Shown here in pieces: positions 1 to 64,000 of a stretch of DNA of 64,000 nucleotides (its first letter is position 1; the number at the start of each line of letters is the position of its first letter). The notes beneath the pieces are model-generated. The model saw only the letters and a list, made by a program, of their open reading frames with translations, searched no databases and was not told the origin of the DNA. This DNA is from an uncultured Alphaproteobacteria bacterium (lineage in GTDB: Bacteria > Pseudomonadota > Alphaproteobacteria > UBA8366 > GCA-2717185), in contig CALSRA010000003.1 of the NCBI GenBank assembly GCA_943788635.1, positions 31,203 through 95,202 of the forward strand, read 5' to 3'. The translations under genes were made by a program, and so were the position numbers.

Positions 1-3
1 GTT

Positions 4-879
4 ATGGGCAAAGTAATACGTAAAGCAATTTTCCCTGTTGGTGGCATGGGGACACGGTTCTTGCCGGCAACCAAGGCAATCCCAAAGGAAATGCTTCCTA
101 TCGTCGATAAGCCGCTCATTCAGTATGCGGTGGAAGAGGCGCAGGCTGCCGGGATCGAGAACTTCATTTTTGTCACGGGGCGTGGCAAGCACGCTATCGA
201 GGATCATTTCGATTATTCGTTTGAGCTCGATTCCATGCTGGAAGAGCGTGGCCGGTCCGACATGCTTGAAACCATCCGCAGTTGGATGCCGAAACCCGGC
301 CAGATCAGCTATATCCGGCAGATGCAGCCGCTGGGCCTGGGGCACGCGGTGTGGTGCGCGCGCGACCTGATCGGGGATGAACCATTCGCGGTTCTGCTTG
401 CCGATGACCTGGTCCAGTCCCGGACGCCGTGCCTGAAACAGATGGTTGATGTGCAGGCAGATGTTGGCGGCAGCGTCGTCGGCGTTATGGATGTGCCGCG
501 TGAGCACACCAGTCGTTATGGTATTCTGGACATTGAGAAAGACGCTGACGACCTTGTGTCGATCCGGGGGCTGGTCGAAAAGCCCCGCCCCGAAGATGCG
601 CCGTCCACGCTGTCGATTATTGGCCGTTATATTCTTCAGCCGGAGGTCTTCGAATACCTGGACCGGCAGGAGAAAGGGGCGGGCGGCGAAATTCAGCTTA
701 CCGACGCCATGGCCGCGACCCTTGGCAAGGGCCCTTTCCACGGATTGCGGTTTGAGGGCAGGCGGTTTGATTGCGGTGACAAGGCCGGGTTCCTGGACGC
801 GTCGATTGCCTTTGCGCTGGCGCGGGACGACCTTGCGGCGGCCACACGTGAAATATTGAAATCCTACGCTGGCGCCTGA
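4..879 (+). CDS. galU: UTP--glucose-1-phosphate uridylyltransferase
   Basis: Motifs KAIFPVGGMGTRFLPATKAIPKEMLP, LGLGHAV, VEKP and GEIQLTDA. Confidence 0.97.
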   Translation: MGKVIRKAIFPVGGMGTRFLPATKAIPKEMLPIVDKPLIQYAVEEAQAAGIENFIFVTGRGKHAIEDHFDYSFELDSMLEERGRSDMLETIRSWMPKPGQISYIRQMQPLGLGHAVWCARDLIGDEPFAVLLADDLVQSRTPCLKQMVDVQADVGGSVVGVMDVPREHTSRYGILDIEKDADDLVSIRGLVEKPRPEDAPSTLSIIGRYILQPEVFEYLDRQEKGAGGEIQLTDAMAATLGKGPFHGLRFEGRRFDCGDKAGFLDASIAFALARDDLAAATREILKSYAGA

Positions 880-928
880 TTCAACGCGCCGGTATTTTTG
901 TTAATTTTGTTTTCGAGGAGATTGCTGC

Positions 929-2278
929 ATGCGGATCGCAATGATCGGGACTGGTTATGTCGGTCTAGTTTCAGGCGCCTGTTTTGCCAAATTCGGCGTT
1001 GAGGTGACGTGCGTCGACAAGGACGAATCGAAGATCGAGAAACTGACACGTGGCGAAATGCCGATCTACGAACCGGGTCTCGATGCGCTGGTAAGTGATG
1101 GTTTTGAAAATGGTCGTTTGACTGTGACAACGGACCTGCCGTCTGCGGTCCGGCTTGCTGATGCTGTTTTTATTGCGGTCGGAACGCCCAGCCGGCGTGG
1201 CGATGGCCATGCCGACCTCAGCTATGTATATGCTGCTGCGAAAGAAATCGCCGAGTCGCTGGAAGGCTACACGGTCATCGTGACGAAATCGACCGTACCC
1301 GTCGGAACGGGTGCGGAAGTCGACAGGATCATCCGCGAGACGTGCCCGGATGCGGATTTCGATGTTGTTTCCAATCCGGAGTTCCTGCGAGAAGGCGCCG
1401 CGATCGAAGATTTCATGCGCCCGGACCGGGTTGTCATCGGGACGGACAGCACCGTCGCCCGTGATGTGATGCGCATGCTCTATCGCCCGCTATACCTGAT
1501 GGAGACGCCGATGCTGTTTACCCAGCGGGAAACGGCGGAACTGATCAAGTATGCGACAAACGCGTTTCTGGCCACGAAAATTACGTTTATCAACGAAATC
1601 TCCGACATCTGCGACAAGGTTGGCGCGAATGTTCAGGACGTGGCGCGGGGGATTGGCCTGGATGGGCGGATCGGTCGCAAATTTCTGCACGCGGGGCCGG
1701 GTTATGGCGGCTCATGCTTTCCAAAGGATACGCTGGCGCTGGTGCAGACGGCGCGTGACGTCGGGGCGCCTTTTACGATTGTTGAATCTGTTGTCGAAGC
1801 GAATAACAAGCGCAAGAAGGCGATGGCGGAACGTGTTGTCGCGGCATGCGGCGGTTCCGTGGATGGCGCGACGCTGGCGGTTCTCGGGGTTACCTTCAAG
1901 CCGAATACGGATGACATGCGTGAAGCGCCAAGCCTGGATATTATTCCGGCATTGATGGAAGCCGGCGCGACTGTGCGCGCCTATGACCCGGAAGGTACGA
2001 AAGAGGCCACGCCGCTATTGCCCGGGGTGGTCTGGTGCGCCAATGCCTATGAAACAATGGAAGGCGCTTCCGCCGTGATCATCATCACGGAATGGGACGA
2101 GTTCCGCATGCTCGATCTCACGCGCATGCGGTCATTGCTGCGGCAGCCGCTTATGATTGATTTTCGAAATATCTATAATCCGGAAGAAATGGCCGCTGAT
2201 GGCTTTGTCTATCACAGTATCGGCAGACCCGGCGGCCTGCCGGTATCGGCGGAGAAGGTACTGGAGCAGGCCAAATGA
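929..2278 (+). CDS. ugd: UDP-glucose 6-dehydrogenase
   Basis: IGTGYVGL Rossmann motif, NPEFLREG, catalytic GYGGSCFPKD, FKPNTDDMRE; GAGGAG RBS upstream. Confidence 0.96.
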   Translation: MRIAMIGTGYVGLVSGACFAKFGVEVTCVDKDESKIEKLTRGEMPIYEPGLDALVSDGFENGRLTVTTDLPSAVRLADAVFIAVGTPSRRGDGHADLSYVYAAAKEIAESLEGYTVIVTKSTVPVGTGAEVDRIIRETCPDADFDVVSNPEFLREGAAIEDFMRPDRVVIGTDSTVARDVMRMLYRPLYLMETPMLFTQRETAELIKYATNAFLATKITFINEISDICDKVGANVQDVARGIGLDGRIGRKFLHAGPGYGGSCFPKDTLALVQTARDVGAPFTIVESVVEANNKRKKAMAERVVAACGGSVDGATLAVLGVTFKPNTDDMREAPSLDIIPALMEAGATVRAYDPEGTKEATPLLPGVVWCANAYETMEGASAVIIITEWDEFRMLDLTRMRSLLRQPLMIDFRNIYNPEEMAADGFVYHSIGRPGGLPVSAEKVLEQAK

Positions 2279-3654
2279 AGGGGCATGAATTTGCCGCACA
2301 AATCCTGCGCGAATACGATATCAGGGGCACTTTCGGTGAAACCCTGAATCCGCAGGATGCTTATGCGTTGGGCCGTTCATTCGGCACCATTCTTGCTCGC
2401 CGGGACGGTCGGCTCGTTTGTGTCGGGTATGATGGCCGCGTCAGCTCTCCGGAGTTGGAAGGCCGCCTGATCGATGGGCTTCGGGCGAGTGGCATGGAAG
2501 TGATGCGGTCCGGTCTTGGGCCGACACCGTCGCTCTATTTTGCGACGAAAGCGTTGCATGCCGATGGCGGTATCATGGTGACGGGGTCGCATAACCCGCC
2601 TAATCACAACGGTTTCAAGATGATGATGGGCGGTGCTTCTTTCTGGGGCGAAGACATCCAGAAATTGGGTGCGATCTCCGCCGCGGGCGACTGGGTCGAC
2701 GGGAACGGCAGTGTCCGTGACGTTGCCCTGATGGATACCTATGTATCGCGTTTGCGGGTGGATTATACCGGACCCAAGGCGTTGAAAGTTGCCTGGGATG
2801 CAGGGAACGGGTCCGCCGGTGAAGCAATGGTTCGGCTGACTGAACAGCTTCCCGGACAGCATTTTCTGCTGAACGAAAAAATTGACGGCACGTTTCCCAG
2901 TCATCATCCGGATCCGACCGTTCCGGAAAATCTGGTGCAGCTGCAGGATGCCGTTGCGGAACACGGGTGCGATCTGGGGATCGCGTTTGATGGTGATGGC
3001 GACAGGATCGGCGTCGTCGATGGCAAAGGCAGGATTCTGTGGGGCGATCAGCTCCTTTCTCTTTACGGGCGCGACTTGCTGTCGCGCCGTCCGGGTTCGA
3101 CGATTATCGCGGACGTGAAGGCCAGCCAGGTTCTTTTCGATGAAATAGCGCGGGCGGGCGGAAAACCGATTATGGCGGCGACCGGCCACTCGATCATCAA
3201 GTCAAAAATGGCGGCATTGGCGGCGCCACTGGCTGGTGAAATGAGCGGTCATATCTTCTTTGCGGATCGCTACTACGGTTTTGATGATGCGCTATACGCC
3301 GCTATTCGCCTGCTTGATATCGTCTCCCATAGCGATCTTTCGCTGGCTGAAATGCGGGATGCGCTGCCTCAGGTCGTGAATACGCCGGAAATCCGCTTTG
3401 ATATCTCGGAAGAACGCAAATTCGAGGTTATTGATGAAGTGAAGGCGCGGCTCGCCACGACGGATGCCAATGTCGATGATACGGACGGGGTTCGTGTACT
3501 GAATGATGATGGCTGGTGGCTTCTGCGGGCATCGAATACCCAGGCTGTTCTGGTTGTTCGATGCGAATCGTCCGATCAGGACGGCCTTGCAAGGTTGAAG
3601 GAAACGGTCATCAGTCAGCTACAGAGCAGCGGCGTCGACGCGCCGGCATTCTAG
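2275..3654 (+). CDS. Phosphomannomutase/phosphoglucomutase (AlgC/ExoC type)
   Basis: REYDIRG, phosphoserine loop TGSHNP, metal loop FDGDGDR, GEMSGH; ATGA overlap with ugd. Confidence 0.95.
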   Translation: MKGHEFAAQILREYDIRGTFGETLNPQDAYALGRSFGTILARRDGRLVCVGYDGRVSSPELEGRLIDGLRASGMEVMRSGLGPTPSLYFATKALHADGGIMVTGSHNPPNHNGFKMMMGGASFWGEDIQKLGAISAAGDWVDGNGSVRDVALMDTYVSRLRVDYTGPKALKVAWDAGNGSAGEAMVRLTEQLPGQHFLLNEKIDGTFPSHHPDPTVPENLVQLQDAVAEHGCDLGIAFDGDGDRIGVVDGKGRILWGDQLLSLYGRDLLSRRPGSTIIADVKASQVLFDEIARAGGKPIMAATGHSIIKSKMAALAAPLAGEMSGHIFFADRYYGFDDALYAAIRLLDIVSHSDLSLAEMRDALPQVVNTPEIRFDISEERKFEVIDEVKARLATTDANVDDTDGVRVLNDDGWWLLRASNTQAVLVVRCESSDQDGLARLKETVISQLQSSGVDAPAF

Positions 3655-3664
3655 CCTGTCTGGA

Positions 3665-5035
3665 TTATTTCGGCCGGTTTGCCGTTTGATTGTTGTCCGT
3701 CGGATCGCTCTGTCCTGAGCGGTTCGGCGCAATTGAGATGCACGGAATTTTGCGGCGTTCCAGCCGCTTGCACGCTGTTTCAGCACTTGCCTGACTCATG
3801 CCGATCAAACGCGCCCGGTACATCAGGCGATCCCCTGCGTGATAGGGGGCGATGCTGATACGGGTGTTCTCGGTGAGCTTCGGTATACGGGATACGGCCT
3901 TTTTTGCTGCTTTTCGCGCCGGCGCGATGTCGCCATAAGCGCCGACCTGTATCGCCCATTCATTTGGATTGCCAGCCCATGCCGGCGCAACGGGGACCGC
4001 GGGTTTGGAGCGCGTGGCTGTTGTCGCGAAAGGGTTGCCCGTCGTCACATTTTTCCCCGGAACCGGTGTCGGGGTAGGCGGCGGTATCAGTGCGATGCGG
4101 TTTGGCAGGCGGTTGGGTGCCACTTTGGCCGGTCTCGGCGATGGTTTCTCAATCTTCTTCTGGCTCAAAGTCGCAAACGGTTGGGAAGCACTGATCTTCT
4201 TGCTGTCCCGTGCCAGTTGCGCAAACCCCCGCTCAAGCAGTGACTTCATATGCTTATCCCGGGAGCGTGCGGTTTTTCCGCCAAAGACAACCCCGATCAG
4301 CCGACGATTGTCTCTTTCGGCCGACGCAGCCAGGTTGAAACCAGAGGCCCGGATATAGCCGGTTTTTATGCCATCTGTTCCGGGGAAGGACTTCAGCAGG
4401 CTGTTATGGTTTTTGAAATCCTTGCCGCGGAAGCTGTACTGCGCGCGGGAAAAGTAGCTGTAATACTGCGGAAAGTCCTTGATCAACTGGCCGGCAAGTT
4501 TTGCCATGTCGCGCGCTGTAGACAATTGTCGACGATTGGGCAGACCGGATGCGTTCCGAAACGTCGTTCGGCGCATGCCCAGCGCTTTGGCTTTCTTTGT
4601 CATCAGCAGCGCAAACTTAATTTCTGTCCCACCCAGCGCCTCGGCAACGACAACAGCGGCATCGTTCGCCGACTTCGTGACCAGTGACAGGATTACTGCT
4701 TCGACCGAAATTTTTTCACCTGTTTTCAGGCCCAGCTTGGACGGTGACATGCCCTGCGCGCGCCTCGATACCGGGAGTTGACTGTCAAGCTTGAGGTGCC
4801 CGCTCTCCAGTGCCTCGAATACGAGATATAGCGTCATCATCTTCGTTAGTGACGCTGGGTAATTCCGTGTATCCGGGTTTGACGCATGCAAGACTCGGCC
4901 CGTATCGGCGTCGAGGACGATTGCGGCATAGCGCGCTTGTGCCGATGATACAGGGAAAAGCACGGCCATGACGGTGAGGACAATAACGGGGAACAAGGCC
5001 AATCGGACCGAACGGAGTAATTTGTTATGTTCCAT
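3665..5035 (-). CDS. D-alanyl-D-alanine carboxypeptidase (peptidase S11) with C-terminal SPOR domain
   Basis: SLTK, SAND and KTG penicillin-binding motifs; signal peptide; Pro-rich linker; WAIQVGAY SPOR start. Start may be 5035 or 5074. Confidence 0.92.
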   Translation of the reverse strand: MEHNKLLRSVRLALFPVIVLTVMAVLFPVSSAQARYAAIVLDADTGRVLHASNPDTRNYPASLTKMMTLYLVFEALESGHLKLDSQLPVSRRAQGMSPSKLGLKTGEKISVEAVILSLVTKSANDAAVVVAEALGGTEIKFALLMTKKAKALGMRRTTFRNASGLPNRRQLSTARDMAKLAGQLIKDFPQYYSYFSRAQYSFRGKDFKNHNSLLKSFPGTDGIKTGYIRASGFNLAASAERDNRRLIGVVFGGKTARSRDKHMKSLLERGFAQLARDSKKISASQPFATLSQKKIEKPSPRPAKVAPNRLPNRIALIPPPTPTPVPGKNVTTGNPFATTATRSKPAVPVAPAWAGNPNEWAIQVGAYGDIAPARKAAKKAVSRIPKLTENTRISIAPYHAGDRLMYRARLIGMSQASAETACKRLERRKIPCISIAPNRSGQSDPTDNNQTANRPK

Positions 5036-5280
5036 GTCGTTGCCGATGGGGCCAATCACACCAGGATATCTCATGAATCCAATAAGCTAAGAAGCCTAGT
5101 TAAGGTGGACCCTATTGTCCACCTGTAAGCTGGCCCGGAACCGGGTAGCAAAGGCCTTCCCGTCCGATTCCGCAAAATGCGGAGGTTACCTCTATCCCTT
5201 GAAGGTGCCGCACAGTCCCTTTTCTGCCTTGCGAAAGCGTTTTATTCGCCGTGATACGGCTGTCAATCCGCGGGAGTGAT

Positions 5281-5385
5281 GCTGCATCGCGCAAAAAAAA
5301 TATTGCATCGCACAAAATTTACTATTGACATGCAGGGCCGCGGTATCATATCTCCATTATTAGAAATTGTTGCATTGCAGCATAA
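5281..5385 (+). promoter_or_regulatory. Phasin promoter with repeated PhaR-like TGC-N-GCA sites
   Basis: GCTGCATCGCGCAAA, ATTGCATCGCACAAA and GTTGCATTGCAGCAT flank TTGACA (5325-5330) directly upstream of the phasin gene. Confidence 0.7.
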
Positions 5386-5452
5386 CGGCTCGGTGCTTCA
5401 GAAACGGTGCAGAGAACGTTCTGGGTTCACATTATTTTTCGGGAGTTTAGAC

Positions 5453-5974
5453 ATGGCGACGAAAGCACAAGGTACCGCGAAAGATGCGGCGAAGAAAATC
5501 GAAGACGCAATGTCTGTCGGTAAAGATACAGTTGAGCAGGCGTTCAAGGCATCGACCGAAGGCTACGAGCAGGTCGTGACGGCCAGCCGTGCCCAGGCTG
5601 AAAAAGCCAGCAAGGCAATGCTTGGCAGCTATGACGACATTGCTGTTGTCAGCAAGGACAATATGGACGCGCTGATGGCCGCCGGCGATATCTGGTTCAA
5701 GGGATACGAAGCGATTGGCAAGGCCTGCTTTGCTTATGCGCAGGAAACCGCCGAAAAGGGTGCCGAAGTCGCGAAGGCCGTGATGTCTGCAAAGTCCGTG
5801 CAGGATGCCATCGACGTTCAGACGGATTTCGCGAAGCAGCGTTTTGACAGCATGGCGACTGAGAGTGCGAAAATTTCGGAAATGTCTGTCAAGGCAACGA
5901 ATGAAGCTCTTGCACCGATCCAGAAGCGATTCGATGACAGCGTGTCAAAGTTCATGAAATCGGCCGCAGTCTGA
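5453..5974 (+). CDS. Phasin family protein (PHA granule-associated)
   Basis: Ala/Lys-rich helical protein with phasin-like AKSVQDAIDVQTDFAK segment; GGGAG RBS before ATG 5453; usual position upstream of clpS-clpA in alphaproteobacteria. Confidence 0.85.
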   Translation: MATKAQGTAKDAAKKIEDAMSVGKDTVEQAFKASTEGYEQVVTASRAQAEKASKAMLGSYDDIAVVSKDNMDALMAAGDIWFKGYEAIGKACFAYAQETAEKGAEVAKAVMSAKSVQDAIDVQTDFAKQRFDSMATESAKISEMSVKATNEALAPIQKRFDDSVSKFMKSAAV

Positions 5975-6012
5975 TGGAATTCGTGTCTGCGTAACTTTCG
6001 CGACACCGAATT

Positions 6013-6051
6013 AAATACGGCCCCGGAGCGAAATGCTTCGGGGCCGTATTT
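6013..6051. terminator. Intrinsic terminator-like hairpin after the phasin gene
   Basis: AAATACGGCCCCGGAGC-GAAAT-GCTTCGGGGCCGTATTT, a long stem with one G:U pair. Confidence 0.8.
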
Positions 6052-6175
6052 GCGTTTTAACGGAAATACTTCCGGTAACAAGGATAGGCGTATATTCTAT
6101 GGGTTCTAACCCTTTCCCCGGGGGCAATGAGTACCAATATCTACTTACGGGCAATGGACGCTGGCGTGGGACGCA

Positions 6176-6502
6176 ATGAGCGAGCAGAATAACGGGAACG
6201 ATGGCGATATTCGGACGGGCGTGGTCGTAAAGGCCAAGCCCAAAACGAAGAAGCCATCCATGTATAAAGTTTTAATGTTGAATGACGACTATACCCCGAT
6301 GGAATTTGTCGTGCATGTGCTGGAGCGGTTTTTCAACAAGGGGCAGGAAGCCGCTACTGAGATCATGCTGCATGTACACCAAAAGGGGGTCGGGATCTGT
6401 GGTGTGTTCACGTACGAAGTTGCTGAGACCAAAGTGAACCAGGTCATGGAATTCGCCCGCAAACATCATCATCCGCTGCAGTGCACTCTGGAAAAGGACT
6501 GA
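6176..6502 (+). CDS. clpS: ATP-dependent Clp protease adaptor ClpS
   Basis: [17 protein letters not shown] and HPLQCTLEK motifs. Confidence 0.97.
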
Positions 6503-6509
6503 TATTCCC

Positions 6510-8837
6510 GTGTTATCACGCAATCTGGAAGAAAGCCTTCACCGTGCCATCGCTCTCGCGAGCGAACGGCGGCATGAATATGCAACACTGGAACATCTGT
6601 TGTTCGCCTTGAGCGACGACCGGGACGCCGTAGCCGTACTTCGCGCCTGTGGTGTCGATATCGATCGGTTGCGAAAGGATCTGGGCGAATATCTCGACGG
6701 CGAACTGGAAATGCTCGTTGCGGATTTTGTCGAGGACCCGAAACCCACCGCCGGCTTTCAGCGCGTTCTACAGCGCGCCGCAATCCACGTGCAGTCGTCA
6801 GGTCGCGAAGAAGTGACCGGGGCGAATGTGCTGGTCGCGATGTTCTCGGAGCGCGAGAGCCATGCCGTCTATTACCTGCAGGCGCAGGACATGACGCGCT
6901 TCGATGCGGTTAACTACATCAGTCACGGTATTGCCAAAGTCCCCAGTGAAACGGCGACGCGGAACGTCAACGGTGCGGACGAGGACGCGGCGGCGGAGAA
7001 GGTGAACAAGAAGGGCAACGAGGCGCTCGAAGCCTATTGCGTGAACCTTAATGAAAAAGCGAAGGCGGGCAAGATTGATCCGCTGATCGGCCGCAAGAAG
7101 GAAATTGACCGGACCATTCAGGTTCTGTGCCGGCGGACGAAGAACAATCCGCTGTATGTCGGTGATCCGGGCGTGGGCAAAACGGCGATTGCCGAAGGCC
7201 TGGCCAAACGCATTGTCGAACTCGATGTGCCGGTCGTCCTGCAGGAGGCCACGATTCATTCGCTGGATATGGGCGCGCTTCTGGCCGGAACCCGGTATCG
7301 GGGCGATTTCGAGGAACGGTTGAAAGCCGTCATGAAGGAACTCGAGGAAGAAGAGGGCGCGATCCTCTTCATCGATGAAATCCATACGGTGATCGGTGCC
7401 GGCGCAACCAGTGGCGGGGCCATGGATGCCTCCAACCTGCTGAAGCCTGCGTTGCAGAGCGGGACGCTGAAATGCATCGGGTCGACGACCTACAAGGAAT
7501 TCCGCAACCATTTCGAAAAGGATCGCGCGCTGGTGCGGCGTTTCCAGAAGATTGACGTCGCCGAACCGTCAATCCCGGATACGATCAAGATTCTCCAAGG
7601 TCTGAAACCTTATTACGAAGAGCACCACAAGGTCCGCTATACCAACGAGGCGCTGAAGACGGCGGTCGACCTGGCGGCGAAGTACATCAATGATCGCAAA
7701 CTGCCGGACAAGGCGATCGACGTTATCGATGAAGTCGGCGCGTCCCAGATGCTGTTGCCGGAATCGAAGCGCAAGAAAACCATCGGCGTACGCGATGTCG
7801 AAGCGGTCGTCGCCATGATGGCGCGGATCCCGCCGAAGCAGGTATCCCGCAACGACCGCGAGTCCCTGCAAACCATGGAACGCGATCTGAAGACCGTTGT
7901 CTTCGGTCAGGACGCGGCGATCGATGCATTGACGACGGCGATCAAGATGTCGCGGGCCGGCCTGCGCGAGCCCGAAAAGCCGATCGGCAGCTATCTGTTC
8001 TCGGGGCCGACCGGTGTCGGCAAGACCGAAGTCGCGCGTCAACTCGCGAATACGATGGGCGTCGAACTGACGCGGTTCGATATGTCGGAATACATGGAAC
8101 GCCACAGCATCTCCCGATTGCTCGGCGCGCCTCCGGGCTATGTCGGGTTCGATCAGGGTGGGTTGCTGACCGATGCAATCGACCAGCATCCTCATTGCGT
8201 CCTGCTGCTGGATGAAATCGAAAAAGCGCATCCGGATCTGTTCAACGTGCTGCTGCAGGTCATGGATCATGGCAAGCTGACGGATCACAACGGGAAATCC
8301 GTTGATTTTCGTAATGTCGTCCTGATCATGACCACGAATGCGGGGGCCGCCGACCTGGCTAAGCCGGTCATGGGCTTTGCGCGCGAAGAACGGGTTGGTG
8401 AGGACGAGGAAGCGATCAGCCGCATGTTCTCGCCTGAATTCCGCAACCGTCTCGATGCGGTCATTTCCTTTGCGGCGCTGTCGCAGGAGGTCGTGCATCG
8501 GGTTGTCGACAAGTTCATCATGGAGTTGGAAGGCCAGCTTGCCGACCGGAACGTGACAATCGAATTGACCGACGAATCGCGCGCCTGGCTGGGCCGCAAG
8601 GGCTACGATCCGAAATTCGGCGCCCGGCCATTGGGACGGGTCATCCAGGAAAACATCAAGAAACCGCTGGCCGAAGAACTGTTGTTCGGCAAGCTGGCCA
8701 AGGGTGGTGTGGTCAAAGTGCTGCTGGTGGATGACAAGCTGGATTTCGAACTGACCAGTGCGGGTGGCCGTCGCGATACCGGCGAAGATGGCGGTGAAAA
8801 GCCGAGCCCGAAGGTTCCCGAACTCCTCGAAGGCTGA
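6510..8837 (+). CDS. clpA: ATP-dependent Clp protease ATP-binding subunit ClpA
   Basis: Clp N-domain, two AAA+ modules ([16 protein letters not shown]), no ClpB coiled-coil, directly after clpS. Confidence 0.97.
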
Positions 8838-8868
8838 GTACCGGCAGCTTGGCTGCCGGTCGGGCCTG

Positions 8869-9969
8869 ATGCAGGAACTATCGTTTTCGTTCAGGCCGGC
8901 GGGCCCTGTTTCGGCGCTGGAACCGTTTTGGCGCGACCTTGAATCCCGTTCCGATTGCAGTTTTTTCCTGTCCTGGGACTGGATCGGCTGCTGGCTTGAT
9001 GAAATCGACGCCAGCCCCATTCTGGTTGAGGGCCGCGCGGGTGATGCGGTGGTGGTGCTCGGCGTGTTCTGCCCCGGCGCCGCGCGGCCATTTGCCATCC
9101 GTTCGGTTCGCCTGCAGGAAACCGGGCAGGCAGAGGTGGATTCACTCTATATCGAATATAACGGCTTGCTGATCGACCGGCGCTGGGCCGGTATTGGCGA
9201 GCGGCTTTGCATCGAAGCCCTGTTGGCCGAAGGCGCGCGGCGGGGACGCGCCGGGTGGGACCGTATCGTCATCGGTGCGGCTGCCGAACCGGTGGTGGCT
9301 GCGCTGCGGGATGTGCAGCCCAAACCACGGCTGGAGGCGCCAATCCAGACCAGCCATGTCGATCTGGCGGCAATCCGCGCCGCCGGTGGGGATTATCTGG
9401 CGGCTATCAGTGCCAATACCCGCTAACAGATCCGCCGGGCGCGCCGGCTGTACGAAGCGCGCGGGCCGCTGACGCTCGACGTGGCCCGGGATGGCGAAGA
9501 GGCGCAGGCATATTTCGATGCGTTGCGCGTGCTGCATCAGGCGACCTGGACGGCGCGTGGCCGGCCGGGCGCGTTTGCATCCCCGTTCTTCGTGCGCTTT
9601 CACCGCCATCTGATCGCGTCCGGCCTGCCGAATGATGCGGTGGAGCTGGTGCGGATTTCAGCGGGGGGCGCGCCGGTCGCCTATCTGTATAATTTCCTGT
9701 ATCGCGGCACGGTCTATTACTACGCCAGCGGTATTGCGTACGAGCCGGACAACAAGGCCCGTCCGGGGCTGCTCAGCCATGCGATGTGTATCGCGCATCA
9801 TCTGGCGCGCGGCGACGACTGTTATGATTTCATGGCCGGCGCCGCCCGCTACAAGGAAAGCCTTGGCACGCCGGGGCCGGCAATCAGTACAATCATCGTG
9901 GAACGGGCCGGAATCCGGTCAATGCTGGCCGGGGCCATGCGCGGTTTGCGCGAAGGTATTCGCGGTTAG
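8869..9969 (+). pseudogene. GNAT family acetyltransferase (CelD/BcsL-like) interrupted by an in-frame TAA at 9424-9426
   Basis: ORFs 8758..9426 and 9481..9969 are in the same frame; read-through gives ISANTR*QIRRARRLYE; C-terminal YDFMAGAARYKESLG fits this family. Confidence 0.8.
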
Positions 9970-10008
9970 GTTGCGTCATGGCGGGCGGGGCCGCCGGGAA
10001 CGACCGGA

Positions 10009-10146
10009 TCAGATGGTCAGCGAGATGACCGTCAGCGCGCCGACAATGCCGAGCGAAGCAACAACGACACAGGCATAAACGACGAGGGGGTTGAGCTTGA
10101 CGCTCCGTTGCCGTCCGAAGGTAAATTTTACGGTATCTGTCGTCAT
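10009..10146 (-). CDS. Small (45 aa) single-pass membrane protein
   Basis: MTTDTVKFTFGRQRSVKLNPLVVYACVVVASLGIVGALTVISLTI; hydrophobic C-terminal helix; AGGG before ATG; AT-rich upstream region. Confidence 0.5.
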   Translation of the reverse strand: MTTDTVKFTFGRQRSVKLNPLVVYACVVVASLGIVGALTVISLTI

Positions 10147-10436
10147 GGCGTGCCCTGTCTTAAGTTTTCCTGTCGAACCAACGTTAAGGACAATGTGGTC
10201 GAACTTTATGACTTTTCCGTGAAGAAATTCGGTTAATGCGATGAATTCCCGCGAATATGCTGCCGTTGGGACGGTAAAGCCTTTATGAACGCCGGCGCGC
10301 CGCCGCGCTGTGATGCGCGTCACGGTTAACGATTATTAATTCAGGACAGGCATAGGGCGATCAGGGCACGCGGCGCACCCTGGTACCGCACTCGTCAAAA
10401 AGGGCCCGGGCGGTGCCCGTCATGCAGACCTGCGGG

Positions 10437-11609
10437 TCAGACCGGGTCGTTTTCGGTCCGGCGGAAGGGCGACATTTCGGCCAGATACTCCGATTCACCG
10501 GCCTCGGCCCGGCGTTCCCGCGCCAGGAAGTCCCCGACCGCATCGCGGAATCCCTCATCGCGAATCCAGTGCGCGCTTTGCGTGCGTACCGGCAGATAGC
10601 CGCGCTGGATCTTGTGCGGCCCCTGGGTCCCGGCCTCGACCGTGGCCAGCCCGCGTTCAATGGCGAAGTCGATCGCCTGGTAATAGCAGCATTCGAAATG
10701 CAGGAAGGGGTAGCGCCCGTCACAGCCCCAGTTGCGGCCATACAGCGCGGTATCGCCCACCATGTTCAGCGCCCCGGCGATGGCGAGCCCGTCGACATCG
10801 GCCCGCACCAGCCCGACCCGGTCGGCCATCCGCTCCCCCAGCATGGCGAAGAAATCGCGCGTCAGATACGGATAGCCCCATTTGCGGTCATAGGTATTGA
10901 CGTAGAACTGGTGAAACTCGTCCCAGTGATGGGGCAGGATATCCGCCCCGTTCAGCATCGCCACGTTGATCCCCATATCGGCGACCTTCAGGCGCTCCTT
11001 GCGGATATTCTTGCGCTTGCGGCTGGACAGGTCGGCCAGGAAATCATCGAACCCGCCATAATCCCGGTTGTGCCAGTGAAACTGGTGCCCGTGCCGCACC
11101 AGAAACCCGGATTCCGCCAGCGCGTTCACGTCGGCTTCCTGCGCGAAGGTGACATGCAGCGAGGACACCCCGTAGCGCGTCGCGATCTCGATCAGCCCGC
11201 CGATCATCGCCTTGCGCACCGCATCCGCCTGCGGCCCCGGCCTGACCAGCAGCCGCGGCCCGGCCACGGGTGAGAACGGCACCGCGAGCTGCAGCTTGGG
11301 ATAATAGCGCCCGCCCGCGCGCTCATAGGCATCGGCCCAGCCCCAGTCGAAGACATACTCGCCCTGCGAATGGTTCTTCAGATACATCGGCGCCGCGCCC
11401 AGCAGCCCGCCGGCTTCGTCCTGCACCACCAGATGCTGCGGCATCCAGCCGCTTTCCTCGCCGACCGACCCGCTTTCCTCCAGCGCGTGCAGGAAGGTGT
11501 AACTGACAAACGGGTTCGCGGTCCCGGCACAGGCATCCCACGCCGCCCCGTCGACCAGGTCGATCCGGTCCAGCAGTTCAATGGTTATCGCCTCGCGCCC
11601 GTCCGGCAT
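10437..11609 (-). CDS. DUF482 / FemAB-like GNAT family protein
   Basis: HSQGEYVFDWGWADAY, YYPKL, LHFECCYYQAI and EAGTQGPHKIQRGY motifs; start placed at MPDGRE. Confidence 0.92.
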   Translation of the reverse strand: MPDGREAITIELLDRIDLVDGAAWDACAGTANPFVSYTFLHALEESGSVGEESGWMPQHLVVQDEAGGLLGAAPMYLKNHSQGEYVFDWGWADAYERAGGRYYPKLQLAVPFSPVAGPRLLVRPGPQADAVRKAMIGGLIEIATRYGVSSLHVTFAQEADVNALAESGFLVRHGHQFHWHNRDYGGFDDFLADLSSRKRKNIRKERLKVADMGINVAMLNGADILPHHWDEFHQFYVNTYDRKWGYPYLTRDFFAMLGERMADRVGLVRADVDGLAIAGALNMVGDTALYGRNWGCDGRYPFLHFECCYYQAIDFAIERGLATVEAGTQGPHKIQRGYLPVRTQSAHWIRDEGFRDAVGDFLARERRAEAGESEYLAEMSPFRRTENDPV

Positions 11610-11691
11610 CACCCCTCCAGACCGCCCCCCGCCGCCATCAACGCGCCACGCGGGCGCGAATGGGGCGAATAGGGCGAAAAGATCGTCATCC

Positions 11692-11951
11692 GTTTGCATT
11701 CATTGGCATCACTATACATCCACAGCACCCGCCCGGCGGCGCGAAAAGTTGCAAATCATGCGCATCGATTGTCATCCATTGACATTGGTTGTCATCGCCG
11801 CATTTTCCAGCCGTCGCGCGGAACCGGCGCGGGGTGGCTGGTGGAAAACACGGATAGTATTGGCATCGATTGGCATTCCTGTGCATTGCCTTCGTGGCGA
11901 TGGGCGCGCGGCTACGCGAAATGATTGGCTTTTATTGGCATTCATTGGCAT
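11692..11951 (-). repeat. Five dispersed copies of an 18-bp motif (consensus ATGCCAATSRATGCCAAT on the minus strand)
   Basis: Copies at 11692-11709, 11758-11775, 11778-11795, 11859-11876 and 11934-11951. Confidence 0.75.
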
Positions 11952-12383
11952 TTCCGCCGCCGAACGCGGTTGTTGTTCTGGTTCCGGCGCGAGATCGGCC
12001 ATGCCGGCGACCGCCGACAGCATCGCACCGTAATCCGGCCGGGCCCGCCGCGCGCCACGGCGCCCTTCGGGGACCATCCCGGTCACCCGCAGCTGCATCG
12101 CCACGGCGCGCAGGGCGGTATTGAACTGGTTATGCTCGATGACGCGTTCATAGATGACCTGCAGCCGCGCCAGCACCGCGCTCACATCCCCGCACTGCTG
12201 CTCGGCAACCGCGTCGCGCAGCTCGGCGATCCGCAACTGGATATCGGGCCGCGCCAGCAACCGGCAGGCCTGCGCCGCCGCATTGCTTTCCCCATACCCC
12301 GCCGCCAGCGCCGCCGCACGGCCCACGGGCCGGCGGACATATTCCCGGCAGAACCGCTCATGCCGCTCGTTCGGCTTGTTCAT
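11772..12383 (-). CDS. Orphan terminase small subunit-like protein
   Basis: N-terminus RHERFCREY...AALAAGY...AQACRLLARPDIQLRIAEL matches the TerS helix-turn-helix pattern; GGGAGG RBS; no large terminase or capsid genes nearby. Confidence 0.78.
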   Translation of the reverse strand: MNKPNERHERFCREYVRRPVGRAAALAAGYGESNAAAQACRLLARPDIQLRIAELRDAVAEQQCGDVSAVLARLQVIYERVIEHNQFNTALRAVAMQLRVTGMVPEGRRGARRARPDYGAMLSAVAGMADLAPEPEQQPRSAAEMPMNANKSQSFRVAARPSPRRQCTGMPIDANTIRVFHQPPRAGSARRLENAAMTTNVNG

Positions 12384-12408
12384 ATCCTTGTCCTCCCCTG
12401 AAAGAAAG

Positions 12409-12464
12409 AGAAAATAGGAATGTAAGCCATTAACGGGCTAAAAGTCAATAAATTCCTATATTCT
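12409..12464 (-). promoter_or_regulatory. Sigma70-like promoter of the terS-like gene bracketed by a 13-bp inverted repeat
   Basis: Minus-strand TTGACT (12443-12448), 18-bp spacer, TACATT (12419-12424); arms AGAAAATAGGAAT (12409-12421) and ATTCCTATATTCT (12452-12464), one mismatch. Confidence 0.6.
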
Positions 12465-12576
12465 GTCGAGGCTACATTATATCTAACTGGAACAAAATAA
12501 CTTCCTTAAGTAGAAATTCTCGACAATAGTACTAACTATATTTTGAAAACAAACTTATAGCTGCGTATCATAGACT

Positions 12577-13608
12577 ATGATTATTGAAGGAAAGTATTTC
12601 GATGAAATATTACGCAAGCTCTACGGAGAGCTTAGAAAGAGCACTGACACTTTCAATGCAAGCAAGGGCAAAGGCCAAGACCTTCTCGGGCCAAAAATCA
12701 TACTCAAAGAGCCGCTTGCCAGAATTAGCGCTACGGCAACACGAGGGCGATTAATCTCTGCGCTTGCAGAGTTTTGCTGGTATATGAGTGGGAGCGCAGA
12801 CTTAGATTTCATTCGATTTTATATACGCGATTATCCTCCCAAAGAAGCCACAGGATCAATTGAAGAGGCTTACGGTCCTCGGCTGATCGGCTCTGGTGAA
12901 TTTGGACAGTCGTACGACCAATTAGAACGAGTGATTTATCAACTTAAGAATAAGCCAGATACACGACGGGCCGTTATTTCGATTCTTCAAGCCAATGATC
13001 TTGAGCCTGAAAGAGCAGAGGCGCCGTGTACGGTAGCTTTGCAGTTCATTCGTCGACGCGGACGCTTGCACATGATCGCCATGATGCGATCTAATGATGC
13101 TTATCTGGGCTTTCCTCATGACGTGTTTTGCTTCACGATGATTCAAGAATTAATTGCTCGTTCCCTCGGTGTCCAAGTTGGTGACTACCATCATTTTGCA
13201 ACGAGTCTCCATCTATATGAGGAGGATGTGGATAGGGTTTCTAACTATTTGGGTGAAGGGTTTCAAAATCCTACGTTTGCTATGCCCAAAATGCCTAATG
13301 GCTGTCAGCGCGAAAACTTGCGTTTATTTCTCGAAGTCGAGAGATCTATAAGGGCTGGACATATAACTAAGGCTATAGAAATTAAACTGCCAACCTATTG
13401 GCGTGACCTGTCTCTTGTCCTTCTTCGCCATGCAGACGCGAAAATGAAAAGAGGGATGGGCGTGCTTGACGAAAATTTTTCCAATGTAACGAATGGATTT
13501 TACAAAAACTTCTTTATAAAGCGGCCAAGGGTGGCTTCAAAAAACCCAATCTTGCCAACGATTCAGGACAAACTAGATTTAGGTGATGAAAATGCCGGCC
13601 AGAATTAA
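12577..13608 (+). CDS. Thymidylate synthase-fold protein, probably a dCMP/CMP hydroxymethylase-like enzyme
   Basis: AEFCWYMSG, AYGPRL, PDTRRAV, catalytic PCT, MRSNDAYLGFPHD and SLHLY motifs; Asp at the E. coli ThyA Asn177 position. Confidence 0.88.
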   Translation: MIIEGKYFDEILRKLYGELRKSTDTFNASKGKGQDLLGPKIILKEPLARISATATRGRLISALAEFCWYMSGSADLDFIRFYIRDYPPKEATGSIEEAYGPRLIGSGEFGQSYDQLERVIYQLKNKPDTRRAVISILQANDLEPERAEAPCTVALQFIRRRGRLHMIAMMRSNDAYLGFPHDVFCFTMIQELIARSLGVQVGDYHHFATSLHLYEEDVDRVSNYLGEGFQNPTFAMPKMPNGCQRENLRLFLEVERSIRAGHITKAIEIKLPTYWRDLSLVLLRHADAKMKRGMGVLDENFSNVTNGFYKNFFIKRPRVASKNPILPTIQDKLDLGDENAGQN

Positions 13609-14526
13609 AAATAAAGTCAAATTTGAAAAAATATCCGTCCTTTTAGATGATGTTCCCAACGAATTGCTTCCACTCTCTGGATTAACTACCGCCGTACGGA
13701 AATCTGTTCTCGTCGGGCAATTAATCGATAGCATTCGTAGGATAGAATATCTTAGGGTAATTTCTGTTAGAGCAAAGTCGCCGAGTCTCCATACGCCTTA
13801 TTCTGGGAGTTTTGAGCCTTTTAGTGGTTCAGCATTGATGCATAAAACAGGACGAACTGACGATGCCTTTTGGCTAGTTTGCCTTGCCACTCACTTCGGC
13901 AAGCACAAGATTGACGGCTGGAACCTTACCGAAGATTTTTACGGTCGATTCGCGCAAGGGGGCATTTGGGAGTGGGCTGCTGCAAAAAAGGATCCAGATG
14001 CGGTTTCAATCTGGTTAGCGGCAGTCTATCCTCATATTACGAGTGTTGGGGCGCTCTAGGCGTTTCGGCAACCATCGTAAATTCGAAACCCTAAAGCCAG
14101 GATTAAAGGGTACTGGCCATGCTGTGAAAACCTACATCCAATGGATTGAACAGTATGGCTCCCATCAGGCTTTAATTGATAATGTACACAAACGGGTTGG
14201 GCAAAACCCCAAAGAGGTTTTCGCGTATCTTTATAAGGAACTCGACAAGGTTTCCAAGCTTGGGCGTCTCGGAAAATTTGATCTTTTGTGCAACCTGAGC
14301 AATCTTTTGATCGCGCCAATTTTACCGGACAACGCATATATCGCTGATCTCAACTGGCCCTAAAGCTGGCGCGAAATTACTATTCGGAAATCAATTGAAT
14401 GCTAAGAGTCTTGAGGCATCCTGCGTGAAATTAGCCGACCACCTTAATGTCAGCCCGCAGGTAATAGAGGATTCGTTGTGCAATTGGCAAAAAAGCCCGG
14501 ACAAATATATTTACTTTCGGGGTTGA
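13586..14526 (+). CDS. aGPT-Pplase clade 3-like protein (alpha-glutamyl/putrescinyl thymine pyrophosphorylase family, HhH-glycosylase-like fold); two frameshifts
   Basis: Removing one G at 14048-14051 and one base near 14349 gives a single ~310-aa ORF with AFWLVCLATHFGKH, RRFGNHRKFETL, LGRLGKFDLL, STGPKAGAKLLFG and IEDSLCNWQKSP; start overlaps the TS-like stop. Confidence 0.72.
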
Positions 14527-15617
14527 TCTGTCCAGCGGTATCGACGCTTTAGGTGCTGCATTTGGTTGAATCGGATGATTCCTTCATGTTGGAGTTGTCC
14601 GACAATTAATCCCGGCGCGACCCCCAACTTTTTTTGCAAAGTTGATAATCAAAAATCTTGAGTTACTAAGTGATAAAAATTCTTCACGGTGCTCCATTGG
14701 TACAATTATACTAGCGGCGTATTCATTCGCTTCCTGTTCGCATTCATCTTCTTCCGTTTCCGAGCTTTCTAAAATAGGCATTTTATCGTAGTGATGTAAC
14801 AGATGTGCTATTTCATGAAACAATGTGAACCAAAATTGATCATCCGATAAATAGCGAAAGCTGAGTTGAATATGTGGGATGTTATTTGAAAAAATACGGA
14901 TTGCACCACTCGCAGTGCACCCAATAGGTGCTCTCACAATTGCAAATTTTACCCTGGCTGCAGCAAATAATTCTTTCAGTTTTGGCAAAAACAATTCAGG
15001 ACTTTTATACCATGTTAAGCGCCGAAAATGCCGAAGTTGGCTTCTTAGAACACTTGGTGACCATTTCGGCGACCTTATCGTGCTGTGTCTCAATCTCGCC
15101 TTGACGAAGCCACGCCGTCGTTTTTATCTCGCACGATGCGAATGATGTTGAGCGTCGATAGGCTGCATGTTGAAAGGTATTTTCATATCTTCCTTGCCAC
15201 TGCGCGAGTGATGAAACGCCAAAAAATGTTAAGCATTCCGTGATCTGCTCGTCCTTTGACCGTACCCTGTCAATCCACCCGAATTTCTGCATATCTCTTA
15301 TGAGGAAGCCGATTCAGAAGTTCGGCAAGGCTGTTAACATTGGCGTTCTCGGGCGATGCTATGCTGGCTCGGTAATCGTGTTCTCTTGCAAGCCAAAACG
15401 ATTCCGAAGCACCTAGAGTGGTTGCTAATTGATTCGCTAAGATTCTATCGATTGCGTGAACACCATCTAGAAGTTTCTGCGCCACGGCTAAAGGTCGCCC
15501 AATTTTATGAGCAAATTGCTCGATCGTCAGTTCTCGTTCTTCAAGGATAGTCAATATTGTGTTGCCGGGGGGGGATACCCAGTCAGGTTTTTCCATGATT
15601 TCGTCATCTAACATCAT
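14511..15617 (-). CDS. HigA-like HTH fused to an ImmA/IrrE (M78) metallopeptidase; three frameshifts
   Basis: N-terminal PDWVSPPGNTI xre-HTH, AWLRQGE, FWFTLFHEIAHLL (HExxH), EQEANEYA and C-terminal LGVAPGLIVGQLQH...LKRRYRW, after removing single extra bases near 15302, 15063-15065 and the A7 run at 14629-14635. Confidence 0.85.
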
Positions 15618-15912
15618 TGATCCCCATCACCTTTACTCGTCCTACCGTAGACCAGTCGTAGATGTTGCCATCTTCGGCAGCCGTATAGTTTGGGGCCATT
15701 AGAATCGAAATGAGATCCGGGACGGTAAGCGTACACAAATTTCCTTCGAAAATTACCTGACCTACCGGAAGCTCAAACACGTTACTTGCTGCCTGAATAT
15801 CAGAATGCCGTGCCTGCATAGAGACTGCTGCCTCTTTCCCCAAATACTTTATTGCAACAGAAGAGTGAAAGCAAATTTCTTGGAGGATTTGGGAGTTGTA
15901 TGAAATTAACAA
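15604..15912 (-). CDS. HigB-like (killer-suppression family) protein
   Basis: 102 aa, TTG start, pattern ISY...LQEIC...A.KYLG..AA...ARHSDIQAA.N..EL; stop overlaps the start of the HTH-IrrE gene in toxin-first order. Confidence 0.68.
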   Translation of the reverse strand: MLISYNSQILQEICFHSSVAIKYLGKEAAVSMQARHSDIQAASNVFELPVGQVIFEGNLCTLTVPDLISILMAPNYTAAEDGNIYDWSTVGRVKVMGINDVR

Positions 15913-15931
15913 AATTTTCTCTCTATACTGC

Positions 15932-15957
15932 CCAACTATACTTAAATTATTAGTTGG
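15932..15957. promoter_or_regulatory. Palindromic operator upstream of the higB-like gene
   Basis: CCAACTA-N12-TAGTTGG lying just downstream of a minus-strand TTGACC (15963-15968). Confidence 0.55.
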
Positions 15958-16460
15958 CGCAGGGTCAAGAGACGCTATTTCTTTCTAAAAGACCTTAACT
16001 AACCAGATTCGAACGGACAATACGCATTATTTTTCATTCTTTTTCTAGGCGTGCGATTGAGAGGGGGACGGGCAGTTTTGACGTTTACCTCGTCTCATAC
16101 CGTCTGTTCGGTTGTCAACTCTCGCTCCTTCGACACGCGGTCGAGGCCTTCAAAAATAATATCGATAGCATTGTCGTCGAATGGGCGCGTCTCGCCGCTG
16201 ATATCCGCTGTGCGCGGGGCGGATTCCTGCCCTAGGTGCAGGAATCCCGCGATCAATTTTACGGCGATAGTGCACTATTTTGGTCGTAATTCATTCTCCG
16301 TCAGGCGGTAGCTGGGGCGGACCTCGCGGAAGTGCCGGTTTCTCCCCGTCAAAACAATCCCCCCGGTTGATCTCCCCCACCCCCCCGCCGGTAAGCTTCG
16401 CGCGTCCCTTCGGGGGCGCTGTATCTTGTGACATTGTGACCATGGCTTCGGGGGAGGCGA

Positions 16461-17684
16461 ATGATGACCGGACAGACGGGACCGCTGGCGGGGATTCGGG
16501 CCGTGACGTGTTCGACGGCGCAGGCGGGCACGGTGCCCTATATGCTGATGGCCGACCTGGGCGCCGAGGTGATCAAGATCGAGGCGCCGGGCGCCGGGGA
16601 TCATTCGCGTACGGCGGGGGAGCTGCTGGGGGAGAACGGGGAGATTTCGTCGTTCTTTGAAACCAACAACCGTGGCGTGAAGAGCCTGACCCTGAACCTG
16701 AAAAGCGATGAGGGGCGGGCGATCCTGTACAAGCTGGTCGAGCAGGCGGATGTGTTCGGGCAGAACTTCCGGCCCAGCGCGGCCGAACGCAACGGCTTTG
16801 ACTACGAGACGCTGAAGAAGATCAACCCGAAGATCGTCTATGCCTCCGTGTCCGGCTACGGGCAATTGGGGCCCGAGGCGGACCTGCCCGGGACCGATGC
16901 GGTCGGGCAGGCGCTGAGCGGCATCGCCGAGGCGTATTCGGCGCCGGGCCAGCAGATGCGCACCGGCGTGGTGTCCGTCGCCGACGAATCATGCGCCATG
17001 CTGACCTTCGGCGGGTTGCTGGCGGCGCTGATCCATGCGCGCACCACCGGGGTCGGGCAGAAGGTCGAAACCTCGCTGGTCGGCAGTGCGGTGCGGCTGA
17101 TGGGCTGGACCATGACCACGACCATGTGGCGCGACAAGAACCCGATCACCGGCGCGCGAATCAACGGCACCCGCGACATGCCCGGCATCGCCGCCAGTTT
17201 CAATGATATTAACGGCAAGCCATTGGTTTTCCAGCTTGATCACCGGCACTGGAAACAGGCGATGGATGCGCTGGGTTTCTGGGACACGCTGGCGGAACGC
17301 GGCGCCAGCGACCTTGGCCTGGCGCTGGAAAGTGCGGCGGCGAAGGACCTGATCCTGGGGACGCTGGCGGAGCTGTTTGCGACCGGGCCGCGCGACCGCT
17401 GGGTGGAGATCCTGCGCGGGGCGGATATCGTTTCGGCGCCGATCAACACGCTGCTGGAAGCCTCGAACGACCCCAATGTGCTGGCCAACGGCTATATCGA
17501 CGAGGTCGAATACCCCGAGTTGGGTAAGAGCCTGAAGGTGCATGGCTCGCCCTGGCAGTTTTCCGAAACCCCGCCGGTGCTGGGCCGCGCGCCGAAGCTG
17601 GGCGAGCACAATGCCGAGGTGCTGGAAGGGCTGGGATTCAGCGCCGCGGAAATCGCCGGATTGACGGCGCGCAAGATCATCTGA
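16461..17684 (+). CDS. CaiB/BaiF family III CoA-transferase
   Basis: PLAGIR, ADLGAEVIKIEAP, QNFRP, SVSGYGQLGP and APKLGEHN motifs. Confidence 0.93.
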   Translation: MMTGQTGPLAGIRAVTCSTAQAGTVPYMLMADLGAEVIKIEAPGAGDHSRTAGELLGENGEISSFFETNNRGVKSLTLNLKSDEGRAILYKLVEQADVFGQNFRPSAAERNGFDYETLKKINPKIVYASVSGYGQLGPEADLPGTDAVGQALSGIAEAYSAPGQQMRTGVVSVADESCAMLTFGGLLAALIHARTTGVGQKVETSLVGSAVRLMGWTMTTTMWRDKNPITGARINGTRDMPGIAASFNDINGKPLVFQLDHRHWKQAMDALGFWDTLAERGASDLGLALESAAAKDLILGTLAELFATGPRDRWVEILRGADIVSAPINTLLEASNDPNVLANGYIDEVEYPELGKSLKVHGSPWQFSETPPVLGRAPKLGEHNAEVLEGLGFSAAEIAGLTARKII

Positions 17685-17804
17685 CGTTGTGCGTTGCAGC
17701 GTACGGGATGTTTGACAGAAGGGCTGCAACTTGGCTTACTCCCACGCGGATAAAACGCTCGCAATACAAGAAGCGTAATCTTCAATCTCAAGGGAGGAAC
17801 AAGG

Positions 17805-18764
17805 ATGAAACACCTTACAACTCTGGCGCTGGCTGCGGCCGGCGCGGCGTTCGCCGTAATCGGCGCGGTCGCCGAAGATTTTCCGTCGAAAACGATTGAG
17901 GTCGTGACCCATGCCGGTGCCGGCGGCGGGACGGACGTCAACAGCCGCATGATGATGCTGCGCGGACGGCGCACGATCGGCGACATGGTCGTGGTCAACA
18001 AGCGGGGCGGGCCGAGCGGCGCGCTGGCGATGCAGTATTTCAAGACACGCCCGGCCGATGGCCACACGATCATGACCTTTACCAACGGTCATGCGCTGAC
18101 CATTGCCCTGGGCAAGAGCGACCTGAAGATCGAGGATATGCGGCCGCTGGCGCGTGGAACCAATGATCCGCAGCTGCTGATGGTGAGCTGCAAGGCGTCG
18201 CCCTACAAGAATTCGGACGAATTCCTGGCCGGCGCGCGCAAGACCAAGCTGAAATACGGCACCACCAATATCGGCGGGCTGGACCACATCACCGCCTATA
18301 TCTTTGCCAAGCGGGCCGGTGCGCCGGATCCGGTTATCGTACCGTTCAAGGGCGGCGGCGAACTGGCGACGCAGCTTGTTGCGGGGTCCATCGATGTCGG
18401 CGTGCTGAACCTGTCGGAAGCCTCCGCACAGATCGAAGCGGGCGATATCTGCCCGATGCTTGTGCTGGATGAAGGCCGCATGGCGCCGATCCCCGATGTG
18501 AAGACCGCCAAGGAATTGGGCGTCAATGTTGTCTTCGCGACGGTGCGCGGCTTCGTCACCCATGCGGGCGTGCCGGATGACCGGGCGAAGAAGATGGAAG
18601 ACGGCATGCTGAAGTCGATGAGCCACAGCGTTTATCAGGCTTATCTGGTGTCGTCGGGCCTCGACAATACCTCGGTGCTGGGCGCGGATGCCTGGGGCAA
18701 GCAGATGAAGCAGCTGCTGGCAGACCTGATCCCGGCCGCGAAGGAAATGGGTCTGGTCAAATAG
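17805..18764 (+). CDS. tctC: Tripartite tricarboxylate transporter substrate-binding protein
   Basis: Signal peptide, FPSKTIEVV..AGGGTD, VVNKRGG and VPFKGGGE motifs. Confidence 0.9.
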   Translation: MKHLTTLALAAAGAAFAVIGAVAEDFPSKTIEVVTHAGAGGGTDVNSRMMMLRGRRTIGDMVVVNKRGGPSGALAMQYFKTRPADGHTIMTFTNGHALTIALGKSDLKIEDMRPLARGTNDPQLLMVSCKASPYKNSDEFLAGARKTKLKYGTTNIGGLDHITAYIFAKRAGAPDPVIVPFKGGGELATQLVAGSIDVGVLNLSEASAQIEAGDICPMLVLDEGRMAPIPDVKTAKELGVNVVFATVRGFVTHAGVPDDRAKKMEDGMLKSMSHSVYQAYLVSSGLDNTSVLGADAWGKQMKQLLADLIPAAKEMGLVK

Positions 18765-18789
18765 GCCTGTCGCTTCGGAAGACCACGTC

Positions 18790-19330
18790 ATGAGCACGTC
18801 GACAGAATCCGGCCGGGCGGCGGAAACGCCGCCCGGTGCGGAAGCGGAAACGCTGACACCGGAAGAACGCGGCTGGGGGGGACTATGTCGTCCCCGCCGT
18901 GGTCTTCGTGTTCTGTGGCGTGGTGTCCGGGATTTCGCTGACCCTCGAGGAAGCGCTGCCGATCATGGTCGGCGATTCGATGCAGCCCCGGGTGTTCCCG
19001 ATTTTCCTGATGGCGCTGATCGCGGTGCTGAATGTCGCGCTGATCGTCCAGATACTGGGCAGACCGCTGCCACGGCGTCTCTGGGAGCCGCGCCAGACCT
19101 GGGTGAGTGCCCTGCTGCTGGGCGTGTTTTACCTGCTGACCGAAAATGTCGACATCATTCTGGCGCTGATCGCCGTGATGTTCACGCTCTGCCTGGTCTG
19201 GGGCGAGCGGCGGCTGTGGGTTGCGGCGCTGGTCGCGGTCGGTACGACGGTGGCGATTTTCTTTAGCTTCGATCTGTTGCTGGAAGTGCGCTTCCCGCGC
19301 GGGTTGTTTACTGACTGGTATTACGGGTAA
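18790..19330 (+). CDS. tctB: Tripartite tricarboxylate transporter small membrane subunit; probable frameshift near 18880
   Basis: Four TM helices, PRVFP and C-terminal LLEVRFPRG; lies between tctC and tctA. Confidence 0.8.
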
Positions 19331-19337
19331 CGACGTC

Positions 19338-20838
19338 ATGATCGAGCAAGCCGTCTCAGCCATGGCATCGGTGTTTACCGATCCCTATCTGCTGATGTTG
19401 ATTCTCGTCACCACGATTGGCGGCGTCATCATCGGCGCGCTGCCCGGGTTGGGCGCGACGACCGGCGCGGCGCTGCTGCTGCCGTTTACCCCTGACGATG
19501 GACCCCGTCGCGGCCATCACCGTGCTGACCACGATCTATGTCTCCGCGACGTTTGCCGGATCAATCACCGCCATTTTGATCAATACGCCCGGCACGGCGG
19601 CCGCCGCTGCCACATGCCTGGACGGGTTTCCGCTGGCCCAGCGCGGCGAGGCGGGACGCGCGCTCGGTATTGCCGTGGTCGCGAGCACCATTGGCGGCAT
19701 TTTTTCGGTCATCGTGCTGGCAATCGGCGCGCCGTTGCTGGCGCGGGTTGCCTATGAATTCCGGCCACCGGAATATTTCGCGCTGACGGTATTCGGGCTG
19801 TCCATGCTGGCCTCGATCAGCGAAGGCGGCTCGGTCAAGAATCTGATGGGCGGGTTGTTCGGCGTCTGGCTTGCCACAATCGGTGCCGATGCCACCACCG
19901 GCGTTGAACGTTTCATGTTTGGCAATTACGAACTCTATCAGGGGCTGAACTTCATCCCCGTGCTGGTCGGCATGTTCGCGCTGAGTGAGCTGCTGGTGCA
20001 GTCCACGCGGCTGAACCAGATCATGGAACAGATATCCATGAAGGCGGTCAAGCTGCCCTCCATGGCCGACTACAAGAAGATATGGAAAACCGTGCTGCGG
20101 TCCTGCGGTATCGGCACCTTCATCGGTATCCTGCCGGCGGAGGGCGCGACGGTTGCCTCCATGATCGGTTATTCCGAAGCCAAGCGCTGGTCGAAGACAC
20201 CGGAGGAATTCGGCAAGGGCGCGGTTGAAGGGGTCGCCGGCGCCGAAGCGGCCAACAATGCCGCAACCGGCGGCGCCATGGTGCCGACCATGGTATTGGG
20301 CATTCCCGGCAGCGGCACCACGGCGGTCATCCTGGTCGGGTTGCTGGTGCATGGTCTGCGCCCGGGGCCGCATCTGTTCACCGAACAGATCGACAAGGTG
20401 TATTCGATTTTCGGCGCCATGCTGGTCGCCAACATCATGTTCTTCGCGCTTGGCCTGTTCGCGGCGAAGCTGTTCGCGCGGGTCACGCTGGTGCCGAGCG
20501 GCATCCTGTGGCCCATCGTCTTCGCCTTCAGCGTGCTGGGCGCCTATTCGCTGGCCCAGTCGATGATCGACGTCTATATCGCGCTGGCCTTCGGGGTGAT
20601 CGGCTACCTGTTCCGGCGGTTCGGGTTCGCCATTGCGCCGGTCGCCATCGGGCTGATCCTGGGCGAGATGGTGGAAACCAATCTGCAGAATTCACTGAAA
20701 ATGTTCGACGGCCAGTGGTGGCAGATCCCGCTACAGCCGCTGGCGGCATTCTTCCTGATCCTGGCGGTGCTGGGAATTTCCCAGCCCTATATTTTCAGCG
20801 CGTTAAAGCGGCGCAAGGACAAGAAGCAGGGGTCGTAA
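19338..20838 (+). CDS. tctA: Tripartite tricarboxylate transporter large membrane subunit; frameshift at 19489-19492
   Basis: GALPGLG, ILINTPGT, EAANNA, LGIPGS and PGP motifs; one extra C joins the two frames. Confidence 0.92.
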
Positions 20839-20899
20839 GGCCTTGCTTTTTTCGGGATCGGCGGCACCAGGCGTATTTGCTGCCGCCGAACAACCGGGA

Positions 20900-21679
20900 T
20901 CAAGATGGGGTTGTTGATACCAGCCGCGCTTCCACCACACCGATATCGCCGAAATCGCCCACCAGTATGTCTCCTGGTGCGACACGGACCAGACCCGTGC
21001 AGGTTCCGGTCGACACGATATCGCCCGCGTCCAGCCCTTTGCTGGTGCGCTGGTTATTGGCGATCCAGTGGATAACGTTGACCGGATCGCCCAGCGCGTT
21101 TGCGCCGGTCCCACTGCTTTCCTGTGTGCCATTGCGGAGCAGGCCAACGGGCTGGGCCGGCAGGTCTAGGCTGCGCCAGTCGGTCACCACATCGCCTGTG
21201 ATCAGCGCGACATTGGCGCCGCCATCAGCGGTGACCAGCAACCGGCCCGCGCCGGACAAGCCATCGCTGAGCCGCGTGCCGACGATTTCCAGTGCCGGGG
21301 CAACGCCATCGATTGCGGCAGCAGCTTCGTCCCGGGTGTAGGGCGTATCGCGCGGGGGCAGGGGGGCGCCGAGCCGCAGGGCGAATTCGGCCTCGACCCA
21401 AAGGTCATGTGCCGCATGCACCGGCACGGGGTCGCCAGACTGGAAACGGAACTGCGCCGGCACACGGGCGGCGCCTGGTTCGGTCGTGCCCAGTTTCTTC
21501 TGGGCCTCGGCCGAAGTCGAACCGACCTTCCAGGCATCGGAGTCGGCGCCGATCATGGCCGCGACCGCGCGCTGCAGCGCGTAGGCGTCCTCGAGCGTGG
21601 CCGGGTGATCGGCAGGGTCGGTACTGATACTGATGCCCTCGATCCGGGCGGCGGCGAGGCGCGTGGCAATGCTGATCAT
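20900..21679 (-). CDS. 2-keto-4-pentenoate hydratase-like FAA hydrolase
   Basis: AYALQ, WKVGSTS, VEAEFA, PALEI, ALGDP and GDIVSTGT motifs. Confidence 0.88.
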   Translation of the reverse strand: MISIATRLAAARIEGISISTDPADHPATLEDAYALQRAVAAMIGADSDAWKVGSTSAEAQKKLGTTEPGAARVPAQFRFQSGDPVPVHAAHDLWVEAEFALRLGAPLPPRDTPYTRDEAAAAIDGVAPALEIVGTRLSDGLSGAGRLLVTADGGANVALITGDVVTDWRSLDLPAQPVGLLRNGTQESSGTGANALGDPVNVIHWIANNQRTSKGLDAGDIVSTGTCTGLVRVAPGDILVGDFGDIGVVEARLVSTTPS

Positions 21680-21890
21680 GTTCTGTCTCCCGGGATGGGT
21701 GGCGGTGCGAGTATATCCTGCCCGGGATTCGCGGTCCCGGGAAAATTCGCATTGGCGTGCGGTCGGTCATTGTCCCTTTCAATGGCCCGCTCGCCGTGCG
21801 TGCTCTTCACTACATAGGGGAGGGAATAGGAAAAAAGACATAATTCGATGCGGCGTCGTGATTATCGAAGCGGTAATATGCTAAGTTATT

Positions 21891-22010
21891 AATTGAAAAC
21901 GATTATTATTCCCTTAATTTCGATATTGCTGAAAAAATAAGCTCGATAAACTATTGTATTTGCGAGTGACTGGCAGTGTCATCGGCTGTAATTCCTAGAA
22001 ATATTTTTAA
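21891..22010 (+). promoter_or_regulatory. Candidate iron-regulatory boxes upstream of bfr
   Basis: Fur-like TGAAAACGATTATTA (21894-21908); 7-1-7 palindrome TGCGAGT-G-ACTGGCA (21961-21975); Irr/ICE-like CCTAGAA-ATA-TTTTTAA (21994-22010). Confidence 0.55.
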
Positions 22011-22069
22011 TCATATGCTATCATTTGTGTACTCGGAAATGAATGGCCGACGAGCAGAGGAGAAGAGCG

Positions 22070-22549
22070 ATGAAGGGTGATCCCAAGATTATTGCGCATT
22101 TGAATACGATTCTGAAAAACGAGCTGACGGCGATCAACCAGTACTTTCTGCATGCGAAGATGCTGAAGGACTGGGGCATTTCGGAGCTTGCCGAAGCCGT
22201 TAAGCACGAGTCGATTGACGAAATGAAGCACGCGGATGAATTGATGGAACGTACCCTGTTCCTTGAAGGGCTGCCCAATCTGCAGGATCTCGGCAAGCTG
22301 CGAATCGGCGAGAATATCGAGGAAATCCTGCGCTGCGACCTGGCGCTGGAAATGGATGCGCTGCCGGACCTGCGGGCGGCCATTGCCGATTGCGAACCGC
22401 TTGGCGATTACGTGACACGCGACATGCTGCGCAGCATCCTCGATTCAGAGGAAGAACATGTCGATTTTCTGGAAACCCAGTTCGATATGATCGCGCGCAT
22501 GGGCATCGAAAATTATGCCCAGCTCAACAGCGAGGCGGCAGAAAGCTAA
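22070..22549 (+). CDS. bfr: Bacterioferritin
   Basis: MKGD start, [21 protein letters not shown] (heme-ligand Met) and [11 protein letters not shown]. Confidence 0.97.
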
Positions 22550-22558
22550 ACCTGCCGC

Positions 22559-23920
22559 TTATGAAGATACGTCGCGAGCGAGGTTGTCGAGTAACCGCAT
22601 GACCTCGGTGGAGGCTTCGCCCGCGATGCGAACCTTTTCGATCGCGCCGGGCAGGTCGTCCGCCTGGTAGCATTTGGCGGCCTCGATTCCGGCGGCATGC
22701 ACCTTTCGATGTGGTTCTTTCAGGCTGGCCCAGTTCGGGTGCTGGGTCAGTTTGGCATCGGTCTGACTGTCATACCATTTGCCGAGGCGGCAGGTATGGT
22801 GATCGGCAAGCTCACTGGGGTTCAGGGCGGCGCGCCCGGCAAGCATCTGTGAAAGCTTGCGCATCCAGATCATGTGATCCGACTTCGCCGCGTGAATGGT
22901 TGCATAGGGCAGGCCGCGGCTGGTCAAATCGTTGATGCTTTCGACGATGGGCCCTTCGGTCGCTTCCAGGATGTCGATGACATTTTCGACGCTTTCAACA
23001 TTCGCCGTACTCATGTCGGCGATTGTCGAAATACCATCTGAAATTTCCCTGTACGCACCATTTTGCCGGTCCAGTATTTGCGCTATTTCCTGCATTTTGG
23101 CATCGACTTCGCCAACGCGGGTACTGACCTCGCCCATTTCACGGGCCGATGCGGAAATGGTCTCGTTGCCTTCCTTGACGGCGGCCGTGCCTGCTTCCAT
23201 CGATGTGACGATCGTGGTCATCTCGCTTTGCAGGTTCGCGATCCTGTCGCGAATGTTTTCCGTCGCTTTGGCTGTCTGGCTGGCGAGGTTTTTCACTTCG
23301 CCCGCGACAACCGCGAAGCCCTTGCCGGCGTTACCGGCCCGGGCTGCCTCGATGGTCGCATTCAGGGCCAGCAGGTTTGTCTGGCTCGAAATTGCTTCGA
23401 TTTCGCCGATCATGTCGCCGATCTGCTCGGAGACCTCGGACAATCCGCTCACCTTCTGGGTGGCATCCTCGACGGCGCTCGCTATCTCGTCCATCGCCGC
23501 ACCGACGCGATCTGATGCAGACAGACTCTGGCGCGCCGCGTCGGAAACCCCTTTGACCTGGTCGGCCGCACTGCTGCTGTTTTCCGAAATATCGCGGGCA
23601 GCGGCGACAAGGTCGGTCACGGCATCCGAGATAGTCTGGGTGCGGCCATCGACTTCGCGGATGGAACGGATCATTTCAGCGACGCCTGTGACACCCTCGT
23701 TCGCCGTTACGGACATATCCACGGTTCGTCGCAGATTATCCAGTCCCTGTTGGGCAATCCGTTCGGCGAGGGCGACGAATTTGAGGGTCAGGGGATCGTG
23801 CCCCGATGGCATGTCGGCGCCATTGTCGGACAGGAGGATATCTAACCGCTGGTTGATGTCGTCCAGGTATTCACTGTCCATGCTGTCGCTGGACATCGTT
23901 GACATTGCGCCTTGCGCCAT
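22559..23920 (-). CDS. Soluble methyl-accepting chemotaxis protein with C-terminal CZB zinc-binding domain
   Basis: [17 protein letters not shown] signalling hairpin; [18 protein letters not shown] and PHRKVH CZB ligands; no TM segment. Confidence 0.92.
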
Positions 23921-24201
23921 TTTCACCCGCTCCAAGAATTTGCCTTAACAAGCGGGAAAATCTAGCGGGCAGGTATTAATGGTAAGTTTATAGCCGTGGC
24001 GTGACGATTATTTTCCGCGATGGATCCCGAAGGTGGAAAATTATTCGGTGCCGGTTTCGCGCTTTACCGCGTTGGAAGCAGGCGCTGCGCCGCTTTGTGC
24101 CGTTTTCTCGGTTCTGTCGCGCTCATTCCGCTCGGCGAGGGCGGTTAGTGCCTTCAACAGAGTCTTGGGTTTCATCTGCGACCACTGGTTCATTGCGCGC
24201 C

Positions 24202-24399
24202 CTAAACGGTTTCGCGCAGGCGGGAATCAACGGGGGCCATGGGTTCGGTATCAATCATATCCTGGGCGAATTCCAGACATTTGCCACATTGCGGACCATT
24301 GCCAAGCTCGCTGTAGGCCTGCCGGGCGCAACGGATGCCCTGTCTGGCAAGTGCCTTGATATCCGCGTCCCGGTATCTGTTGCAAATACATACGTACAC
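24202..24399 (-). CDS. bfd: Bacterioferritin-associated ferredoxin
   Basis: MYVCICN...QCGKC four-Cys pattern; GTG start with GGAG RBS. Confidence 0.92.
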   Translation of the reverse strand: MYVCICNRYRDADIKALARQGIRCARQAYSELGNGPQCGKCLEFAQDMIDTEPMAPVDSRLRETV

Positions 24400-24439
24400 G
24401 ACATTTCTCCACATTGACGATGCACAGCTTGTTGCAAAC

Positions 24440-24458
24440 GATAATGATTGTCAATTGC
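24440..24458 (-). promoter_or_regulatory. Fur box overlapping the bfd -35 element
   Basis: GATAATGATTGTCAATTGC resembles the GATAATGATAATCATTATC consensus and contains minus-strand TTGACA at 24450-24455. Confidence 0.75.
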
Positions 24459-24546
24459 GAAATGTATTGCGGACCGGGCATCGCGCGCCGCGTTGTCGGT
24501 GTAGTATCAGCGGTGGGAAGCGAATATCCGTAGACGGAGGACCGGG

Positions 24547-25362
24547 ATGAGCATGCGCAAGGTTGGCAATACGGCGGTATCGGTTGACGGAACGGGGCCG
24601 GCGGTCGCCCTGGTGCATGGCATGGGTCTGAACCAGGACATGTGGCAGGGGATGCTGCCGGCGCTGGCCGCGCGTTTCGCGGTGATCCGGTATGACCTTC
24701 TGGGTCATGGGGAAAGCACGGCGCCACCGACGCCTTGTACGCTTGGTGATCTGGTCGCGCAGCTTGAAACGCTTCTGGCGGCGTTGGATATCGATCACGC
24801 GGCCATCGTCGGTTTTTCGCTGGGCGGTACGCTGGCGCAGGCATTCGCGGTCGATCACCCGGAACGAACCAGGGCCATCGCTGTCCTGAATTCGGCTTAC
24901 CGGCGCGATGTCGCGCAGCGTGACGCGATGCTCGAACGGCTGCGGCTTTCCGAAGCGGCGGGGCCGGCGGCAACAGTCGATGCGGCGCTGGAACGCTGGT
25001 TCACATCGGAGTTTGCCCAAGGGAGGCCCGACGTGCTCGATCAGGTGCGGCGCTGGATGCTGGCGAACGACCCGGCTGATTATGCGACGCTGTATCGGGT
25101 GCTGGCGGAAGGGTACGCAGCGCCGGTTGCGGATGGCCGCATCCTGGCTGACGCCATTGGCGATATTGCCTGCCCGGCACTAATTTTGACCGGCGAAGAG
25201 GACCGCAACAGCACGCCGGACATGACCCACGACATGGCCGCTGCCATCCCTGGCGCCACCGCAGCGGTTGTGCCCGGGTTACGGCATATGGGGCTGGCCG
25301 AACAACCGGATCGGTTTACCGATATTCTGATCCCGTTCCTGGACAGGGCGCTGGCCTCATGA
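24547..25362 (+). CDS. Alpha/beta hydrolase (3-oxoadipate enol-lactonase-like)
   Basis: LVHGMG, RYDLLGHGES, GFSLGG nucleophile elbow and ERWFT. Confidence 0.88.
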   Translation: MSMRKVGNTAVSVDGTGPAVALVHGMGLNQDMWQGMLPALAARFAVIRYDLLGHGESTAPPTPCTLGDLVAQLETLLAALDIDHAAIVGFSLGGTLAQAFAVDHPERTRAIAVLNSAYRRDVAQRDAMLERLRLSEAAGPAATVDAALERWFTSEFAQGRPDVLDQVRRWMLANDPADYATLYRVLAEGYAAPVADGRILADAIGDIACPALILTGEEDRNSTPDMTHDMAAAIPGATAAVVPGLRHMGLAEQPDRFTDILIPFLDRALAS

Positions 25363-26543
25363 CACCAGCGGCAAAGGGCGCAACGCCCGAATGGCAGTTC
25401 GCCGGCGCGGCGATATTCGACCATGGCTTCCGGCCGTTCTTTTTCGCTGCGGGGTTCTGGGGCGCGCTGTCGATGCTGCTGTGGCTGCCGGTTTTCGAAG
25501 GAACAATGGCGTTGCCGACGGCGTTCGACCCGGTTTCCTGGCATGTGCATGAAATGCTGTTCGGCTTCGTGGCGGCGGCGATTGCCGGTTTCCTGTTGAC
25601 CGCGATCCCGAACTGGACCGGGCGCAAGCCGCTGCAGGGCGCGCCGCTGATGATATTGTTCGCGATCTGGGTGCTCGGGCGGGGGGCGGTGGCGTTCTCT
25701 GACCTGATTGGCAGCGGTGTTGCGGCTGTTTGTGATCTGGCCTTTCTTGCGTCCCTGATCGCGTTTGTGCTGCGTGAAATTTTGGCCGGGCGGAACTGGC
25801 GCAACCTGCCGATACCGGTAGCGCTGTCGGGGCTGCTGGCGGCCAACGCCATGATCCATGCGGAAGTGACGGAACTGGCGATGCTGGGCGAATACGGCTG
25901 GCGGCTGGGCATCGCTGTCGTGACCATGCTGATCGGCCTTATTGGCGGACGGGTCGTCCCCGCCTTTACCCGCAACTGGCTCGCCAAACGCGGGGAGACC
26001 CGGTTGCCGGCGTCATTTGGTGTGATCGACGGGATCGCGCTGGCACTGGCGGCGGTCGGGCTGTGCGCCTGGGTCGTGGGGACCGATGCAGTCGTCAGCG
26101 GCGGGCTGTTGCTGGGGGGCGGCGTGGCGATGACAGTCCGGCTGGCGCGCTGGGGCGGGTATCGGACCCTGGCGGAGCCGCTGGTCTGGTCGCTGCATGC
26201 GGGGTTTGCCTGGGTGCCCATCGGTCTGCTGTTGTCCGGGGTGGCGTTGCTATGGCCGGCGATAGTGCCGTCATCGGCCGGGGTGCATGCGCTGACCGCC
26301 GGTGCCTTCGGATCGATGATCCTGGCCATGATGACGCGGGCCACACTTGGGCATAGCGGGCGGGACCTTGTCGCGGATGCAACGACGACAGCGATCTACG
26401 GGCTTATCGGGCTGGCCGCAATTCTGCGGGTCGCGGCGGCATTCTTGCCCGACATGGCAATACTGTGGGCCGCCGCCGCAGCCTGGGTCGCCGCCTTCGG
26501 CCTGTTCACACTGTCTTACGGGCGGTTATTGCTCACCCGCTAG
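25359..26543 (+). CDS. nnrS: NnrS family protein
   Basis: GFRPFF, WHVHEMLFGF, GFLLTAIPNWTG, GGRVVPAFT and RATLGHSGR motifs. Confidence 0.93.
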   Translation: MTPAAKGATPEWQFAGAAIFDHGFRPFFFAAGFWGALSMLLWLPVFEGTMALPTAFDPVSWHVHEMLFGFVAAAIAGFLLTAIPNWTGRKPLQGAPLMILFAIWVLGRGAVAFSDLIGSGVAAVCDLAFLASLIAFVLREILAGRNWRNLPIPVALSGLLAANAMIHAEVTELAMLGEYGWRLGIAVVTMLIGLIGGRVVPAFTRNWLAKRGETRLPASFGVIDGIALALAAVGLCAWVVGTDAVVSGGLLLGGGVAMTVRLARWGGYRTLAEPLVWSLHAGFAWVPIGLLLSGVALLWPAIVPSSAGVHALTAGAFGSMILAMMTRATLGHSGRDLVADATTTAIYGLIGLAAILRVAAAFLPDMAILWAAAAAWVAAFGLFTLSYGRLLLTR

Positions 26544-27283
26544 CTGGCGGTGGCGCCGCCGTCGACGATCAGTTCGGTTCCCGTGATGAAGGATGCTTCA
26601 TCCGATGCCAGGAAGACGATGGCGTTGGCGACTTCCTCCGGCTGCGCAAAACGGCCCAGCGGGATGCCGGCGAAGCGTTCGGCGCGGATTGCTTCGGGGA
26701 CGGCTTCGTAGCCCATGACGGTTTCGACCGGGCCGGGATGGACCGAATTGCAGCGGATGCCGTCCTTTGCATAGGTCATCGCAACGGATTTGCTCATCAG
26801 CCGCACCGCGCCTTTGGAGGCGCCGTAATGCGATGAGAGTGATGCGCGGATGCCGGCCGTGGAGGAGATATTGACAATGGAGCCGCCGCCGCTGTCGCGC
26901 ATCGCCGACAGCACCGATTTACAGCCCAGGAAGACGCCCTTGGCGTTTACATCCATGATCAGGTCCCATTCGGCTTCGCTGATCTCGTGCATCGGCTTGC
27001 GCTGATAGACGCCGGCATTGTTGACCAGAATATCGAGCCGCCCATGGGCATCGGTCAGCGCCTTGACGGCGGCATCCCAGTCGGCGGCTTTGGTGACATC
27101 GAGATTCAGGTAGGTGACCGATTGTCCGGCTGCGGTCAGTTCGGCGGCCAGTTTCTCACCGGCTTCCGCGGCGATGTCGCCCAGCCCCACATGGGCGCCT
27201 TCCGCGGCCAGCCGCCGGACCGTTGCTTCGCCGATTCCCCGGTGTCCGCCGGATACCAGCGCAACTTTTCCTTTGAGTGTCAT
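26540..27283 (-). CDS. Short-chain dehydrogenase/reductase
   Basis: GGHRGIG, NNAG, YGASK and NSVHPG motifs. Confidence 0.92.
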   Translation of the reverse strand: MTLKGKVALVSGGHRGIGEATVRRLAAEGAHVGLGDIAAEAGEKLAAELTAAGQSVTYLNLDVTKAADWDAAVKALTDAHGRLDILVNNAGVYQRKPMHEISEAEWDLIMDVNAKGVFLGCKSVLSAMRDSGGGSIVNISSTAGIRASLSSHYGASKGAVRLMSKSVAMTYAKDGIRCNSVHPGPVETVMGYEAVPEAIRAERFAGIPLGRFAQPEEVANAIVFLASDEASFITGTELIVDGGATAS

Positions 27284-27315
27284 GGTTATTCCTCCCCCGT
27301 AAAATTACTGGCCGG

Positions 27316-28293
27316 TCAGCGCAACCGGCCGACCGGATTGCCCTTGGCGCCCCTGTTCGCGGCGAGCAGGCAGATGATGTCATGCGCGATGGTGGCGGCC
27401 GCGATCGCTGTTATTTCCGATACGTCATAGGCCGGTGCGACCTCGACCACGTCCGCCCCCGCAATCGCCAGTCCCTCCAGCCCATGCAGTATCCCGAGCG
27501 CCTGGGCCGAGCTGAGCCCGCCCGCGACCGGCGTGCCCGTGCCCGGTGCGAAGGCGGGGTCCAGGCAATCAATATCGAAGGTCAGGTAGACCGTGCTGTC
27601 GCCGAGCCGTTCGCGGATCGCCGCGACCGTGGCGTCGATACCGTGCCGGTGAATCCAGGGTGCTGTGAGGATATCGAACCCGTGGTCGCTGTCATTATGA
27701 GTGCGAATGCCGACCTGACACGAGCTTGCGGGGTTGATCAGCCCTTCATTGGCGGCACGCAGGAACATCGAGCCGTGATCGAAGCGCTTGCCGTCATCCT
27801 CCCAGGTGTCGCAATGGGCATCGAAATGCAGCAATGAGACGGGGCCATGCTTTTTCGCGATGGCGCGCAGGATCGGATAGGTCACGAAATGGTCGCCGCC
27901 GAGGCTGAGCGGGATAGTGGTGGAGGCGAGGATCGTCGCAATATGGCTCTCGATGGCGTCAACGATGGTTTCCGGGTGATGCGGGTCCAGGAAGCAGTCG
28001 CCGTAATCCACGACTGACAGCGTGTCGAACGGATCGAATCCGAAGGGAAAGGCCTTCAGTTCCGCCAGTTGTACTGATGCTGCGCGGATCGCCCGCGGAC
28101 CCAGCCGCGCACCGGGCCGGCAGGTTACGGCGCCGTCATAGGGAATCCCGCTGACCGCGACATCGACGCCGGCAAGGTCACGCGAATACCGCCGGCGCAG
28201 GAAGCTCAGCGCGCCGCCATAGGTCATTTCCGGCCAGCGGCCCTGGTTTTCCGGTTTCAGGAAGGCCTGATCGCCCTGTTCGTCCGACGTCAT
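27316..28293 (-). CDS. speB: Agmatinase (ureohydrolase family)
   Basis: GGDH, DAHCD, DIDCLDPAFAPGTGTP and DVVEVAP motifs; divergent from speA. Confidence 0.9.
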   Translation of the reverse strand: MTSDEQGDQAFLKPENQGRWPEMTYGGALSFLRRRYSRDLAGVDVAVSGIPYDGAVTCRPGARLGPRAIRAASVQLAELKAFPFGFDPFDTLSVVDYGDCFLDPHHPETIVDAIESHIATILASTTIPLSLGGDHFVTYPILRAIAKKHGPVSLLHFDAHCDTWEDDGKRFDHGSMFLRAANEGLINPASSCQVGIRTHNDSDHGFDILTAPWIHRHGIDATVAAIRERLGDSTVYLTFDIDCLDPAFAPGTGTPVAGGLSSAQALGILHGLEGLAIAGADVVEVAPAYDVSEITAIAAATIAHDIICLLAANRGAKGNPVGRLR

Positions 28294-28470
28294 GGATTTC
28301 GTTCCGTAAGCGCGGGGCGTGGCTGCCCGCTACGGCATTGTCGATCAAAGCGAGGGGCGCTTCAACATGTCTCCTGCGAGAGGACGAAATTACTTGTTTT
28401 CCGCATGGATCGCGATATGTACAGCCCTGTTGGGGGGCCGCATCCGGCCGCCGGGAAAGAGAAAAAACTG

Positions 28471-30378
28471 ATGGATGACGGAACGCTCGCTACTGCCGAA
28501 GACCTCTACCGTATCGGGCGGTGGGGCGAAGGGTTTTTCGGCGTTGATGATGCCGGGCGGATGCAGGTACTGCCGGTCATCGGCAATGACACGGTACGCA
28601 TCACCATCCAGGAGGTGGTCGAGGAACTGACGGAAAAGAATGTCCAGTTCCCGATCGTGCTGCGCTTCCACGACATCCTCAAGAACCGGGTGCGGCAGAT
28701 CAACGAAAGTTTCGCGACGGCTATCACTGATGCGGAGTATGGCGGCGTCTATCGCGGTGTCTACCCGATCAAGGTCAACCAGATGCGCGAGGTCGTGGAC
28801 GAAATCGTCGATGCCGGCAAGCCGTATCACTACGGGCTGGAAGCGGGATCGAAGCCGGAACTGATGGCGGTGCTCTCCTATGATGTGGGCGATGAGGCGC
28901 TGACCATCTGCAACGGCTACAAGGACGAGGAATTCCTGCGGCTGGCCCTGCTGGGCAACAAGCTGGGCCGCAAACTCATCGTCGTGGTCGAGAAGTTTTC
29001 GGAGATCGCGCCGCTGCTGCGCCTGGCGGGCGAAATGGATGTGCGGCCGATGATCGGGCTGCGCATCAAGATGCGGGTGAAGACCGAAGGAAGGTGGAGC
29101 GGGTCGAGCGGCGAACGCGCCAAGTTTGGGCTGACGACCTCGGAAATCCTCAATGCCATCGCCTTCATCCAGGAACAGGGTTACGGCGACTGCATCCAGT
29201 TGCTGCATTTCCATATCGGCAGCCAGTTGTCCGATATTCGTTTTGTCGAGGACGCGGTGCAGGAAGCGGCCCGTATCTATGCCCGCCTCCGCAAGCGCGG
29301 CATTCCGTTGCAGTACCTCGATATCGGTGGCGGGCTGGGTGTCGACTATGACGGCAGCCGGTCGAGCGGCGATTCGTCGATGAACTATTCGCTCGCCGAA
29401 TATGCCAGCAGCGTCGTGCACAGCGTGAAGCAGATCTGCGACCTGGAAGAGGTCGATCACCCGAACCTGGTCAGCGAAAGCGGCCGCGCCGTGGTGGCGC
29501 ATCATTCCTGCGTGATCATGAAGGTGATCGGGGAGATCGCCAATGGCGCCAATGGCGTTGCGACCGACGCGGAAGAGGGCGAGCATTTCCTGGTGACGGA
29601 AATACGCGACCTCTGCGACGAACTCGCCGAGCACTGTAATTATCAGGAAGCCTGGAACCGGGCATCGCGGGTGATGGAAAGCGTGCTGGAAGGGTTCAAG
29701 CTGGGCGTTGTCCGGCTGGAGGAACTGGCCAAGGTCGAGACACTGTACTGGAAGCTGCTGCGGGCGGTCTCGGAAGGGATGAAATCGGCGGACTTCGTTC
29801 CCGAGGATCTGAAGGACATCGACGAGCTGCTGGCCTCGCAATACCTGTGCAATTTCTCGCTGTTCCAGTCGGCGGCGGACAGCTGGGCGATCGGCCAGGT
29901 GCTGCCCGTGGTGCCGCTGACCCGGCTGGACGAAACGCCGACCAACAACTGCACGCTCGCTGATATTACCTGCGACAGCGACGGCAAGATCGCGCATTTC
30001 ATCGGCGAACATGGCGAACAATCAACGGTGCCGCTGCACGAGCTGCGCCCCGGCGAGGATTACTATCTCGGCCTGTTCCTCACCGGCGCCTATCAGGATG
30101 TGATGGGCGATATGCACAACCTGTTTGGCCGGCTTAACGAGGTGCATGTCTTCTGCGACGACGAGGACCCGACCGATTTCTATATCGAGGAAGTCATCCC
30201 CGGCTCATCCGCCGGGCAGGTGCTGACCATCATGCAATACAACGCCCCCACGATGGCCAACCAGGTCAAGCGTATGATCGACGCGGAAGTCCGCAAGGGT
30301 GTCATTCGCTCCCGCGAAGGCGTCCGGATGACCGATTTCTACGAAGCGTGCCTGAACGGATATACGTATCTGAAGTGA
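28471..30378 (+). CDS. speA: Biosynthetic arginine decarboxylase
   Basis: YPIKVNQ (PLP lysine), EAGSKPEL, HFHIGSQ, ESGRA, TCDSDG and GAYQDVMGDMHNLFG; start could be 28405 or 28417. Confidence 0.95.
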   Translation: MDDGTLATAEDLYRIGRWGEGFFGVDDAGRMQVLPVIGNDTVRITIQEVVEELTEKNVQFPIVLRFHDILKNRVRQINESFATAITDAEYGGVYRGVYPIKVNQMREVVDEIVDAGKPYHYGLEAGSKPELMAVLSYDVGDEALTICNGYKDEEFLRLALLGNKLGRKLIVVVEKFSEIAPLLRLAGEMDVRPMIGLRIKMRVKTEGRWSGSSGERAKFGLTTSEILNAIAFIQEQGYGDCIQLLHFHIGSQLSDIRFVEDAVQEAARIYARLRKRGIPLQYLDIGGGLGVDYDGSRSSGDSSMNYSLAEYASSVVHSVKQICDLEEVDHPNLVSESGRAVVAHHSCVIMKVIGEIANGANGVATDAEEGEHFLVTEIRDLCDELAEHCNYQEAWNRASRVMESVLEGFKLGVVRLEELAKVETLYWKLLRAVSEGMKSADFVPEDLKDIDELLASQYLCNFSLFQSAADSWAIGQVLPVVPLTRLDETPTNNCTLADITCDSDGKIAHFIGEHGEQSTVPLHELRPGEDYYLGLFLTGAYQDVMGDMHNLFGRLNEVHVFCDDEDPTDFYIEEVIPGSSAGQVLTIMQYNAPTMANQVKRMIDAEVRKGVIRSREGVRMTDFYEACLNGYTYLK

Positions 30379-30387
30379 CCGGCGCGG

Positions 30388-31461
30388 TTATGACAGCCGG
30401 TAGGCCCTCTTTGCGGTGCCGGCGAACAGCGCCGTCTTTTCATCGGCTGAACAACCCGCCGCGATACGCTTGAACGCGTTCCAGACTGCGGCATAGGTGA
30501 CGCCCATTTTCTCCACCGGGAAGTTGCTTTCGAAGGTGCAGCGTTCTGCGCCGAACATTTCGATGGTCGGTGCAATCCATGGACCCCAAAGGTCGGCAAG
30601 TTCCTGCGATGAAACCGGCCGGGCTGCGGTGTGGTAATCGAACACGGCGAGCCGCATCAGCATACCGCCCAGCTTCATCGTGACATTCGGGCATTTCGCC
30701 AGTTCGGTCATTCCCGCCTTCCAGACCGGGAAGACCTCGTCCGTTTTGCCGGTATAGGGGCCGTAGCCCAGCGGCCCGCCGGTATGGTTGACGATGATAT
30801 TGACGTCGGGATGGGCGCGGGCGAGATCGGTGAGTTCGCCGAGCTGGGTAAAATAGACCCAGGCATCGAGCGACAGGTTCAGCGAGGTCAACACGCCAAG
30901 CCCGGTGCGGAAGTCATCGCGCGCATACAGGCCGGCACCGGTGTCAGCGTGGTGGCTGTTGCCGACGGTGGGGTTCGCGTGCCAGTTCGCCGCGTGCCGC
31001 ACCCCGCGAAAGCGCCCGCCACCCGCATGGATCATCGCTTCCAGTGGTGCCCGGGCGTCTTCGCCACGGGTGAGGTCGGTGAAGCCGACGATACCGTTCG
31101 CGGCCATGGTGGTGCCGTACTGGCCGCTTTCGCACATCGCGGCGATCCCGGCGGCGAATTCCACCTCACCGACCGCGCGCATCGCTTCCGGCCCTTTTGC
31201 CCGATACATCGATCCGCATTCGGCGAAAACCGAGCCGATAATGTTATGGCCGGTACTGGTATCCGCCAGGAAGTCCGGCAGCAGGTAGTGGCGGTTCGGC
31301 CGATCCCAGAAATGCTGGTGCGTGTCGATGATCGGCAGATCCGGATCAAGGATCTCTTCGGGTTCCGCCTTCGTCAGCCAGTCGGGGCGTAACGGGTGGA
31401 TCTGGCCATAGGCGCCGGGTACCGGCGTATCGGATAATGGGCTGCGTTCGTCGGTCATCAT
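30388..31461 (-). CDS. Amidohydrolase family protein
   Basis: IIDTHQHFWD, RFRGVRH, NHTGGP and FESNFPV motifs. Confidence 0.88.
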   Translation of the reverse strand: MMTDERSPLSDTPVPGAYGQIHPLRPDWLTKAEPEEILDPDLPIIDTHQHFWDRPNRHYLLPDFLADTSTGHNIIGSVFAECGSMYRAKGPEAMRAVGEVEFAAGIAAMCESGQYGTTMAANGIVGFTDLTRGEDARAPLEAMIHAGGGRFRGVRHAANWHANPTVGNSHHADTGAGLYARDDFRTGLGVLTSLNLSLDAWVYFTQLGELTDLARAHPDVNIIVNHTGGPLGYGPYTGKTDEVFPVWKAGMTELAKCPNVTMKLGGMLMRLAVFDYHTAARPVSSQELADLWGPWIAPTIEMFGAERCTFESNFPVEKMGVTYAAVWNAFKRIAAGCSADEKTALFAGTAKRAYRLS

Positions 31462-31577
31462 GTGTTCCCCCGGCGGAATTGATTGCGCGGAACGGTAGTG
31501 GCTGGCGTGGCTTGCCGCAAGCCGGGCCGCACCGGTACAGTTCCCGCACGAACCCTCCCACCGTATGAGGCCAAGCC

Positions 31578-33116
31578 ATGATTGATCCCCGCACTCCCAT
31601 CCTTGTCGGCTGCGGCCAGGTGACCGACCTGGAAACCCCGCCGGAAAAGGGCCAGTCGGCCATCGACATGATCGAACGCGCGGCGCGGCTGGCGGCGGCG
31701 GATACGGGTGCCGGCGACGCGGTCCTGAACGGGCTCGATTCACTGTGCATCCTGCGGCTCTACACGGATACGAGCTGGCGCTTCGAATCGCCCTTCGGCC
31801 GTTGCAACAATCCTCCGGCGGCGGTGGCCAAACGGCTTGGTACCGCGCCGGGGCGGCTGCAATACACCTCGCCCGGCGGGAATATGCCGCAATACATGGT
31901 CAACCGCACGGCGGAGGAAATCGCGCGCGGTGAGATCGAGATGGCGCTGATCGGCGGCGGCGAGGCGCTGCGCACCCAGCGCGGGGCGCGCAAGGCCGGG
32001 ATCGAGATCGACTGGAATGAGGAAGCCGAGGGCGCATACGAGGAGCTGGGCGACATGCGCCCCGGCGTCAATGACTACGAAATGCGCCACGGCATGCGCG
32101 CGCCGATCTTCAACTACCCGCTGTTCGAAAACGCTATCCGCGCCGACCGGGGCCGGGGCGCCGCCGAACACCAGCAGGCCATCGGCAATCTGCTGGCGGG
32201 CTATGCAAAGGTCGCCCACGACAACCCGCTGGCGGTGCGGCGCGAAGGATTCACGGCGGAACAGATCGCCACGGTGTCGGCGGATAACCGGTATATCGGC
32301 TTCCCCTATACGCGGTTGATGAATTCCAACCCCTATATCGACCAGTCGGCGGCGGTGATCATGACCAGCGTCGGCAAGGCGCGGGAACTGGGCATCGACC
32401 CGTCAAAATGGGTTTACCTGCATGGCTGTGGCGATGGCTGGGACCACTGGTGGCTTACCGAACGGGTGAACTACCATTCCTCCCCCGCGATCCGTACCGT
32501 GGGCGGGCCGGGCCTTCGGCATGGCCGGCAAGACCCCGGCGGATATGGATTTCCTCGACCTGTACAGCTGCTTCCCGGCGGCGATCCAGATCGGCGCGCA
32601 GGAAATCGGTATTGCGGAGGACGACCCGCGCGGGCTGACGGTGACGGGCGGACTGCCGTTCTTTGGCGGGCCGGGCAACAATTACGTCACCCATTCCATC
32701 GCCGAGATGATGAACAAGGTACGCGGCAAGCCCGGCAGCTTCGGGCTGTGCACGGCGAACGGCCATAACGTGACCAAACACGGCGCCGGTATCTATTCGA
32801 CGACGCCGAACCGAAGGTTCCTGGCAGCGCGAAGACCCGGCATTGGGGCAGGCGGGAAATCGACGCCATGCCCAAACCGCCGCTGACCGAGCAGGCCAAC
32901 GGCGCGGCCCGGATCGAAACCTGGACGGTGATGCACCGCCCGGACGGCCCGGAACTCGGCATCGTCATCGGCCGGCTGGACGAAGGAAACGTGCGCTTCG
33001 TCGCCAATACGCCGTCAGATATGGCGACCCTGATGGAGCTGCAGGAAAACGGCGATGTGGGACGGCCGGGCATGGTGACCCATACGGACGGGCAGAACGT
33101 GTTTGTGCCGGGGTAG
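31578..33116 (+). CDS. Thiolase-like acetyl-CoA acetyltransferase; frameshifts near 32500-32510 and 32810-32860
   Basis: DPRTPILVGCGQ, GGNMPQ, DLYSCFP, LTVTGGLPFFGGPGNNY and IETWTV spread over three ORF frames. Confidence 0.85.
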
Positions 33117-33175
33117 GGCTTGTTTTTATTCGCAAACCGTCGTCGCAGATTTACGCAATCTGCTAGGGGTTTGCT

Positions 33176-34835
33176 TCAGTGCCCCGCCGCCCAAAATCCC
33201 CGTCTTTACGTTGTAATCGACGGCGATGCCGTAATTCGGGTCGTCGTCTGAATCGACGATGAGCTGCCCGGCGCGGTTCAGCAGCTGGTGGCAGTCATGC
33301 GACAGGTGGCGGAGCTGCAACGATTTGCCTTCCGCCTCGTAGCGCATGGCGAGCGCCTCGATTGCCTGCAGGGCGGACTGGTCGACGACGCGGCTTTCAT
33401 CGAAATCGACGATGACGGCGGCGCGGGGTCTTCGGCCGGTTTGAAGAATTCTGCGAAGCCGTCGGTCGAACCGAAGAACAGCGGCCCCTCGATCTGGTAG
33501 ACCTTGGCGCCTTCGGGCGTGATATGGGTGCGGGCGTGGATTCGGGTCGCGTTGTTCCAGGCATAGGCCAGCGCGGAGACGATGACGCCGACCACGACCG
33601 CGACGGCCAGGTCGGCTGCCACCCGTGACGATGGTCACCAGGAACATCACCAGCGCGTCGGTGAGTGGGATGCGCTTCAGGATCGTGACACTTTGCCAGG
33701 CAAAGGTACCGATGACGACCATGAACATCACGCCGACCAGGGCTGCCAGCGGGATCTGCTCGATCAGACTGGAGGCAACGAGGATGAAGACCAGCAGGAA
33801 CAGCGCGGCGGAAATGCCGGACATGCGGGTGCGGCCGCCGGATTTCATGTTGATCATCGATTGGCCGATCATGGCGCAGCCGCCCATGCCGCCGAAGAAT
33901 CCGGGGTGACGGTGTTGGACACGCCCTGGGCGATGCATTCCTGCGAGGCGCCGCCGCTCTTGCCGGTGATTTCGCCGACGAGGTTGAGCGTCAGCAGGCT
34001 TTCGATCAGCCCGATGGCGGCGAGGATCGCGGCATAGGGGAAGATGATCCGCAAGGTTTCCAGCGTCAGCGGGACCATGGGAATATGGAAGTCCCGGCAA
34101 ACCGCCCTTGATTGAGGCGAGGTCGCCGACGCGCGGCACATCGATACCGAACGCAATGACGATGGCAACGACCACGAGGATGCCCGCCAGTGGCGCGGGG
34201 ATGACAGTGGTGATCTTGGGGACGAGCCAGATGATGGCCATGGTCAGCGCGACCAGTCCCAGCATGTAGATCAGGGGCCAGCCGGTCATCCAGACCTTGA
34301 CGCCGTCCGGTCCCGGTACCTGGAACTGGGTCAGCTGGGCCAGGAAAATGACGATGGCCAGCCCGTTGACAAAGCCCATCATCACCGGATGCGGCACCAG
34401 CCGGATGAATTTGCCGAGATGAAAAACCCCGGCGAGGATCTGCATGATCCCCATCAGCACGACGGTGGCGAACAGGTATTCGACCCCATGCGCCGCGACC
34501 AGCGCGACCATTACCACGGCCAGCGCGCCGGTTGCGCCGGAGATCATGCCCGGCCGTCCGCCGATCAGCGCGGTGATCAGCCCGACGATGAACGCGGCGT
34601 ATAGTCCGACCAGCGGATGAACCCCGGCAACGAAGGCAAAGGCGACCGCTTCCGGCACCAGCGCCAGCGCGACGGTCAGGCCGGACAGGATTTCGGTTTT
34701 GATGCGGCCAAAGGAATAGGCCGGCGCGCCATCGTCGTCATTGGTCGTAAAGCCGTCGGCGAATGCCGCTAGCGTTGCTCTGATCACTGGATTTTGCCCG
34801 TGTTTGGGGGGGGAATGGAAATATGGGGTGTTCAT
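33176..34835 (-). CDS. SulP family inorganic anion transporter with STAS domain; several frameshifts
   Basis: [41 protein letters not shown] and GPLFFGS motifs, found in different frames. Confidence 0.9.
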
Positions 34836-34976
34836 AGAGCATTGCCCTGTGATTGCAAAAACAAACGACACCGGGTTCTTATCGCGAATTTGGTTTACAT
34901 CCGGTAAGGATTGTCTATTCCAGTGATATTGCCGGTATTGGCACAAACCGTCTCACAAGCCAGGGATAGACGACGC

Positions 34977-36162
34977 ATGAAGACGTACATCATATCGCTT
35001 CGGATCGCGGTGGCGTTCTGGTTGCTGCTGGTGCCGATTCGTACGGCGGTGGCGGCCTTGCCGGCACCCGAAGACAGCTATCTGGCCGGCTATGTCTCCG
35101 CCATTGTGGTGCGGGAGTTCGAAATCGCCAATCCGGCGGTGACGGTTACCGGCGGCTTCGTGATTATCCGGGCGTCTGCGCTGACGGAGATTGAACGGGA
35201 TCGACTGAAAACGGCGATCGCGGAATTGAACGGGGTGATCGCGGTACGGATCGAATCCGGTGCCGCGGCCGAGATGCTGTCCAAATCGTCGTCGGTGGCG
35301 AAGACGGCGTCGCCCGTTACCACCGGGGAATCCGAAAAGGCGAAGACTGTACCGGCATTGCCCGAAGACGCGCGCGGGCTGGAACCGCTGCCGGGTGGCC
35401 GGTTGTTCAACCCGCTATGGGCGGATCCCCGCTGGGCGCATTTTTCCGCCGCCTACAATAATTATCTGGGCGATGAAGAAATAAACGATGTCGGGTGCCG
35501 TCAGTTTCGGTGAATCGTTCGGATTGCTGGGTGGTAGTGCCGGTACACATGGCCGCTGGCAGATCGACTTTCAGGCAGCCGTCTTTGGTGTTTTCGACCT
35601 CAACGCGGAATCCAAGGATCTGGTCAATGCGGATTACTGGGTCGGCATCCCGGTCAGTTACCGGAACGGTAATTTTTCGGCCATGGCGCGGGTCTTTCAC
35701 CAGAGCTCGCATCTGGGCGATGAGTTTCTGCTGCGTCGTCAGAATATCGACCGGGTTAATCTGAGCTATGAATCGATTGACCTGAAAACGTCGTATGAGT
35801 TCGATAACGGGTTCCGTCTGTATGGCGGTGCGGGTTACCTGTTCCACCGGGAGCCGGCTGACCTGGAACCATGGTCGACCCAGATCGGTACGGAATATGC
35901 CTTTCCCATGACCTATAAGCTGCCGTTCTTCGGCACGGCGCTGCGCCCGGTTGCCGCGGCGGACCTGCAGAACCGGCAGGAAAACAACTGGCGCGCCGAC
36001 CTGTCGCTGCGCGGCGGAATCCAGTTCGAAAACCCGGTCGCGAAAAGTCAGCAGGTGCAGTTGATGATGCTGGAATACTTCAACGGTCGCAGCCCGAATG
36101 GCCAGTTTTATGATCGTGCCATCGAATATGTCGGGCTGGGGATGCACGTATATCTGGATTGA
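34977..36162 (+). CDS. DUF1207-like outer-membrane protein; frameshift at 35493-35495
   Basis: Signal peptide, FNPLWADPR, DLVNADYWVG, FHQSSHLGDEFLL and EYFNGRSPNGQFY; beta-strand C-terminus. Confidence 0.8.
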
Positions 36163-36174
36163 TCAGTGTTCGTG

Positions 36175-36260
36175 CCAGGTGATCTTCATCACCAGCATTC
36201 CCAGGTGATCTTCATCACCAGCATTCCCAGTGATCTTCATCACCAGCATTCCCAGGTGAT
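36175..36260. repeat. Tandem repeat, about 3.3 copies of a 26-bp unit
   Basis: CCAGGTGATCTTCATCACCAGCATTC at 36175 and 36201, a copy missing one G at 36227, and a partial copy at 36252. Confidence 0.95.
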
Positions 36261-37346
36261 GTCGAGCGGGGCGAGGGCATCAAGGTATTCGTCCAGGGTG
36301 ATGAATCCGACGCAGGGGAAGGCGCCTGCTTCGCTGATTTCCGAGCGCGCGAGCTTCCGGGCCAGCAGGATAGCCGGCATACACGGAATATACGGACCAT
36401 CGCCAGACCGGGCGGTGAGTTCGAAATGGGTGGTCTTGCGGGTGCCGTCTTCGGTGAGGCCGGACAGGTCCATGTGAAAGGCGCTGTCGGCGCTTCCCAG
36501 GCGGTCAAACAACCGGGCCGCTTTCAGGAGCATCGGTGCGAGGCGCGTCAAGTGTCGAACCAGACCAAAGCGGACCAGCCAGGAAATGCCCCATAAGCCG
36601 AGATGCAGAAACGGGATTTCGAGCCTGGCGCGGAACCGGATTGATTTCAATGTGGGGTAACGCCGGGGAAACAGGGTCAGGTCCGGAATATCGCATTGGC
36701 CCAGCAAGCGGCTGCCGAGCTCGCGGTAGCGCCGCCGGGTCAGACCCTGCCATCCGTAGATGCGCCGCAATTCCCCGTCGACCAGCGTTTCGAACGGGGT
36801 GCCCACATAGGTCAGGATCGCGGCTGTGGTCGCCAGTCCGCGGTTGGTTTGCTGTGCCGTTGCGATGCCGTAATCGAGGGTGTCCAGAACGTCGAATGCC
36901 GCGCCGTAATGGTCGGCCAGCGCCGCGGTCAGGCAGGGGACGGAACTGGCCCCGCTGATGGCGGTGACGTCCTGCTGCGACGCGCTGTCGTGCAGGCGGC
37001 TAATATTGCAGACGAATTCGCGGCCATCTGCCAGGTCGATATAGTGGCAGCCCTGCGCGATGCAGGCTTCGGCGACCGTGTATCCCTGTCCCTGAAAGGG
37101 GCCGGAGGTATGGATGACGATATCCGGCGCGATGCGGCGCAGCGCCGATGCGATATCGGTGGTGATATCCAGTGCTGTGGGCATGACCGGATTGCCCGCA
37201 TCGGTGATGGTCCCGCAAAATTCCTGCGCCCGGGCAAGCGACCGCCCTGCGACGATGATTTCCATATCAGGTTCGCGGGCCAGCGTTCTGGCGATGAAGC
37301 CGCCGAAATTGCCGTATCCGCCGATGATGAGAACGCGCGCCGTCAT
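36240..37346 (-). CDS. Saccharopine dehydrogenase-like NAD(P)-binding protein
   Basis: IIGGYGNFG, HTSGPFQGQ, HYIDLAD and SGASSVP motifs. Confidence 0.85.
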   Translation of the reverse strand: MTARVLIIGGYGNFGGFIARTLAREPDMEIIVAGRSLARAQEFCGTITDAGNPVMPTALDITTDIASALRRIAPDIVIHTSGPFQGQGYTVAEACIAQGCHYIDLADGREFVCNISRLHDSASQQDVTAISGASSVPCLTAALADHYGAAFDVLDTLDYGIATAQQTNRGLATTAAILTYVGTPFETLVDGELRRIYGWQGLTRRRYRELGSRLLGQCDIPDLTLFPRRYPTLKSIRFRARLEIPFLHLGLWGISWLVRFGLVRHLTRLAPMLLKAARLFDRLGSADSAFHMDLSGLTEDGTRKTTHFELTARSGDGPYIPCMPAILLARKLARSEISEAGAFPCVGFITLDEYLDALAPLDITWECW

Positions 37347-38362
37347 GTCAGTTGCATCTTGGTGATTGTGAACCGGCCGGCATAGCCGTAGGTGCTGCCC
37401 CATCGGGGATGGGTGATTTCCATGTGCATATCGAAGGTGTCGTCATCGACCGCAGTTTCTTCCGCATGCCCGCGACCGAACAGGGGTTCGAGCGGCAACG
37501 GGATATCGTGGCTGCAGAAGCGCAGGATAAACCCTTTGTGGCGCAGGACGACCTTGTCGTTCTCCCAGGTATACGCCGCGCGCCAGCCGAGACCGAAGGG
37601 CATGATCTCGACCATCTCATTGCCGCCACGCGGGAGCAGGCGGGAGTGAAACCGGTAAGGCTCGCGGCCCTGAAAGCGGAAGACCCGGTTGAAGTGAAAA
37701 GCGGGTGTGTCGCGGTCACTCTCAAACCGGACTGTCGCCGGAACGTCGCGCGTCGTGAACGGGGGAATGCCGCCCATCAGGGCCAGCACCGGGCTGAGCA
37801 GTCGTATCGGGCGCCGGCGGCGTGGGTGTCGAGAACGCCATCGACGGTCACGATATCGTCGCTATAGGGCCGGTTGGCGTAATGTTTGTGAAATACCGGC
37901 GGCAGGGCTTCCCAATCGGCGCCGAAGATATCCGAAAAAAAGCGGGCGGTCCGCGCGGCCGAGGTTGTCAATTCTGCCGATACGCCGCCGCCGCAGCAGC
38001 GCGTTACGGACGCCGCGCATCCAGGGGTACAGGACGGCGGCAAGCGTATCCGACCAGAACAGCGCCTTGTTGAACAGGTTGAAGGCGCCGCGGGGCGCGC
38101 CGTGCCGGGCCATGAATTTCAGCGCGCTGGGGCCATGATAGAACTGGCCCTGATGGTAGATGACCATGCTCTGGTCGAGGTCGAAGCCGCGGCGGCGAAT
38201 TTCCTGCAGCAGCGGGTCTTCCACCGCGCTGCGGGCATCCAGCGTGTACAATGCCCCGAATCGCTGGCGGATCTGCAGTGCCTGCGCGGCTGCGTTGCAG
38301 ATCGGGCAGTCACCGTCATAGACAAACCAGACACCGTCTTCCTTGCCCGGTATCCCGGTCAT
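37343..38362 (-). CDS. DCC1-like (DUF393) thiol-disulfide oxidoreductase apparently fused to DUF4166; frameshifted
   Basis: VYDGDCPIC N-terminus; removing one base from the A7 run at 37935-37941 continues into SDIFGADWEALPP; C-terminal ITHPRWGSTYGYAGRF. Confidence 0.7.
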
Positions 38363-38826
38363 GCCGGCTTCACGACCATGAGTCCGAACATGGCGATGAC
38401 CGCGGCGAAGGCGGGTATGCCCAGCAGAAACCAGATACGAAAGAGGCGGTGGTGCCGGTCGGGCAGGGCGGTGCCGTGTTCAAGGCTGGCGGCCGTCATG
38501 GTTTTCAACTGGATCTGGATCCAGACCACGGGCAACCAGCAGATGCCGGAGAGAGCGAACAGCGCATAGGTCGCGACCAGCCAGAATTCGCCGGGGTCGA
38601 ACCCGCCAGCATGGATCAGCCAGAAACCCGTCAGCGGCTGTACGATGACAGCGGGCAGAGTGAAAATGTAATCCGCCGCGACAGTGTAACGGGCGGCAAA
38701 AAGCCGTTCCTGCAGGCTCTCCGCCGCCCGGGATCGCCACATGAAGAAGGCGATCCCCATCCCTGTTCCGAACAGAACCGAAGCACTGACGATATGCGCT
38801 GTCTTGACGGCAAGATACCAGTCCAT
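38359..38826 (-). CDS. DUF2269 family membrane protein
   Basis: KTAHIVSASVLFGTGMG, QPLTG, CWLPVVWIQ and C-terminal LMVVKP. Confidence 0.88.
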   Translation of the reverse strand: MDWYLAVKTAHIVSASVLFGTGMGIAFFMWRSRAAESLQERLFAARYTVAADYIFTLPAVIVQPLTGFWLIHAGGFDPGEFWLVATYALFALSGICWLPVVWIQIQLKTMTAASLEHGTALPDRHHRLFRIWFLLGIPAFAAVIAMFGLMVVKPA

Positions 38827-38905
38827 GGCGCTAACATATCATGGAAGTGGTGAAACCATGACCGGGGAACGGCTTTGTAATGTCCGGAACATTGCCTCGC
38901 GCCGG

Positions 38906-39628
38906 TCAGTACATATGCTGGCCGCCATTGATCGACAGGGTCGAGCCGGTGACGAAACCGGCATCGTCGGCGACGAGGAACATGACGCCGCGGGCGATGT
39001 CATCTGCTGTGCCCAGTCGGCCGACCGGGATGCGTTCCACGATCTTTTCCAGAATATTCGGCGGGACGGAGCGGACCATGTCTGTATCGACATAGCCGGG
39101 CGCGACGGCATTAACCGTGACGCCGACGCCGGCGCCTTCCTGGGCCAGCGCCTTGGTGAAGCCGTGGATGCCGGATTTGGCGGCAGCGTAATTGACCTGG
39201 CCGTATTGGCCCGCCTGACCGTTGATCGAACCGACATTGACAATGCGACCGAATTTGCGTTCGCGCATGCCATGGATAACCGCGTGGCACATGTTGAAGC
39301 ATGACCCCAGATTGGTATCGATAACCGCCTGCCATTTTTTATGGTCCATCCGGTGCAGCGTGCCGTCGCGGGTAATCCCGGCGTTGTTGACCAGCACGTC
39401 GACGGGGCCGTGATCGTCCACGACCTTGGCCACACCGGCTTCGCAGGATTCGAAATCGCTGACATCGACCTTGTAAACCGCGATGCCGGTTTGCGTGCTG
39501 AAGGCGGCGGCGGCGTCGTCATTGCTGGCGTAGAACGCCGCGACGCTGTACCCGCTGTCCTTGAGGGTTGTGCTGATCGCGGCGCCGATGCCGCGTGTCC
39601 CGCCCGTTACGATTGCTACGCGTGCCAA
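38906..39628 (-). CDS. phbB: Acetoacetyl-CoA reductase
   Basis: TGGTRGIG, NNAGITRD, GQYGQVNYAAAKSG and STLSINGGQHM; TTG start with GGAG RBS. Confidence 0.93.
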   Translation of the reverse strand: MARVAIVTGGTRGIGAAISTTLKDSGYSVAAFYASNDDAAAAFSTQTGIAVYKVDVSDFESCEAGVAKVVDDHGPVDVLVNNAGITRDGTLHRMDHKKWQAVIDTNLGSCFNMCHAVIHGMRERKFGRIVNVGSINGQAGQYGQVNYAAAKSGIHGFTKALAQEGAGVGVTVNAVAPGYVDTDMVRSVPPNILEKIVERIPVGRLGTADDIARGVMFLVADDAGFVTGSTLSINGGQHMY

Positions 39629-39784
39629 GTTCGTCTCCTTTTGTCCCAAATCTGCGGTTCGGCACCATGGTGCCGGATGCCATTATTCATTGGCGGTTAT
39701 AACCTTGCCGGCATTGATGTCGCGCAAGTAATTTGCATTTTTATCCGGTAATTCGGCATAGGCCGTGCCGGCATGTCGGACCGG

Positions 39785-40684
39785 TCACCCGGCTTCGCGC
39801 TGGCGATCCTCGAACGTATCGAAGAAGCGGCGGCCCGTGTCCTTCTGATTCTCGTAGATGGACCCCTGATGCGGTGCCGGGGGGTAGGGCATGCGTACCG
39901 GCGCTTCGCGAACACGGATTTGTGCCGGTGGGCGGCCCAGAACGATCCTTGAATCATATTCGGCTGCCGGTGTCTTCGGGCCGACCAGGGGCCAGGCGTC
40001 GGCGGCGGCATACTCCCATAGCAGCAGGCGGCGCTGCCGGTTGGATGTATTCATCGCTGAACCATGGACAAGGCGCACATGGTGGATGGTCATAGAGCCC
40101 GCCTTGCCGGTCAGCGGGACAGCCTTTGAATAATCGAGCGATGTCATCGCCGGGTTCATTGCGCCACAGAAATGGCCTTCATGGTGGTGGTCGTAGGTCG
40201 GTCCTTTATGGGTTCCGGGCATGACCATCAACGGACCATTGGATTCGTCGCAATCGTCGAGCAGGATGCCGGTTGCGAGGACATCGTCATTGGTGTGCGG
40301 ATAGAATGCCCAGTCCTGATGCCATTCGACGGGCGCACCGTAACCGGCGGATTTCATGTTCATTTTGCCGCCATAGAACCGGATGTCGGGCCCGAGTAGC
40401 GAGACCAGCGGTGTCAGGATATCCGGGTCCCGCGCCAGGCCCTCGAAATACCTGAAATGCTCAAAGGGGTTCTTGATGCGGCGAACGCGCGGGTTGGACG
40501 GGGTGTGACTGTCTTCCAGGTCGTAGACGTCATCGTTCGCCGTGACGGCGCTGGCGCCGGCGATGACTGCTTCGGTCTCGCGGCGCAATTCGGCGAGTTT
40601 TTCCCCGGACAAGACATTCTCAACGACGAGATAACCGTTCTCGTTATACGATTTTATCTGCGCGTCTGTGAGGGTTATCGGCAT
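39785..40684 (-). CDS. Phytanoyl-CoA dioxygenase (PhyH) family 2OG-Fe(II) oxygenase
   Basis: ENGYLVV, WHQD, NGPL..PGTH and HHVRLVHGS motifs. Confidence 0.9.
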   Translation of the reverse strand: MPITLTDAQIKSYNENGYLVVENVLSGEKLAELRRETEAVIAGASAVTANDDVYDLEDSHTPSNPRVRRIKNPFEHFRYFEGLARDPDILTPLVSLLGPDIRFYGGKMNMKSAGYGAPVEWHQDWAFYPHTNDDVLATGILLDDCDESNGPLMVMPGTHKGPTYDHHHEGHFCGAMNPAMTSLDYSKAVPLTGKAGSMTIHHVRLVHGSAMNTSNRQRRLLLWEYAAADAWPLVGPKTPAAEYDSRIVLGRPPAQIRVREAPVRMPYPPAPHQGSIYENQKDTGRRFFDTFEDRQREAG

Positions 40685-40851
40685 ATTGTGTCCTCCCAAA
40701 GGAAACTCGCTCAATTATTAGCGTAGCGTGCTCGTTTGGAGGCTGCAAGGTAACCCCGCAAAGGCAGTGGCAATAAGGCTTCACCTTAAGGTTTTGCTAA
40801 ACTATTAGGCATACTGATCCGTGCAGAGACTTCATTATTAAAGGTAGGTCG

Positions 40852-42723
40852 ATGGCACGAGTTTCTCAGGAAGAAGCACGACGGCGCGCGGATCTGGAAG
40901 GTCAGATTGCGGCTATCAACAAGTCGCAGGCAGTCATTGAATTTGAACTCGACGGCACCATCCTCGATGCCAACGACAATTTCTGCAAAACGCTCGGTTA
41001 CACAATCGAGGAGATCAAGGGCAAGCACCACAGCATGTTTGCCGAGGGTGCCTTTGCGAGCAGCCCGGAATATGAACAGTTCTGGGCAAAGCTGCGCAGT
41101 GGCGAATATCAGGCCGGTGAATACAAGCGTATCGGCAAGGGCGGCAAGGAAGTCTGGATCCAGGCGTCCTACAACCCGATCCTGGATGCGGATGGCAAAC
41201 CCTTCAAGGTCGTGAAATATGCGACCGACATCACGAAAGAGACGATCGAGGCGGCAGACTTCAGGGGCCAGATCGCCGCGGTAAACAAGGCTCAGGCGGT
41301 GATCCAGTTTGAACTGGACGGTACGATTATCGACGCCAACGAAAACTTCCTCAGCACATTGGGGTACTCACTGGCCGAAGTGCAGGGCAAGCATCACAGC
41401 ATGTTTGCGGAACCGCAATTCGCGGAGAGTGACGAATACAAGAATTTTTGGGAAGCGCTGCGTCGCGGCGAATACCAGGCCGGTGAATACAGACGTATCG
41501 GCAAGGGCGGCAAGGAAGTCTGGATCCAGGCGTCCTACAACCCGATCATGGGGCCCGACGGAACGCCATTCAAGGTCGTGAAATACGCCACCGATATTAC
41601 GCAGCAAACCATCGACAATGCTGATTTCCGGGGGCAGATCGAAGCAATCGGTATGTCACAGGCTGTCATTTCGTTCAAACTGGACGGCACAATCCTTGAT
41701 GCCAACAAGAACTTCCTTGGAGCGCTGGGCTATTCGCTTGATGAGATCAAGGGCCAGCATCACAAGATGTTTGTCGAGCCGGCATATTCGGGCACAGCGG
41801 AATACGAACAGTTCTGGACCAAATTGCGGAATGGCGAGTATCAGTCCGGCGAATACAAACGTATTGGCAAGGGGGGTAAGGAGATCTGGATCCAGGCGTC
41901 CTACAACCCGATCATGGGGCCCGACGGTAAGGCTTTCAAGGTCGTGAAATACGCGACCGATGTTACGGCGACGGTCCTGGAGCGCCAGGAAGGTGAACGG
42001 GTTGGCAAGCTCGTCGACGAAAACCTCGGCAAGATTGTCGATGCCGTCGGCAATGCCAATATGCAGTCTTCCACGGCGGCCGATACTTCCAGCAAGGCAG
42101 CGCAAACCGTGCAATCGGTTGCCGCTGCAGCAGAAGAATTCGAGGCGTCGGCACGTGAGATTTCACGGAGCATGGTCGCGTCGAAGAACGAGGTCGACAA
42201 GGTGCTGAGTGAGACGGTTGCAGCGGATGCCTCGACGCAGAAGCTTTCCACCGCGGCTGAGGAAATGACCAGTATCGTCGAGATGATTCAGAATGTCGCC
42301 GGGCAGATTAACCTGCTGGCACTGAATGCGACGATTGAATCTGCGCGCGCCGGTGAAGCCGGTCGGGGGTTTGCGGTTGTCGCCTCTGAAGTGAAATCGC
42401 TGGCCAACCAGGTCGCGCAGGCGACCGAAAAGATCGGTACCGAGATTTCCGGCATGCAGAGCATCGCGTCCGATGTCGTGGGACGCCTGCAGGGTATTCG
42501 TTCAGCTGTCGACTCCGTCGAAGCCAGTGTCAGTGGCGTCGCATCGGCGGTCGAGGAACAGAGCGCGACCAGTCAGGAAATCACAAGCAACATGCAGACC
42601 GCCTCGAGCGCGGTTCAGGAAATCAACGAAAACCTGACAAGCATCGCGTCGGCTGTCGAGGAAGCGAACGGTTACGCCAAGGAAGGTACGGAGATGTACC
42701 GCAGCCTGCAAAAAACCGGATAA
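40852..42723 (+). CDS. Soluble chemoreceptor with three PAS/PAC domains (BdlA-like)
   Basis: Three copies of SQAVIEF...GKHHSMF...FW..LR.GEYQ...WIQASYNPI...KVVKYATD, then [17 protein letters not shown]. Confidence 0.93.
40890..41965 (+). repeat. Three intragenic 366-bp PAS repeats with high nucleotide identity
   Basis: TCTGGATCCAGGCGTCCTACAACCCGATC recurs exactly at a 366-bp period (about 41153, 41519, 41885). Confidence 0.85.
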
Positions 42724-42758
42724 ATTCCGCCGGTTTTTCGAGTATCTGGTCCGGCAGC

Positions 42759-42790
42759 GGCCCGGCGCCTCAGCAGGGGCGTCGGGCCTT
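42759..42790. terminator. GC-rich hairpin between convergent genes
   Basis: GGCCCGGCGCC...GGCGTCGGGCC stem. Confidence 0.6.
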
Positions 42791-42814
42791 GTCTATTGGC
42801 CGTATCTTTTTGGA

Positions 42815-43825
42815 TCAGGTTGTCCGGGGCTTGCGGCCCATCGGGGGATGGCGGTTCCAGTTGAAGCCGGGGACTGCCGGGTGCCCGACGGCAACCAGAC
42901 TATCCACGAAGGCCTCGTCTTCCGCCGTGAATTCGTGTTTCAGCGCGTCGATATAGGATTTCCACTGCTGAAGCGTACGTGGTCCGGCGATGACGCTGGT
43001 GACGACCTTGTTGTTCAGCACCCACAATGTGGCGAATTCCGCCGGGGTCATGCCGCGTTTGGCAATATGCTTCTTGATCGCCTCGACCACCGCGTACACT
43101 TCGGGCCGCAGGTCGCGATTGAGGATGCTGGAATCGCCGCGTCCGGCACGGCTGTTTGCGGGCGGTTTCTTGCCCTGTTCGTATTTCCCGGTCAGTGCGC
43201 CCCGGGCCAGTGGCGAAAACGGGGCCACACCGATGCCGAAATGCTCGCAGGCAGGCAGGTGGTCGTTCTCCGGTTGCCGCATGACCAGGTTGTACATGGG
43301 CTGGCTGACGACGGGATAGGGCGTTCCCGTCTGATCGCACAAGCGGATGATCTCCGCCACTTCCCAGCCGTAATGGTTGGAAAATCCCCAATAGGTGGCC
43401 TTGCCGCTGGCGAGGACGTCGCGCATGGCGGTAACGCTTTCGATCAGCGGCGTGTCGCGGTCGCGGTGATGCATGTAGTAGATATCGACATAATCCGTCG
43501 CGAGCCGTTTCAGGCTGGCGTCGATGCCTTCCATAATCCATTTCCGCGACAAGCCGCGCTTGCGTTCGGGCGGGCCGTCCTGCTGCCCGACCTTGGTCGC
43601 GAGGACCCAGTTGGCGCGGTCCTTCCGAAGCAGCTTGCCAAGGGCGGTTTCCGCCTTGCCGCCTGAATAGGCATCGGCGCAATCAATGAAATTGACCTGA
43701 TTGTCGCGCGCCATGTTGACGATTTTGGCCGCGGTCGCATCGGTCATGCTGCTGCCGAAATCCATTGTACCGAGGCAGATTGTCGAGACCCGTAATCCGC
43801 TGTTGCCGAGATAACGAAATTCCAT
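42815..43825 (-). CDS. Aldo/keto reductase
   Basis: LGNSGLRVS, CLGTM, D.AD.Y, ATK, SLKRLATDYVDIYYMH and FSPLARG motifs. Confidence 0.93.
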   Translation of the reverse strand: MEFRYLGNSGLRVSTICLGTMDFGSSMTDATAAKIVNMARDNQVNFIDCADAYSGGKAETALGKLLRKDRANWVLATKVGQQDGPPERKRGLSRKWIMEGIDASLKRLATDYVDIYYMHHRDRDTPLIESVTAMRDVLASGKATYWGFSNHYGWEVAEIIRLCDQTGTPYPVVSQPMYNLVMRQPENDHLPACEHFGIGVAPFSPLARGALTGKYEQGKKPPANSRAGRGDSSILNRDLRPEVYAVVEAIKKHIAKRGMTPAEFATLWVLNNKVVTSVIAGPRTLQQWKSYIDALKHEFTAEDEAFVDSLVAVGHPAVPGFNWNRHPPMGRKPRTT

Positions 43826-43985
43826 GTTTTCCCCCGTTCCCTGTCGTTATTTTCTGAACCTGCAAGCAATCATAGCCGAACGGGTGGAAGAAAAACCGAA
43901 AAACGATATTCACCTACCCGTACCATCCGGCTTGTCGGGGAAGGCGCCGGCGGGCAGCATGGATATCTGAAGAAACGGGGATGAC

Positions 43986-45698
43986 ATGACATATGACTAT
44001 ATAATCGTCGGCGGCGGCTCGGCTGGTTCCGTTCTGGCGAACCGTCTTTCCGCACGCAGCGCCAACAAGGTCCTTTTGTGCGAGGCGGGACCCGATACCC
44101 CGCATGGCAAGGTGCCGGATGTCATTCTCGACAGTTATCCGGGCATGGCCTATCTGGACAAGCGCTTCCAGTGGCATGGGCTGAAGGTGACGACGGAGGT
44201 TATTCCCCACAATAATCCGAACGAGAATCGCCCGCGGCAGGTTCATTACGAACAGGCGCGTGTGTTGGGTGGTGGCTCCTCCATCAACGGGCAACTGGCC
44301 AATCGCGGCGCGCCAACCGATTACGATGAATGGGAGGAGCGGGGCGCCCGTGGCTGGGGCTGGGAATCCGTGTTGCCGTATTTTCGCAAGGTCGAGCGCG
44401 ATATGGATTTCCCCGATGACCAGCGCCATCACGGTACCGAGGGGCGGATTCCGGTGCGTCGGATTTTTCCCGATTCCTGGAACGAACATACAAAGGGCGC
44501 GGGCAAGGCATTCGAGAATGCGGGTTTCGAGTTTCTACCGGACCAGAATGGCGAATTCCGCGACGGCTATTTTCCGTCAACGATGTCGAACCTTTATGAA
44601 CGCCGGGTTTCGGCGGCAATAGGCTATCTTGATCCCGGGACGCGGCTGCGCGAAAACCTGACGATTTCCACCGGTACGACGGTGAAGGAATTGCTGTTCG
44701 ACGGGACGCGCTGCAACGGCGTGAAGGCGCTGGTGAATGGCAAGGAAACGGAATTCCGCGCCAATGAGGTCATTGTGTCGATGGGGGCGATCCATTCGCC
44801 GGCGCAATTACTGCGTGCCGGAATCGGCCCGGCGATGCATTTGCGCGACAGGGGGATTGCGGTTCGCGCCAATCGCGCCGGGGTGGGGCAGCGGTTGATG
44901 GACCATCCGATGATTGCGGTGGCGTCGTTCCTGAAGCCGCATGCGCGGATGGATGGCACGACCCGTCGGCAGGTGCTGGCGGCGCTGCGCTATTCGTCGG
45001 GTATCGGCGGGGCCCCGGCGGGTGACATGTTTACCGCGGTGCTGAACAAGTCCGCCTGGCATGCGGTTGGTGACCAGATCGCGTCGATGGTGCTGTTCGT
45101 TAACAAGACTTTTTCCGAAACCGGACAGGTCCAGTTGCAGGACCCGGACTGGCGGACCGAACCGAGTGTCGAATTTAACCTGTTGTCCGACCGGCGCGAC
45201 CTGGAACGCATGATGCAAGGATTCCGGATGCTGGCGAAGATGCACAAGGACCCGGCATTGCAGGCGGTGATCAGTGACGCCTTTCCGGCAAGTTACAGCG
45301 ACAAGGTCCGCCAGATCGGCATGGTCAACCGGAAGAACAAACTGCTGACCGGTGTCATGGCCAGGCTTCTGGACGGGCCGGATACCCTGCGGAAATTCCT
45401 GATGAAAACCTTCATCATGGAAGGCGACACGATTGACGGGTTGCTGGCGGATGACGACCGGCTGGAAGCGTTTGTCCGCCGCGCGGCTGTCGGTGTATGG
45501 CACGCGTCGTGTTCGTGCCGTATGGGGGCGGAGAACGACCCGATGGCGGTCGCTGACAATGCCGGGCGGGTTTATGGCGTCCAGGGATTGCGGGTTGTCG
45601 ATGCCTCGCTGTTTCCGGTGGTGCCCTGCGCCAATACCAACTTCCCGACCTTCATGACGGCGGAAAAGATCTCGGACATGATCCTGGCGGGCGATTAG
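43986..45698 (+). CDS. GMC family FAD oxidoreductase
   Basis: YDYIIVGGGSAG, LGGGSSING, WHASCSCRMG, GLRVVDAS and ANTNFPT motifs. Confidence 0.93.
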   Translation: MTYDYIIVGGGSAGSVLANRLSARSANKVLLCEAGPDTPHGKVPDVILDSYPGMAYLDKRFQWHGLKVTTEVIPHNNPNENRPRQVHYEQARVLGGGSSINGQLANRGAPTDYDEWEERGARGWGWESVLPYFRKVERDMDFPDDQRHHGTEGRIPVRRIFPDSWNEHTKGAGKAFENAGFEFLPDQNGEFRDGYFPSTMSNLYERRVSAAIGYLDPGTRLRENLTISTGTTVKELLFDGTRCNGVKALVNGKETEFRANEVIVSMGAIHSPAQLLRAGIGPAMHLRDRGIAVRANRAGVGQRLMDHPMIAVASFLKPHARMDGTTRRQVLAALRYSSGIGGAPAGDMFTAVLNKSAWHAVGDQIASMVLFVNKTFSETGQVQLQDPDWRTEPSVEFNLLSDRRDLERMMQGFRMLAKMHKDPALQAVISDAFPASYSDKVRQIGMVNRKNKLLTGVMARLLDGPDTLRKFLMKTFIMEGDTIDGLLADDDRLEAFVRRAAVGVWHASCSCRMGAENDPMAVADNAGRVYGVQGLRVVDASLFPVVPCANTNFPTFMTAEKISDMILAGD

Positions 45699-46576
45699 GA
45701 CGGGATTCGGGCGCGGCGGGCGTGCTGTTCGCGCCACAACACGTATAGCCCGCTGCAGACGATGATGACGGTCCCGGTCAAGACGTGCAGTCCCGGGATG
45801 TGGCCGAACAGGTAATAGCCCAGGATCGTCGCCCAGATCAGCTTGGTGTAATTGAACGGTGCGAGCAGGGAAACGGGCGCGCCTTCGGCAGCGCGGATCA
45901 TCATGAAATGGGCGGCGACGCCAAGCAATCCGATACCGAAAAACATTGCCACGAACGCCGGTGTCAGCGGTATCCAGACAAAGCCGACAATCAGGCTGGA
46001 CCATAACAGGCTGCCGGCCCCGGTATAAAACAGGGCAACAAGGGTGGGCTCCGTGCTGCTCAGTTTGCGGGTGATGATCTGGAAGGACGCGAATGCGAAG
46101 GCCGATATCGCGGGCATGACAACGGCCCAGTGCATGGATCCGCTGGGCTTGATCACGATCAGGACGCCGACCAGCCCGACAAGTACGGCAGACCAGCGAT
46201 GCAGCCCGACCTTTTCGCCGAGAACGGGGATCGACAGGACCGTGATGATGAACGGCGAGGCAAACGTGATGGCGATTGTGTCCGCCATCGGCAGGTAGGC
46301 CAGGCCCAGGAATAACGAGCAGATACTGGTCACGATGGTGGCCGACCGCAGCATGTGCAGACCGACACGCTGTGAATTGTAGAGCTTGCGCAGCGGGATT
46401 CGTTTCATCGCGGCAAACACGAGGATGTAGACCGTCATTGCCAGGAAGTAGCCCCAGGTGACCTGGAAGGCGTGCATTTCATCCGAATAGACTTTCGCCA
46501 CGGCATTGATGATCGCCGTCAGCGCATTCGCGAAGACGAATAACGCGATACCGAAGAAAGGCCGGTCTAACGCCAT
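45695..46576 (-). CDS. DMT/EamA family transporter
   Basis: About ten TM helices, LGEKVGLHRW and LAPFNY. Confidence 0.9.
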   Translation of the reverse strand: MALDRPFFGIALFVFANALTAIINAVAKVYSDEMHAFQVTWGYFLAMTVYILVFAAMKRIPLRKLYNSQRVGLHMLRSATIVTSICSLFLGLAYLPMADTIAITFASPFIITVLSIPVLGEKVGLHRWSAVLVGLVGVLIVIKPSGSMHWAVVMPAISAFAFASFQIITRKLSSTEPTLVALFYTGAGSLLWSSLIVGFVWIPLTPAFVAMFFGIGLLGVAAHFMMIRAAEGAPVSLLAPFNYTKLIWATILGYYLFGHIPGLHVLTGTVIIVCSGLYVLWREQHARRARIPS

Positions 46577-46693
46577 GTGTGCGGGGCTGCCTGAAATTTT
46601 GGAAAACGCGGCTGGAGATATCGCTGAGGGCAGTCTAGCCCCAATCCGATGAAATCCATAGCCGCCGCGATGTTTTGCCCAGTTTGATGTTGC

Positions 46694-46713
46694 AATTAAG
46701 AATAAGTCGCAAT
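46694..46713 (+). promoter_or_regulatory. Fur-like box upstream of a hypothetical gene
   Basis: AATTAAGAATAAGTCGCAAT; right arm matches the TGCGA.T-n-A.TCGCA alphaproteobacterial Fur-type palindrome. Confidence 0.5.
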
Positions 46714-46792
46714 ATCGTTATATGATGCGCCGCTGCAGCGAATAGCGCAGTCCCGGTTGCCTTGAACGATATCGCCATAAAGGAGCATTGCG

Positions 46793-47314
46793 TTGCCGCC
46801 TGATTTTGCAGAAACCGCGACTAATTCCTGTCCCGAAACGACGACCGAACTGGATGTGGCGGAGCGCTTTGTCGTTCGTTCATTCCGGCGCTGGGTGGTT
46901 GGTCTTCGCCACAACGACGGGGGCCACTGGAAACAGGTCTGGGGCGATTTTGCCAGCCAGTTCGGTGACACTGACGGAAAGGCCGCATTGTCCGGTTTCG
47001 CCCGCCTGATCCAGTCGCTGCAATCCTATGCCCGGCGCGGCATTTCCTATCACCAGCCTTGTTGCCCCTGTTTGAGTGCGGATGAGATCAGCATCACCAA
47101 CCTGGTGGCGGCGTGTCAGGGGCGCCACCTGTCACATGCGCACGCGCTCGCGGAGTGGCTGGTGCAGCCGGATGGCATTGGCGACCTGTTGGATGCGGCA
47201 TCGCAGCTCGCACATTTCATGGAATCCCACGGCCTGTTGTTCCCGGTCCGGGCCAATTTGCCGGAACAACCTCTGTCCGGCGATGCCGGGCTGCGCTGTG
47301 TAACGGTGCATTGA
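46793..47314 (+). CDS. Hypothetical protein with a HQPCCPCLSADE Cys cluster
   Basis: AAGGAG RBS before TTG; 173-aa ORF filling the intergenic gap. Confidence 0.7.
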   Translation: MPPDFAETATNSCPETTTELDVAERFVVRSFRRWVVGLRHNDGGHWKQVWGDFASQFGDTDGKAALSGFARLIQSLQSYARRGISYHQPCCPCLSADEISITNLVAACQGRHLSHAHALAEWLVQPDGIGDLLDAASQLAHFMESHGLLFPVRANLPEQPLSGDAGLRCVTVH

Positions 47315-47534
47315 CCGGGAAGGCGCCGGGTATATTTGCCACGGTTCCTATCCTCAACGCTTATGCTCTATAATCGGTCCTGCCGGAACCGCGGGGTCGT
47401 TCCGGCATCGTCATTCCCGAAATGTCAGCATGGAACCGGATAACAGCGGGCCTGCGGCGCTGTTCGGAAAATGCGTGTTGATTAGAAGCATCTGGTACGA
47501 GGCAAGGCGTCGTTAGATCGCCAGGAAACGAAGA

Positions 47535-48941
47535 ATGGTCACGGCTACGCCACAGAAAACAGTCCCGAAAGTTATCGCCGGCGGTGCCGCTCTTTTCGGC
47601 GGGGCGCTTTTGTTCCTGCCGGTCTTCGACGGCATGCCCCTCATGGCGCAACAGGCCCTGGGCCTCGTTGTGATCTGCGCCTCGCTCTGGGCGACGGAAG
47701 TGGTGCCGGCGCATCTGGCGAGTTTCATCTTTTTCTTTCTGGCGCTTGTGGTCGGCGGACAGCCGGCTTCGGTCGTGTTCTCGGGTTTTCATTCGGGGGC
47801 GACATGGCTGATCTTCGGCGGCATCGTGCTTGGCTATGCCATCAACAGTACGGGATTGGGCGCGCGGTTTGCGGAAGGCCTGATTTCGCGCCGGGATCAT
47901 GGATATTCCGGTCTGATTATCGGCATCGGTATCGTGGCGTTTCTGCTGGCATTTGTCATGCCGTCGGCGATGGGCCGTGTGGTGCTGCTGGTGCCGATTA
48001 TTTCGGCGCTGGCGGACAAGCTGGGTTATGGGCGCGACAGCAAGGGCCGTGCGGGAATGGTGCTGACAATGGTCTTTGCGACCGCCTTGCCGGCTTGCGC
48101 GATCCTGCCCGCGGCGGTGCCGAATATCATTCTCAGCGGTGCCGCTGAAAGCATATATGGCATCACGTTCCGATATGGCGAATTCCTGTTTTTGCACCTG
48201 ACGGTATTCGGCTCGCTGTCGCTGCTGCTGGTTCTGGGGCTGGGATTGACGCTGTTCCGGGAGGCACCGCCCCGCCGCCTTGTGCCCGAAACCCGAGGGG
48301 CGTTGTCCGGTGTGGAAAAAAGGTTGATGGGCGTTCTGGCCCTGACCCTGCTGTTCTGGGCCACGGATACATTCCACGGCGTTGCGCCCGCCTGGGTCGC
48401 CCTGGGCGCCGCAGTCGTCTGTCTGTTGCCGGTCACGCATCTCGTGCCGGCATCGGTGATGGTTGAGAAAGTGAATTACGGCCCGTGGTTCTTTGTTGCG
48501 GGGATCGTCGGGATGGGGGCGATGGTATCCCATAGCGGGCTGGGCGATTATCTGGGAGAGCACCTGATCCGGTCGATTGGCATCGCGCCGAATCAGGATG
48601 CGTATAACTTCTTTGCAATCATCCTGACCGGTGGGTTTTTATCGCTTGGCGTCAATTATGCCGGTGTTCCCGCGATTCTGTCGCCGCTGATGGGCGACCT
48701 TGCGGCAGCGGCCGGCTGGCCGCTGGAAACCATGCTGATGAATCAGGTCGCAGGCTTCTTTTTCATTCTTATTCCCTACCAGGTAGCGCCTATTTTTACC
48801 GGCATGCTACTGGCGGGAATTCCGCAGCGTTACGGTTTCAGGATGTGCCTGAGCTACACCGCGATCCACCTGCTGGTGGTAACGCCGCTGAACTTCCTGT
48901 GGTGGCGGTCGCTCGGCATGTTTGTCACGCCGGGCAGCTGA
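47535..48941 (+). CDS. SLC13/DASS family permease
   Basis: LWATEVVP, FSGF, MPSAMGR, VPNII and PYQVAP motifs; many TM helices. Confidence 0.87.
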   Translation: MVTATPQKTVPKVIAGGAALFGGALLFLPVFDGMPLMAQQALGLVVICASLWATEVVPAHLASFIFFFLALVVGGQPASVVFSGFHSGATWLIFGGIVLGYAINSTGLGARFAEGLISRRDHGYSGLIIGIGIVAFLLAFVMPSAMGRVVLLVPIISALADKLGYGRDSKGRAGMVLTMVFATALPACAILPAAVPNIILSGAAESIYGITFRYGEFLFLHLTVFGSLSLLLVLGLGLTLFREAPPRRLVPETRGALSGVEKRLMGVLALTLLFWATDTFHGVAPAWVALGAAVVCLLPVTHLVPASVMVEKVNYGPWFFVAGIVGMGAMVSHSGLGDYLGEHLIRSIGIAPNQDAYNFFAIILTGGFLSLGVNYAGVPAILSPLMGDLAAAAGWPLETMLMNQVAGFFFILIPYQVAPIFTGMLLAGIPQRYGFRMCLSYTAIHLLVVTPLNFLWWRSLGMFVTPGS

Positions 48942-48952
48942 AACGAACCGGC

Positions 48953-49417
48953 TTATTCGAACTCGATGACGGCATCGACCTCGACGGGCACGCCAAGGGG
49001 CAACCCGCTGACACCGACCGCAGAGCGGGCGTGCATGCCTTTATCGCCGAAAACATCGGCCATCAGGTCGGACGCACCATTGATCACCTTCGGCTGATCG
49101 GTAAAGCCGGGCACGGCATTCACGAAGCCGTTCAGTTTCACGATCCGCGTGATCCGGTCCAGGTCGCCGATTGCCGCCTTGGCCTGGGCCAGGATATTCA
49201 GGGCACATGTTTTTGCGGCATCAACAGCGTCTTCCATCGAAACCGTGTCGCCGGTCGTGCCGGTATATTTTACCGCGCCGTTCCAAAGGGGGACCTGTCC
49301 GGCAATCCAGACCTGGTTTCCACTGATGACGAATGCGACGTAGTTTGCCACCGGGGCCGCGGCCTCGGGCAGTTCCAGTCCCAGTTCCGCGAGGCGCGCT
49401 TCGATCTGACCAGCCAT
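48953..49417 (-). CDS. RidA family protein
   Basis: PVANYV, AGQVP, NGASDL and HARSAVGV.LP.G.PVEVD motifs. Confidence 0.92.
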   Translation of the reverse strand: MAGQIEARLAELGLELPEAAAPVANYVAFVISGNQVWIAGQVPLWNGAVKYTGTTGDTVSMEDAVDAAKTCALNILAQAKAAIGDLDRITRIVKLNGFVNAVPGFTDQPKVINGASDLMADVFGDKGMHARSAVGVSGLPLGVPVEVDAVIEFE

Positions 49418-49482
49418 TTGTGTTCTCCTGCTATGCTGTTGCCGCGCGAATGTAACTGCCGCCGCCGTGACAATCCATCCTT

Positions 49483-50043
49483 TCAGCCAGCGTTCTTCTG
49501 GCGCTGCTGGACGATACGTCGCTGCAGGCCGTGGTAGGCCTCACGGATATGCTCGTCGAACAGCGGATCTTTGGGGATTGCGATCGCGGCTTCGACGGCA
49601 TCCCAGTCCGCGGCGTTCAGGTGTTCGCGTGCGGCGGGAAATATTTCCGCTTCCTCGATTTTCATATGCCGTCGATAGTGTTCGACGAAGCGCGCACCTG
49701 TATCGGATACAGCGTTAACCGGGCCCCCTTCGATTGCCTTGCTTATTGCGACGGCGAGGGCATTGGTCAGGGCCGACAGCAATTTGTGATCCCGGTCGAT
49801 TTCGACAAGGCGGCCTCTCAGGGCAGGCTTGCGCTGCAGCAGTCTTGCATAGACGGCGTCTTCGGCCGGGTGGTGGTAGTGTTCGGGATAATCGACGCAG
49901 TATTCCAAGGCCAGCACAATCAGTTCGAAATCCGGGCTGGATGCTGATACGGCGTTTCGGCAGAGTTCGGATTCAATCAGGTCAAGAAGCTCGCCCTGAT
50001 TGATATGATCCCTGAGTAAGATACGCAGAGTCTTCGACTCCAT
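49483..50043 (-). CDS. Hemerythrin (HHE) domain protein
   Basis: DH, YPEHYHHPAED, DH and HM..EE..IFP motifs. Confidence 0.85.
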   Translation of the reverse strand: MESKTLRILLRDHINQGELLDLIESELCRNAVSASSPDFELIVLALEYCVDYPEHYHHPAEDAVYARLLQRKPALRGRLVEIDRDHKLLSALTNALAVAISKAIEGGPVNAVSDTGARFVEHYRRHMKIEEAEIFPAAREHLNAADWDAVEAAIAIPKDPLFDEHIREAYHGLQRRIVQQRQKNAG

Positions 50044-50074
50044 AGCGGCTTCCTGTTTTTTCGATGCGGTTTCG

Positions 50075-50106
50075 AAAAAAGTGGGGGCAGCGTTCCGCTA
50101 CCCCCT
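50075..50106 (-). terminator. Intrinsic terminator of nrdJ
   Basis: GGGGGCAGCG-TTC-CGCTACCCCC stem preceded by A6, which is a U-tract on the minus strand. Confidence 0.75.
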
Positions 50107-50144
50107 AGGTCACAGGGAGCTGGATAAGTTTGCTATGACCTACA

Positions 50145-53833
<3,689 letters not shown>

Positions 53834-53979
53834 GAAGCTTTGACCCCGGCCTGTAATTTTGTTGCGTACGTTCTAGTCTTGGGCCGGCTACCGAAAATCG
53901 GCACTGCGTTCTGCGGCTTCTCCCCCGCCCTTGTTCCCTTCAGGATTCCGGTGTCCCGACGGTTAATTTCCACCTTGAG

Positions 53980-54076
53980 ACACCACATGTAGGGAACGCT
54001 GACTATTTCGCCACAACCGCTTGAGTATTGCAACTAGATTTTGCGGTATCTTTGTTTTTCTTGCTACATCTAGTAA
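53980..54076. promoter_or_regulatory. Three NrdR boxes upstream of nrdJ
   Basis: ACACCACATGTAGGGA (53980), CAACTAGATTTTGCGG (54031) and TTGCTACATCTAGTAA (54061) fit the consensus acaCwAtATaTwGtgt. Confidence 0.8.
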
Positions 54077-54221
54077 TAATATTTTGGAAAGAACTGGCGC
54101 TTATGGTTTATCTGCAGTCAAAACCGGCAATTTTCGGGCCGCGACACGCTGGACGAGGCAGGCGGCAAATGCAATATTCCGGCGATCAGAAACCGCGCGG
54201 CAACTGGGAGCGCCCCTCAAG

Positions 54222-54581
54222 ATGACAACGGCGATCACCCGCCTGATAACCTGGCTCAAAGGCGAGCCGGTTGGCACCGATGATTTCGGCAATCGATACT
54301 TCCAGGAACGCAAGGTCACACCGGATCGGCGCCGCAAACGCTGGGTTGTGTATCAAGGCGTCGATGAAGCAAGCGCTGTTCCGCCAGAATGGAACGGCTG
54401 GCTGCATTACACTGTCGATACCGTGCCGTCGGAATCCAGTTCGCCAAAGCGTGACTGGCAGAAACCCCATATTCCGAATTTGACCGGTACGCCGGATGCC
54501 TATCGCCCCGCTGGCCATACGCTTCGCGGCGGTAACCGGGCAAAGGCAACGGGAGATTATGAAGCATGGAAGCCGGAATAG
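54222..54581 (+). CDS. NADH:ubiquinone oxidoreductase NDUFA12 family subunit
   Basis: VGTDDFGNRYF, RWVVY, VPPEWNGWLH, NLTGT and DYEAWKP motifs. Confidence 0.93.
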   Translation: MTTAITRLITWLKGEPVGTDDFGNRYFQERKVTPDRRRKRWVVYQGVDEASAVPPEWNGWLHYTVDTVPSESSSPKRDWQKPHIPNLTGTPDAYRPAGHTLRGGNRAKATGDYEAWKPE

Positions 54582-54621
54582 ACCGTATTCCCGCCGCAAT
54601 GTTTTTCCAGACTCCGGCACA

Positions 54622-55107
54622 ATGAATAGTGAAACCCGCCATATTCTTGTCGGCGCCGCCGTGATCGTGCTGATGCCCTTGCTGGCCTATGTGTTTTTCA
54701 GCGGTGACGCGCGGACCGAGTCAGCGAGCGGATATGAGCTGAAAGCCCGTTACAACCAGGTTGATGGCGTGACGGTCGGGACGAATGTGGTGCTGGCAGG
54801 GGTGCCGGTCGGCCAGGTGACGCGGCTCGATTTCGATGCCGAGGCATTGCAGGCGGTGCTGACCTTCACGATCCATGACGAAATCCGTATCCCTGATGAC
54901 ACGGCGGCCGTGATTGCGAGTGATGGCATTCTGGGTGGTAAATACGTCAAGCTCAACATCGGTGGTTCCATGGACATGCTGGCACCGGGCCGGTCGTTTG
55001 AGTACGTACAGGATTCCGTGATTGTCGAGGCGCTGCTTGAAAAAGTGATCCTGTGGGCGGAATCGCGACGGGATAAGGCGCGCGAAGAGGGAACCCAATT
55101 GAAATGA
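54622..55107 (+). CDS. mlaD: MlaD (MCE) family protein
   Basis: N-terminal TM helix, DGVTVGTNVVLAGVPVGQV and GILGGKYV. Confidence 0.87.
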   Translation: MNSETRHILVGAAVIVLMPLLAYVFFSGDARTESASGYELKARYNQVDGVTVGTNVVLAGVPVGQVTRLDFDAEALQAVLTFTIHDEIRIPDDTAAVIASDGILGGKYVKLNIGGSMDMLAPGRSFEYVQDSVIVEALLEKVILWAESRRDKAREEGTQLK

Positions 55108-55562
55108 AACGAAGCGTCATTGAAACAGTCCTTGGGGCCGTCGTCCTTCTGGTTGCCGGTGTCTTTTTCGCGTTCGCCTACAGCTCCGCGGATATCAGGC
55201 CGAATCTGGGTTATACGGTAAAGGCGAACTTCAACGCCATCGACGGATTGACTATCGGCAGTGACGTGCGTGTCGGCGGCGTCAAGGTTGGTGCGGTGAC
55301 GGGTATGGCGGTCGACCAGGACCTGTACGAGGCCGTGGTGTCGATGAATATCGAAGACCGGATCAAGCTGCCATCGGATACAGTCGTGTTTATTTCCAGC
55401 GATGGGTTGCTGGGCGGAAAGTATGTCCGTCTGCAACCGGGCCGTAGCGAAACCATGGTCGCCGCGAATGGTGTCCTGGCGAATACCAAGGATGTGGTCG
55501 GACTGGAAGAACTGCTCGGCAAGGTTATTTTCCTCGTTACCGATTCCAATGCGGCCAATTAG
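55104..55562 (+). CDS. mlaD: MlaD (MCE) family protein
   Basis: ETVLG, DGLTIGSDVRVGGVKVG and GLLGGKYV. Confidence 0.9.
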   Translation: MKRSVIETVLGAVVLLVAGVFFAFAYSSADIRPNLGYTVKANFNAIDGLTIGSDVRVGGVKVGAVTGMAVDQDLYEAVVSMNIEDRIKLPSDTVVFISSDGLLGGKYVRLQPGRSETMVAANGVLANTKDVVGLEELLGKVIFLVTDSNAAN

Positions 55563-55962
55563 GGCGGCAGGCTTTACGGCCGCGCTGCTTCTGGCGTCAT
55601 TGCTGCCGGTTGGCGGCGTGGCGGCTTTCCCCGGCGATCTGGTCATCATGCAGGGGCTGGACAAGGTCACAGCGCGAGTGTCGACTTTTGAGGCGCCGCT
55701 TGGCGTCGCTGTCCGGTTCGGCACCCTGTCGATCACGCTGCGCAGTTGCGAGCGTACCCCGCCCGAAGAACCTCCGGAATCAAGCGCCTTCGTTGAAATT
55801 TACGAAGCGCGGAGCGACCAGCGGCCCATATCCCTTTTCGAAGGCTGGATGTTCGCGTCCAGTCCGGCGCTATCGGCGCTGGAGCATCCCGTTTATGACG
55901 TGTGGGTGCTGGAATGCAAACGGACCGCGCCGTTGCCGGACCCGGAAACCAACCGCCAGTAA
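55549..55962 (+). CDS. DUF2155 domain protein
   Basis: QGLDKVTAR, FGTL, PEEPPE and FEGWMFASSPALSALEHPVYDVWV. Confidence 0.92.
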   Translation: MRPIRAAGFTAALLLASLLPVGGVAAFPGDLVIMQGLDKVTARVSTFEAPLGVAVRFGTLSITLRSCERTPPEEPPESSAFVEIYEARSDQRPISLFEGWMFASSPALSALEHPVYDVWVLECKRTAPLPDPETNRQ

Positions 55963-55963
55963 G

Positions 55964-56383
55964 TTATCCCGTCTGCGACATATAGGTGCCGCGGCCTATG
56001 GCGATCAGGCGTTTGTCGTCGTCATGCACGTCAATATCGACGACGGCAATGGATCTCCCGGTACGGCGGACGCGGGCGGTTGCGGTCAGGTCGGTATTGA
56101 TCGCCGGGCGCAGGAAATCGGTGCGGAAATTGACCGTCGGCACGACACTGCCGACCCGCATGGCCAGCGCATAATCCCCGGCAACGTCGATCAGGGACGC
56201 GATGACCCCGCCATGGTACTGGCCGCTATCGGGGCGGCGTTCGAATTCCGGCCGCATCTTCACCCGCAGGATCAGGGTGTCGTTCCCCGTATCGATTGTG
56301 TCGACAAGGATTCCCATGAAGGAAAGAAAGGGCGATTCGTCCAGCAGCGACTGAACGTCATGTTGGCTCAGATAGTCGGGCAT
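55964..56383 (-). CDS. PaaI family thioesterase
   Basis: HGGVIASLID and TDFLRPA hotdog-fold motifs. Confidence 0.88.
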   Translation of the reverse strand: MPDYLSQHDVQSLLDESPFLSFMGILVDTIDTGNDTLILRVKMRPEFERRPDSGQYHGGVIASLIDVAGDYALAMRVGSVVPTVNFRTDFLRPAINTDLTATARVRRTGRSIAVVDIDVHDDDKRLIAIGRGTYMSQTG

Positions 56384-56416
56384 TGTTTTCCGTCTGTTTT
56401 GGTGGGGGAAAGTGTC

Positions 56417-57289
56417 TCAGGCCTGAATGAAGGATATCACGGGACCGCAGGTATGGTCCGGGCCGATCCACAGGGCAGGGTAGGGATGGTCGGTGTACGG
56501 CACGCCGTTGTCGTTCAGCAGGCGACGGGTCGCATCAAGGTCGCGCACTTCGAAACCGACCGTGGCGACATAGGGGATACAGGGCGGGGTGACGCCCGGC
56601 GTCCATTTCGCCATACCCGCCTCGTTCATCACATAAATCGTGCCGCGCGGCAGTTTGAAGCGCGCGACATTCGGCATCACCTCTTTGCTTTCGATATCCA
56701 GCAGTTTTTGCAGCTTGTCGCTGGTTGCGGTGACGTCGGCGACGCAGAACCCGACCTCGGCCAGCGCGGATGCGCCGTTGGGGTGATCGAGCAAATGAGG
56801 CTGCCAGATCACGTCACGGGTCAGGTGTTCGATGAAGATCAGTTTGCCTTCGGAAAAATAAGCCGAATCGATGCTGATATTGCTGAAGGCGGCAAGCCGT
56901 GTTTCGGAACCGTCGGGACCGTATACCGCATCGCGCTGCAATCGGATCGGGGCCTTCACGCCGGGGGACCGGCTGCTCAGTGCCTTGAAGGTGGTTTGGG
57001 AATCGCCGCTGCCAATGGCGACGATATGTGCGCCCTCGTATCGTTCCAGGAAGGTTTTGACCGAACTGTGCAAAGCCGCGTCGGTCAGCCCGACGACTTC
57101 CAGGTAGCCTGATTCGAACATGGCGCAGTGATTGCCTGATCCCCAGGGGACAACGGGGCCGCCCGGTTCAACGGAACCGGAATGGAAACTGCGCGGTGTC
57201 AGGTTGAAGCCGAGGCCGCGATACGTTGCTTCGGCGGCATCAAGGTCGCGTACGGCAACGCCGGTATGGTCTAGTTCGAAGTCAGTCAT
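56417..57289 (-). CDS. VOC/glyoxalase-like protein
   Basis: LDHTGVAVRDL, LGF, GYLE and HPNGA motifs. Confidence 0.85.
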   Translation of the reverse strand: MTDFELDHTGVAVRDLDAAEATYRGLGFNLTPRSFHSGSVEPGGPVVPWGSGNHCAMFESGYLEVVGLTDAALHSSVKTFLERYEGAHIVAIGSGDSQTTFKALSSRSPGVKAPIRLQRDAVYGPDGSETRLAAFSNISIDSAYFSEGKLIFIEHLTRDVIWQPHLLDHPNGASALAEVGFCVADVTATSDKLQKLLDIESKEVMPNVARFKLPRGTIYVMNEAGMAKWTPGVTPPCIPYVATVGFEVRDLDATRRLLNDNGVPYTDHPYPALWIGPDHTCGPVISFIQA

Positions 57290-57305
57290 CGGGGCTGCCC
57301 AGTGG

Positions 57306-58715
57306 TCATTCCGTCGGAAATTTGTCGTCGAGTGCCGCCAGTTCGCCGAGTGTCAGCGGCTTGATCGGCGGGCGGATGCGGTAATAGCCGGTTTCCGTCA
57401 GCGTTGCACCCCGGGACGCGGCGATGATTTCAGACACCGTCAAACCGCACATCCGGCCCTGGCAGGGACCCATGCCGCAGCGGGTGAATACCTTGAGCTG
57501 GTTGGGTCCCATCGCGCCTTCACGCACCGCGATGCGGATATCGCCCGCGGTGACTTCTTCGCAGCGGCAGACGATGGTTTCATCATCGGGGGGTACGCAG
57601 AATGCCGGATCGGGGCGGAACAGCGTGTCCAGAAGCGGCCGGATCGCCAGGTGCCGAGCCAGGTCGCCACGAAGCGGGGCTGCGCGCTGGTCGCGTTCGG
57701 CCAGATTAAAGATACCAAGTCGGCGCGCCGTATCCAGCGCCGCAAGCCTGCCAGCGATTGCCGAGGCTTCGGCGCCGATAATGCTGCCGCCATCGCCCGC
57801 AACGGCGACGGTATCGCAGCTTGTCGTTCCCCAGGAATCGAGCACCGGCTGCCAGTAACGCTGATCCGCCACCCATTCATGATCGCAGTCGAGTTGCCGG
57901 GTGATCTGCGTATTGGGAACAACGCCCGCATGCAGCAGCAAGGTATCGGCAGACAGGGTATGCCGCATACCGCCGGATTCGAATGAAATCTGTTTGAATT
58001 TTTCGTCCCCGGATGCGGCCAGATGCGAAACGCCGGAATATTGCGGTATGCCGGCTGCATTGATGTCGTGGCGCATCCGCTGGCCCTTGGCCAGATAATC
58101 GCCGGCTTGCATCGCGCGGGGCAGCGAACTGGCTGCGGCGAGGTAATCGCTGAACTCGGTTGTTTCCAGTATTGCGGCAACATTGGCGCCGGCGGTGATG
58201 AGCTGTTGCGCGATCAGCAACAGAAGCGGCCCGTTGCCCGCGACGATGATGCGGCCCGACGGCACGACCCCGGCGGATTTCAGCAATACCTGCGCCCCCC
58301 CGGCGGACATGACACCCGGCAGCGTCCAGCCGGGAATCGGCACGGGGCGTTCCTGTGCGCCGGTTGCCACCAGAATTCGTTTGCCGCGGACAATATGAGC
58401 CTGACCATCGCGGGAATAGGCGATGGTCCCATCGGCATCGACACGCCAGACGCTGGCCCCCGGGCGATAGCCCGACGCGGAGGCGCGAAAGGCGCTGGCG
58501 AGCGCGGCACCGCGTTGATAGTCCGGTCCCAGAAGCCGGGCTGTTTTGGGATGGGCGGTTTCGATTCCCCGATAGATCTGGCCACCGGGTTCTTCCTGTT
58601 CGTCCAGTAATAATACGGACAGGCCAAGGCTGCTGGCTTCCGTCGCCGCCGTCAGTCCGGCAGGGCCGCTCCCGATGATCACCAGGTCGGCGGATTCGCT
58701 GTTATCTCGGGTCAT
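57306..58715 (-). CDS. FAD/NAD(P) oxidoreductase with BFD-like [2Fe-2S] domain (HcnB/opine oxidase A-like)
   Basis: GSGPAG, PGGQIYR, ATGAQERPVPIPGWTLPGV, VCRCEEV and RCGMGPCQGRMC motifs. Confidence 0.9.
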   Translation of the reverse strand: MTRDNSESADLVIIGSGPAGLTAATEASSLGLSVLLLDEQEEPGGQIYRGIETAHPKTARLLGPDYQRGAALASAFRASASGYRPGASVWRVDADGTIAYSRDGQAHIVRGKRILVATGAQERPVPIPGWTLPGVMSAGGAQVLLKSAGVVPSGRIIVAGNGPLLLLIAQQLITAGANVAAILETTEFSDYLAAASSLPRAMQAGDYLAKGQRMRHDINAAGIPQYSGVSHLAASGDEKFKQISFESGGMRHTLSADTLLLHAGVVPNTQITRQLDCDHEWVADQRYWQPVLDSWGTTSCDTVAVAGDGGSIIGAEASAIAGRLAALDTARRLGIFNLAERDQRAAPLRGDLARHLAIRPLLDTLFRPDPAFCVPPDDETIVCRCEEVTAGDIRIAVREGAMGPNQLKVFTRCGMGPCQGRMCGLTVSEIIAASRGATLTETGYYRIRPPIKPLTLGELAALDDKFPTE

Positions 58716-59002
58716 GGCTCCAACCGTCGAACGCCGTCCTGGCGGCGAACCTTCATGCCGTCCTGGACCCGGGTCATGCAGGCCTGCCGGTTGGGGATGC
58801 CGTCGATCTCCATCAGGCAGTCGAAGCAGACACCCATCATGCAGTAGGGCGCGCGCGGTGCGCCGGTGACGGGGGTCGTACGGGTGTGTTCCGCTCCGTC
58901 CGCCAACAACGCGGCCGCGACGGTTTCATGGGGCGCGACCTGCAGAATCCGGCCCTCGAATTCGATGGCGATCTTCGCCGCGTCATGCAGCCGCCGGAAC
59001 AT
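58712..59002 (-). CDS. [2Fe-2S]-binding subunit (HcnA-like)
   Basis: ETVAAALL and YCMMGVCFDCL...QAC motifs. Confidence 0.9.
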   Translation of the reverse strand: MFRRLHDAAKIAIEFEGRILQVAPHETVAAALLADGAEHTRTTPVTGAPRAPYCMMGVCFDCLMEIDGIPNRQACMTRVQDGMKVRRQDGVRRLEP

Positions 59003-60105
59003 CGAACCTCCGGGCGCTGAACGTTCCGAAATCCGGTGGGGTAACGCCATCGGCGATCCACTCGGCCGCGCGGTAGGCGTTTGCGGCGGCCAGGGTCACG
59101 CCGCTATGCGATGTCGCGACGAAAGCACCGGGATGGCTTTCGGATTCATCGTAGATGGCGCATTTATCCGGCGTCAGAACCCGCACACAGCCCCAGTTGC
59201 GCACCAGCCGGACGCTGGCGAGTTGTGGAAAAAATTGCACGGCGCGCCGTGCAATCCGGCTTGTATCGATCAGGGTCGTGCCGTCGTTGAAGCCGATATC
59301 TTCTTCCGTCGTACCGAACTGTAAGCCGCCTTCATCGGTCTGCCGGACATCGGTAATCGGCAGGTTCAGCCGCGCCTCGATTCGTTCGGTGATCAATACC
59401 TGGCCGCGTTGCGGCCGGATCGGCACCCGAAGGCCGACCATGGGGGCGAGTGTCGAAATGCCGTGCCCTGCGGCGAGCACGATCTTGGGTGCTGTGAAGT
59501 TTCCGCCGCTGGTTTCCGCCGTAAAGCGATGATACTCGTGTGAAATATTCACAACCTCGCAGCAGGACCGGTACTGCCCGCCAAGGCGCAGGAAGCCGCG
59601 ATGCAGCGCGCGCAACAGCCGCAGCGGATTGACATGGCCATCATCAGGACAAAAGGATGCGCCGACGACTTCATTGCCGATACGGATATTTGGCAGCATA
59701 TCCTGTACCGCCGCACGGTCGATGATGTCGCAATCGTATCCGTCCGGGCCGGCCTGCTGGCGCATGCGGTCGATTTCGCGTTGCCGGGTTTTCCAGTTCG
59801 GCGTCGCCCAGCAGCATCTGCATGCCGCCCTTGTTCTGGTGGCTGATCGAAATGCCGGCACTGTCGTTCAGGTCTTCGGCGAAACCGGCATACAGCCGCG
59901 CGGATTCGCGGCTCCAGTCCGTATAGCGCTGCATGCCCATACCCTTGGACTGCACCCATACCAATCCGAAATTGCCCCGCGCGGCGCGCAGGACATCGTC
60001 ATGGCCGTCGAGGATCAGGGTTTCCAGCCCGCGCCGCCGTAGCCCGTAGGCAATGGCCGACCCGAAAATGCCGCCGCCGACAACGATGACATCGGCGCTA
60101 TTCAT
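58983..60105 (-). CDS. D-amino-acid-oxidase-family FAD oxidoreductase (HcnC/opine oxidase B-like); frameshift at 59789-59792
   Basis: VGGGIFG, ARGNFGLVWVQSKG, DGHVNP, PQRGQ and HSGVTLA motifs. Confidence 0.88.
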
Positions 60106-60218
60106 GGCGTAACGGAGCGTTTACAGGCATTGGACTCTCCCTGAAATCGCCATAATGATGCGGCTTAATACCGTTGGGTGCAAGCCGCTTACCTGGGATA
60201 CAGAGGGAAAAGGCAAGG

Positions 60219-60653
60219 ATGATCAGCGGATTGAGCCATATGACATTTGTTGTTCGTGACCTGGACAGATTGGAAACAATTCTGACCGGTGTTCTTGGTG
60301 CGCGCCGCGTGTATGACAGTGGTGACGATACGTTTTCCGTGTCACGGGAACGGTTTTTTCTCGCCGGCGATGACGAAATCTGGATTGCGGTCATGGAAGG
60401 GGAGCCGTTGCCGTCGCGAACCTACAACCATATTGCATTCAAAATCGCCGATGCGGATTACGATTCATGTCTCGCCCGGGTGAATGCACTGGAACTGTCG
60501 GTCAAGGAGAGCCGCCCACGTGTGGCGGGTGAGGGCCGCTCCATCTATTTTTATGACGACGATAACCACATGTTCGAATTGCATACGGGAACGCTCGATG
60601 AACGGCTCAGGCGATATGCCGCGCCCCCGACCAAGACTGACCCGGTCTCGTGA
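60219..60653 (+). CDS. fosX: FosX/FosE/FosI family fosfomycin resistance hydrolase
   Basis: MISGLSHMTF, YDSG..TFS.S.E.FF, RTYNHIAF and RPRVAGEGRSIYFYDDDNHMFELHTGTL. Confidence 0.9.
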   Translation: MISGLSHMTFVVRDLDRLETILTGVLGARRVYDSGDDTFSVSRERFFLAGDDEIWIAVMEGEPLPSRTYNHIAFKIADADYDSCLARVNALELSVKESRPRVAGEGRSIYFYDDDNHMFELHTGTLDERLRRYAAPPTKTDPVS

Positions 60654-60656
60654 GCG

Positions 60657-61532
60657 TTACCGGTACGGGGCCCAGCCGTAGCCGATATTCTCCAGCAGCG
60701 ACATGACCCGGCGGCCATATTCCGTATAGATCGCGTAGCTTTCGTCTTCTGATTTTCGGCCGGCATCGGGGTCGTGGAACACGGCTGCCATATGCGGTTC
60801 GATGGAAATGCCACCGTCATAACCGGTGTCTTTCAGGTCCTGCAGCACCTGCGGGATATGGCCACCCCCTTCACCGGGGTAGCGGTAGTCTTCCCGGTCC
60901 CCATCCATCACCACGTCCTTGATATGGACATAGGCGATATGCGGCCGGACATTCGAGTAGAATTCCCAGGGGTCCTGATAATCCGTCCCGCCCTTGGAAT
61001 AATCCTTGGTGATGACCGGGTTGCCGGTGTCGTAAACCAGCTTCAGGCCGGGCACGGCATCCAGCATCTGCAATGTGTGCTGCCAGCTCATGCCGCCGTA
61101 ATTCATGCAGTTTTCATGCACCGGCGTGATGCCGGCATCGGTGAAACGACGGGCGACCTCGCGCAGGCGGCGAAAACGTTCTTCCGCCATCTGGTCGTCG
61201 CCGTCACGCCGCGCGTAGCTCATGATCCGGATCAGTTTCGTGCCGAGCCGTTGCATACGCGGAATGGCGCGGTCGATCTCCGCCAGCGTAATGTCGAACG
61301 GGTCGTCCACCTTCTTGCCCCAGTTGGCGATTGTCGAGCCGAAGCAATTGACCGATACGCCCGCCTCGCCAAGTTCCGCGCAGGCGCGATCGAAGGCGTC
61401 GTCCGGCATGTCGTGAATGTTCTTGCCGTCGATACCACGCGATTCGATGGCATTCCAGCCAAGCGATTTTGTCGCTTCGATTTGCCCCTTCAGCCCCTGT
61501 GCCGCTTCATCGGCGAACCCGGTCAGATACAT
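60657..61532 (-). CDS. Sugar phosphate isomerase/epimerase (xylose isomerase-like TIM barrel)
   Basis: GFADE, HENC, YDTGN, HIKD and SIEPH metal motifs. Confidence 0.87.
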   Translation of the reverse strand: MYLTGFADEAAQGLKGQIEATKSLGWNAIESRGIDGKNIHDMPDDAFDRACAELGEAGVSVNCFGSTIANWGKKVDDPFDITLAEIDRAIPRMQRLGTKLIRIMSYARRDGDDQMAEERFRRLREVARRFTDAGITPVHENCMNYGGMSWQHTLQMLDAVPGLKLVYDTGNPVITKDYSKGGTDYQDPWEFYSNVRPHIAYVHIKDVVMDGDREDYRYPGEGGGHIPQVLQDLKDTGYDGGISIEPHMAAVFHDPDAGRKSEDESYAIYTEYGRRVMSLLENIGYGWAPYR

Positions 61533-62597
61533 CTAGCGGACCTCCACTTTTTCGCCACCTTTGGCGCTTGATTCATACATGGCACGGATAAGGGCGATGG
61601 CGCGTCGGCCCTCGGTACCGTCGACCAGTGGTTTGCGGCCTTCCCGCAGGGCCGCGACGACATCTTCGAAGTTCCACTGGTGCCATAGAAAGCTTATCGC
61701 CGCGGGGTCCGCCGCGCCAGCGCCACCGGCATCTGGATTGAAACCATGTTCGGCGCGGATCTGATCGTCTTCCGGCAACTTGTGCTGGAATTCCCAGACC
61801 CGGAACTTGTCGTCGGTCATGAAGGCCGAACCCTTCGTGCCGCAGATCTGGATTTCCGCCGGATGGCCTTCTTCCGACCAGCAGGCGGTCGAGGCCTGGA
61901 TGACACCCATCGCGCCGGATTCGAACTCGATCATCGCGACTGCGACGTCCTCGACCTCGATCCCGGTATGCGCAACGGTCTTGGTTTCCGCCCGCACCGT
62001 CTTCGGATCGCCCATGACGTATAGCAGCAGGTCAATCGTGTGGATCGCCTGGTTCATCATCGCGCCGCCGCCGTCCAGATCCCAGGTACCGCGCCACGCG
62101 CCACTTTCATAATATTCCTGCGAGCGCCACCATTTGACATAGGCATCCGCCATGATGACGCGTCCGAACCGTTCGGCATCGGCGGCCTGCTTGAGCAGTT
62201 TTGCCGACGGCACATAGCGGCGGGGGAAAACCCCGGCCAGCGTCACGTTGTTCCGCGCACAGGCGGCAATCATTTCGTCGACCCGCTCGGTCGTGACTTC
62301 CAGCGGCTTTTCGACGACGACATGCTTGCCCGCATTCGCGGCTGCGATGGTGGGATCGCGATGCGCGCCGCTGGCGGTGCAGACGGACACGACGTCCAGC
62401 CCGTCATGTTTCAGGAATTCGTCATAATCGGTGTAGCCGGCGCAGCCGTATTCAGCCGCCAATTCCTTGACCCGCTCGGCATTGCGACCGTGAAAGGCGA
62501 CCAGTTCCGCGCCTTCCATTGCCTGTATGGCTTTCGCCTGAAAGGGCGCAATAAGCCCGGTTCCGGCAATGCCGAATTTATACGTTTTGGTTTCCAT
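61533..62597 (-). CDS. Gfo/Idh/MocA family oxidoreductase
   Basis: GTGLIA, AGKHVVVEKP and WRGTWDLDGGGAMMNQAIH motifs. Confidence 0.92.
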   Translation of the reverse strand: METKTYKFGIAGTGLIAPFQAKAIQAMEGAELVAFHGRNAERVKELAAEYGCAGYTDYDEFLKHDGLDVVSVCTASGAHRDPTIAAANAGKHVVVEKPLEVTTERVDEMIAACARNNVTLAGVFPRRYVPSAKLLKQAADAERFGRVIMADAYVKWWRSQEYYESGAWRGTWDLDGGGAMMNQAIHTIDLLLYVMGDPKTVRAETKTVAHTGIEVEDVAVAMIEFESGAMGVIQASTACWSEEGHPAEIQICGTKGSAFMTDDKFRVWEFQHKLPEDDQIRAEHGFNPDAGGAGAADPAAISFLWHQWNFEDVVAALREGRKPLVDGTEGRRAIALIRAMYESSAKGGEKVEVR

Positions 62598-62643
62598 GTA
62601 AGCCCCCTGTTTTGGGGGCTATTCTAGATTGTAGACCCGGATG

Positions 62644-63690
62644 TCACCAGCCCGGATCGTGCTTTTGAAAGGGCGTCGGAATTTTCTGGATATCCTGCAG
62701 GATTTCGCCCAGTGGGCCGGGCGGGGTATCTGTGGGGATGAACAGCGACAGGCTGTCGACCAGCCCGGAATAACGATCCTCGATTTTCTTGGCGATGGTG
62801 TCGTAGGTGCCGACAGTGGCGAACAGGTCTAGCACATCGTCGGGGATCATCGCCGCCATTTCGTCCCAGCGTCCCTGCGCCGGCATGGGGCGCAGTTTTT
62901 CGCCAAGTTCCATCAGATCATGCAGTTCCAGCACCCGCCAGTATGACCGTGTTGAGCAGTAGAATGAAATCCGGAAGCGGATGTACTCACGCATTTTTGC
63001 CACGGCTTCTTCGTCCGCTCCGACCGCCATGAAGGCGCCCGCGACGACTTCGATATTTTTCCGGTCGCGCCCGCCACGGTCCAGCCCTTTGCCGATTTGC
63101 GCCAGTGTGCGTTCCGCCAGATAACGTCGGGTGCTGAACGGATGCAGCCGCACGCCATCCGCGACTTCACCGGCGACGCCCAGCATGGCCGGCCCCACCG
63201 CTGACATGGCGATGGGGATTCGTGGCAGTCCCATCGGGCGGGGGGCGAAATTCGGTGTCGTCAGGGTCAGGGTGTAGGTGTCGCTGTGGAAGTCGAGCGG
63301 TTCTTCCTTTTCCCAGGCCCGCCAGACCGCGCGGACGGCGCCGACGTAATCGCGCATACGCGGCGCCGGCGGTGTCCAGGGGATGCCATAGCGGCGCTCG
63401 TTATGGCCTTTTACCTGTGAACCGATGCCAAGATAGAAACGCCCGTTCGACGCCTTGTTCAGGTCCCAGGCGGCATGGGCCATGATGGTCGGGCTGCGCG
63501 GGAAGGCGATGGCGACCCCGGTGCCAAGCTGAATACGGTCGGTGGCCAGCGCTGCGACCGCAAGGGGCGGGATGGGCCCATGCGCGTTTTCCAGCGCGAC
63601 GACGCCATCGAATCCGGCGTCTTCGGCTTCCTTGGTGACGCGCTGGGCTTCGCGAAGGTCGTCGTTCGGTATGTGATAGATCACGCGCAT
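62644..63690 (-). CDS. Luciferase-like monooxygenase (LLM), probable F420-dependent class
   Basis: GTGVAIAFPRSP, SNGRFYLGIGSQVKGHNERRYG and AGEVADG..HPF motifs. Confidence 0.85.
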   Translation of the reverse strand: MRVIYHIPNDDLREAQRVTKEAEDAGFDGVVALENAHGPIPPLAVAALATDRIQLGTGVAIAFPRSPTIMAHAAWDLNKASNGRFYLGIGSQVKGHNERRYGIPWTPPAPRMRDYVGAVRAVWRAWEKEEPLDFHSDTYTLTLTTPNFAPRPMGLPRIPIAMSAVGPAMLGVAGEVADGVRLHPFSTRRYLAERTLAQIGKGLDRGGRDRKNIEVVAGAFMAVGADEEAVAKMREYIRFRISFYCSTRSYWRVLELHDLMELGEKLRPMPAQGRWDEMAAMIPDDVLDLFATVGTYDTIAKKIEDRYSGLVDSLSLFIPTDTPPGPLGEILQDIQKIPTPFQKHDPGW

Positions 63691-63797
63691 GCAAAGCGGC
63701 TCCCGGTCAGTTTGCTGTTCTGATATTCGATAAGAGTATCGAGCAGGTGACGATGGAATCCATCATTTTTTGGGGCCGCGAGCATGGCCTCGCTGAA

Positions 63798-64000
63798 TCA
63801 CCGGTGGAAATCGGCATCGACATTCAGCGCTTCCGCCAGCAGAATCCGGTATTCGGCGCGGGGAATTTCACGGGCACCGAACTGGGACAGATGGTCGGTG
63901 ATGAATTGTGTGTCCAGCAGGACATAGCCGCCGGCGCGTAATCGTGTGACGAGTTGCACCAGTGCGACCTTGCTGGCGTCACGGGCCCGGCTGAACATGC
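63798..64000 (-). CDS. aat: Leucyl/phenylalanyl-tRNA--protein transferase, 3' part only (runs off the window)
   Basis: [13 protein letters not shown] and [18 protein letters not shown] motifs. Confidence 0.92.

Follow-up and report, generated by a model that had tools for sequence, protein, structure and literature searches.

A predicted dCMP 5-hydroxymethylase of the thymidylate synthase superfamily and its aGPT-Pplase partner in a mobile gene cassette

Introduction

A gene of the thymidylate synthase (ThyA) superfamily in the 64,000-nucleotide stretch of alphaproteobacterial DNA analysed here (the window) is best explained, with reasonable likelihood, as encoding a folate-dependent dCMP 5-hydroxymethylase that performs the first step of a mobile cytosine-modifying cassette used in conflicts. 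The ThyA-like gene is followed by a gene of aGPT-Pplase clade 3 (Pplase3), and these two enzyme genes are faced by a convergent operon in which a small ORF is joined by a gene for a fused HTH-M78 protein. The literature searched contained no description of a ThyA-like/Pplase3 cassette. This article sets out the residues, folds and gene linkages on which the proposal is built, the readings that compete with it, and the condition of the cassette in this particular genome.

The ThyA-like gene and its active site

The cassette lies in an island of low GC content, flanked by housekeeping genes with intact ORFs and lacking attachment-site repeats or tRNA at its borders. The features of the first gene are as follows.

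12400..16100, no strand: low-GC island with the entire cassette (GC 0.385-0.50 inside against 0.59-0.70 in the flanks, 400-nt windows)
12577..13608, + strand: gene of the ThyA superfamily (343 aa), predicted to encode a dCMP hydroxymethylase (PF00303, E 7.7e-28)
12964..12969, + strand: Arg130-Arg131, equivalent to E. coli Arg126'-Arg127'; Arg130 corresponds to T4 Arg123 and is Lys in the BcmA-like protein
13018..13032, + strand: Glu148-Ala-Pro-Cys151-Thr152, with the acidic Leu143 site, the catalytic Cys and the Thr replacing His147
13087..13122, + strand: RSNDAYLGFPHD, with Arg171, Ser172 (deoxyribose-type), Asp174 (Asp169 site) and Asp182 (Asn177 site)
13210..13218, + strand: His212-Leu-Tyr214, sugar 3'-OH binding pair, equivalent to E. 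coli His207/Tyr209 and T4 His216/Tyr218

Codon n of the ORF starts at 12577+3(n-1), by which A149-P-C151-T152 occupies 13021-13032. The first-pass annotation had picked out APCT, RSNDAYLGFPHD and HLY in this ORF, and all three are found where it placed them. Its central claim, that the Asp aligned with E. coli Asn177 is the cytosine-type Asp of T4 gp42 and MilA, was borne out both by HMMER and by multiple alignments that took in E. coli K-12 ThyA, T4 gp42, PaMx11 gp51 and the BcmA-like protein. In the HMMER pairwise alignments, Asp182 stands opposite the Asp of MilA ('gavsD') and the Asn of ThyA ('vpfN'), and the stretch from Arg171 to Asp182 is ungapped; in the multiple alignments, D182 corresponds to N177 of E. 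coli ThyA and D179 of T4 gp42. The T4 numbering derived from the alignment (C148, S169, D179, H216, Y218, R123) agrees with that given in PMC5175136.

The catalytic set of ThyA is kept, with C151, R171, Y99, E65 and H212/Y214 in the places of Cys146, Arg166, Tyr94, Glu58 and His207/Tyr209, and the Cys and HLY motif previously described as intact align with their ThyA and T4 counterparts alike. In a table of 15 active-site positions, 14 hold the same residue as in T4 gp42, and the remaining one (the Leu143 site) is Glu as against Asp. The same table sets apart E. coli ThyA (Leu143, His147, Asn177), PaMx11 gp51 (acidic 143, Asn177) and the BcmA-like protein (Lys126, Ala167).

Asp occupies the Asn177 site in all 77 cassette homologues from genome contigs for which residues were counted; three of the 80 loci (L002, L016 and L059) had no single ORF spanning the match and were left out of these counts. 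A further 28 homologues, reached from the partner gene, have the same Asp and the same motifs without exception (a 29th partner-derived locus, L121, ends before the ThyA-like gene), so that Asp is present in 105/105 relatives examined. Conservation of this kind is more than chance. The Ser172, Asp174, Cys151, Thr152, His212 and Tyr214 sites are likewise each unchanged in 77/77, and the earlier remark that PCT replaces PCH was right, since the residue following the Cys is Thr in every one of the 77 and His in both E. coli ThyA and this genome's own ThyA. Two sites vary: the Leu143 site is Glu in 60, Asp in 13, Ser in three and Asn in one (acidic in 73/77), and position 130 is Arg in 58 and, as in MilA, Lys in 19.

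Published work on the superfamily gives these residues a meaning. Ser/Arg as opposed to Ala/Lys sets deoxy- against ribonucleotides, and Asp as opposed to Asn sets cytosine against uracil; in MilA, the A176S/K133R mutant has its sugar preference reversed, and A176S alone moves the preference to dCMP (PMC5175136). Replacement of Leu143 by Asp or Glu marks hydroxymethylases rather than enzymes with a methyl product, and D169N marks 5-hydroxy-dCMP synthases, every tested one of which has Asn (PMC13326640). The ribose-preference pair Ala176/Lys133' of MilA and BcmA is absent from the window protein, which has Ser172 and Arg130, and since the relatives have Ser in 77/77 and Arg in 58/77 at these sites, deoxyribose is predicted over ribose. 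Asp is kept at the Asp169 site (Asp174; 77/77), and the signature of 5-hydroxy-dCMP synthases of the RB69 gp48 type, Asn at that site, is therefore lacking. Ser172/Arg130 together with Glu148 and Asp174 thus lead to 5-hydroxymethyl-dCMP as the predicted product, which narrows the set of 5-hydroxymethyl-, methyl- or hydroxy-(d)CMP that had been proposed at the outset.

Family scores and structural comparison

PF00303 matches the ThyA-like protein with 97.8 bits (cut-off 24.3), and eight NCBIfam thymidylate-synthase equivalogs match as well, all of them far under their cut-offs (best 84.6 bits vs 327). By sequence, the best solved relative is MilA (E 7.2e-41, residues 18-286), the best ThyA reaching E 5e-20; T4 gp42, with 23% identity, does not rank in the first 60 of the 125 PDB sequence matches, and its branch in a quick tree is very long. 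In that tree the cassette clade of 80 rows does not include the BcmA-like protein (support 89, not starred), and several alphaproteobacterial orders are intermingled in the clade to which the window's gene belongs.

The first-pass annotation had suggested comparing a structural model with MilA, ThyA and T4 gp42. In the predicted model (pLDDT 88.7), MilA is the top match (Z 37.0, rmsd 2.2, 303 residues aligned; TMq 0.80), followed by the dCMP hydroxylase of phage HY126 (Z 24.0), with ThyA structures at Z about 21-22 and the T4 dCH structure at Z 17.8 (rmsd 2.9, 216 aligned). Overall, MilA, which acts on CMP, is a much nearer relative of the protein than T4 gp42 is, an observation that runs against the dCMP reading.

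The genome encodes a separate canonical ThyA elsewhere (415.1 bits, profile 1-266), and ThyX was not found in it at 84% completeness. All of the sequence and model evidence supports the view, already taken in the first-pass annotation, that the window protein is a cytosine-nucleotide enzyme and not a dTMP synthase. Public records contain 1056 proteins of the family at E <= 1e-10, named 'thymidylate synthase'; judged by every specificity residue, over a thousand proteins annotated in this way look to be of the dCMP type.

The partner gene

The gene directly downstream belongs to aGPT-Pplase clade 3, and its reading frame is interrupted in the present assembly.

13583..14526, + strand: aGPT-Pplase clade 3 / ADDT gene, in three frames, with PF18746 pieces
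14467..14487, + strand: Glu-Asp-Ser-Leu-Cys-Asn-Trp motif of Pplase3, in the third frame, conserved in relatives

The PF18746 pieces cover profile positions 3-119, 119-217 and 218-279 (E 4e-29, 6.4e-27 and 4.2e-13), and tblastn with the intact 313-aa Pplase3 of locus L004 recovers window frames +2, +3 and +1. Elsewhere Pplase3 is a single ORF of at least 300 aa in 78/80 loci, and intact relatives match PF18746 at E about 1e-103 and ADDT (PF18724) at E about 1e-68. It was found in 2/401 genomes of the class, and a tblastn search of 50,697 phage records gave no BLAST-level match. PADLOC, run on the window sequences, has no model for the ThyA-like protein or for the Pplase3 pieces.

Within the motif, E295, D296, C299, N300 and W301 are invariant among 45 relatives. 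When the clade-3 profile is compared with PaMx11 gp46, the sole local match falls on this site, over E243/T244/C247/W249 of gp46, and is not significant alone (E 0.07-0.18 in a two-sequence search). C247 of gp46 is the proposed C6 nucleophile (PMC11472151), and the roles of the catalytic Glu and Cys in amino-acid:DNA transferases are treated in PMC8989533 and PMC11472151.

The predicted model of Pplase3 (pLDDT 92.3) has a helix-hairpin-helix DNA-glycosylase-like fold and matches best the DNA-bound enzyme PaMx11 gp46 (Z 10.9, rmsd 4.3, 216 aligned), with Ogg, AlkA, Mag1 and AGOG at Z 7-9. The queuine salvage enzyme DUF2419, a mononucleotide N-glycosidase, also matches the model (Z 9.0, rmsd 5.3, 211 aligned), so that action of Pplase3 on free nucleotides is conceivable. 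Foldseek returned nothing for the model at E <= 0.001, and the Pplase3 profile had no match among PDB sequences (best E 0.32). G227, R228 and F232 are invariant and lie in a G-R hairpin that, as far as its sequence goes, looks like a DNA-binding helix-hairpin-helix. To our knowledge, every aGPT-Pplase enzyme characterised so far has a thymidine derivative as its substrate and needs a 5-hmdU DNA kinase to provide the leaving group.

Composition and distribution of the cassette

The ThyA-like and Pplase3 genes occur together in 80/80 genome loci, M78 in 78/80 and HTH in 76/80. The linkage also holds when approached from the partner gene: at 27 of the 28 Pplase3 loci in the viral collection a ThyA-like gene lies directly upstream (the 28th contig ends there), as it does at the one other genome hit of the Pplase3 search, and one protein was found in which ThyA-like and Pplase3 parts are fused. 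The cassette is spread over at least eight phyla, where it resides on chromosomes, plasmids and prophage-like contigs, in addition to the 28 viral-collection contigs. Its neighbours include type I R-M, Shedu, Mrr and Gabija-like genes as well as relaxase, integrase and transposase genes; restriction, Shedu or Gabija-like genes are frequent among them. Mrr-type restriction genes were considered as a core component and rejected, being present in only 4-5/80 loci.

No kinase domain was found among 92 flank ORFs of 13 loci or among the conserved cassette genes. The partners of the T4 pathway (dCTPase, dNMP kinase and glucosyltransferase) were not seen in the cassette, and nucleotide N-glycosidases of the MilB/BcmB type are not among its conserved neighbours; the only nucleoside 2-deoxyribosyltransferase gene encountered belongs to a bacimethrin-like cluster on a Priestia plasmid.

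An optional fifth gene, encoding a 266-aa protein, is present in 17/80 loci. This protein has no Pfam match (six members) and no PHROG match (three members), and its best profile match in the PDB, a retron reverse transcriptase at E 0.0044, was judged to be chance. Its nearest named Atlas cluster scores 0.92 and has UDG in 29% of members. The motifs G[LI]NPS and HN[LI]QSS of the protein resemble what we take to be motifs of the uracil-DNA-glycosylase superfamily, which serves as a lead only.

The convergent operon

The two genes on the opposite strand have the following positions.

14511..15617, - strand: fused HTH-M78 (ImmA/IrrE-like) gene, in four frame segments here, stop at 14511-14513
15604..15912, - strand: small conserved ORF, 102 aa, of no known family, overlapping the start of the HTH-M78 gene

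The window's HTH-M78 gene matches Pfam Peptidase_M78 (E 5.3e-10) and a HigA-like HTH (E 1.9e-4), and among PADLOC models PD-Lambda-2_B (5.4e-15), RmrA and CapP (2e-07). The intact protein of L004, which served as tblastn query for the window gene, is 362 aa long; HTH-M78 is a single ORF in 75 of the 76 loci having both parts, and RefSeq names its relatives 'ImmA/IrrE family metallo-endopeptidase'. ImmA/IrrE-type regulators respond to DNA damage. The regulator resembles ImmR/ImmA and CapH/CapP in combining an M78 domain with an Xre/HigA-like HTH; it differs from them in that both domains are fused in about 360 aa, in that a small ORF precedes it, and in being convergent to two enzyme genes.

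The small ORF of the window is 73% identical to that of L004. An ORF of at least 70 aa stands at this position in 73/76 loci, and 70 of these cluster with the window's. Ten homologues had no Pfam match at E <= 1, and the Atlas yielded only unnamed or beta-helix clusters with few common features, for which reasons an early guess at a HigB/RelE-like toxin was dropped. Comparison of 9-mers over 14 close loci revealed no operator common to both operons; all that it brought out was a TTGACC box, which lies upstream of the small ORF. A promoter scan returned 10 sites against 6.9 +/- 2.8 in shuffles, which is no excess.

Proposed mechanism and alternatives

In the mechanism that we favour, Cys151 would attack C6 of dCMP, Asp182 would read the N3/N4 edge of the cytosine, and Ser172 with Arg130' would keep ribonucleotides out, while Glu148, at the site of the water-excluding Leu143 of ThyA, would let water quench the exocyclic methylene to give 5-hydroxymethyl-dCMP. 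Pplase3 may then attack C6 of 5-hydroxymethylcytosine and swap the hydroxyl for another group, its substrate most likely being in DNA, after incorporation of the nucleotide, and its reaction proceeding without a kinase step. The operon of the small ORF and HTH-M78 would turn the module on under stress or infection, and the role of the cassette would be found in phage-host or mobile-element conflict, as cell defence or as protection of the element's own DNA. The cassette thereby probably alters cytosine in DNA during bacteria-phage conflicts. Residues, fold, linkage and genomic surroundings are observed, and substrate, product, the reaction of the partner, regulation and role are proposed on their basis. 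Counting against the scheme are the missing T4 pathway partners, which make it doubtful how much 5-hydroxymethyl-dCTP would form and reach DNA, the missing kinase on which known relatives of the partner depend, the non-significant motif match to gp46, the fold shared with DUF2419, the lack of PADLOC models and of phage matches, and the frameshifts described below.

A more specific version of this scheme, put forward tentatively as a possibility, is kinase-independent hypermodification of cytosine in DNA, borne by bacteria and by their mobile elements, as an inducible anti-phage or anti-restriction weapon. The 5-hydroxymethyl-dCMP would enter replicating DNA, Cys299 of Pplase3 would attack C6, an amine, an amino acid or a thiol would take the place of the hydroxyl, and the product would be a DNA base new to science. 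Asp296, which is invariant and stands at the position of the metal ligand Thr244 in the thymine-specific enzyme, could read the N4 amino group of cytosine; the change from Asn to Asp in the ThyA homologue would thereby have a counterpart in another fold. The HTH-M78 protein would switch the module on. Because an aGPT-Pplase catalytic motif is here tied to a cytosine-type hydroxymethylase without a kinase, a cytosine branch of DNA hypermodification is predicted, possibly with new leaving-group chemistry and possibly with a DNA base not yet seen. Being compact and cloneable, the cassette is also a candidate for a defence system, or one acting against restriction, that would be new.

The pair might instead act only on free nucleotides and never modify DNA, with dCMP and CH2-THF being drained, 5-hydroxymethyl-dCMP converted or cleaved by Pplase3, and the phage starved of dCTP or poisoned. 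This is rather unlikely in our estimation, though several observations fit it: the defence-island and mobile context is the same, the cassette is without a dNMP kinase or dCTPase, the fold of Pplase3 includes the mononucleotide N-glycosidase DUF2419, a fused ThyA-like-Pplase3 protein would suit the hand-over of substrate, and a nucleotide N-glycosidase accompanies MilA as well as the BcmA-like enzyme (PMC5175136; the Priestia cluster). Speaking for DNA as substrate are the Cys/Glu motif of the DNA-acting transferase, which Pplase3 keeps, the fact that this DNA-bound enzyme is its best structural match, the G-R hairpin that looks DNA-binding and, as a lead only, the UDG-superfamily-like motifs of the protein added in 17/80 loci. 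That partner and hydroxymethylase might serve secondary metabolism as MilA and BcmA do, CMP being hydroxymethylated and 5-hydroxymethylcytosine freed for an antimetabolite like bacimethrin or mildiomycin, is suggested by the position of MilA as by far the best match of both sequence and model, including a C-terminal helical extension with LPxYW, and by Lys at the Arg126' site in 19/77 relatives. It is nevertheless improbable: Ser replaces the Ala176 of MilA in 77/77, a change that by itself shifts MilA to dCMP (PMC5175136), the quick tree keeps the BcmA-like protein apart from the clade of the cassette (support 89, not starred), the flanks hold defence and mobility genes rather than biosynthetic ones, and the glycosidase of 2-deoxyribosyltransferase type, methyltransferase and tailoring genes that the Priestia plasmid cluster possesses are missing from the cassette.

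Two further readings concern the ThyA-like enzyme alone. The Asp at the Asn177 site by itself leaves the product unfixed, since the superfamily has all three chemistries (PMC13326640), and with the HY126 dCMP hydroxylase as second-best structural match the product could be 5-methyl-dCMP, from a dCMP methylase, or 5-hydroxy-dCMP, from a flavin-dependent hydroxylase. Such a product seems quite improbable given the Asp found in 77/77 at the Asp169 site, where tested 5-hydroxy-dCMP synthases all have Asn, and the acidic Leu143 site in 73/77, a correlate of hydroxymethyl over methyl products (PMC13326640). A working thymidylate synthase, as a second or back-up copy, would accord with the public annotation of relatives and with the intact fold, catalytic Cys and equivalents of Arg166, Tyr94 and Glu58. 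We consider it very improbable in view of the changes of Asn177 to Asp, His147 to Thr and Leu143 to Glu, the scores far under all eight NCBIfam equivalog cut-offs, the canonical ThyA elsewhere in the genome, and the location of the gene beside a fixed partner in a horizontally moving island.

Comparison with known systems

T4 gp42 (EC 2.1.2.8) shares with the window enzyme the Cys, the Thr after it, the Ser/Arg pair, RSND, the Asp179 equivalent and the His/Tyr pair, and the same reaction is predicted for both; it lacks the helical C-terminal extension (about 100 aa) of the window protein, which moreover is borne by bacteria or mobile elements. The CMP 5-hydroxymethylases MilA and BcmA, of mildiomycin and bacimethrin respectively, have in common with it the LPxYW C-terminal extension, Asp at the Asn177 site, an acidic Leu143 site and Thr after the Cys. 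They differ in having an N-glycosidase partner of the MilB/BcmB type where the cassette has aGPT-Pplase3, and the cassette is not surrounded by a biosynthetic cluster.

The thymidine hypermodification pathway of phages, for instance PaMx11, consists of a dUMP hydroxymethylase (gp51), a 5-hmdU DNA kinase (gp49) plus an aGPT-Pplase/AADT from clade 2 (gp46). Like the cassette, it links a ThyA homologue whose Leu143 site is acidic with a protein of the aGPT-Pplase family that bears Glu...Cys...Trp. The ThyA homologue of the cassette, however, has Asp rather than Asn at the specificity site, which makes cytosine the expected base, unlike in the PaMx11 pathway. The latter also acts as a control for the earlier proposal that the partner would belong to a cytosine pathway, and lends it support on comparative grounds, since there a partner family acting on a uracil derivative goes with a linked ThyA homologue having Asn. 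The cassette further differs in lacking a kinase, in its clade-3 partner, which has Asp in place of the metal ligand Thr244 of gp46, in residing on chromosomes, plasmids and prophage-like contigs rather than in lytic phages, and in the HTH-M78 regulator alongside.

DefensePredictor (Science 2026, PMC13092281) includes an anti-phage system with a thymidylate-synthase domain that was validated in E. coli, and its predicted, unvalidated systems include one of aGPT-Pplase plus HTH. According to its legend and supplement, the validated system combines TS with a dNMP kinase, with a helical domain of the 5-hmdU-kinase type and with NMAD, a gene set that therefore differs from that of the cassette; the supplement text examined does not contain PF18746, PF18724 or 'aGPT-Pplase' as domain names.

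Frame breaks in the present assembly

Five extra bases break the frames of two cassette genes in this genome.

14048, no strand: extra base 1, in a G run, shifting the Pplase3 frame; absent in relatives and in X1, X2, X6 and X12 contigs
14349, no strand: extra base 2, shifting the Pplase3 frame; absent in X1, X2 and X12, with X6 lacking coverage
14621, no strand: extra base 3, in a C run, shifting the HTH-M78 frame; absent in X1, X2 and X6
15064, no strand: extra base 4, shifting the HTH-M78 frame; absent in X1, X2, X6 and X12
15302, no strand: extra base 5, shifting the HTH-M78 frame; absent in X1, X2 and X6

The breaks are assembly errors or strain-specific, because contigs of four public runs (X1, X2, X6 and X12, from three studies, at least 99% alike) lack the five bases wherever they are covered. 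In run X12, contigs from an RNA library overlap each of the four cassette genes in part, with DNA carry-over possible.

With Pplase3 and HTH-M78 frameshifted in the assembly, the module may be dead in this genome. For this genome only, it is possible, if doubtful, that the five bases are real and the cassette a decaying remnant with partner and regulator dead and the intact ThyA-like ORF silent or drifting, a reading compatible with the functional ones. The concentration of the frameshifts would fit decay, in that the 2.0 kb of Pplase3 and HTH-M78 contain all five and the remaining two genes, 1.3 kb in length, are free of them, while the flanking housekeeping ORFs look intact; yet the chance of all five falling in these two genes is about 0.05-0.08 by a length-based estimate. 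Against decay also stand the four runs, whose contigs are without exactly these bases, and the form of the breaks, all +1 insertions and three of them in short homopolymer runs, which suits assembly error. The ThyA-like protein, for its part, is full length in comparison with its relatives and retains every column that is invariant among them.

Active-Site Residues of the ThyA-Like Protein

The island around the ThyA-like gene spans 3.7 kb with a GC content of 0.385-0.50, set in flanks of 0.59-0.70, and the genes discussed here are the following.

12577-13608, + strand: ThyA-like ORF (343 aa), encoding the window protein
13583-14526, + strand: Pplase3, the aGPT-Pplase clade-3 partner gene
14511-15617, - strand: HTH-M78, a fused ImmA/IrrE-like regulator gene
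15604-15912, - strand: small ORF (102 aa)

The window protein is assigned by Pfam to the thymidylate synthase family (PF00303, E 7.7e-28), and all eight NCBIfam thymidylate-synthase equivalogs that match it score far under their curated cut-offs (best 84.6 bits vs 327). The motifs named by the first-pass annotation are recovered on translation, with APCT at 13021-13032, RSNDAYLGFPHD at 13087-13122 and HLY at 13210-13218. In HMMER pairwise alignments with solved chains, Arg171 to Asp182 is free of gaps, and Asp182, which had been assigned to the specificity site, does lie opposite the MilA Asp and the ThyA Asn. Alignment with reference sequences (E. coli K-12 ThyA, T4 gp42, PaMx11 gp51, a Priestia-plasmid BcmA-like protein and the genome's own ThyA; PaMx11 gp46 was also retrieved) equates Asp182 with E. 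coli Asn177 and T4 Asp179. This alignment can be regarded as checked, because the T4 numbering that it yields (Glu60, Arg123, Cys148, Ser169, Asp179, His216, and Tyr218) equals that in the MilA structure paper (PMC5175136).

Residues at 15 active-site positions (E. coli numbering: 58, 94, 126, 127, 143, 146, 147, 166-169, 173, 177, 207, 209)
Window protein: E Y R R E C T R S N D G D H Y
T4 gp42: E Y R R D C T R S N D G D H Y
E. coli ThyA: differs, with Leu143, His147, Cys168 and Asn177
PaMx11 gp51 (ThyA homologue of a phage whose pathway begins with 5-hmdU): Asp143 and Asn177
BcmA-like protein: Lys126 and Ala167

According to PMC5175136, the choice between cytosine and uracil is set by Asp vs Asn and that between deoxyribose and ribose by Ser/Arg vs Ala/Lys, and the A176S/K133R exchange turned the preference of MilA from CMP to dCMP. 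As described in a second paper (PMC13326640), water is kept out by the bulky Leu143, in place of which hydroxymethylases, MilA included, have Asp or Glu, and Asn occupies the Asp169 site in all of the 5-hydroxy-dCMP synthases described there as tested. Read against these published rules, the 15 residues give the window protein the full signature of a dCMP hydroxymethylase; those of dTMP synthases, of CMP-preferring enzymes and of 5-hydroxy-dCMP synthases are all lacking.

At E up to 1e-10, 1056 relatives are present in the protein collection, and the best 120 of these are 66-78% identical, except for a 235-aa entry for the window protein itself. Out of 103 loci confirmed in a scan of genome contigs, the best 80 were retained; residues were counted in 77 ThyA-like ORFs, leaving out three loci (L002, L016, and L059) in which the match is spanned by no single ORF. 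The Asn177 site is Asp in 77/77, and the Ser167-site Ser, the Asp169-site Asp, the catalytic Cys and the Thr are each equally invariant (77/77). The Leu143 site carries Glu (60), Asp (13), Ser (3) or Asn (1), and the Arg126' site Arg (58) or Lys (19). The pattern [DE]xPCT...RSND...G...D recurs in all 28 further homologues reached via Pplase3. At L016:6001-6956, in an uncultured Rhodobacteraceae genome, the ThyA-like gene is represented by two overlapping tblastn pieces, the Pplase3 ORF is short (251 aa) and neither an M78 nor an HTH match is present; this cassette looks like a decayed copy.

The ThyA-like gene is not the housekeeping enzyme. A canonical ThyA (415.1 bits across the whole profile) is encoded on another contig of the same genome, and no ThyX was found in that genome (57 contigs, 84% complete). 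The first-pass view that the thymidylate-synthase homologue is probably no dTMP synthase is thus backed by the residues, the equivalog scores and the separate canonical ThyA. The window protein very probably acts on a cytosine nucleotide rather than as a dTMP synthase, and its product is likely to be 5-hydroxymethyl-dCMP, which would make it a dCMP 5-hydroxymethylase.

Fold of the ThyA-Like Protein

An AlphaFold2 model of the window protein was built from 68 sequences (pLDDT 88.7). Foldseek places MilA at the top (TMq 0.80, E 6.7e-26), with ThyAs at TMq of about 0.52-0.56. In VIA-align searches of 48,161 chains MilA again leads (Z 37.0, rmsd 2.2, 303 residues aligned), followed by the phage HY126 dCMP hydroxylase (Z 24.0), ThyAs (about 21-22) and T4 dCH (17.8); just 7 of the 48,161 chains reach a Z of at least 8, every one in the same superfamily. 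The comparison with T4 gp42, MilA and ThyA that the first-pass annotation had proposed therefore puts MilA nearest, then the ThyAs and T4 dCH. The window protein also shares with MilA a helical C-terminal extension with an LPxYW motif. From these rankings and the extension, the overall scaffold is MilA-like, whereas the specificity residues are T4-like.

Cassette Architecture and Linkage

Searches by tblastn with pieces of the window show a gene order common to the 80 loci, in which the ThyA-like gene is followed by a same-strand Pplase3 (80/80), with an M78 peptidase (78/80) and an HTH (76/80) convergent to this pair. Pplase3 is a single ORF of at least 300 aa in 78/80 loci, and HTH and M78 form a single fused ORF of about 355-417 aa in 75/76. 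A small ORF overlaps the start of the fused gene in 73/76 loci, 70 of the 73 clustering with the window's 102-aa ORF, for which no known family was found. About 55 nt upstream of its start lies a CTTGACC box (window about 15965-15975, minus strand), in the same place in loci L002-L012 and conserved in most close relatives, a candidate -35 element for the regulator operon.

Linkage holds in the reverse direction as well. A ThyA-like gene lies directly upstream of Pplase3 in 27/28 IMG/VR loci, the 28th ending at a contig edge, and the sole other Pplase3 match among 400 sampled genomes of the class sits in a whole cassette. One protein record from one metagenome contig (P0121, 635 aa) joins the two enzymes, with domains PF00303, PF18746 and PF18724 and 38% identity to the window protein over 94% of the latter; it may be a true fusion or, alternatively, a read-through of two overlapping genes.

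An extra gene of about 266 aa lies between ThyA-like and Pplase3 in 17/80 loci (L018, L019, L023, L028, L031, L034, L037, L041, L042, L051, L059, L061, L070, L072, L077, L078, and L079); it also occurs at L095, L096, L108, L109 and L087:5020-5823. Its product has the strongly conserved motifs G[LI]NPS[ND]REF, ACHLDL[IV]P[YF]AT and LG[YF]NHN[LI]QSS, which we take to be reminiscent of UDG-superfamily signatures. Neither Pfam nor PHROG nor the PDB sequences gave a match to it, and in its nearest named Atlas cluster UDG is assigned to 29% of members. In a Bradyrhizobium chromosome (L074:7089-8357, minus strand) the place of this gene is occupied by a Mutator-family transposase (PF00872, E 9e-61).

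Integrity of the Cassette in the Window Assembly

Reading through Pplase3 in the window assembly takes three frames, and HTH-M78 falls into four segments. Each break is one extra base (14048, 14349, 14621, 15064 and 15302), and three of the five lie within short homopolymer runs. Near-identical DNA occurs in 20 listed runs from 12 studies of marine and estuarine metagenomes, and Logan contigs of four runs were compared, three of them DNA runs, each from a different study, and the fourth an RNA-library run. Wherever covered, the extra bases are absent (public runs X1, 5/5; X2, 5/5; X6, 4/4; X12, 3/3), so both genes are intact in the populations of those runs, and the five extra bases of the window are either assembly errors or strain-specific lesions. 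The X6 contigs lack one further base, at 15567. Neither the ThyA-like gene nor the small ORF is interrupted, in the window or in the run contigs. Contigs of the metatranscriptome run X12, at least 99% identical, cover window 12540-13397, 13980-14418, 14968-15173 and 15608-15902, parts of all four genes; at most, this hints at transcription of the cassette in the sea, DNA carry-over being possible in that library.

The Partner Enzyme and Its Possible Substrate

Pplase3, the fixed partner, belongs to clade 3 of the aGPT-Pplases and carries the catalytic motif found in DNA-acting transferases. Its intact relatives match PF18746 (E about 1e-103) as well as PF18724, the amino-acid:DNA transferase family (about 1e-68). 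Common to 45 Pplase3 sequences are an invariant FGNHRK block and, towards the C-terminus, Glu295-Asp296-x-x-Cys299-Asn-Trp-x-Lys-x-Pro. The sole local match of the clade-3 profile to PaMx11 gp46 is this C-terminal motif (gp46 237-251; E 0.07-0.18, not significant alone), which pairs E295/D296/C299/W301 with E243/T244/C247/W249. The gp46 structure paper proposes that Cys247 attacks C6 as the nucleophile, while a metal contacting thymine O4 is bound by Glu243 and Thr244 (PMC11472151); in M6 gp51 and ViI gp247, both the Cys and the neighbouring Glu are essential (PMC8989533). The structure model, made from the intact protein of locus L004 (pLDDT 92.3), is also nearest to gp46 (Z 10.9, rmsd 4.3, 216 aligned), followed by HhH-GPD glycosylases (Z 7-9) and a queuine salvage enzyme (Z 9.0); Foldseek gave no match to it at E up to 0.001.

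Known aGPT-Pplase-type enzymes require a 5-hmdU DNA kinase. The ThyA-like/Pplase3 pair has no kinase in its cassette and is accompanied by an ImmA/IrrE-type regulator. Thiols can be coupled to 5hmC in DNA by C5-cytosine methyltransferases with no activation step beforehand, so that Cys-at-C6 chemistry on an unphosphorylated hydroxymethyl group is chemically plausible. That Pplase3 acts on 5hmC in DNA is, on the strength of its motif and its likeness to gp46, close to an even call, and an argument for the cassette working on DNA would be added if the 266-aa protein is a DNA glycosylase. The main rival is action on a free nucleotide, and the queuine salvage enzyme among the structural matches does cleave a mononucleotide. 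No published description of the cassette was found in a limited literature search; Iyer et al. 2013, who reportedly first defined the aGPT-Pplase clades computationally, may mention it.

Genomic Surroundings and Mobility

Pfam scans of the flanks covered 92 ORFs from 13 of the 80 loci.

Pfam matches in flanks of ThyA-like loci
L006: type I restriction system and ArdC
L009: Shedu SduA and C5 methylase
L038, L072: Mrr-type nucleases
L038: UvrD-helicase and OLD-TOPRIM pair
L004, L010: relaxase, serine recombinases
L024: integrase
L005: large terminase
L019: ISL3 transposase

The cassette is also found on plasmids of Pantoea agglomerans and Leptospira interrogans, where RefSeq names its genes 'thymidylate synthase', 'hypothetical protein' and 'ImmA/IrrE family metallo-endopeptidase'. 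In a tree from a quick search with SH-aLRT supports only, canonical ThyA is split from the rest (99), the BcmA-like protein falls outside the 80-row cassette clade (89), and the window protein lies in a 15-row clade (100) mixing Rhodobacterales, Sphingomonadales, Hyphomicrobiales and Rhodospirillales. Flank genes, plasmids and this mixed-order clade together point to horizontal transfer, and somewhat favour the reading that the cassette serves in conflicts among bacteria, phages and mobile elements. In PMC13092281, an E. coli defence system with a thymidylate-synthase domain is validated (2026), and an aGPT-Pplase-plus-HTH system is among the unvalidated defence predictions.

Two more distant homologues lie on plasmids in other settings. 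At L084 (Priestia megaterium) the gene is part of a bacimethrin-like cluster with a nucleoside 2-deoxyribosyltransferase, TS, a SAM methyltransferase and a HAD hydrolase, and at L088 (Streptococcus salivarius) genes for an AAA ATPase, a PqqD-family protein and a phosphotransferase come after a distant TS. In the window, the island is bordered by an orphan terminase-small-subunit-like ORF (11772-12383, minus strand; PF03592, E 3.5e-11), and five imperfect direct repeats of about 36 nt around TTG(G/A/T)CAT units (11674-11951) lie just upstream of and within the 3' part of this ORF. Further off, two same-frame ORFs on the + strand (8758-9426 and 9481-9969) are separated by a stop, the former without a family and the latter matching the GNAT family Acetyltransf_6 only from profile position 25 on; either these are two genes, or an in-frame stop divides a single one.

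Follow-up and report, generated by a model that had tools for sequence, protein, structure and literature searches.

An intact aGPT-Pplase clade-3 gene, split by errors in the record, in a mobile four-gene cassette with a proposed chemistry on hydroxymethylated pyrimidines

We show here that a genuine aGPT-Pplase clade-3 gene of about 310 aa, intact in nature, is present in a 64,000-nucleotide stretch of an uncultured Alphaproteobacteria genome (GCA_943788635.1, contig CALSRA010000003.1, positions 31,203 to 95,202; hereafter the window), where it is displayed in three reading frames because the assembly carries single-base insertion errors. The gene belongs to a four-gene cassette within a low-GC island (Table 1), together with a thymidylate-synthase-like (TS-like) enzyme, a regulator that joins helix-turn-helix (HTH) and M78 domains, and a 102-aa protein. 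Taken as a whole, the best explanation is an intact gene, errors in the record, a mobile cassette and a proposed chemistry on hydroxymethylated pyrimidines, and we give it a probability of about 0.6.

Table 1. Features of the island, with window coordinates and the evidence that places each
Feature	Coordinates	Strand	Evidence
Low-GC island with four-gene cassette	12400..16050	.	GC 43-45% versus ~60% in flanks
TS-like enzyme, 343 aa, intact; predicted dCMP C5-hydroxymethylase type	12577..13608	+	PF00303, E 8e-28
aGPT-Pplase clade-3 gene (amino acid:DNA transferase superfamily)	13586..14526	+	PF18746 matches, tblastn, contig comparison
Regulator, HigA-like HTH and M78 (ImmA/IrrE) metallopeptidase domain	14511..15617	-	tblastn, Pfam Peptidase_M78
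102-aa protein, predicted RelE/ParE/HigB-like fold, intact	15604..15912	-	AF2 and Foldseek

One gene in three reading frames

The open frames within 13583-14526 lie at 13583-14059 (frame 1), 14043-14363 (frame 2) and ~14311-14526 (frame 3), with homology in the last of these beginning at 14350. Their translations give colinear Pfam matches to PF18746, with 102 bits for profile positions 3-119, 95 bits for 119-217 and 55 bits for 218-279, so that positions 3-279 of the 279-position profile are covered and every piece scores far over the curated cut-off of 25 bits; three colinear pieces of this kind cannot have arisen by chance. Seven intact homologues (310-313 aa) aligned to the window by tblastn cross both junctions (13583-14050, 14049-14360 and 14350-14523). 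An earlier note, written from the letters of the DNA, had read a single gene across the three frames and had said that it would give up this reading if full-length homologues did not reach across the junctions or if the protein matched no aGPT-Pplase or HhH-glycosylase profile; the homologues span both, and every piece matches the family.

The junctions also lie where they had been expected. At the first, the GGGG run at 14048-14051 holds one G too many; the second, which had been put near 14349, is one surplus base at exactly that position (gat[C]tca). Alignment with homologues indicates that translation probably starts at the ATG at 13586 or at 13592. The three pieces keep the residues of the family at 49/49 invariant positions and at 114/114 columns that are at least 90% conserved.

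Origin of the frame changes

The earlier note had called for a check of the reads at the two indels, and this is answered by contigs of four runs from four independent metagenome studies, in which the indels are absent. The surplus bases at 14048, 14621, 15064 and 15302 are missing from the contigs of all four runs and that at 14349 from those of three, this position not being covered in the fourth; these are assembled contigs, which drop rare variants, rather than raw reads. One contig, of depth 39, covers 12400-16100 and differs from the window by 12 substitutions and exactly these five gaps. The split is therefore a defect of the record, and neither a pseudogene nor recoding. The same assembly breaks rpoB into at least five colinear pieces and rpoC into at least nine, in alternating frames, whereas rpoB aligns in one unbroken match (positions 2-1238) in three of three control relatives. 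Because the insertions are not seen in contigs from elsewhere, rpoB and rpoC are broken alike and the 49 invariant residues are all kept, we conclude that the gene is intact and the record is in error.

It is improbable that the frameshifts are real in the source strain and that its copy of the cassette is decaying. This is suggested by the density of the changes, five indels in 1.3 kb of the island against two frame changes over ~6,281 aligned residues (~19 kb) elsewhere in the window, both of them in one gene; errors are patchy in this assembly, with the island unusually dense in them, and the loss of rare variants from contigs leaves room for a minority strain. However, the breakage of essential genes in like manner, the restriction of all five differences to one-base insertions, the complete retention of conserved residues and the absence of the insertions from the other contigs all speak against decay. 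That ribosomes are programmed to make a +1 frameshift at each junction, to which the common +1 direction of the shifts and the G run at the first might point, has next to no probability, being contradicted already by the contig comparison, in which the natural copies stay in one frame through both junctions, as well as by the longer homologues (0/114 split) and by three further such shifts in the neighbouring regulator gene.

Family, fold and conserved motif

The assignment to aGPT-Pplase clade 3 made in the earlier note is correct, with all three pieces matching PF18746 and, more weakly, the amino acid:DNA transferase family PF18724. An intact relative scores 286 bits against PF18746, all 114 of the longer homologues are 304-313 aa in length and carry this domain, and a profile search gives 688 representatives at E<=1e-3. 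A protein search did not recover the exact intact allele that the contigs carry, its best hit being 72% identical to the first piece; the fold is accordingly taken from an AF2 model (pLDDT 89) of a relative, P0001, that is 74% identical to the window pieces.

This model has a helix-hairpin-helix (HhH) glycosylase-like fold, the type against which the earlier note had proposed a comparison. The top 26 matches in a wide VIA-align search are all of the HhH glycosylase superfamily, and among them 8z2m (PaMx11 gp46, a glycinyltransferase; Z 9.5, 221 residues aligned) is tied with the top match, the queuosine-5'-monophosphate hydrolase 7u07 (Z 9.8), with the HhH DNA glycosylases Mag1, AlkA, Ogg, EndoIII and MutY at Z 7-9.4. 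The DUF2419/Qng1 queuine salvage enzymes (7u07 and 7ugk, the latter at Z 9.2) have the same type of fold and a similar size but are only 9-10% identical to clade 3, with no sequence-level relation in the searches made; they act on a free nucleotide. Foldseek of the model against the PDB returned nothing at E<=1e-3, the clade-3 profile had 0 matches among PDB sequences at E<=10, and no glycosylase Pfam family matched the window pieces or an intact relative at E<=0.1.

A near-invariant Glu-Asp-x-x-Cys-Asn-Trp-x-Lys motif reads IEDSLCNWQK in the window, and both this and the segment VSKLGRLGKFD, the two motifs that had been picked out beforehand, are found in the window translations. Among 146 diverse members (30-43% identical), conservation is 100% for E292, D293, N297, W298 and K300 and 99% for C296; in the hairpin-like GRLGKFD segment it is 100% for R225 and 99% for D230. 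Alignment by hhalign sets the clade-3 QxIEDaLCNWQK against QEVETILCKWK of gp46 and places E292 and C296 on Glu243 and Cys247, although the match is weak (E 1.2e-3, probability 19%) and extends over only the C-terminal 66 columns. These two gp46 residues are catalytic in the phage 5-phosphomethyl-dU glycinyltransferase (PMC11472151; PMC8989533).

The clade-2 enzymes (PaMx11 gp46, also known as PUGT and solved as 8z2m; M6 gp51; ViI gp247) and clade 3 thus have in common the HhH-glycosylase-like fold, an alignable Glu-x3-Cys-x-Trp motif, PF18724 (212 bits for clade 3 and 97 bits for gp46) and a location beside a gene for a TS-like hydroxymethylase. They differ in the residue after the motif Glu, which is Asp in clade 3 and Thr in clade 2, and in the type of partner, which is cytosine-type (Asp) for clade 3 and uracil-type (Asn) for clade 2. 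Unlike clade 2, clade 3 occurs on bacterial chromosomes, prophage-like contigs and plasmids, and has no accompanying kinase, PLP, radical-SAM or FAD enzyme among the flanking proteins of 11 loci.

No experimental study of clade 3 was found in the full-text literature searched, which agrees with the earlier note, whose author knew of no established substrate or transferred group for the clade. Iyer et al. (2013) reportedly defined the aGPT-Pplase clades and may already describe the neighbourhood of the clade-3 gene. The DefensePredictor paper predicts an 'aGPT-Pplase plus HTH' system (legend to Fig. 6F), which may correspond to the present cassette, and in the part of its supplements that was searched 'aGPT' matched only letters inside protein sequences.

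The thymidylate-synthase-like partner

The 3' end of the TS-like gene overlaps the start of the clade-3 gene. The best solved relative of its product is MilA, a CMP 5-hydroxymethylase (5b6d/5jnh; E 7e-41 over residues 18-286), and the window protein has the catalytic Cys and the motifs PCT, TRRA, MRSND and PHDV. At the positions of MilA K133, A176 and D186, whose meaning is taken from PMC5175136, it has Arg, Ser and Asp. MilA, the T4 dCMP hydroxymethylase gp42 and the cassette enzyme share a catalytic Cys and an Asp that specifies cytosine, whereas the ribo signature of MilA (Lys133 and Ala176) is replaced by Arg and Ser, the deoxyribose-type pair that T4 gp42 has in common with thymidylate synthase. 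This pattern holds throughout the cassettes, with Asp at the base-specifying position in 13/13, Ser in 13/13 and Arg in 12/13, and the PaMx11 hydroxymethylase gp51, used as a control, has Asn at the base-specifying position. On these residues the enzyme is predicted to be of the deoxycytidylate type and is a putative hydroxymethylase. The partner of MilA is a MilB-type glycosidase, and that of the cassette enzyme is the HhH-fold protein.

The regulator and the 102-aa protein

The regulator gene is convergent with the clade-3 gene, whose 3' end it overlaps, and encodes 362 aa in relatives. In the window it is broken by the surplus bases at 14621, 15064 and 15302, and four intact relatives align to it by tblastn as pieces in alternating frames at 15614-15303, 15301-15017, 15087-14608 and 14654-14526. 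An intact relative matches HTH_3 and M78 (Pfam E 4e-10), and also NCBIfam HigA TIGR02607 (E 1.4e-9), there scoring short of the family cut-off; PADLOC matches are to PD-Lambda-2_B (5e-15), RmrA and capP. The M78 domain is shared with ImmR/ImmA, CapH/CapP, PD-Lambda-2_B and RmrA, but the cassette regulator has HTH and peptidase fused in one protein, unlike modules of the ImmR/ImmA, CapH/CapP and HigB/HigA types.

The 102-aa gene overlaps the start of the regulator gene and lies upstream of it in both close and distant cassettes, much as higBA modules have a small RelE/HigB-fold gene upstream of a HigA-like HTH gene. Its product is modelled by AF2 at pLDDT 92, and 26 of the 27 first-listed Foldseek matches are toxins of the ParE/HigB/RelE type, with TM 0.45-0.70 and probabilities of up to 0.99, though with E values of only 0.01-0.4. 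Unlike HigB toxins it matches no toxin family by sequence: there is no Pfam match for the window protein or 14 members, hhalign against a bona fide HigB domain gives E 0.13, and the ESM Atlas returns only unnamed or beta-helix clusters. The pair as a whole is convergent with its presumed target genes.

Cassette, island and distribution

The order of genes, TS-like and clade-3 on one strand and, convergent on the other, the 102-aa gene followed by the regulator, is that of a four-gene cassette, and all the related loci examined carry it. The TS-like gene adjoins the clade-3 gene in 26/26 true loci and the regulator gene adjoins it in all 24 of those with a downstream flank; a Bacilli locus (L012; 39% identity over 54 residues) lacks the gene and is excluded from these counts. 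The same order is present on both of the plasmids inspected, and copies elsewhere sit in a Mu-like prophage, in P1-like and relaxase/recombinase elements, on plasmids and at chromosomal hot spots, among other settings. The cassette is rare: one of 60 relatives has it, and one of 400 further genomes from the class. A congeneric genome is syntenic with the window except between positions 11609 and 16360, where it has a different low-GC insert with a Type II restriction-modification system. The four-gene cassette is horizontally mobile. A search around the island for flanking direct repeats (att sites) gave none that convince, and scans of it for promoters and terminators gave consensus-level matches only.

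Among 108 flanking proteins of 11 loci there are no kinase families and no PLP, radical-SAM or FAD enzymes. The PF18723 kinase has no match in the source genome, which is 84% complete, but control genomes are silent too and the result is correspondingly weak. A tblastn search of 50,697 phage genomes gave no clade-3 gene. In PADLOC-DB 2.0, 0 families match the TS-like protein or any of the three clade-3 pieces, only the M78 regulator having matches, and PADLOC-type genes lie within ~5-6 kb of the cassette at just 3 of 11 loci; a role in defence is therefore a weak association.

Proposed function

We tentatively propose a kinase-independent, hydroxymethylcytosine-directed modification module, with the balance still tilted somewhat against it. 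The TS-like enzyme would make 5-hydroxymethyl-dCMP, which host kinases and polymerase would bring into DNA. The clade-3 protein would then flip the hydroxymethylated pyrimidine out of the helix and attack C6 with its cysteine; the C5 substituent would leave as an exocyclic methylene forms, the glutamate helping as acid, and a nucleophile would be added to the methylene, giving a hypermodified cytosine without a DNA kinase. The HTH-M78 protein may keep the operon silent and release it on a signal, for instance DNA damage or infection, and the cassette could be of use in restriction/anti-restriction or anti-phage conflict, either to a mobile element or to the host of that element. The fuller picture, a self-contained inducible cytosine hypermodification of bacteria and mobile elements, switched by the HigB-like/HTH-M78 pair and used as a weapon or shield against phage or restriction, is more doubtful again.

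Several observations count against the proposal. T4-type use of hydroxymethyl-dCMP needs a dedicated dNMP kinase, and this is absent from the cassette. By hhalign the solved transferase is matched only weakly, Foldseek has no PDB match at its threshold, and the top VIA-align match acts on a free nucleotide instead of DNA. In the known pathway a DNA kinase supplies the leaving group, and the cassette has no such kinase.

Of the other functions considered, the one that survives best, while still unlikely, is action on free 5-hydroxymethyl-dCMP, by cleavage of the glycosidic bond or derivatisation of the nucleotide. Here the cassette would deplete the pyrimidine pool, or poison it, or yield a small molecule, sparing DNA. 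MilA is the closest solved relative of the TS-like enzyme, and in mildiomycin synthesis an N-glycosidase cleaves what MilA makes (PMC5175136; PMC4081090). The top fold match, DUF2419, is an HhH-fold mononucleotide hydrolase, and the overlap of the TS-like and clade-3 genes fits coupled production. The invariant Glu-x3-Cys motif, however, is that of the solved clade-2 DNA enzyme, which uses it for C6 attack and C5 transfer, and the GRLGKFD segment is conserved. Hydroxymethylating dCMP alone would also leave dCTP undepleted, which counts against action at the nucleotide level.

Appreciably less probable is a DNA glycosylase that excises modified pyrimidines, the TS-like enzyme marking the base and the resulting abasic sites destroying invading or replicating DNA. 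The protein has the fold of HhH DNA glycosylases, and defence by glycosylases directed at modified cytosines of phages is known (PMC11078745), but no glycosylase Pfam family matches at E<=0.1, and the conserved motif fits the transferase rather than a glycosylase active site.

Slightly less probable still is canonical thymidine hypermodification of the kind found in M6, ViI and PaMx11, in which 5hmdU in DNA would be phosphorylated by a kinase from another locus and would then receive an amino acid or a polyamine from the clade-3 protein; the superfamily and catalytic motif are the same, and this is the sole proven activity of the superfamily (PMC8989533), but the partner has Asp in every cassette against Asn in the phage control, the flanking proteins include no kinase family, the clade-3 gene is absent from the phage genomes and, weakly given the silent controls, PF18723 is silent in the source genome.

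Clade 3 has a Pfam model, PF18746, and every copy examined is paired with a cytosine-type hydroxymethylase and a regulator pair. Should the two enzymes of the proposed module modify DNA cytosine, the chemistry of thymidine hypermodification would reach a second base and cellular genomes; the phage pathway would have its first cellular, cytosine-directed counterpart, and a small two-enzyme system writing a new DNA mark would be at hand. As for the assembly itself, its patchy single-base insertions break even rpoB and rpoC, and any 'pseudogene' in it therefore needs read support.

A clade 3 aGPT-Pplase gene split across three reading frames

The earlier note proposed that a clade 3 gene of the aGPT-Pplase superfamily (aGPT-Pplase3) is hidden across three frames of the window, and a profile search and translated comparisons confirm both the split and the family. 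Each of the three open frames matches PF18746 (aGPT-Pplase clade 3) far over the Pfam cut-off of 25 bits, and the matches are colinear, covering positions 3-119 of the profile at 102 bits, 119-217 at 95 bits and 218-279 at 55 bits; PF18724, an amino acid:DNA transferase family, is also matched, more weakly. Seven homologues from other genomes, each intact at 310-313 aa, cross both junctions uninterrupted when compared with the window by tblastn, locating one surplus G in the GGGG run at 14048-14051 and one surplus base at 14349, where the earlier note had placed its two indels. The motifs it quoted are present in the window as well.

The gene thus belongs to a family for which a Pfam model exists already. 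Iyer et al. reportedly defined the aGPT-Pplase clades in 2013, and may already have described the cassette neighborhood. A full-text literature search returned no paper for the clade 3 name or for PF18746, and clade 3 is not the subject of the titles or abstracts listed for papers mentioning aGPT-Pplase.

Features of the cassette and its surroundings in the window
Feature	Position	Strand	Remarks
Terminase-small-subunit-like gene	11772-12383	-	lone; borders the island
Degenerate direct repeats	11674-11951		in and upstream of terminase-like gene
TS-like gene	12577-13608	+	343 aa, PF00303; upstream, overlaps aGPT-Pplase3 start
aGPT-Pplase3 gene	13586-14526	+	three pieces
aGPT-Pplase3 piece 1	13583-14059, frame 1	+	open reading frame
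aGPT-Pplase3 piece 2	14043-14363, frame 2	+	open reading frame
aGPT-Pplase3 piece 3	~14311-14526, frame 3	+	open frame; homology from 14350
HTH-M78 gene (HigA-like HTH fused to M78 (ImmA/IrrE) peptidase)	14511-15617	-	362 aa, broken; downstream, convergent with aGPT-Pplase3
Eight-G run	15567-15574		near HTH-M78 gene start
102-aa gene	15604-15912	-	intact; upstream of HTH-M78 gene
Gene with two frame changes	31557-33164	-	outside the island

Origin of the frame changes

The aGPT-Pplase3 gene is very probably whole in nature and its split an error of the record, because contigs from other studies lack the surplus bases, rpoB and rpoC are likewise broken, and the conserved columns of the family are kept. 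A word index of public runs places the island in 20 runs from 11 studies, all of them marine, seawater, estuary or aquatic metagenomes. Contigs assembled from four runs of four different studies were compared over window positions 12400-16100, with the proviso that contigs, unlike reads, lose rare variants. One base fewer is present in all four sets at 14048, 14621, 15064 and 15302, and at 14349 in the three sets with coverage there, so that both indels proposed for the aGPT-Pplase3 gene are absent wherever they are covered. A contig of depth 39 spanning the whole region has these five gaps and no others, together with 12 substitutions. Three of the five surplus bases extend a homopolymer and the other two do not.

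The surplus bases at 14621, 15064 and 15302 fall within the HTH-M78 gene, which is independently seen to consist of four frame-alternating pieces when compared with intact 362-aa relatives. In the same assembly but beyond the window (contig C12, about 45060-53366) rpoB and rpoC align to full-length models as 5 and 9 colinear pieces respectively, in alternating frames; rpoB is a single match (positions 2-1238) in all three control genomes. The aGPT-Pplase3 pieces retain all 49 invariant columns and all 114 columns conserved at 90% or more in the family, which is not as expected of a decaying pseudogene. The errors are unevenly spread along the window: outside the island, comparison of 17 genes (~6,281 residues) with the ORFs of a same-genus genome reveals no more than two frame changes, which share a single gene and are probably a pair of indel errors. 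Any seeming pseudogene in this assembly therefore requires read support.

The eight-G run (C8 on the coding strand, in Ser-Pro-Pro-Gly codons) is one G shorter in X9, a depth-11 metagenome contig from a single other study. This would change the frame; slippage or phase variation could account for it, as could an error in X9.

Organization of the cassette

The island is 3.6 kb long with 43-45% GC, against ~60% for the genome, and its four-gene architecture is fixed. Among the true related loci (8 from bacterial genomes and 18 from IMG/VR contigs, with identities as low as 35%), a TS-like (thymidylate-synthase-like) gene precedes the aGPT gene in 26 of 26, the HTH-M78 gene is next and convergent in all 24 that have a downstream flank, and a small ORF lies upstream of this regulator in all 11 with ORFs listed. 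The gene order is also the same on both of the plasmids inspected, one of them P1-like and from Pantoea, the other from Rathayibacter. The 102-aa protein matches no sequence family; ParE, HigB and RelE toxins account for 26 of the best 27 matches listed for its AlphaFold model (pLDDT 92), with TM scores of at most 0.70 and weak E-values.

At one IMG/VR locus (L034, 3052-5056) the TS-like gene is interrupted, with residues 1-63 and 62-316 lying ~1 kb apart, perhaps because of an insertion or intron. In a distant cassette (L039) a NUDIX protein matching PADLOC candidate family PDC-S07 (4634-4933; E 1e-29) is encoded directly upstream of the TS-like gene.

Fold, catalytic motif and predicted activity

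Among 1.84 billion representatives, 688 family members were identified by a profile search at E<=1e-3, and all 114 of the longer relatives are single-domain proteins of 304-313 aa. The model of a relative 74% identical to the window's pieces is all-helical (pLDDT 89). Foldseek found no significant match for it in the PDB; when it was aligned exhaustively by structure with 48,161 chains, the top 26 of 26 places went to helix-hairpin-helix glycosylase-superfamily chains, the fold with which the earlier note had proposed a comparison. The best score is for the queuine salvage enzyme 7u07 (Z 9.8), and gp46 of phage PaMx11 (8z2m), a clade 2 aGPT-Pplase of solved structure that acts as a 5-phosphomethyl-dU glycinyltransferase, scores Z 9.5 over 221 residues.

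The profiles of clade 3 and gp46 match weakly overall (E 1.2e-3), and their alignment pairs the C-terminal QxIEDaLCNWQK of clade 3 with QEVETILCKWK of gp46. In gp46, Glu243 is described as binding metal at the base and Cys247 as the proposed C6-attacking nucleophile (PMC11472151), and mutations of the equivalent Cys and Glu are reported to abolish activity of M6 gp51 and ViI gp247 (PMC8989533). Among 146 diverse clade 3 members, conservation is 99% for the motif Cys and 100% for the motif Glu, Asp, Asn, Trp and Lys. Given this alignment, conservation and mutational sensitivity, covalent C6-attack chemistry is probably retained in clade 3.

The closest solved relative of the TS-like protein is the CMP 5-hydroxymethylase MilA (E 7e-41), for which Lys133 and Ala176 are described as denoting ribose (Arg and Ser, deoxyribose) and Asp186 cytosine (Asn, uracil) (PMC5175136). 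The window protein has Arg, Ser and Asp, as do most of 13 cassettes (Arg in 12, Ser and Asp in all), whereas the control, the PaMx11 hydroxymethylase serving the clade 2 enzyme, has Asn. Judged by these residues the partner is a deoxycytidylate-type enzyme, as T4 gp42 is, and not a dUMP-type enzyme such as serves the known thymidine pathway.

We propose, with a probability of about one in three, that the TS-like enzyme would generate 5-hydroxymethyl-dCMP, which host enzymes would carry into DNA, and that aGPT-Pplase3 would flip the base out and attack C6 through its cysteine, expelling the C5 oxygen function and adding some nucleophile to yield a hypermodified cytosine. Keeping the operon off until a signal might fall to the HTH-M78 protein, possibly acting with the RelE-like partner. 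Three main rivals are to be weighed. Action on a free nucleotide would follow the logic of MilA/MilB, and a nucleotide hydrolase tops the fold list. Base excision is the second; classical glycosylases score Z 7-9.4 against the model. The third is the canonical 5hmU pathway, with its kinase encoded elsewhere; across 11 loci the TS-like/aGPT pair has no accompanying kinase and no PLP, radical-SAM or flavin enzyme.

Distribution and genomic location

The aGPT-Pplase3 family is rare and patchily distributed: one of 60 relatives carries it, as do one of 400 further genomes from the class and 10 plasmids from four phyla, and a tblastn search of 50,697 deposited phage genomes detected no member. Flanking genes vary by locus and include phage or mobile functions (Mu-like head, P1-type darA/ddrB, relaxase, serine recombinase, integrases and transposases) as well as DNA methyltransferases and ordinary metabolic genes. 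Synteny with the same-genus genome is interrupted exactly around the island; there, the equivalent of window 11610-16359 (locus L059, 5200-8500; contig C6 of genome G002, about 25200-28500) holds a different low-GC insert, in which a restriction enzyme, a C5-cytosine methyltransferase and Vsr make up a complete Type II restriction-modification system. The cassette is thus mobile cargo in a hot spot that carries a defence system elsewhere. Association with catalogued defence genes at other loci is modest (within about 5-6 kb in 3 of 11).

This setting, together with one published prediction, suggests that the cassette might serve a mobile element in defence or anti-restriction. In the DefensePredictor paper, aGPT-Pplase is listed as a defence domain that is predicted but not validated, and a validated system is described that includes both a 5-hmdU kinase and a thymidylate synthase (PMC13092281).

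Two of the compared loci, L035 and L036, belong to one 118.6-kb IMG/VR contig with the cassette near both ends beside P1-type darA/ddrB, probably through terminal redundancy in the assembly of a circular phage-plasmid. Beside the window's island, the five degenerate direct repeats in and upstream of the terminase-like gene are ~36 nt long with the core TTGGCATTCATTGGCAT.
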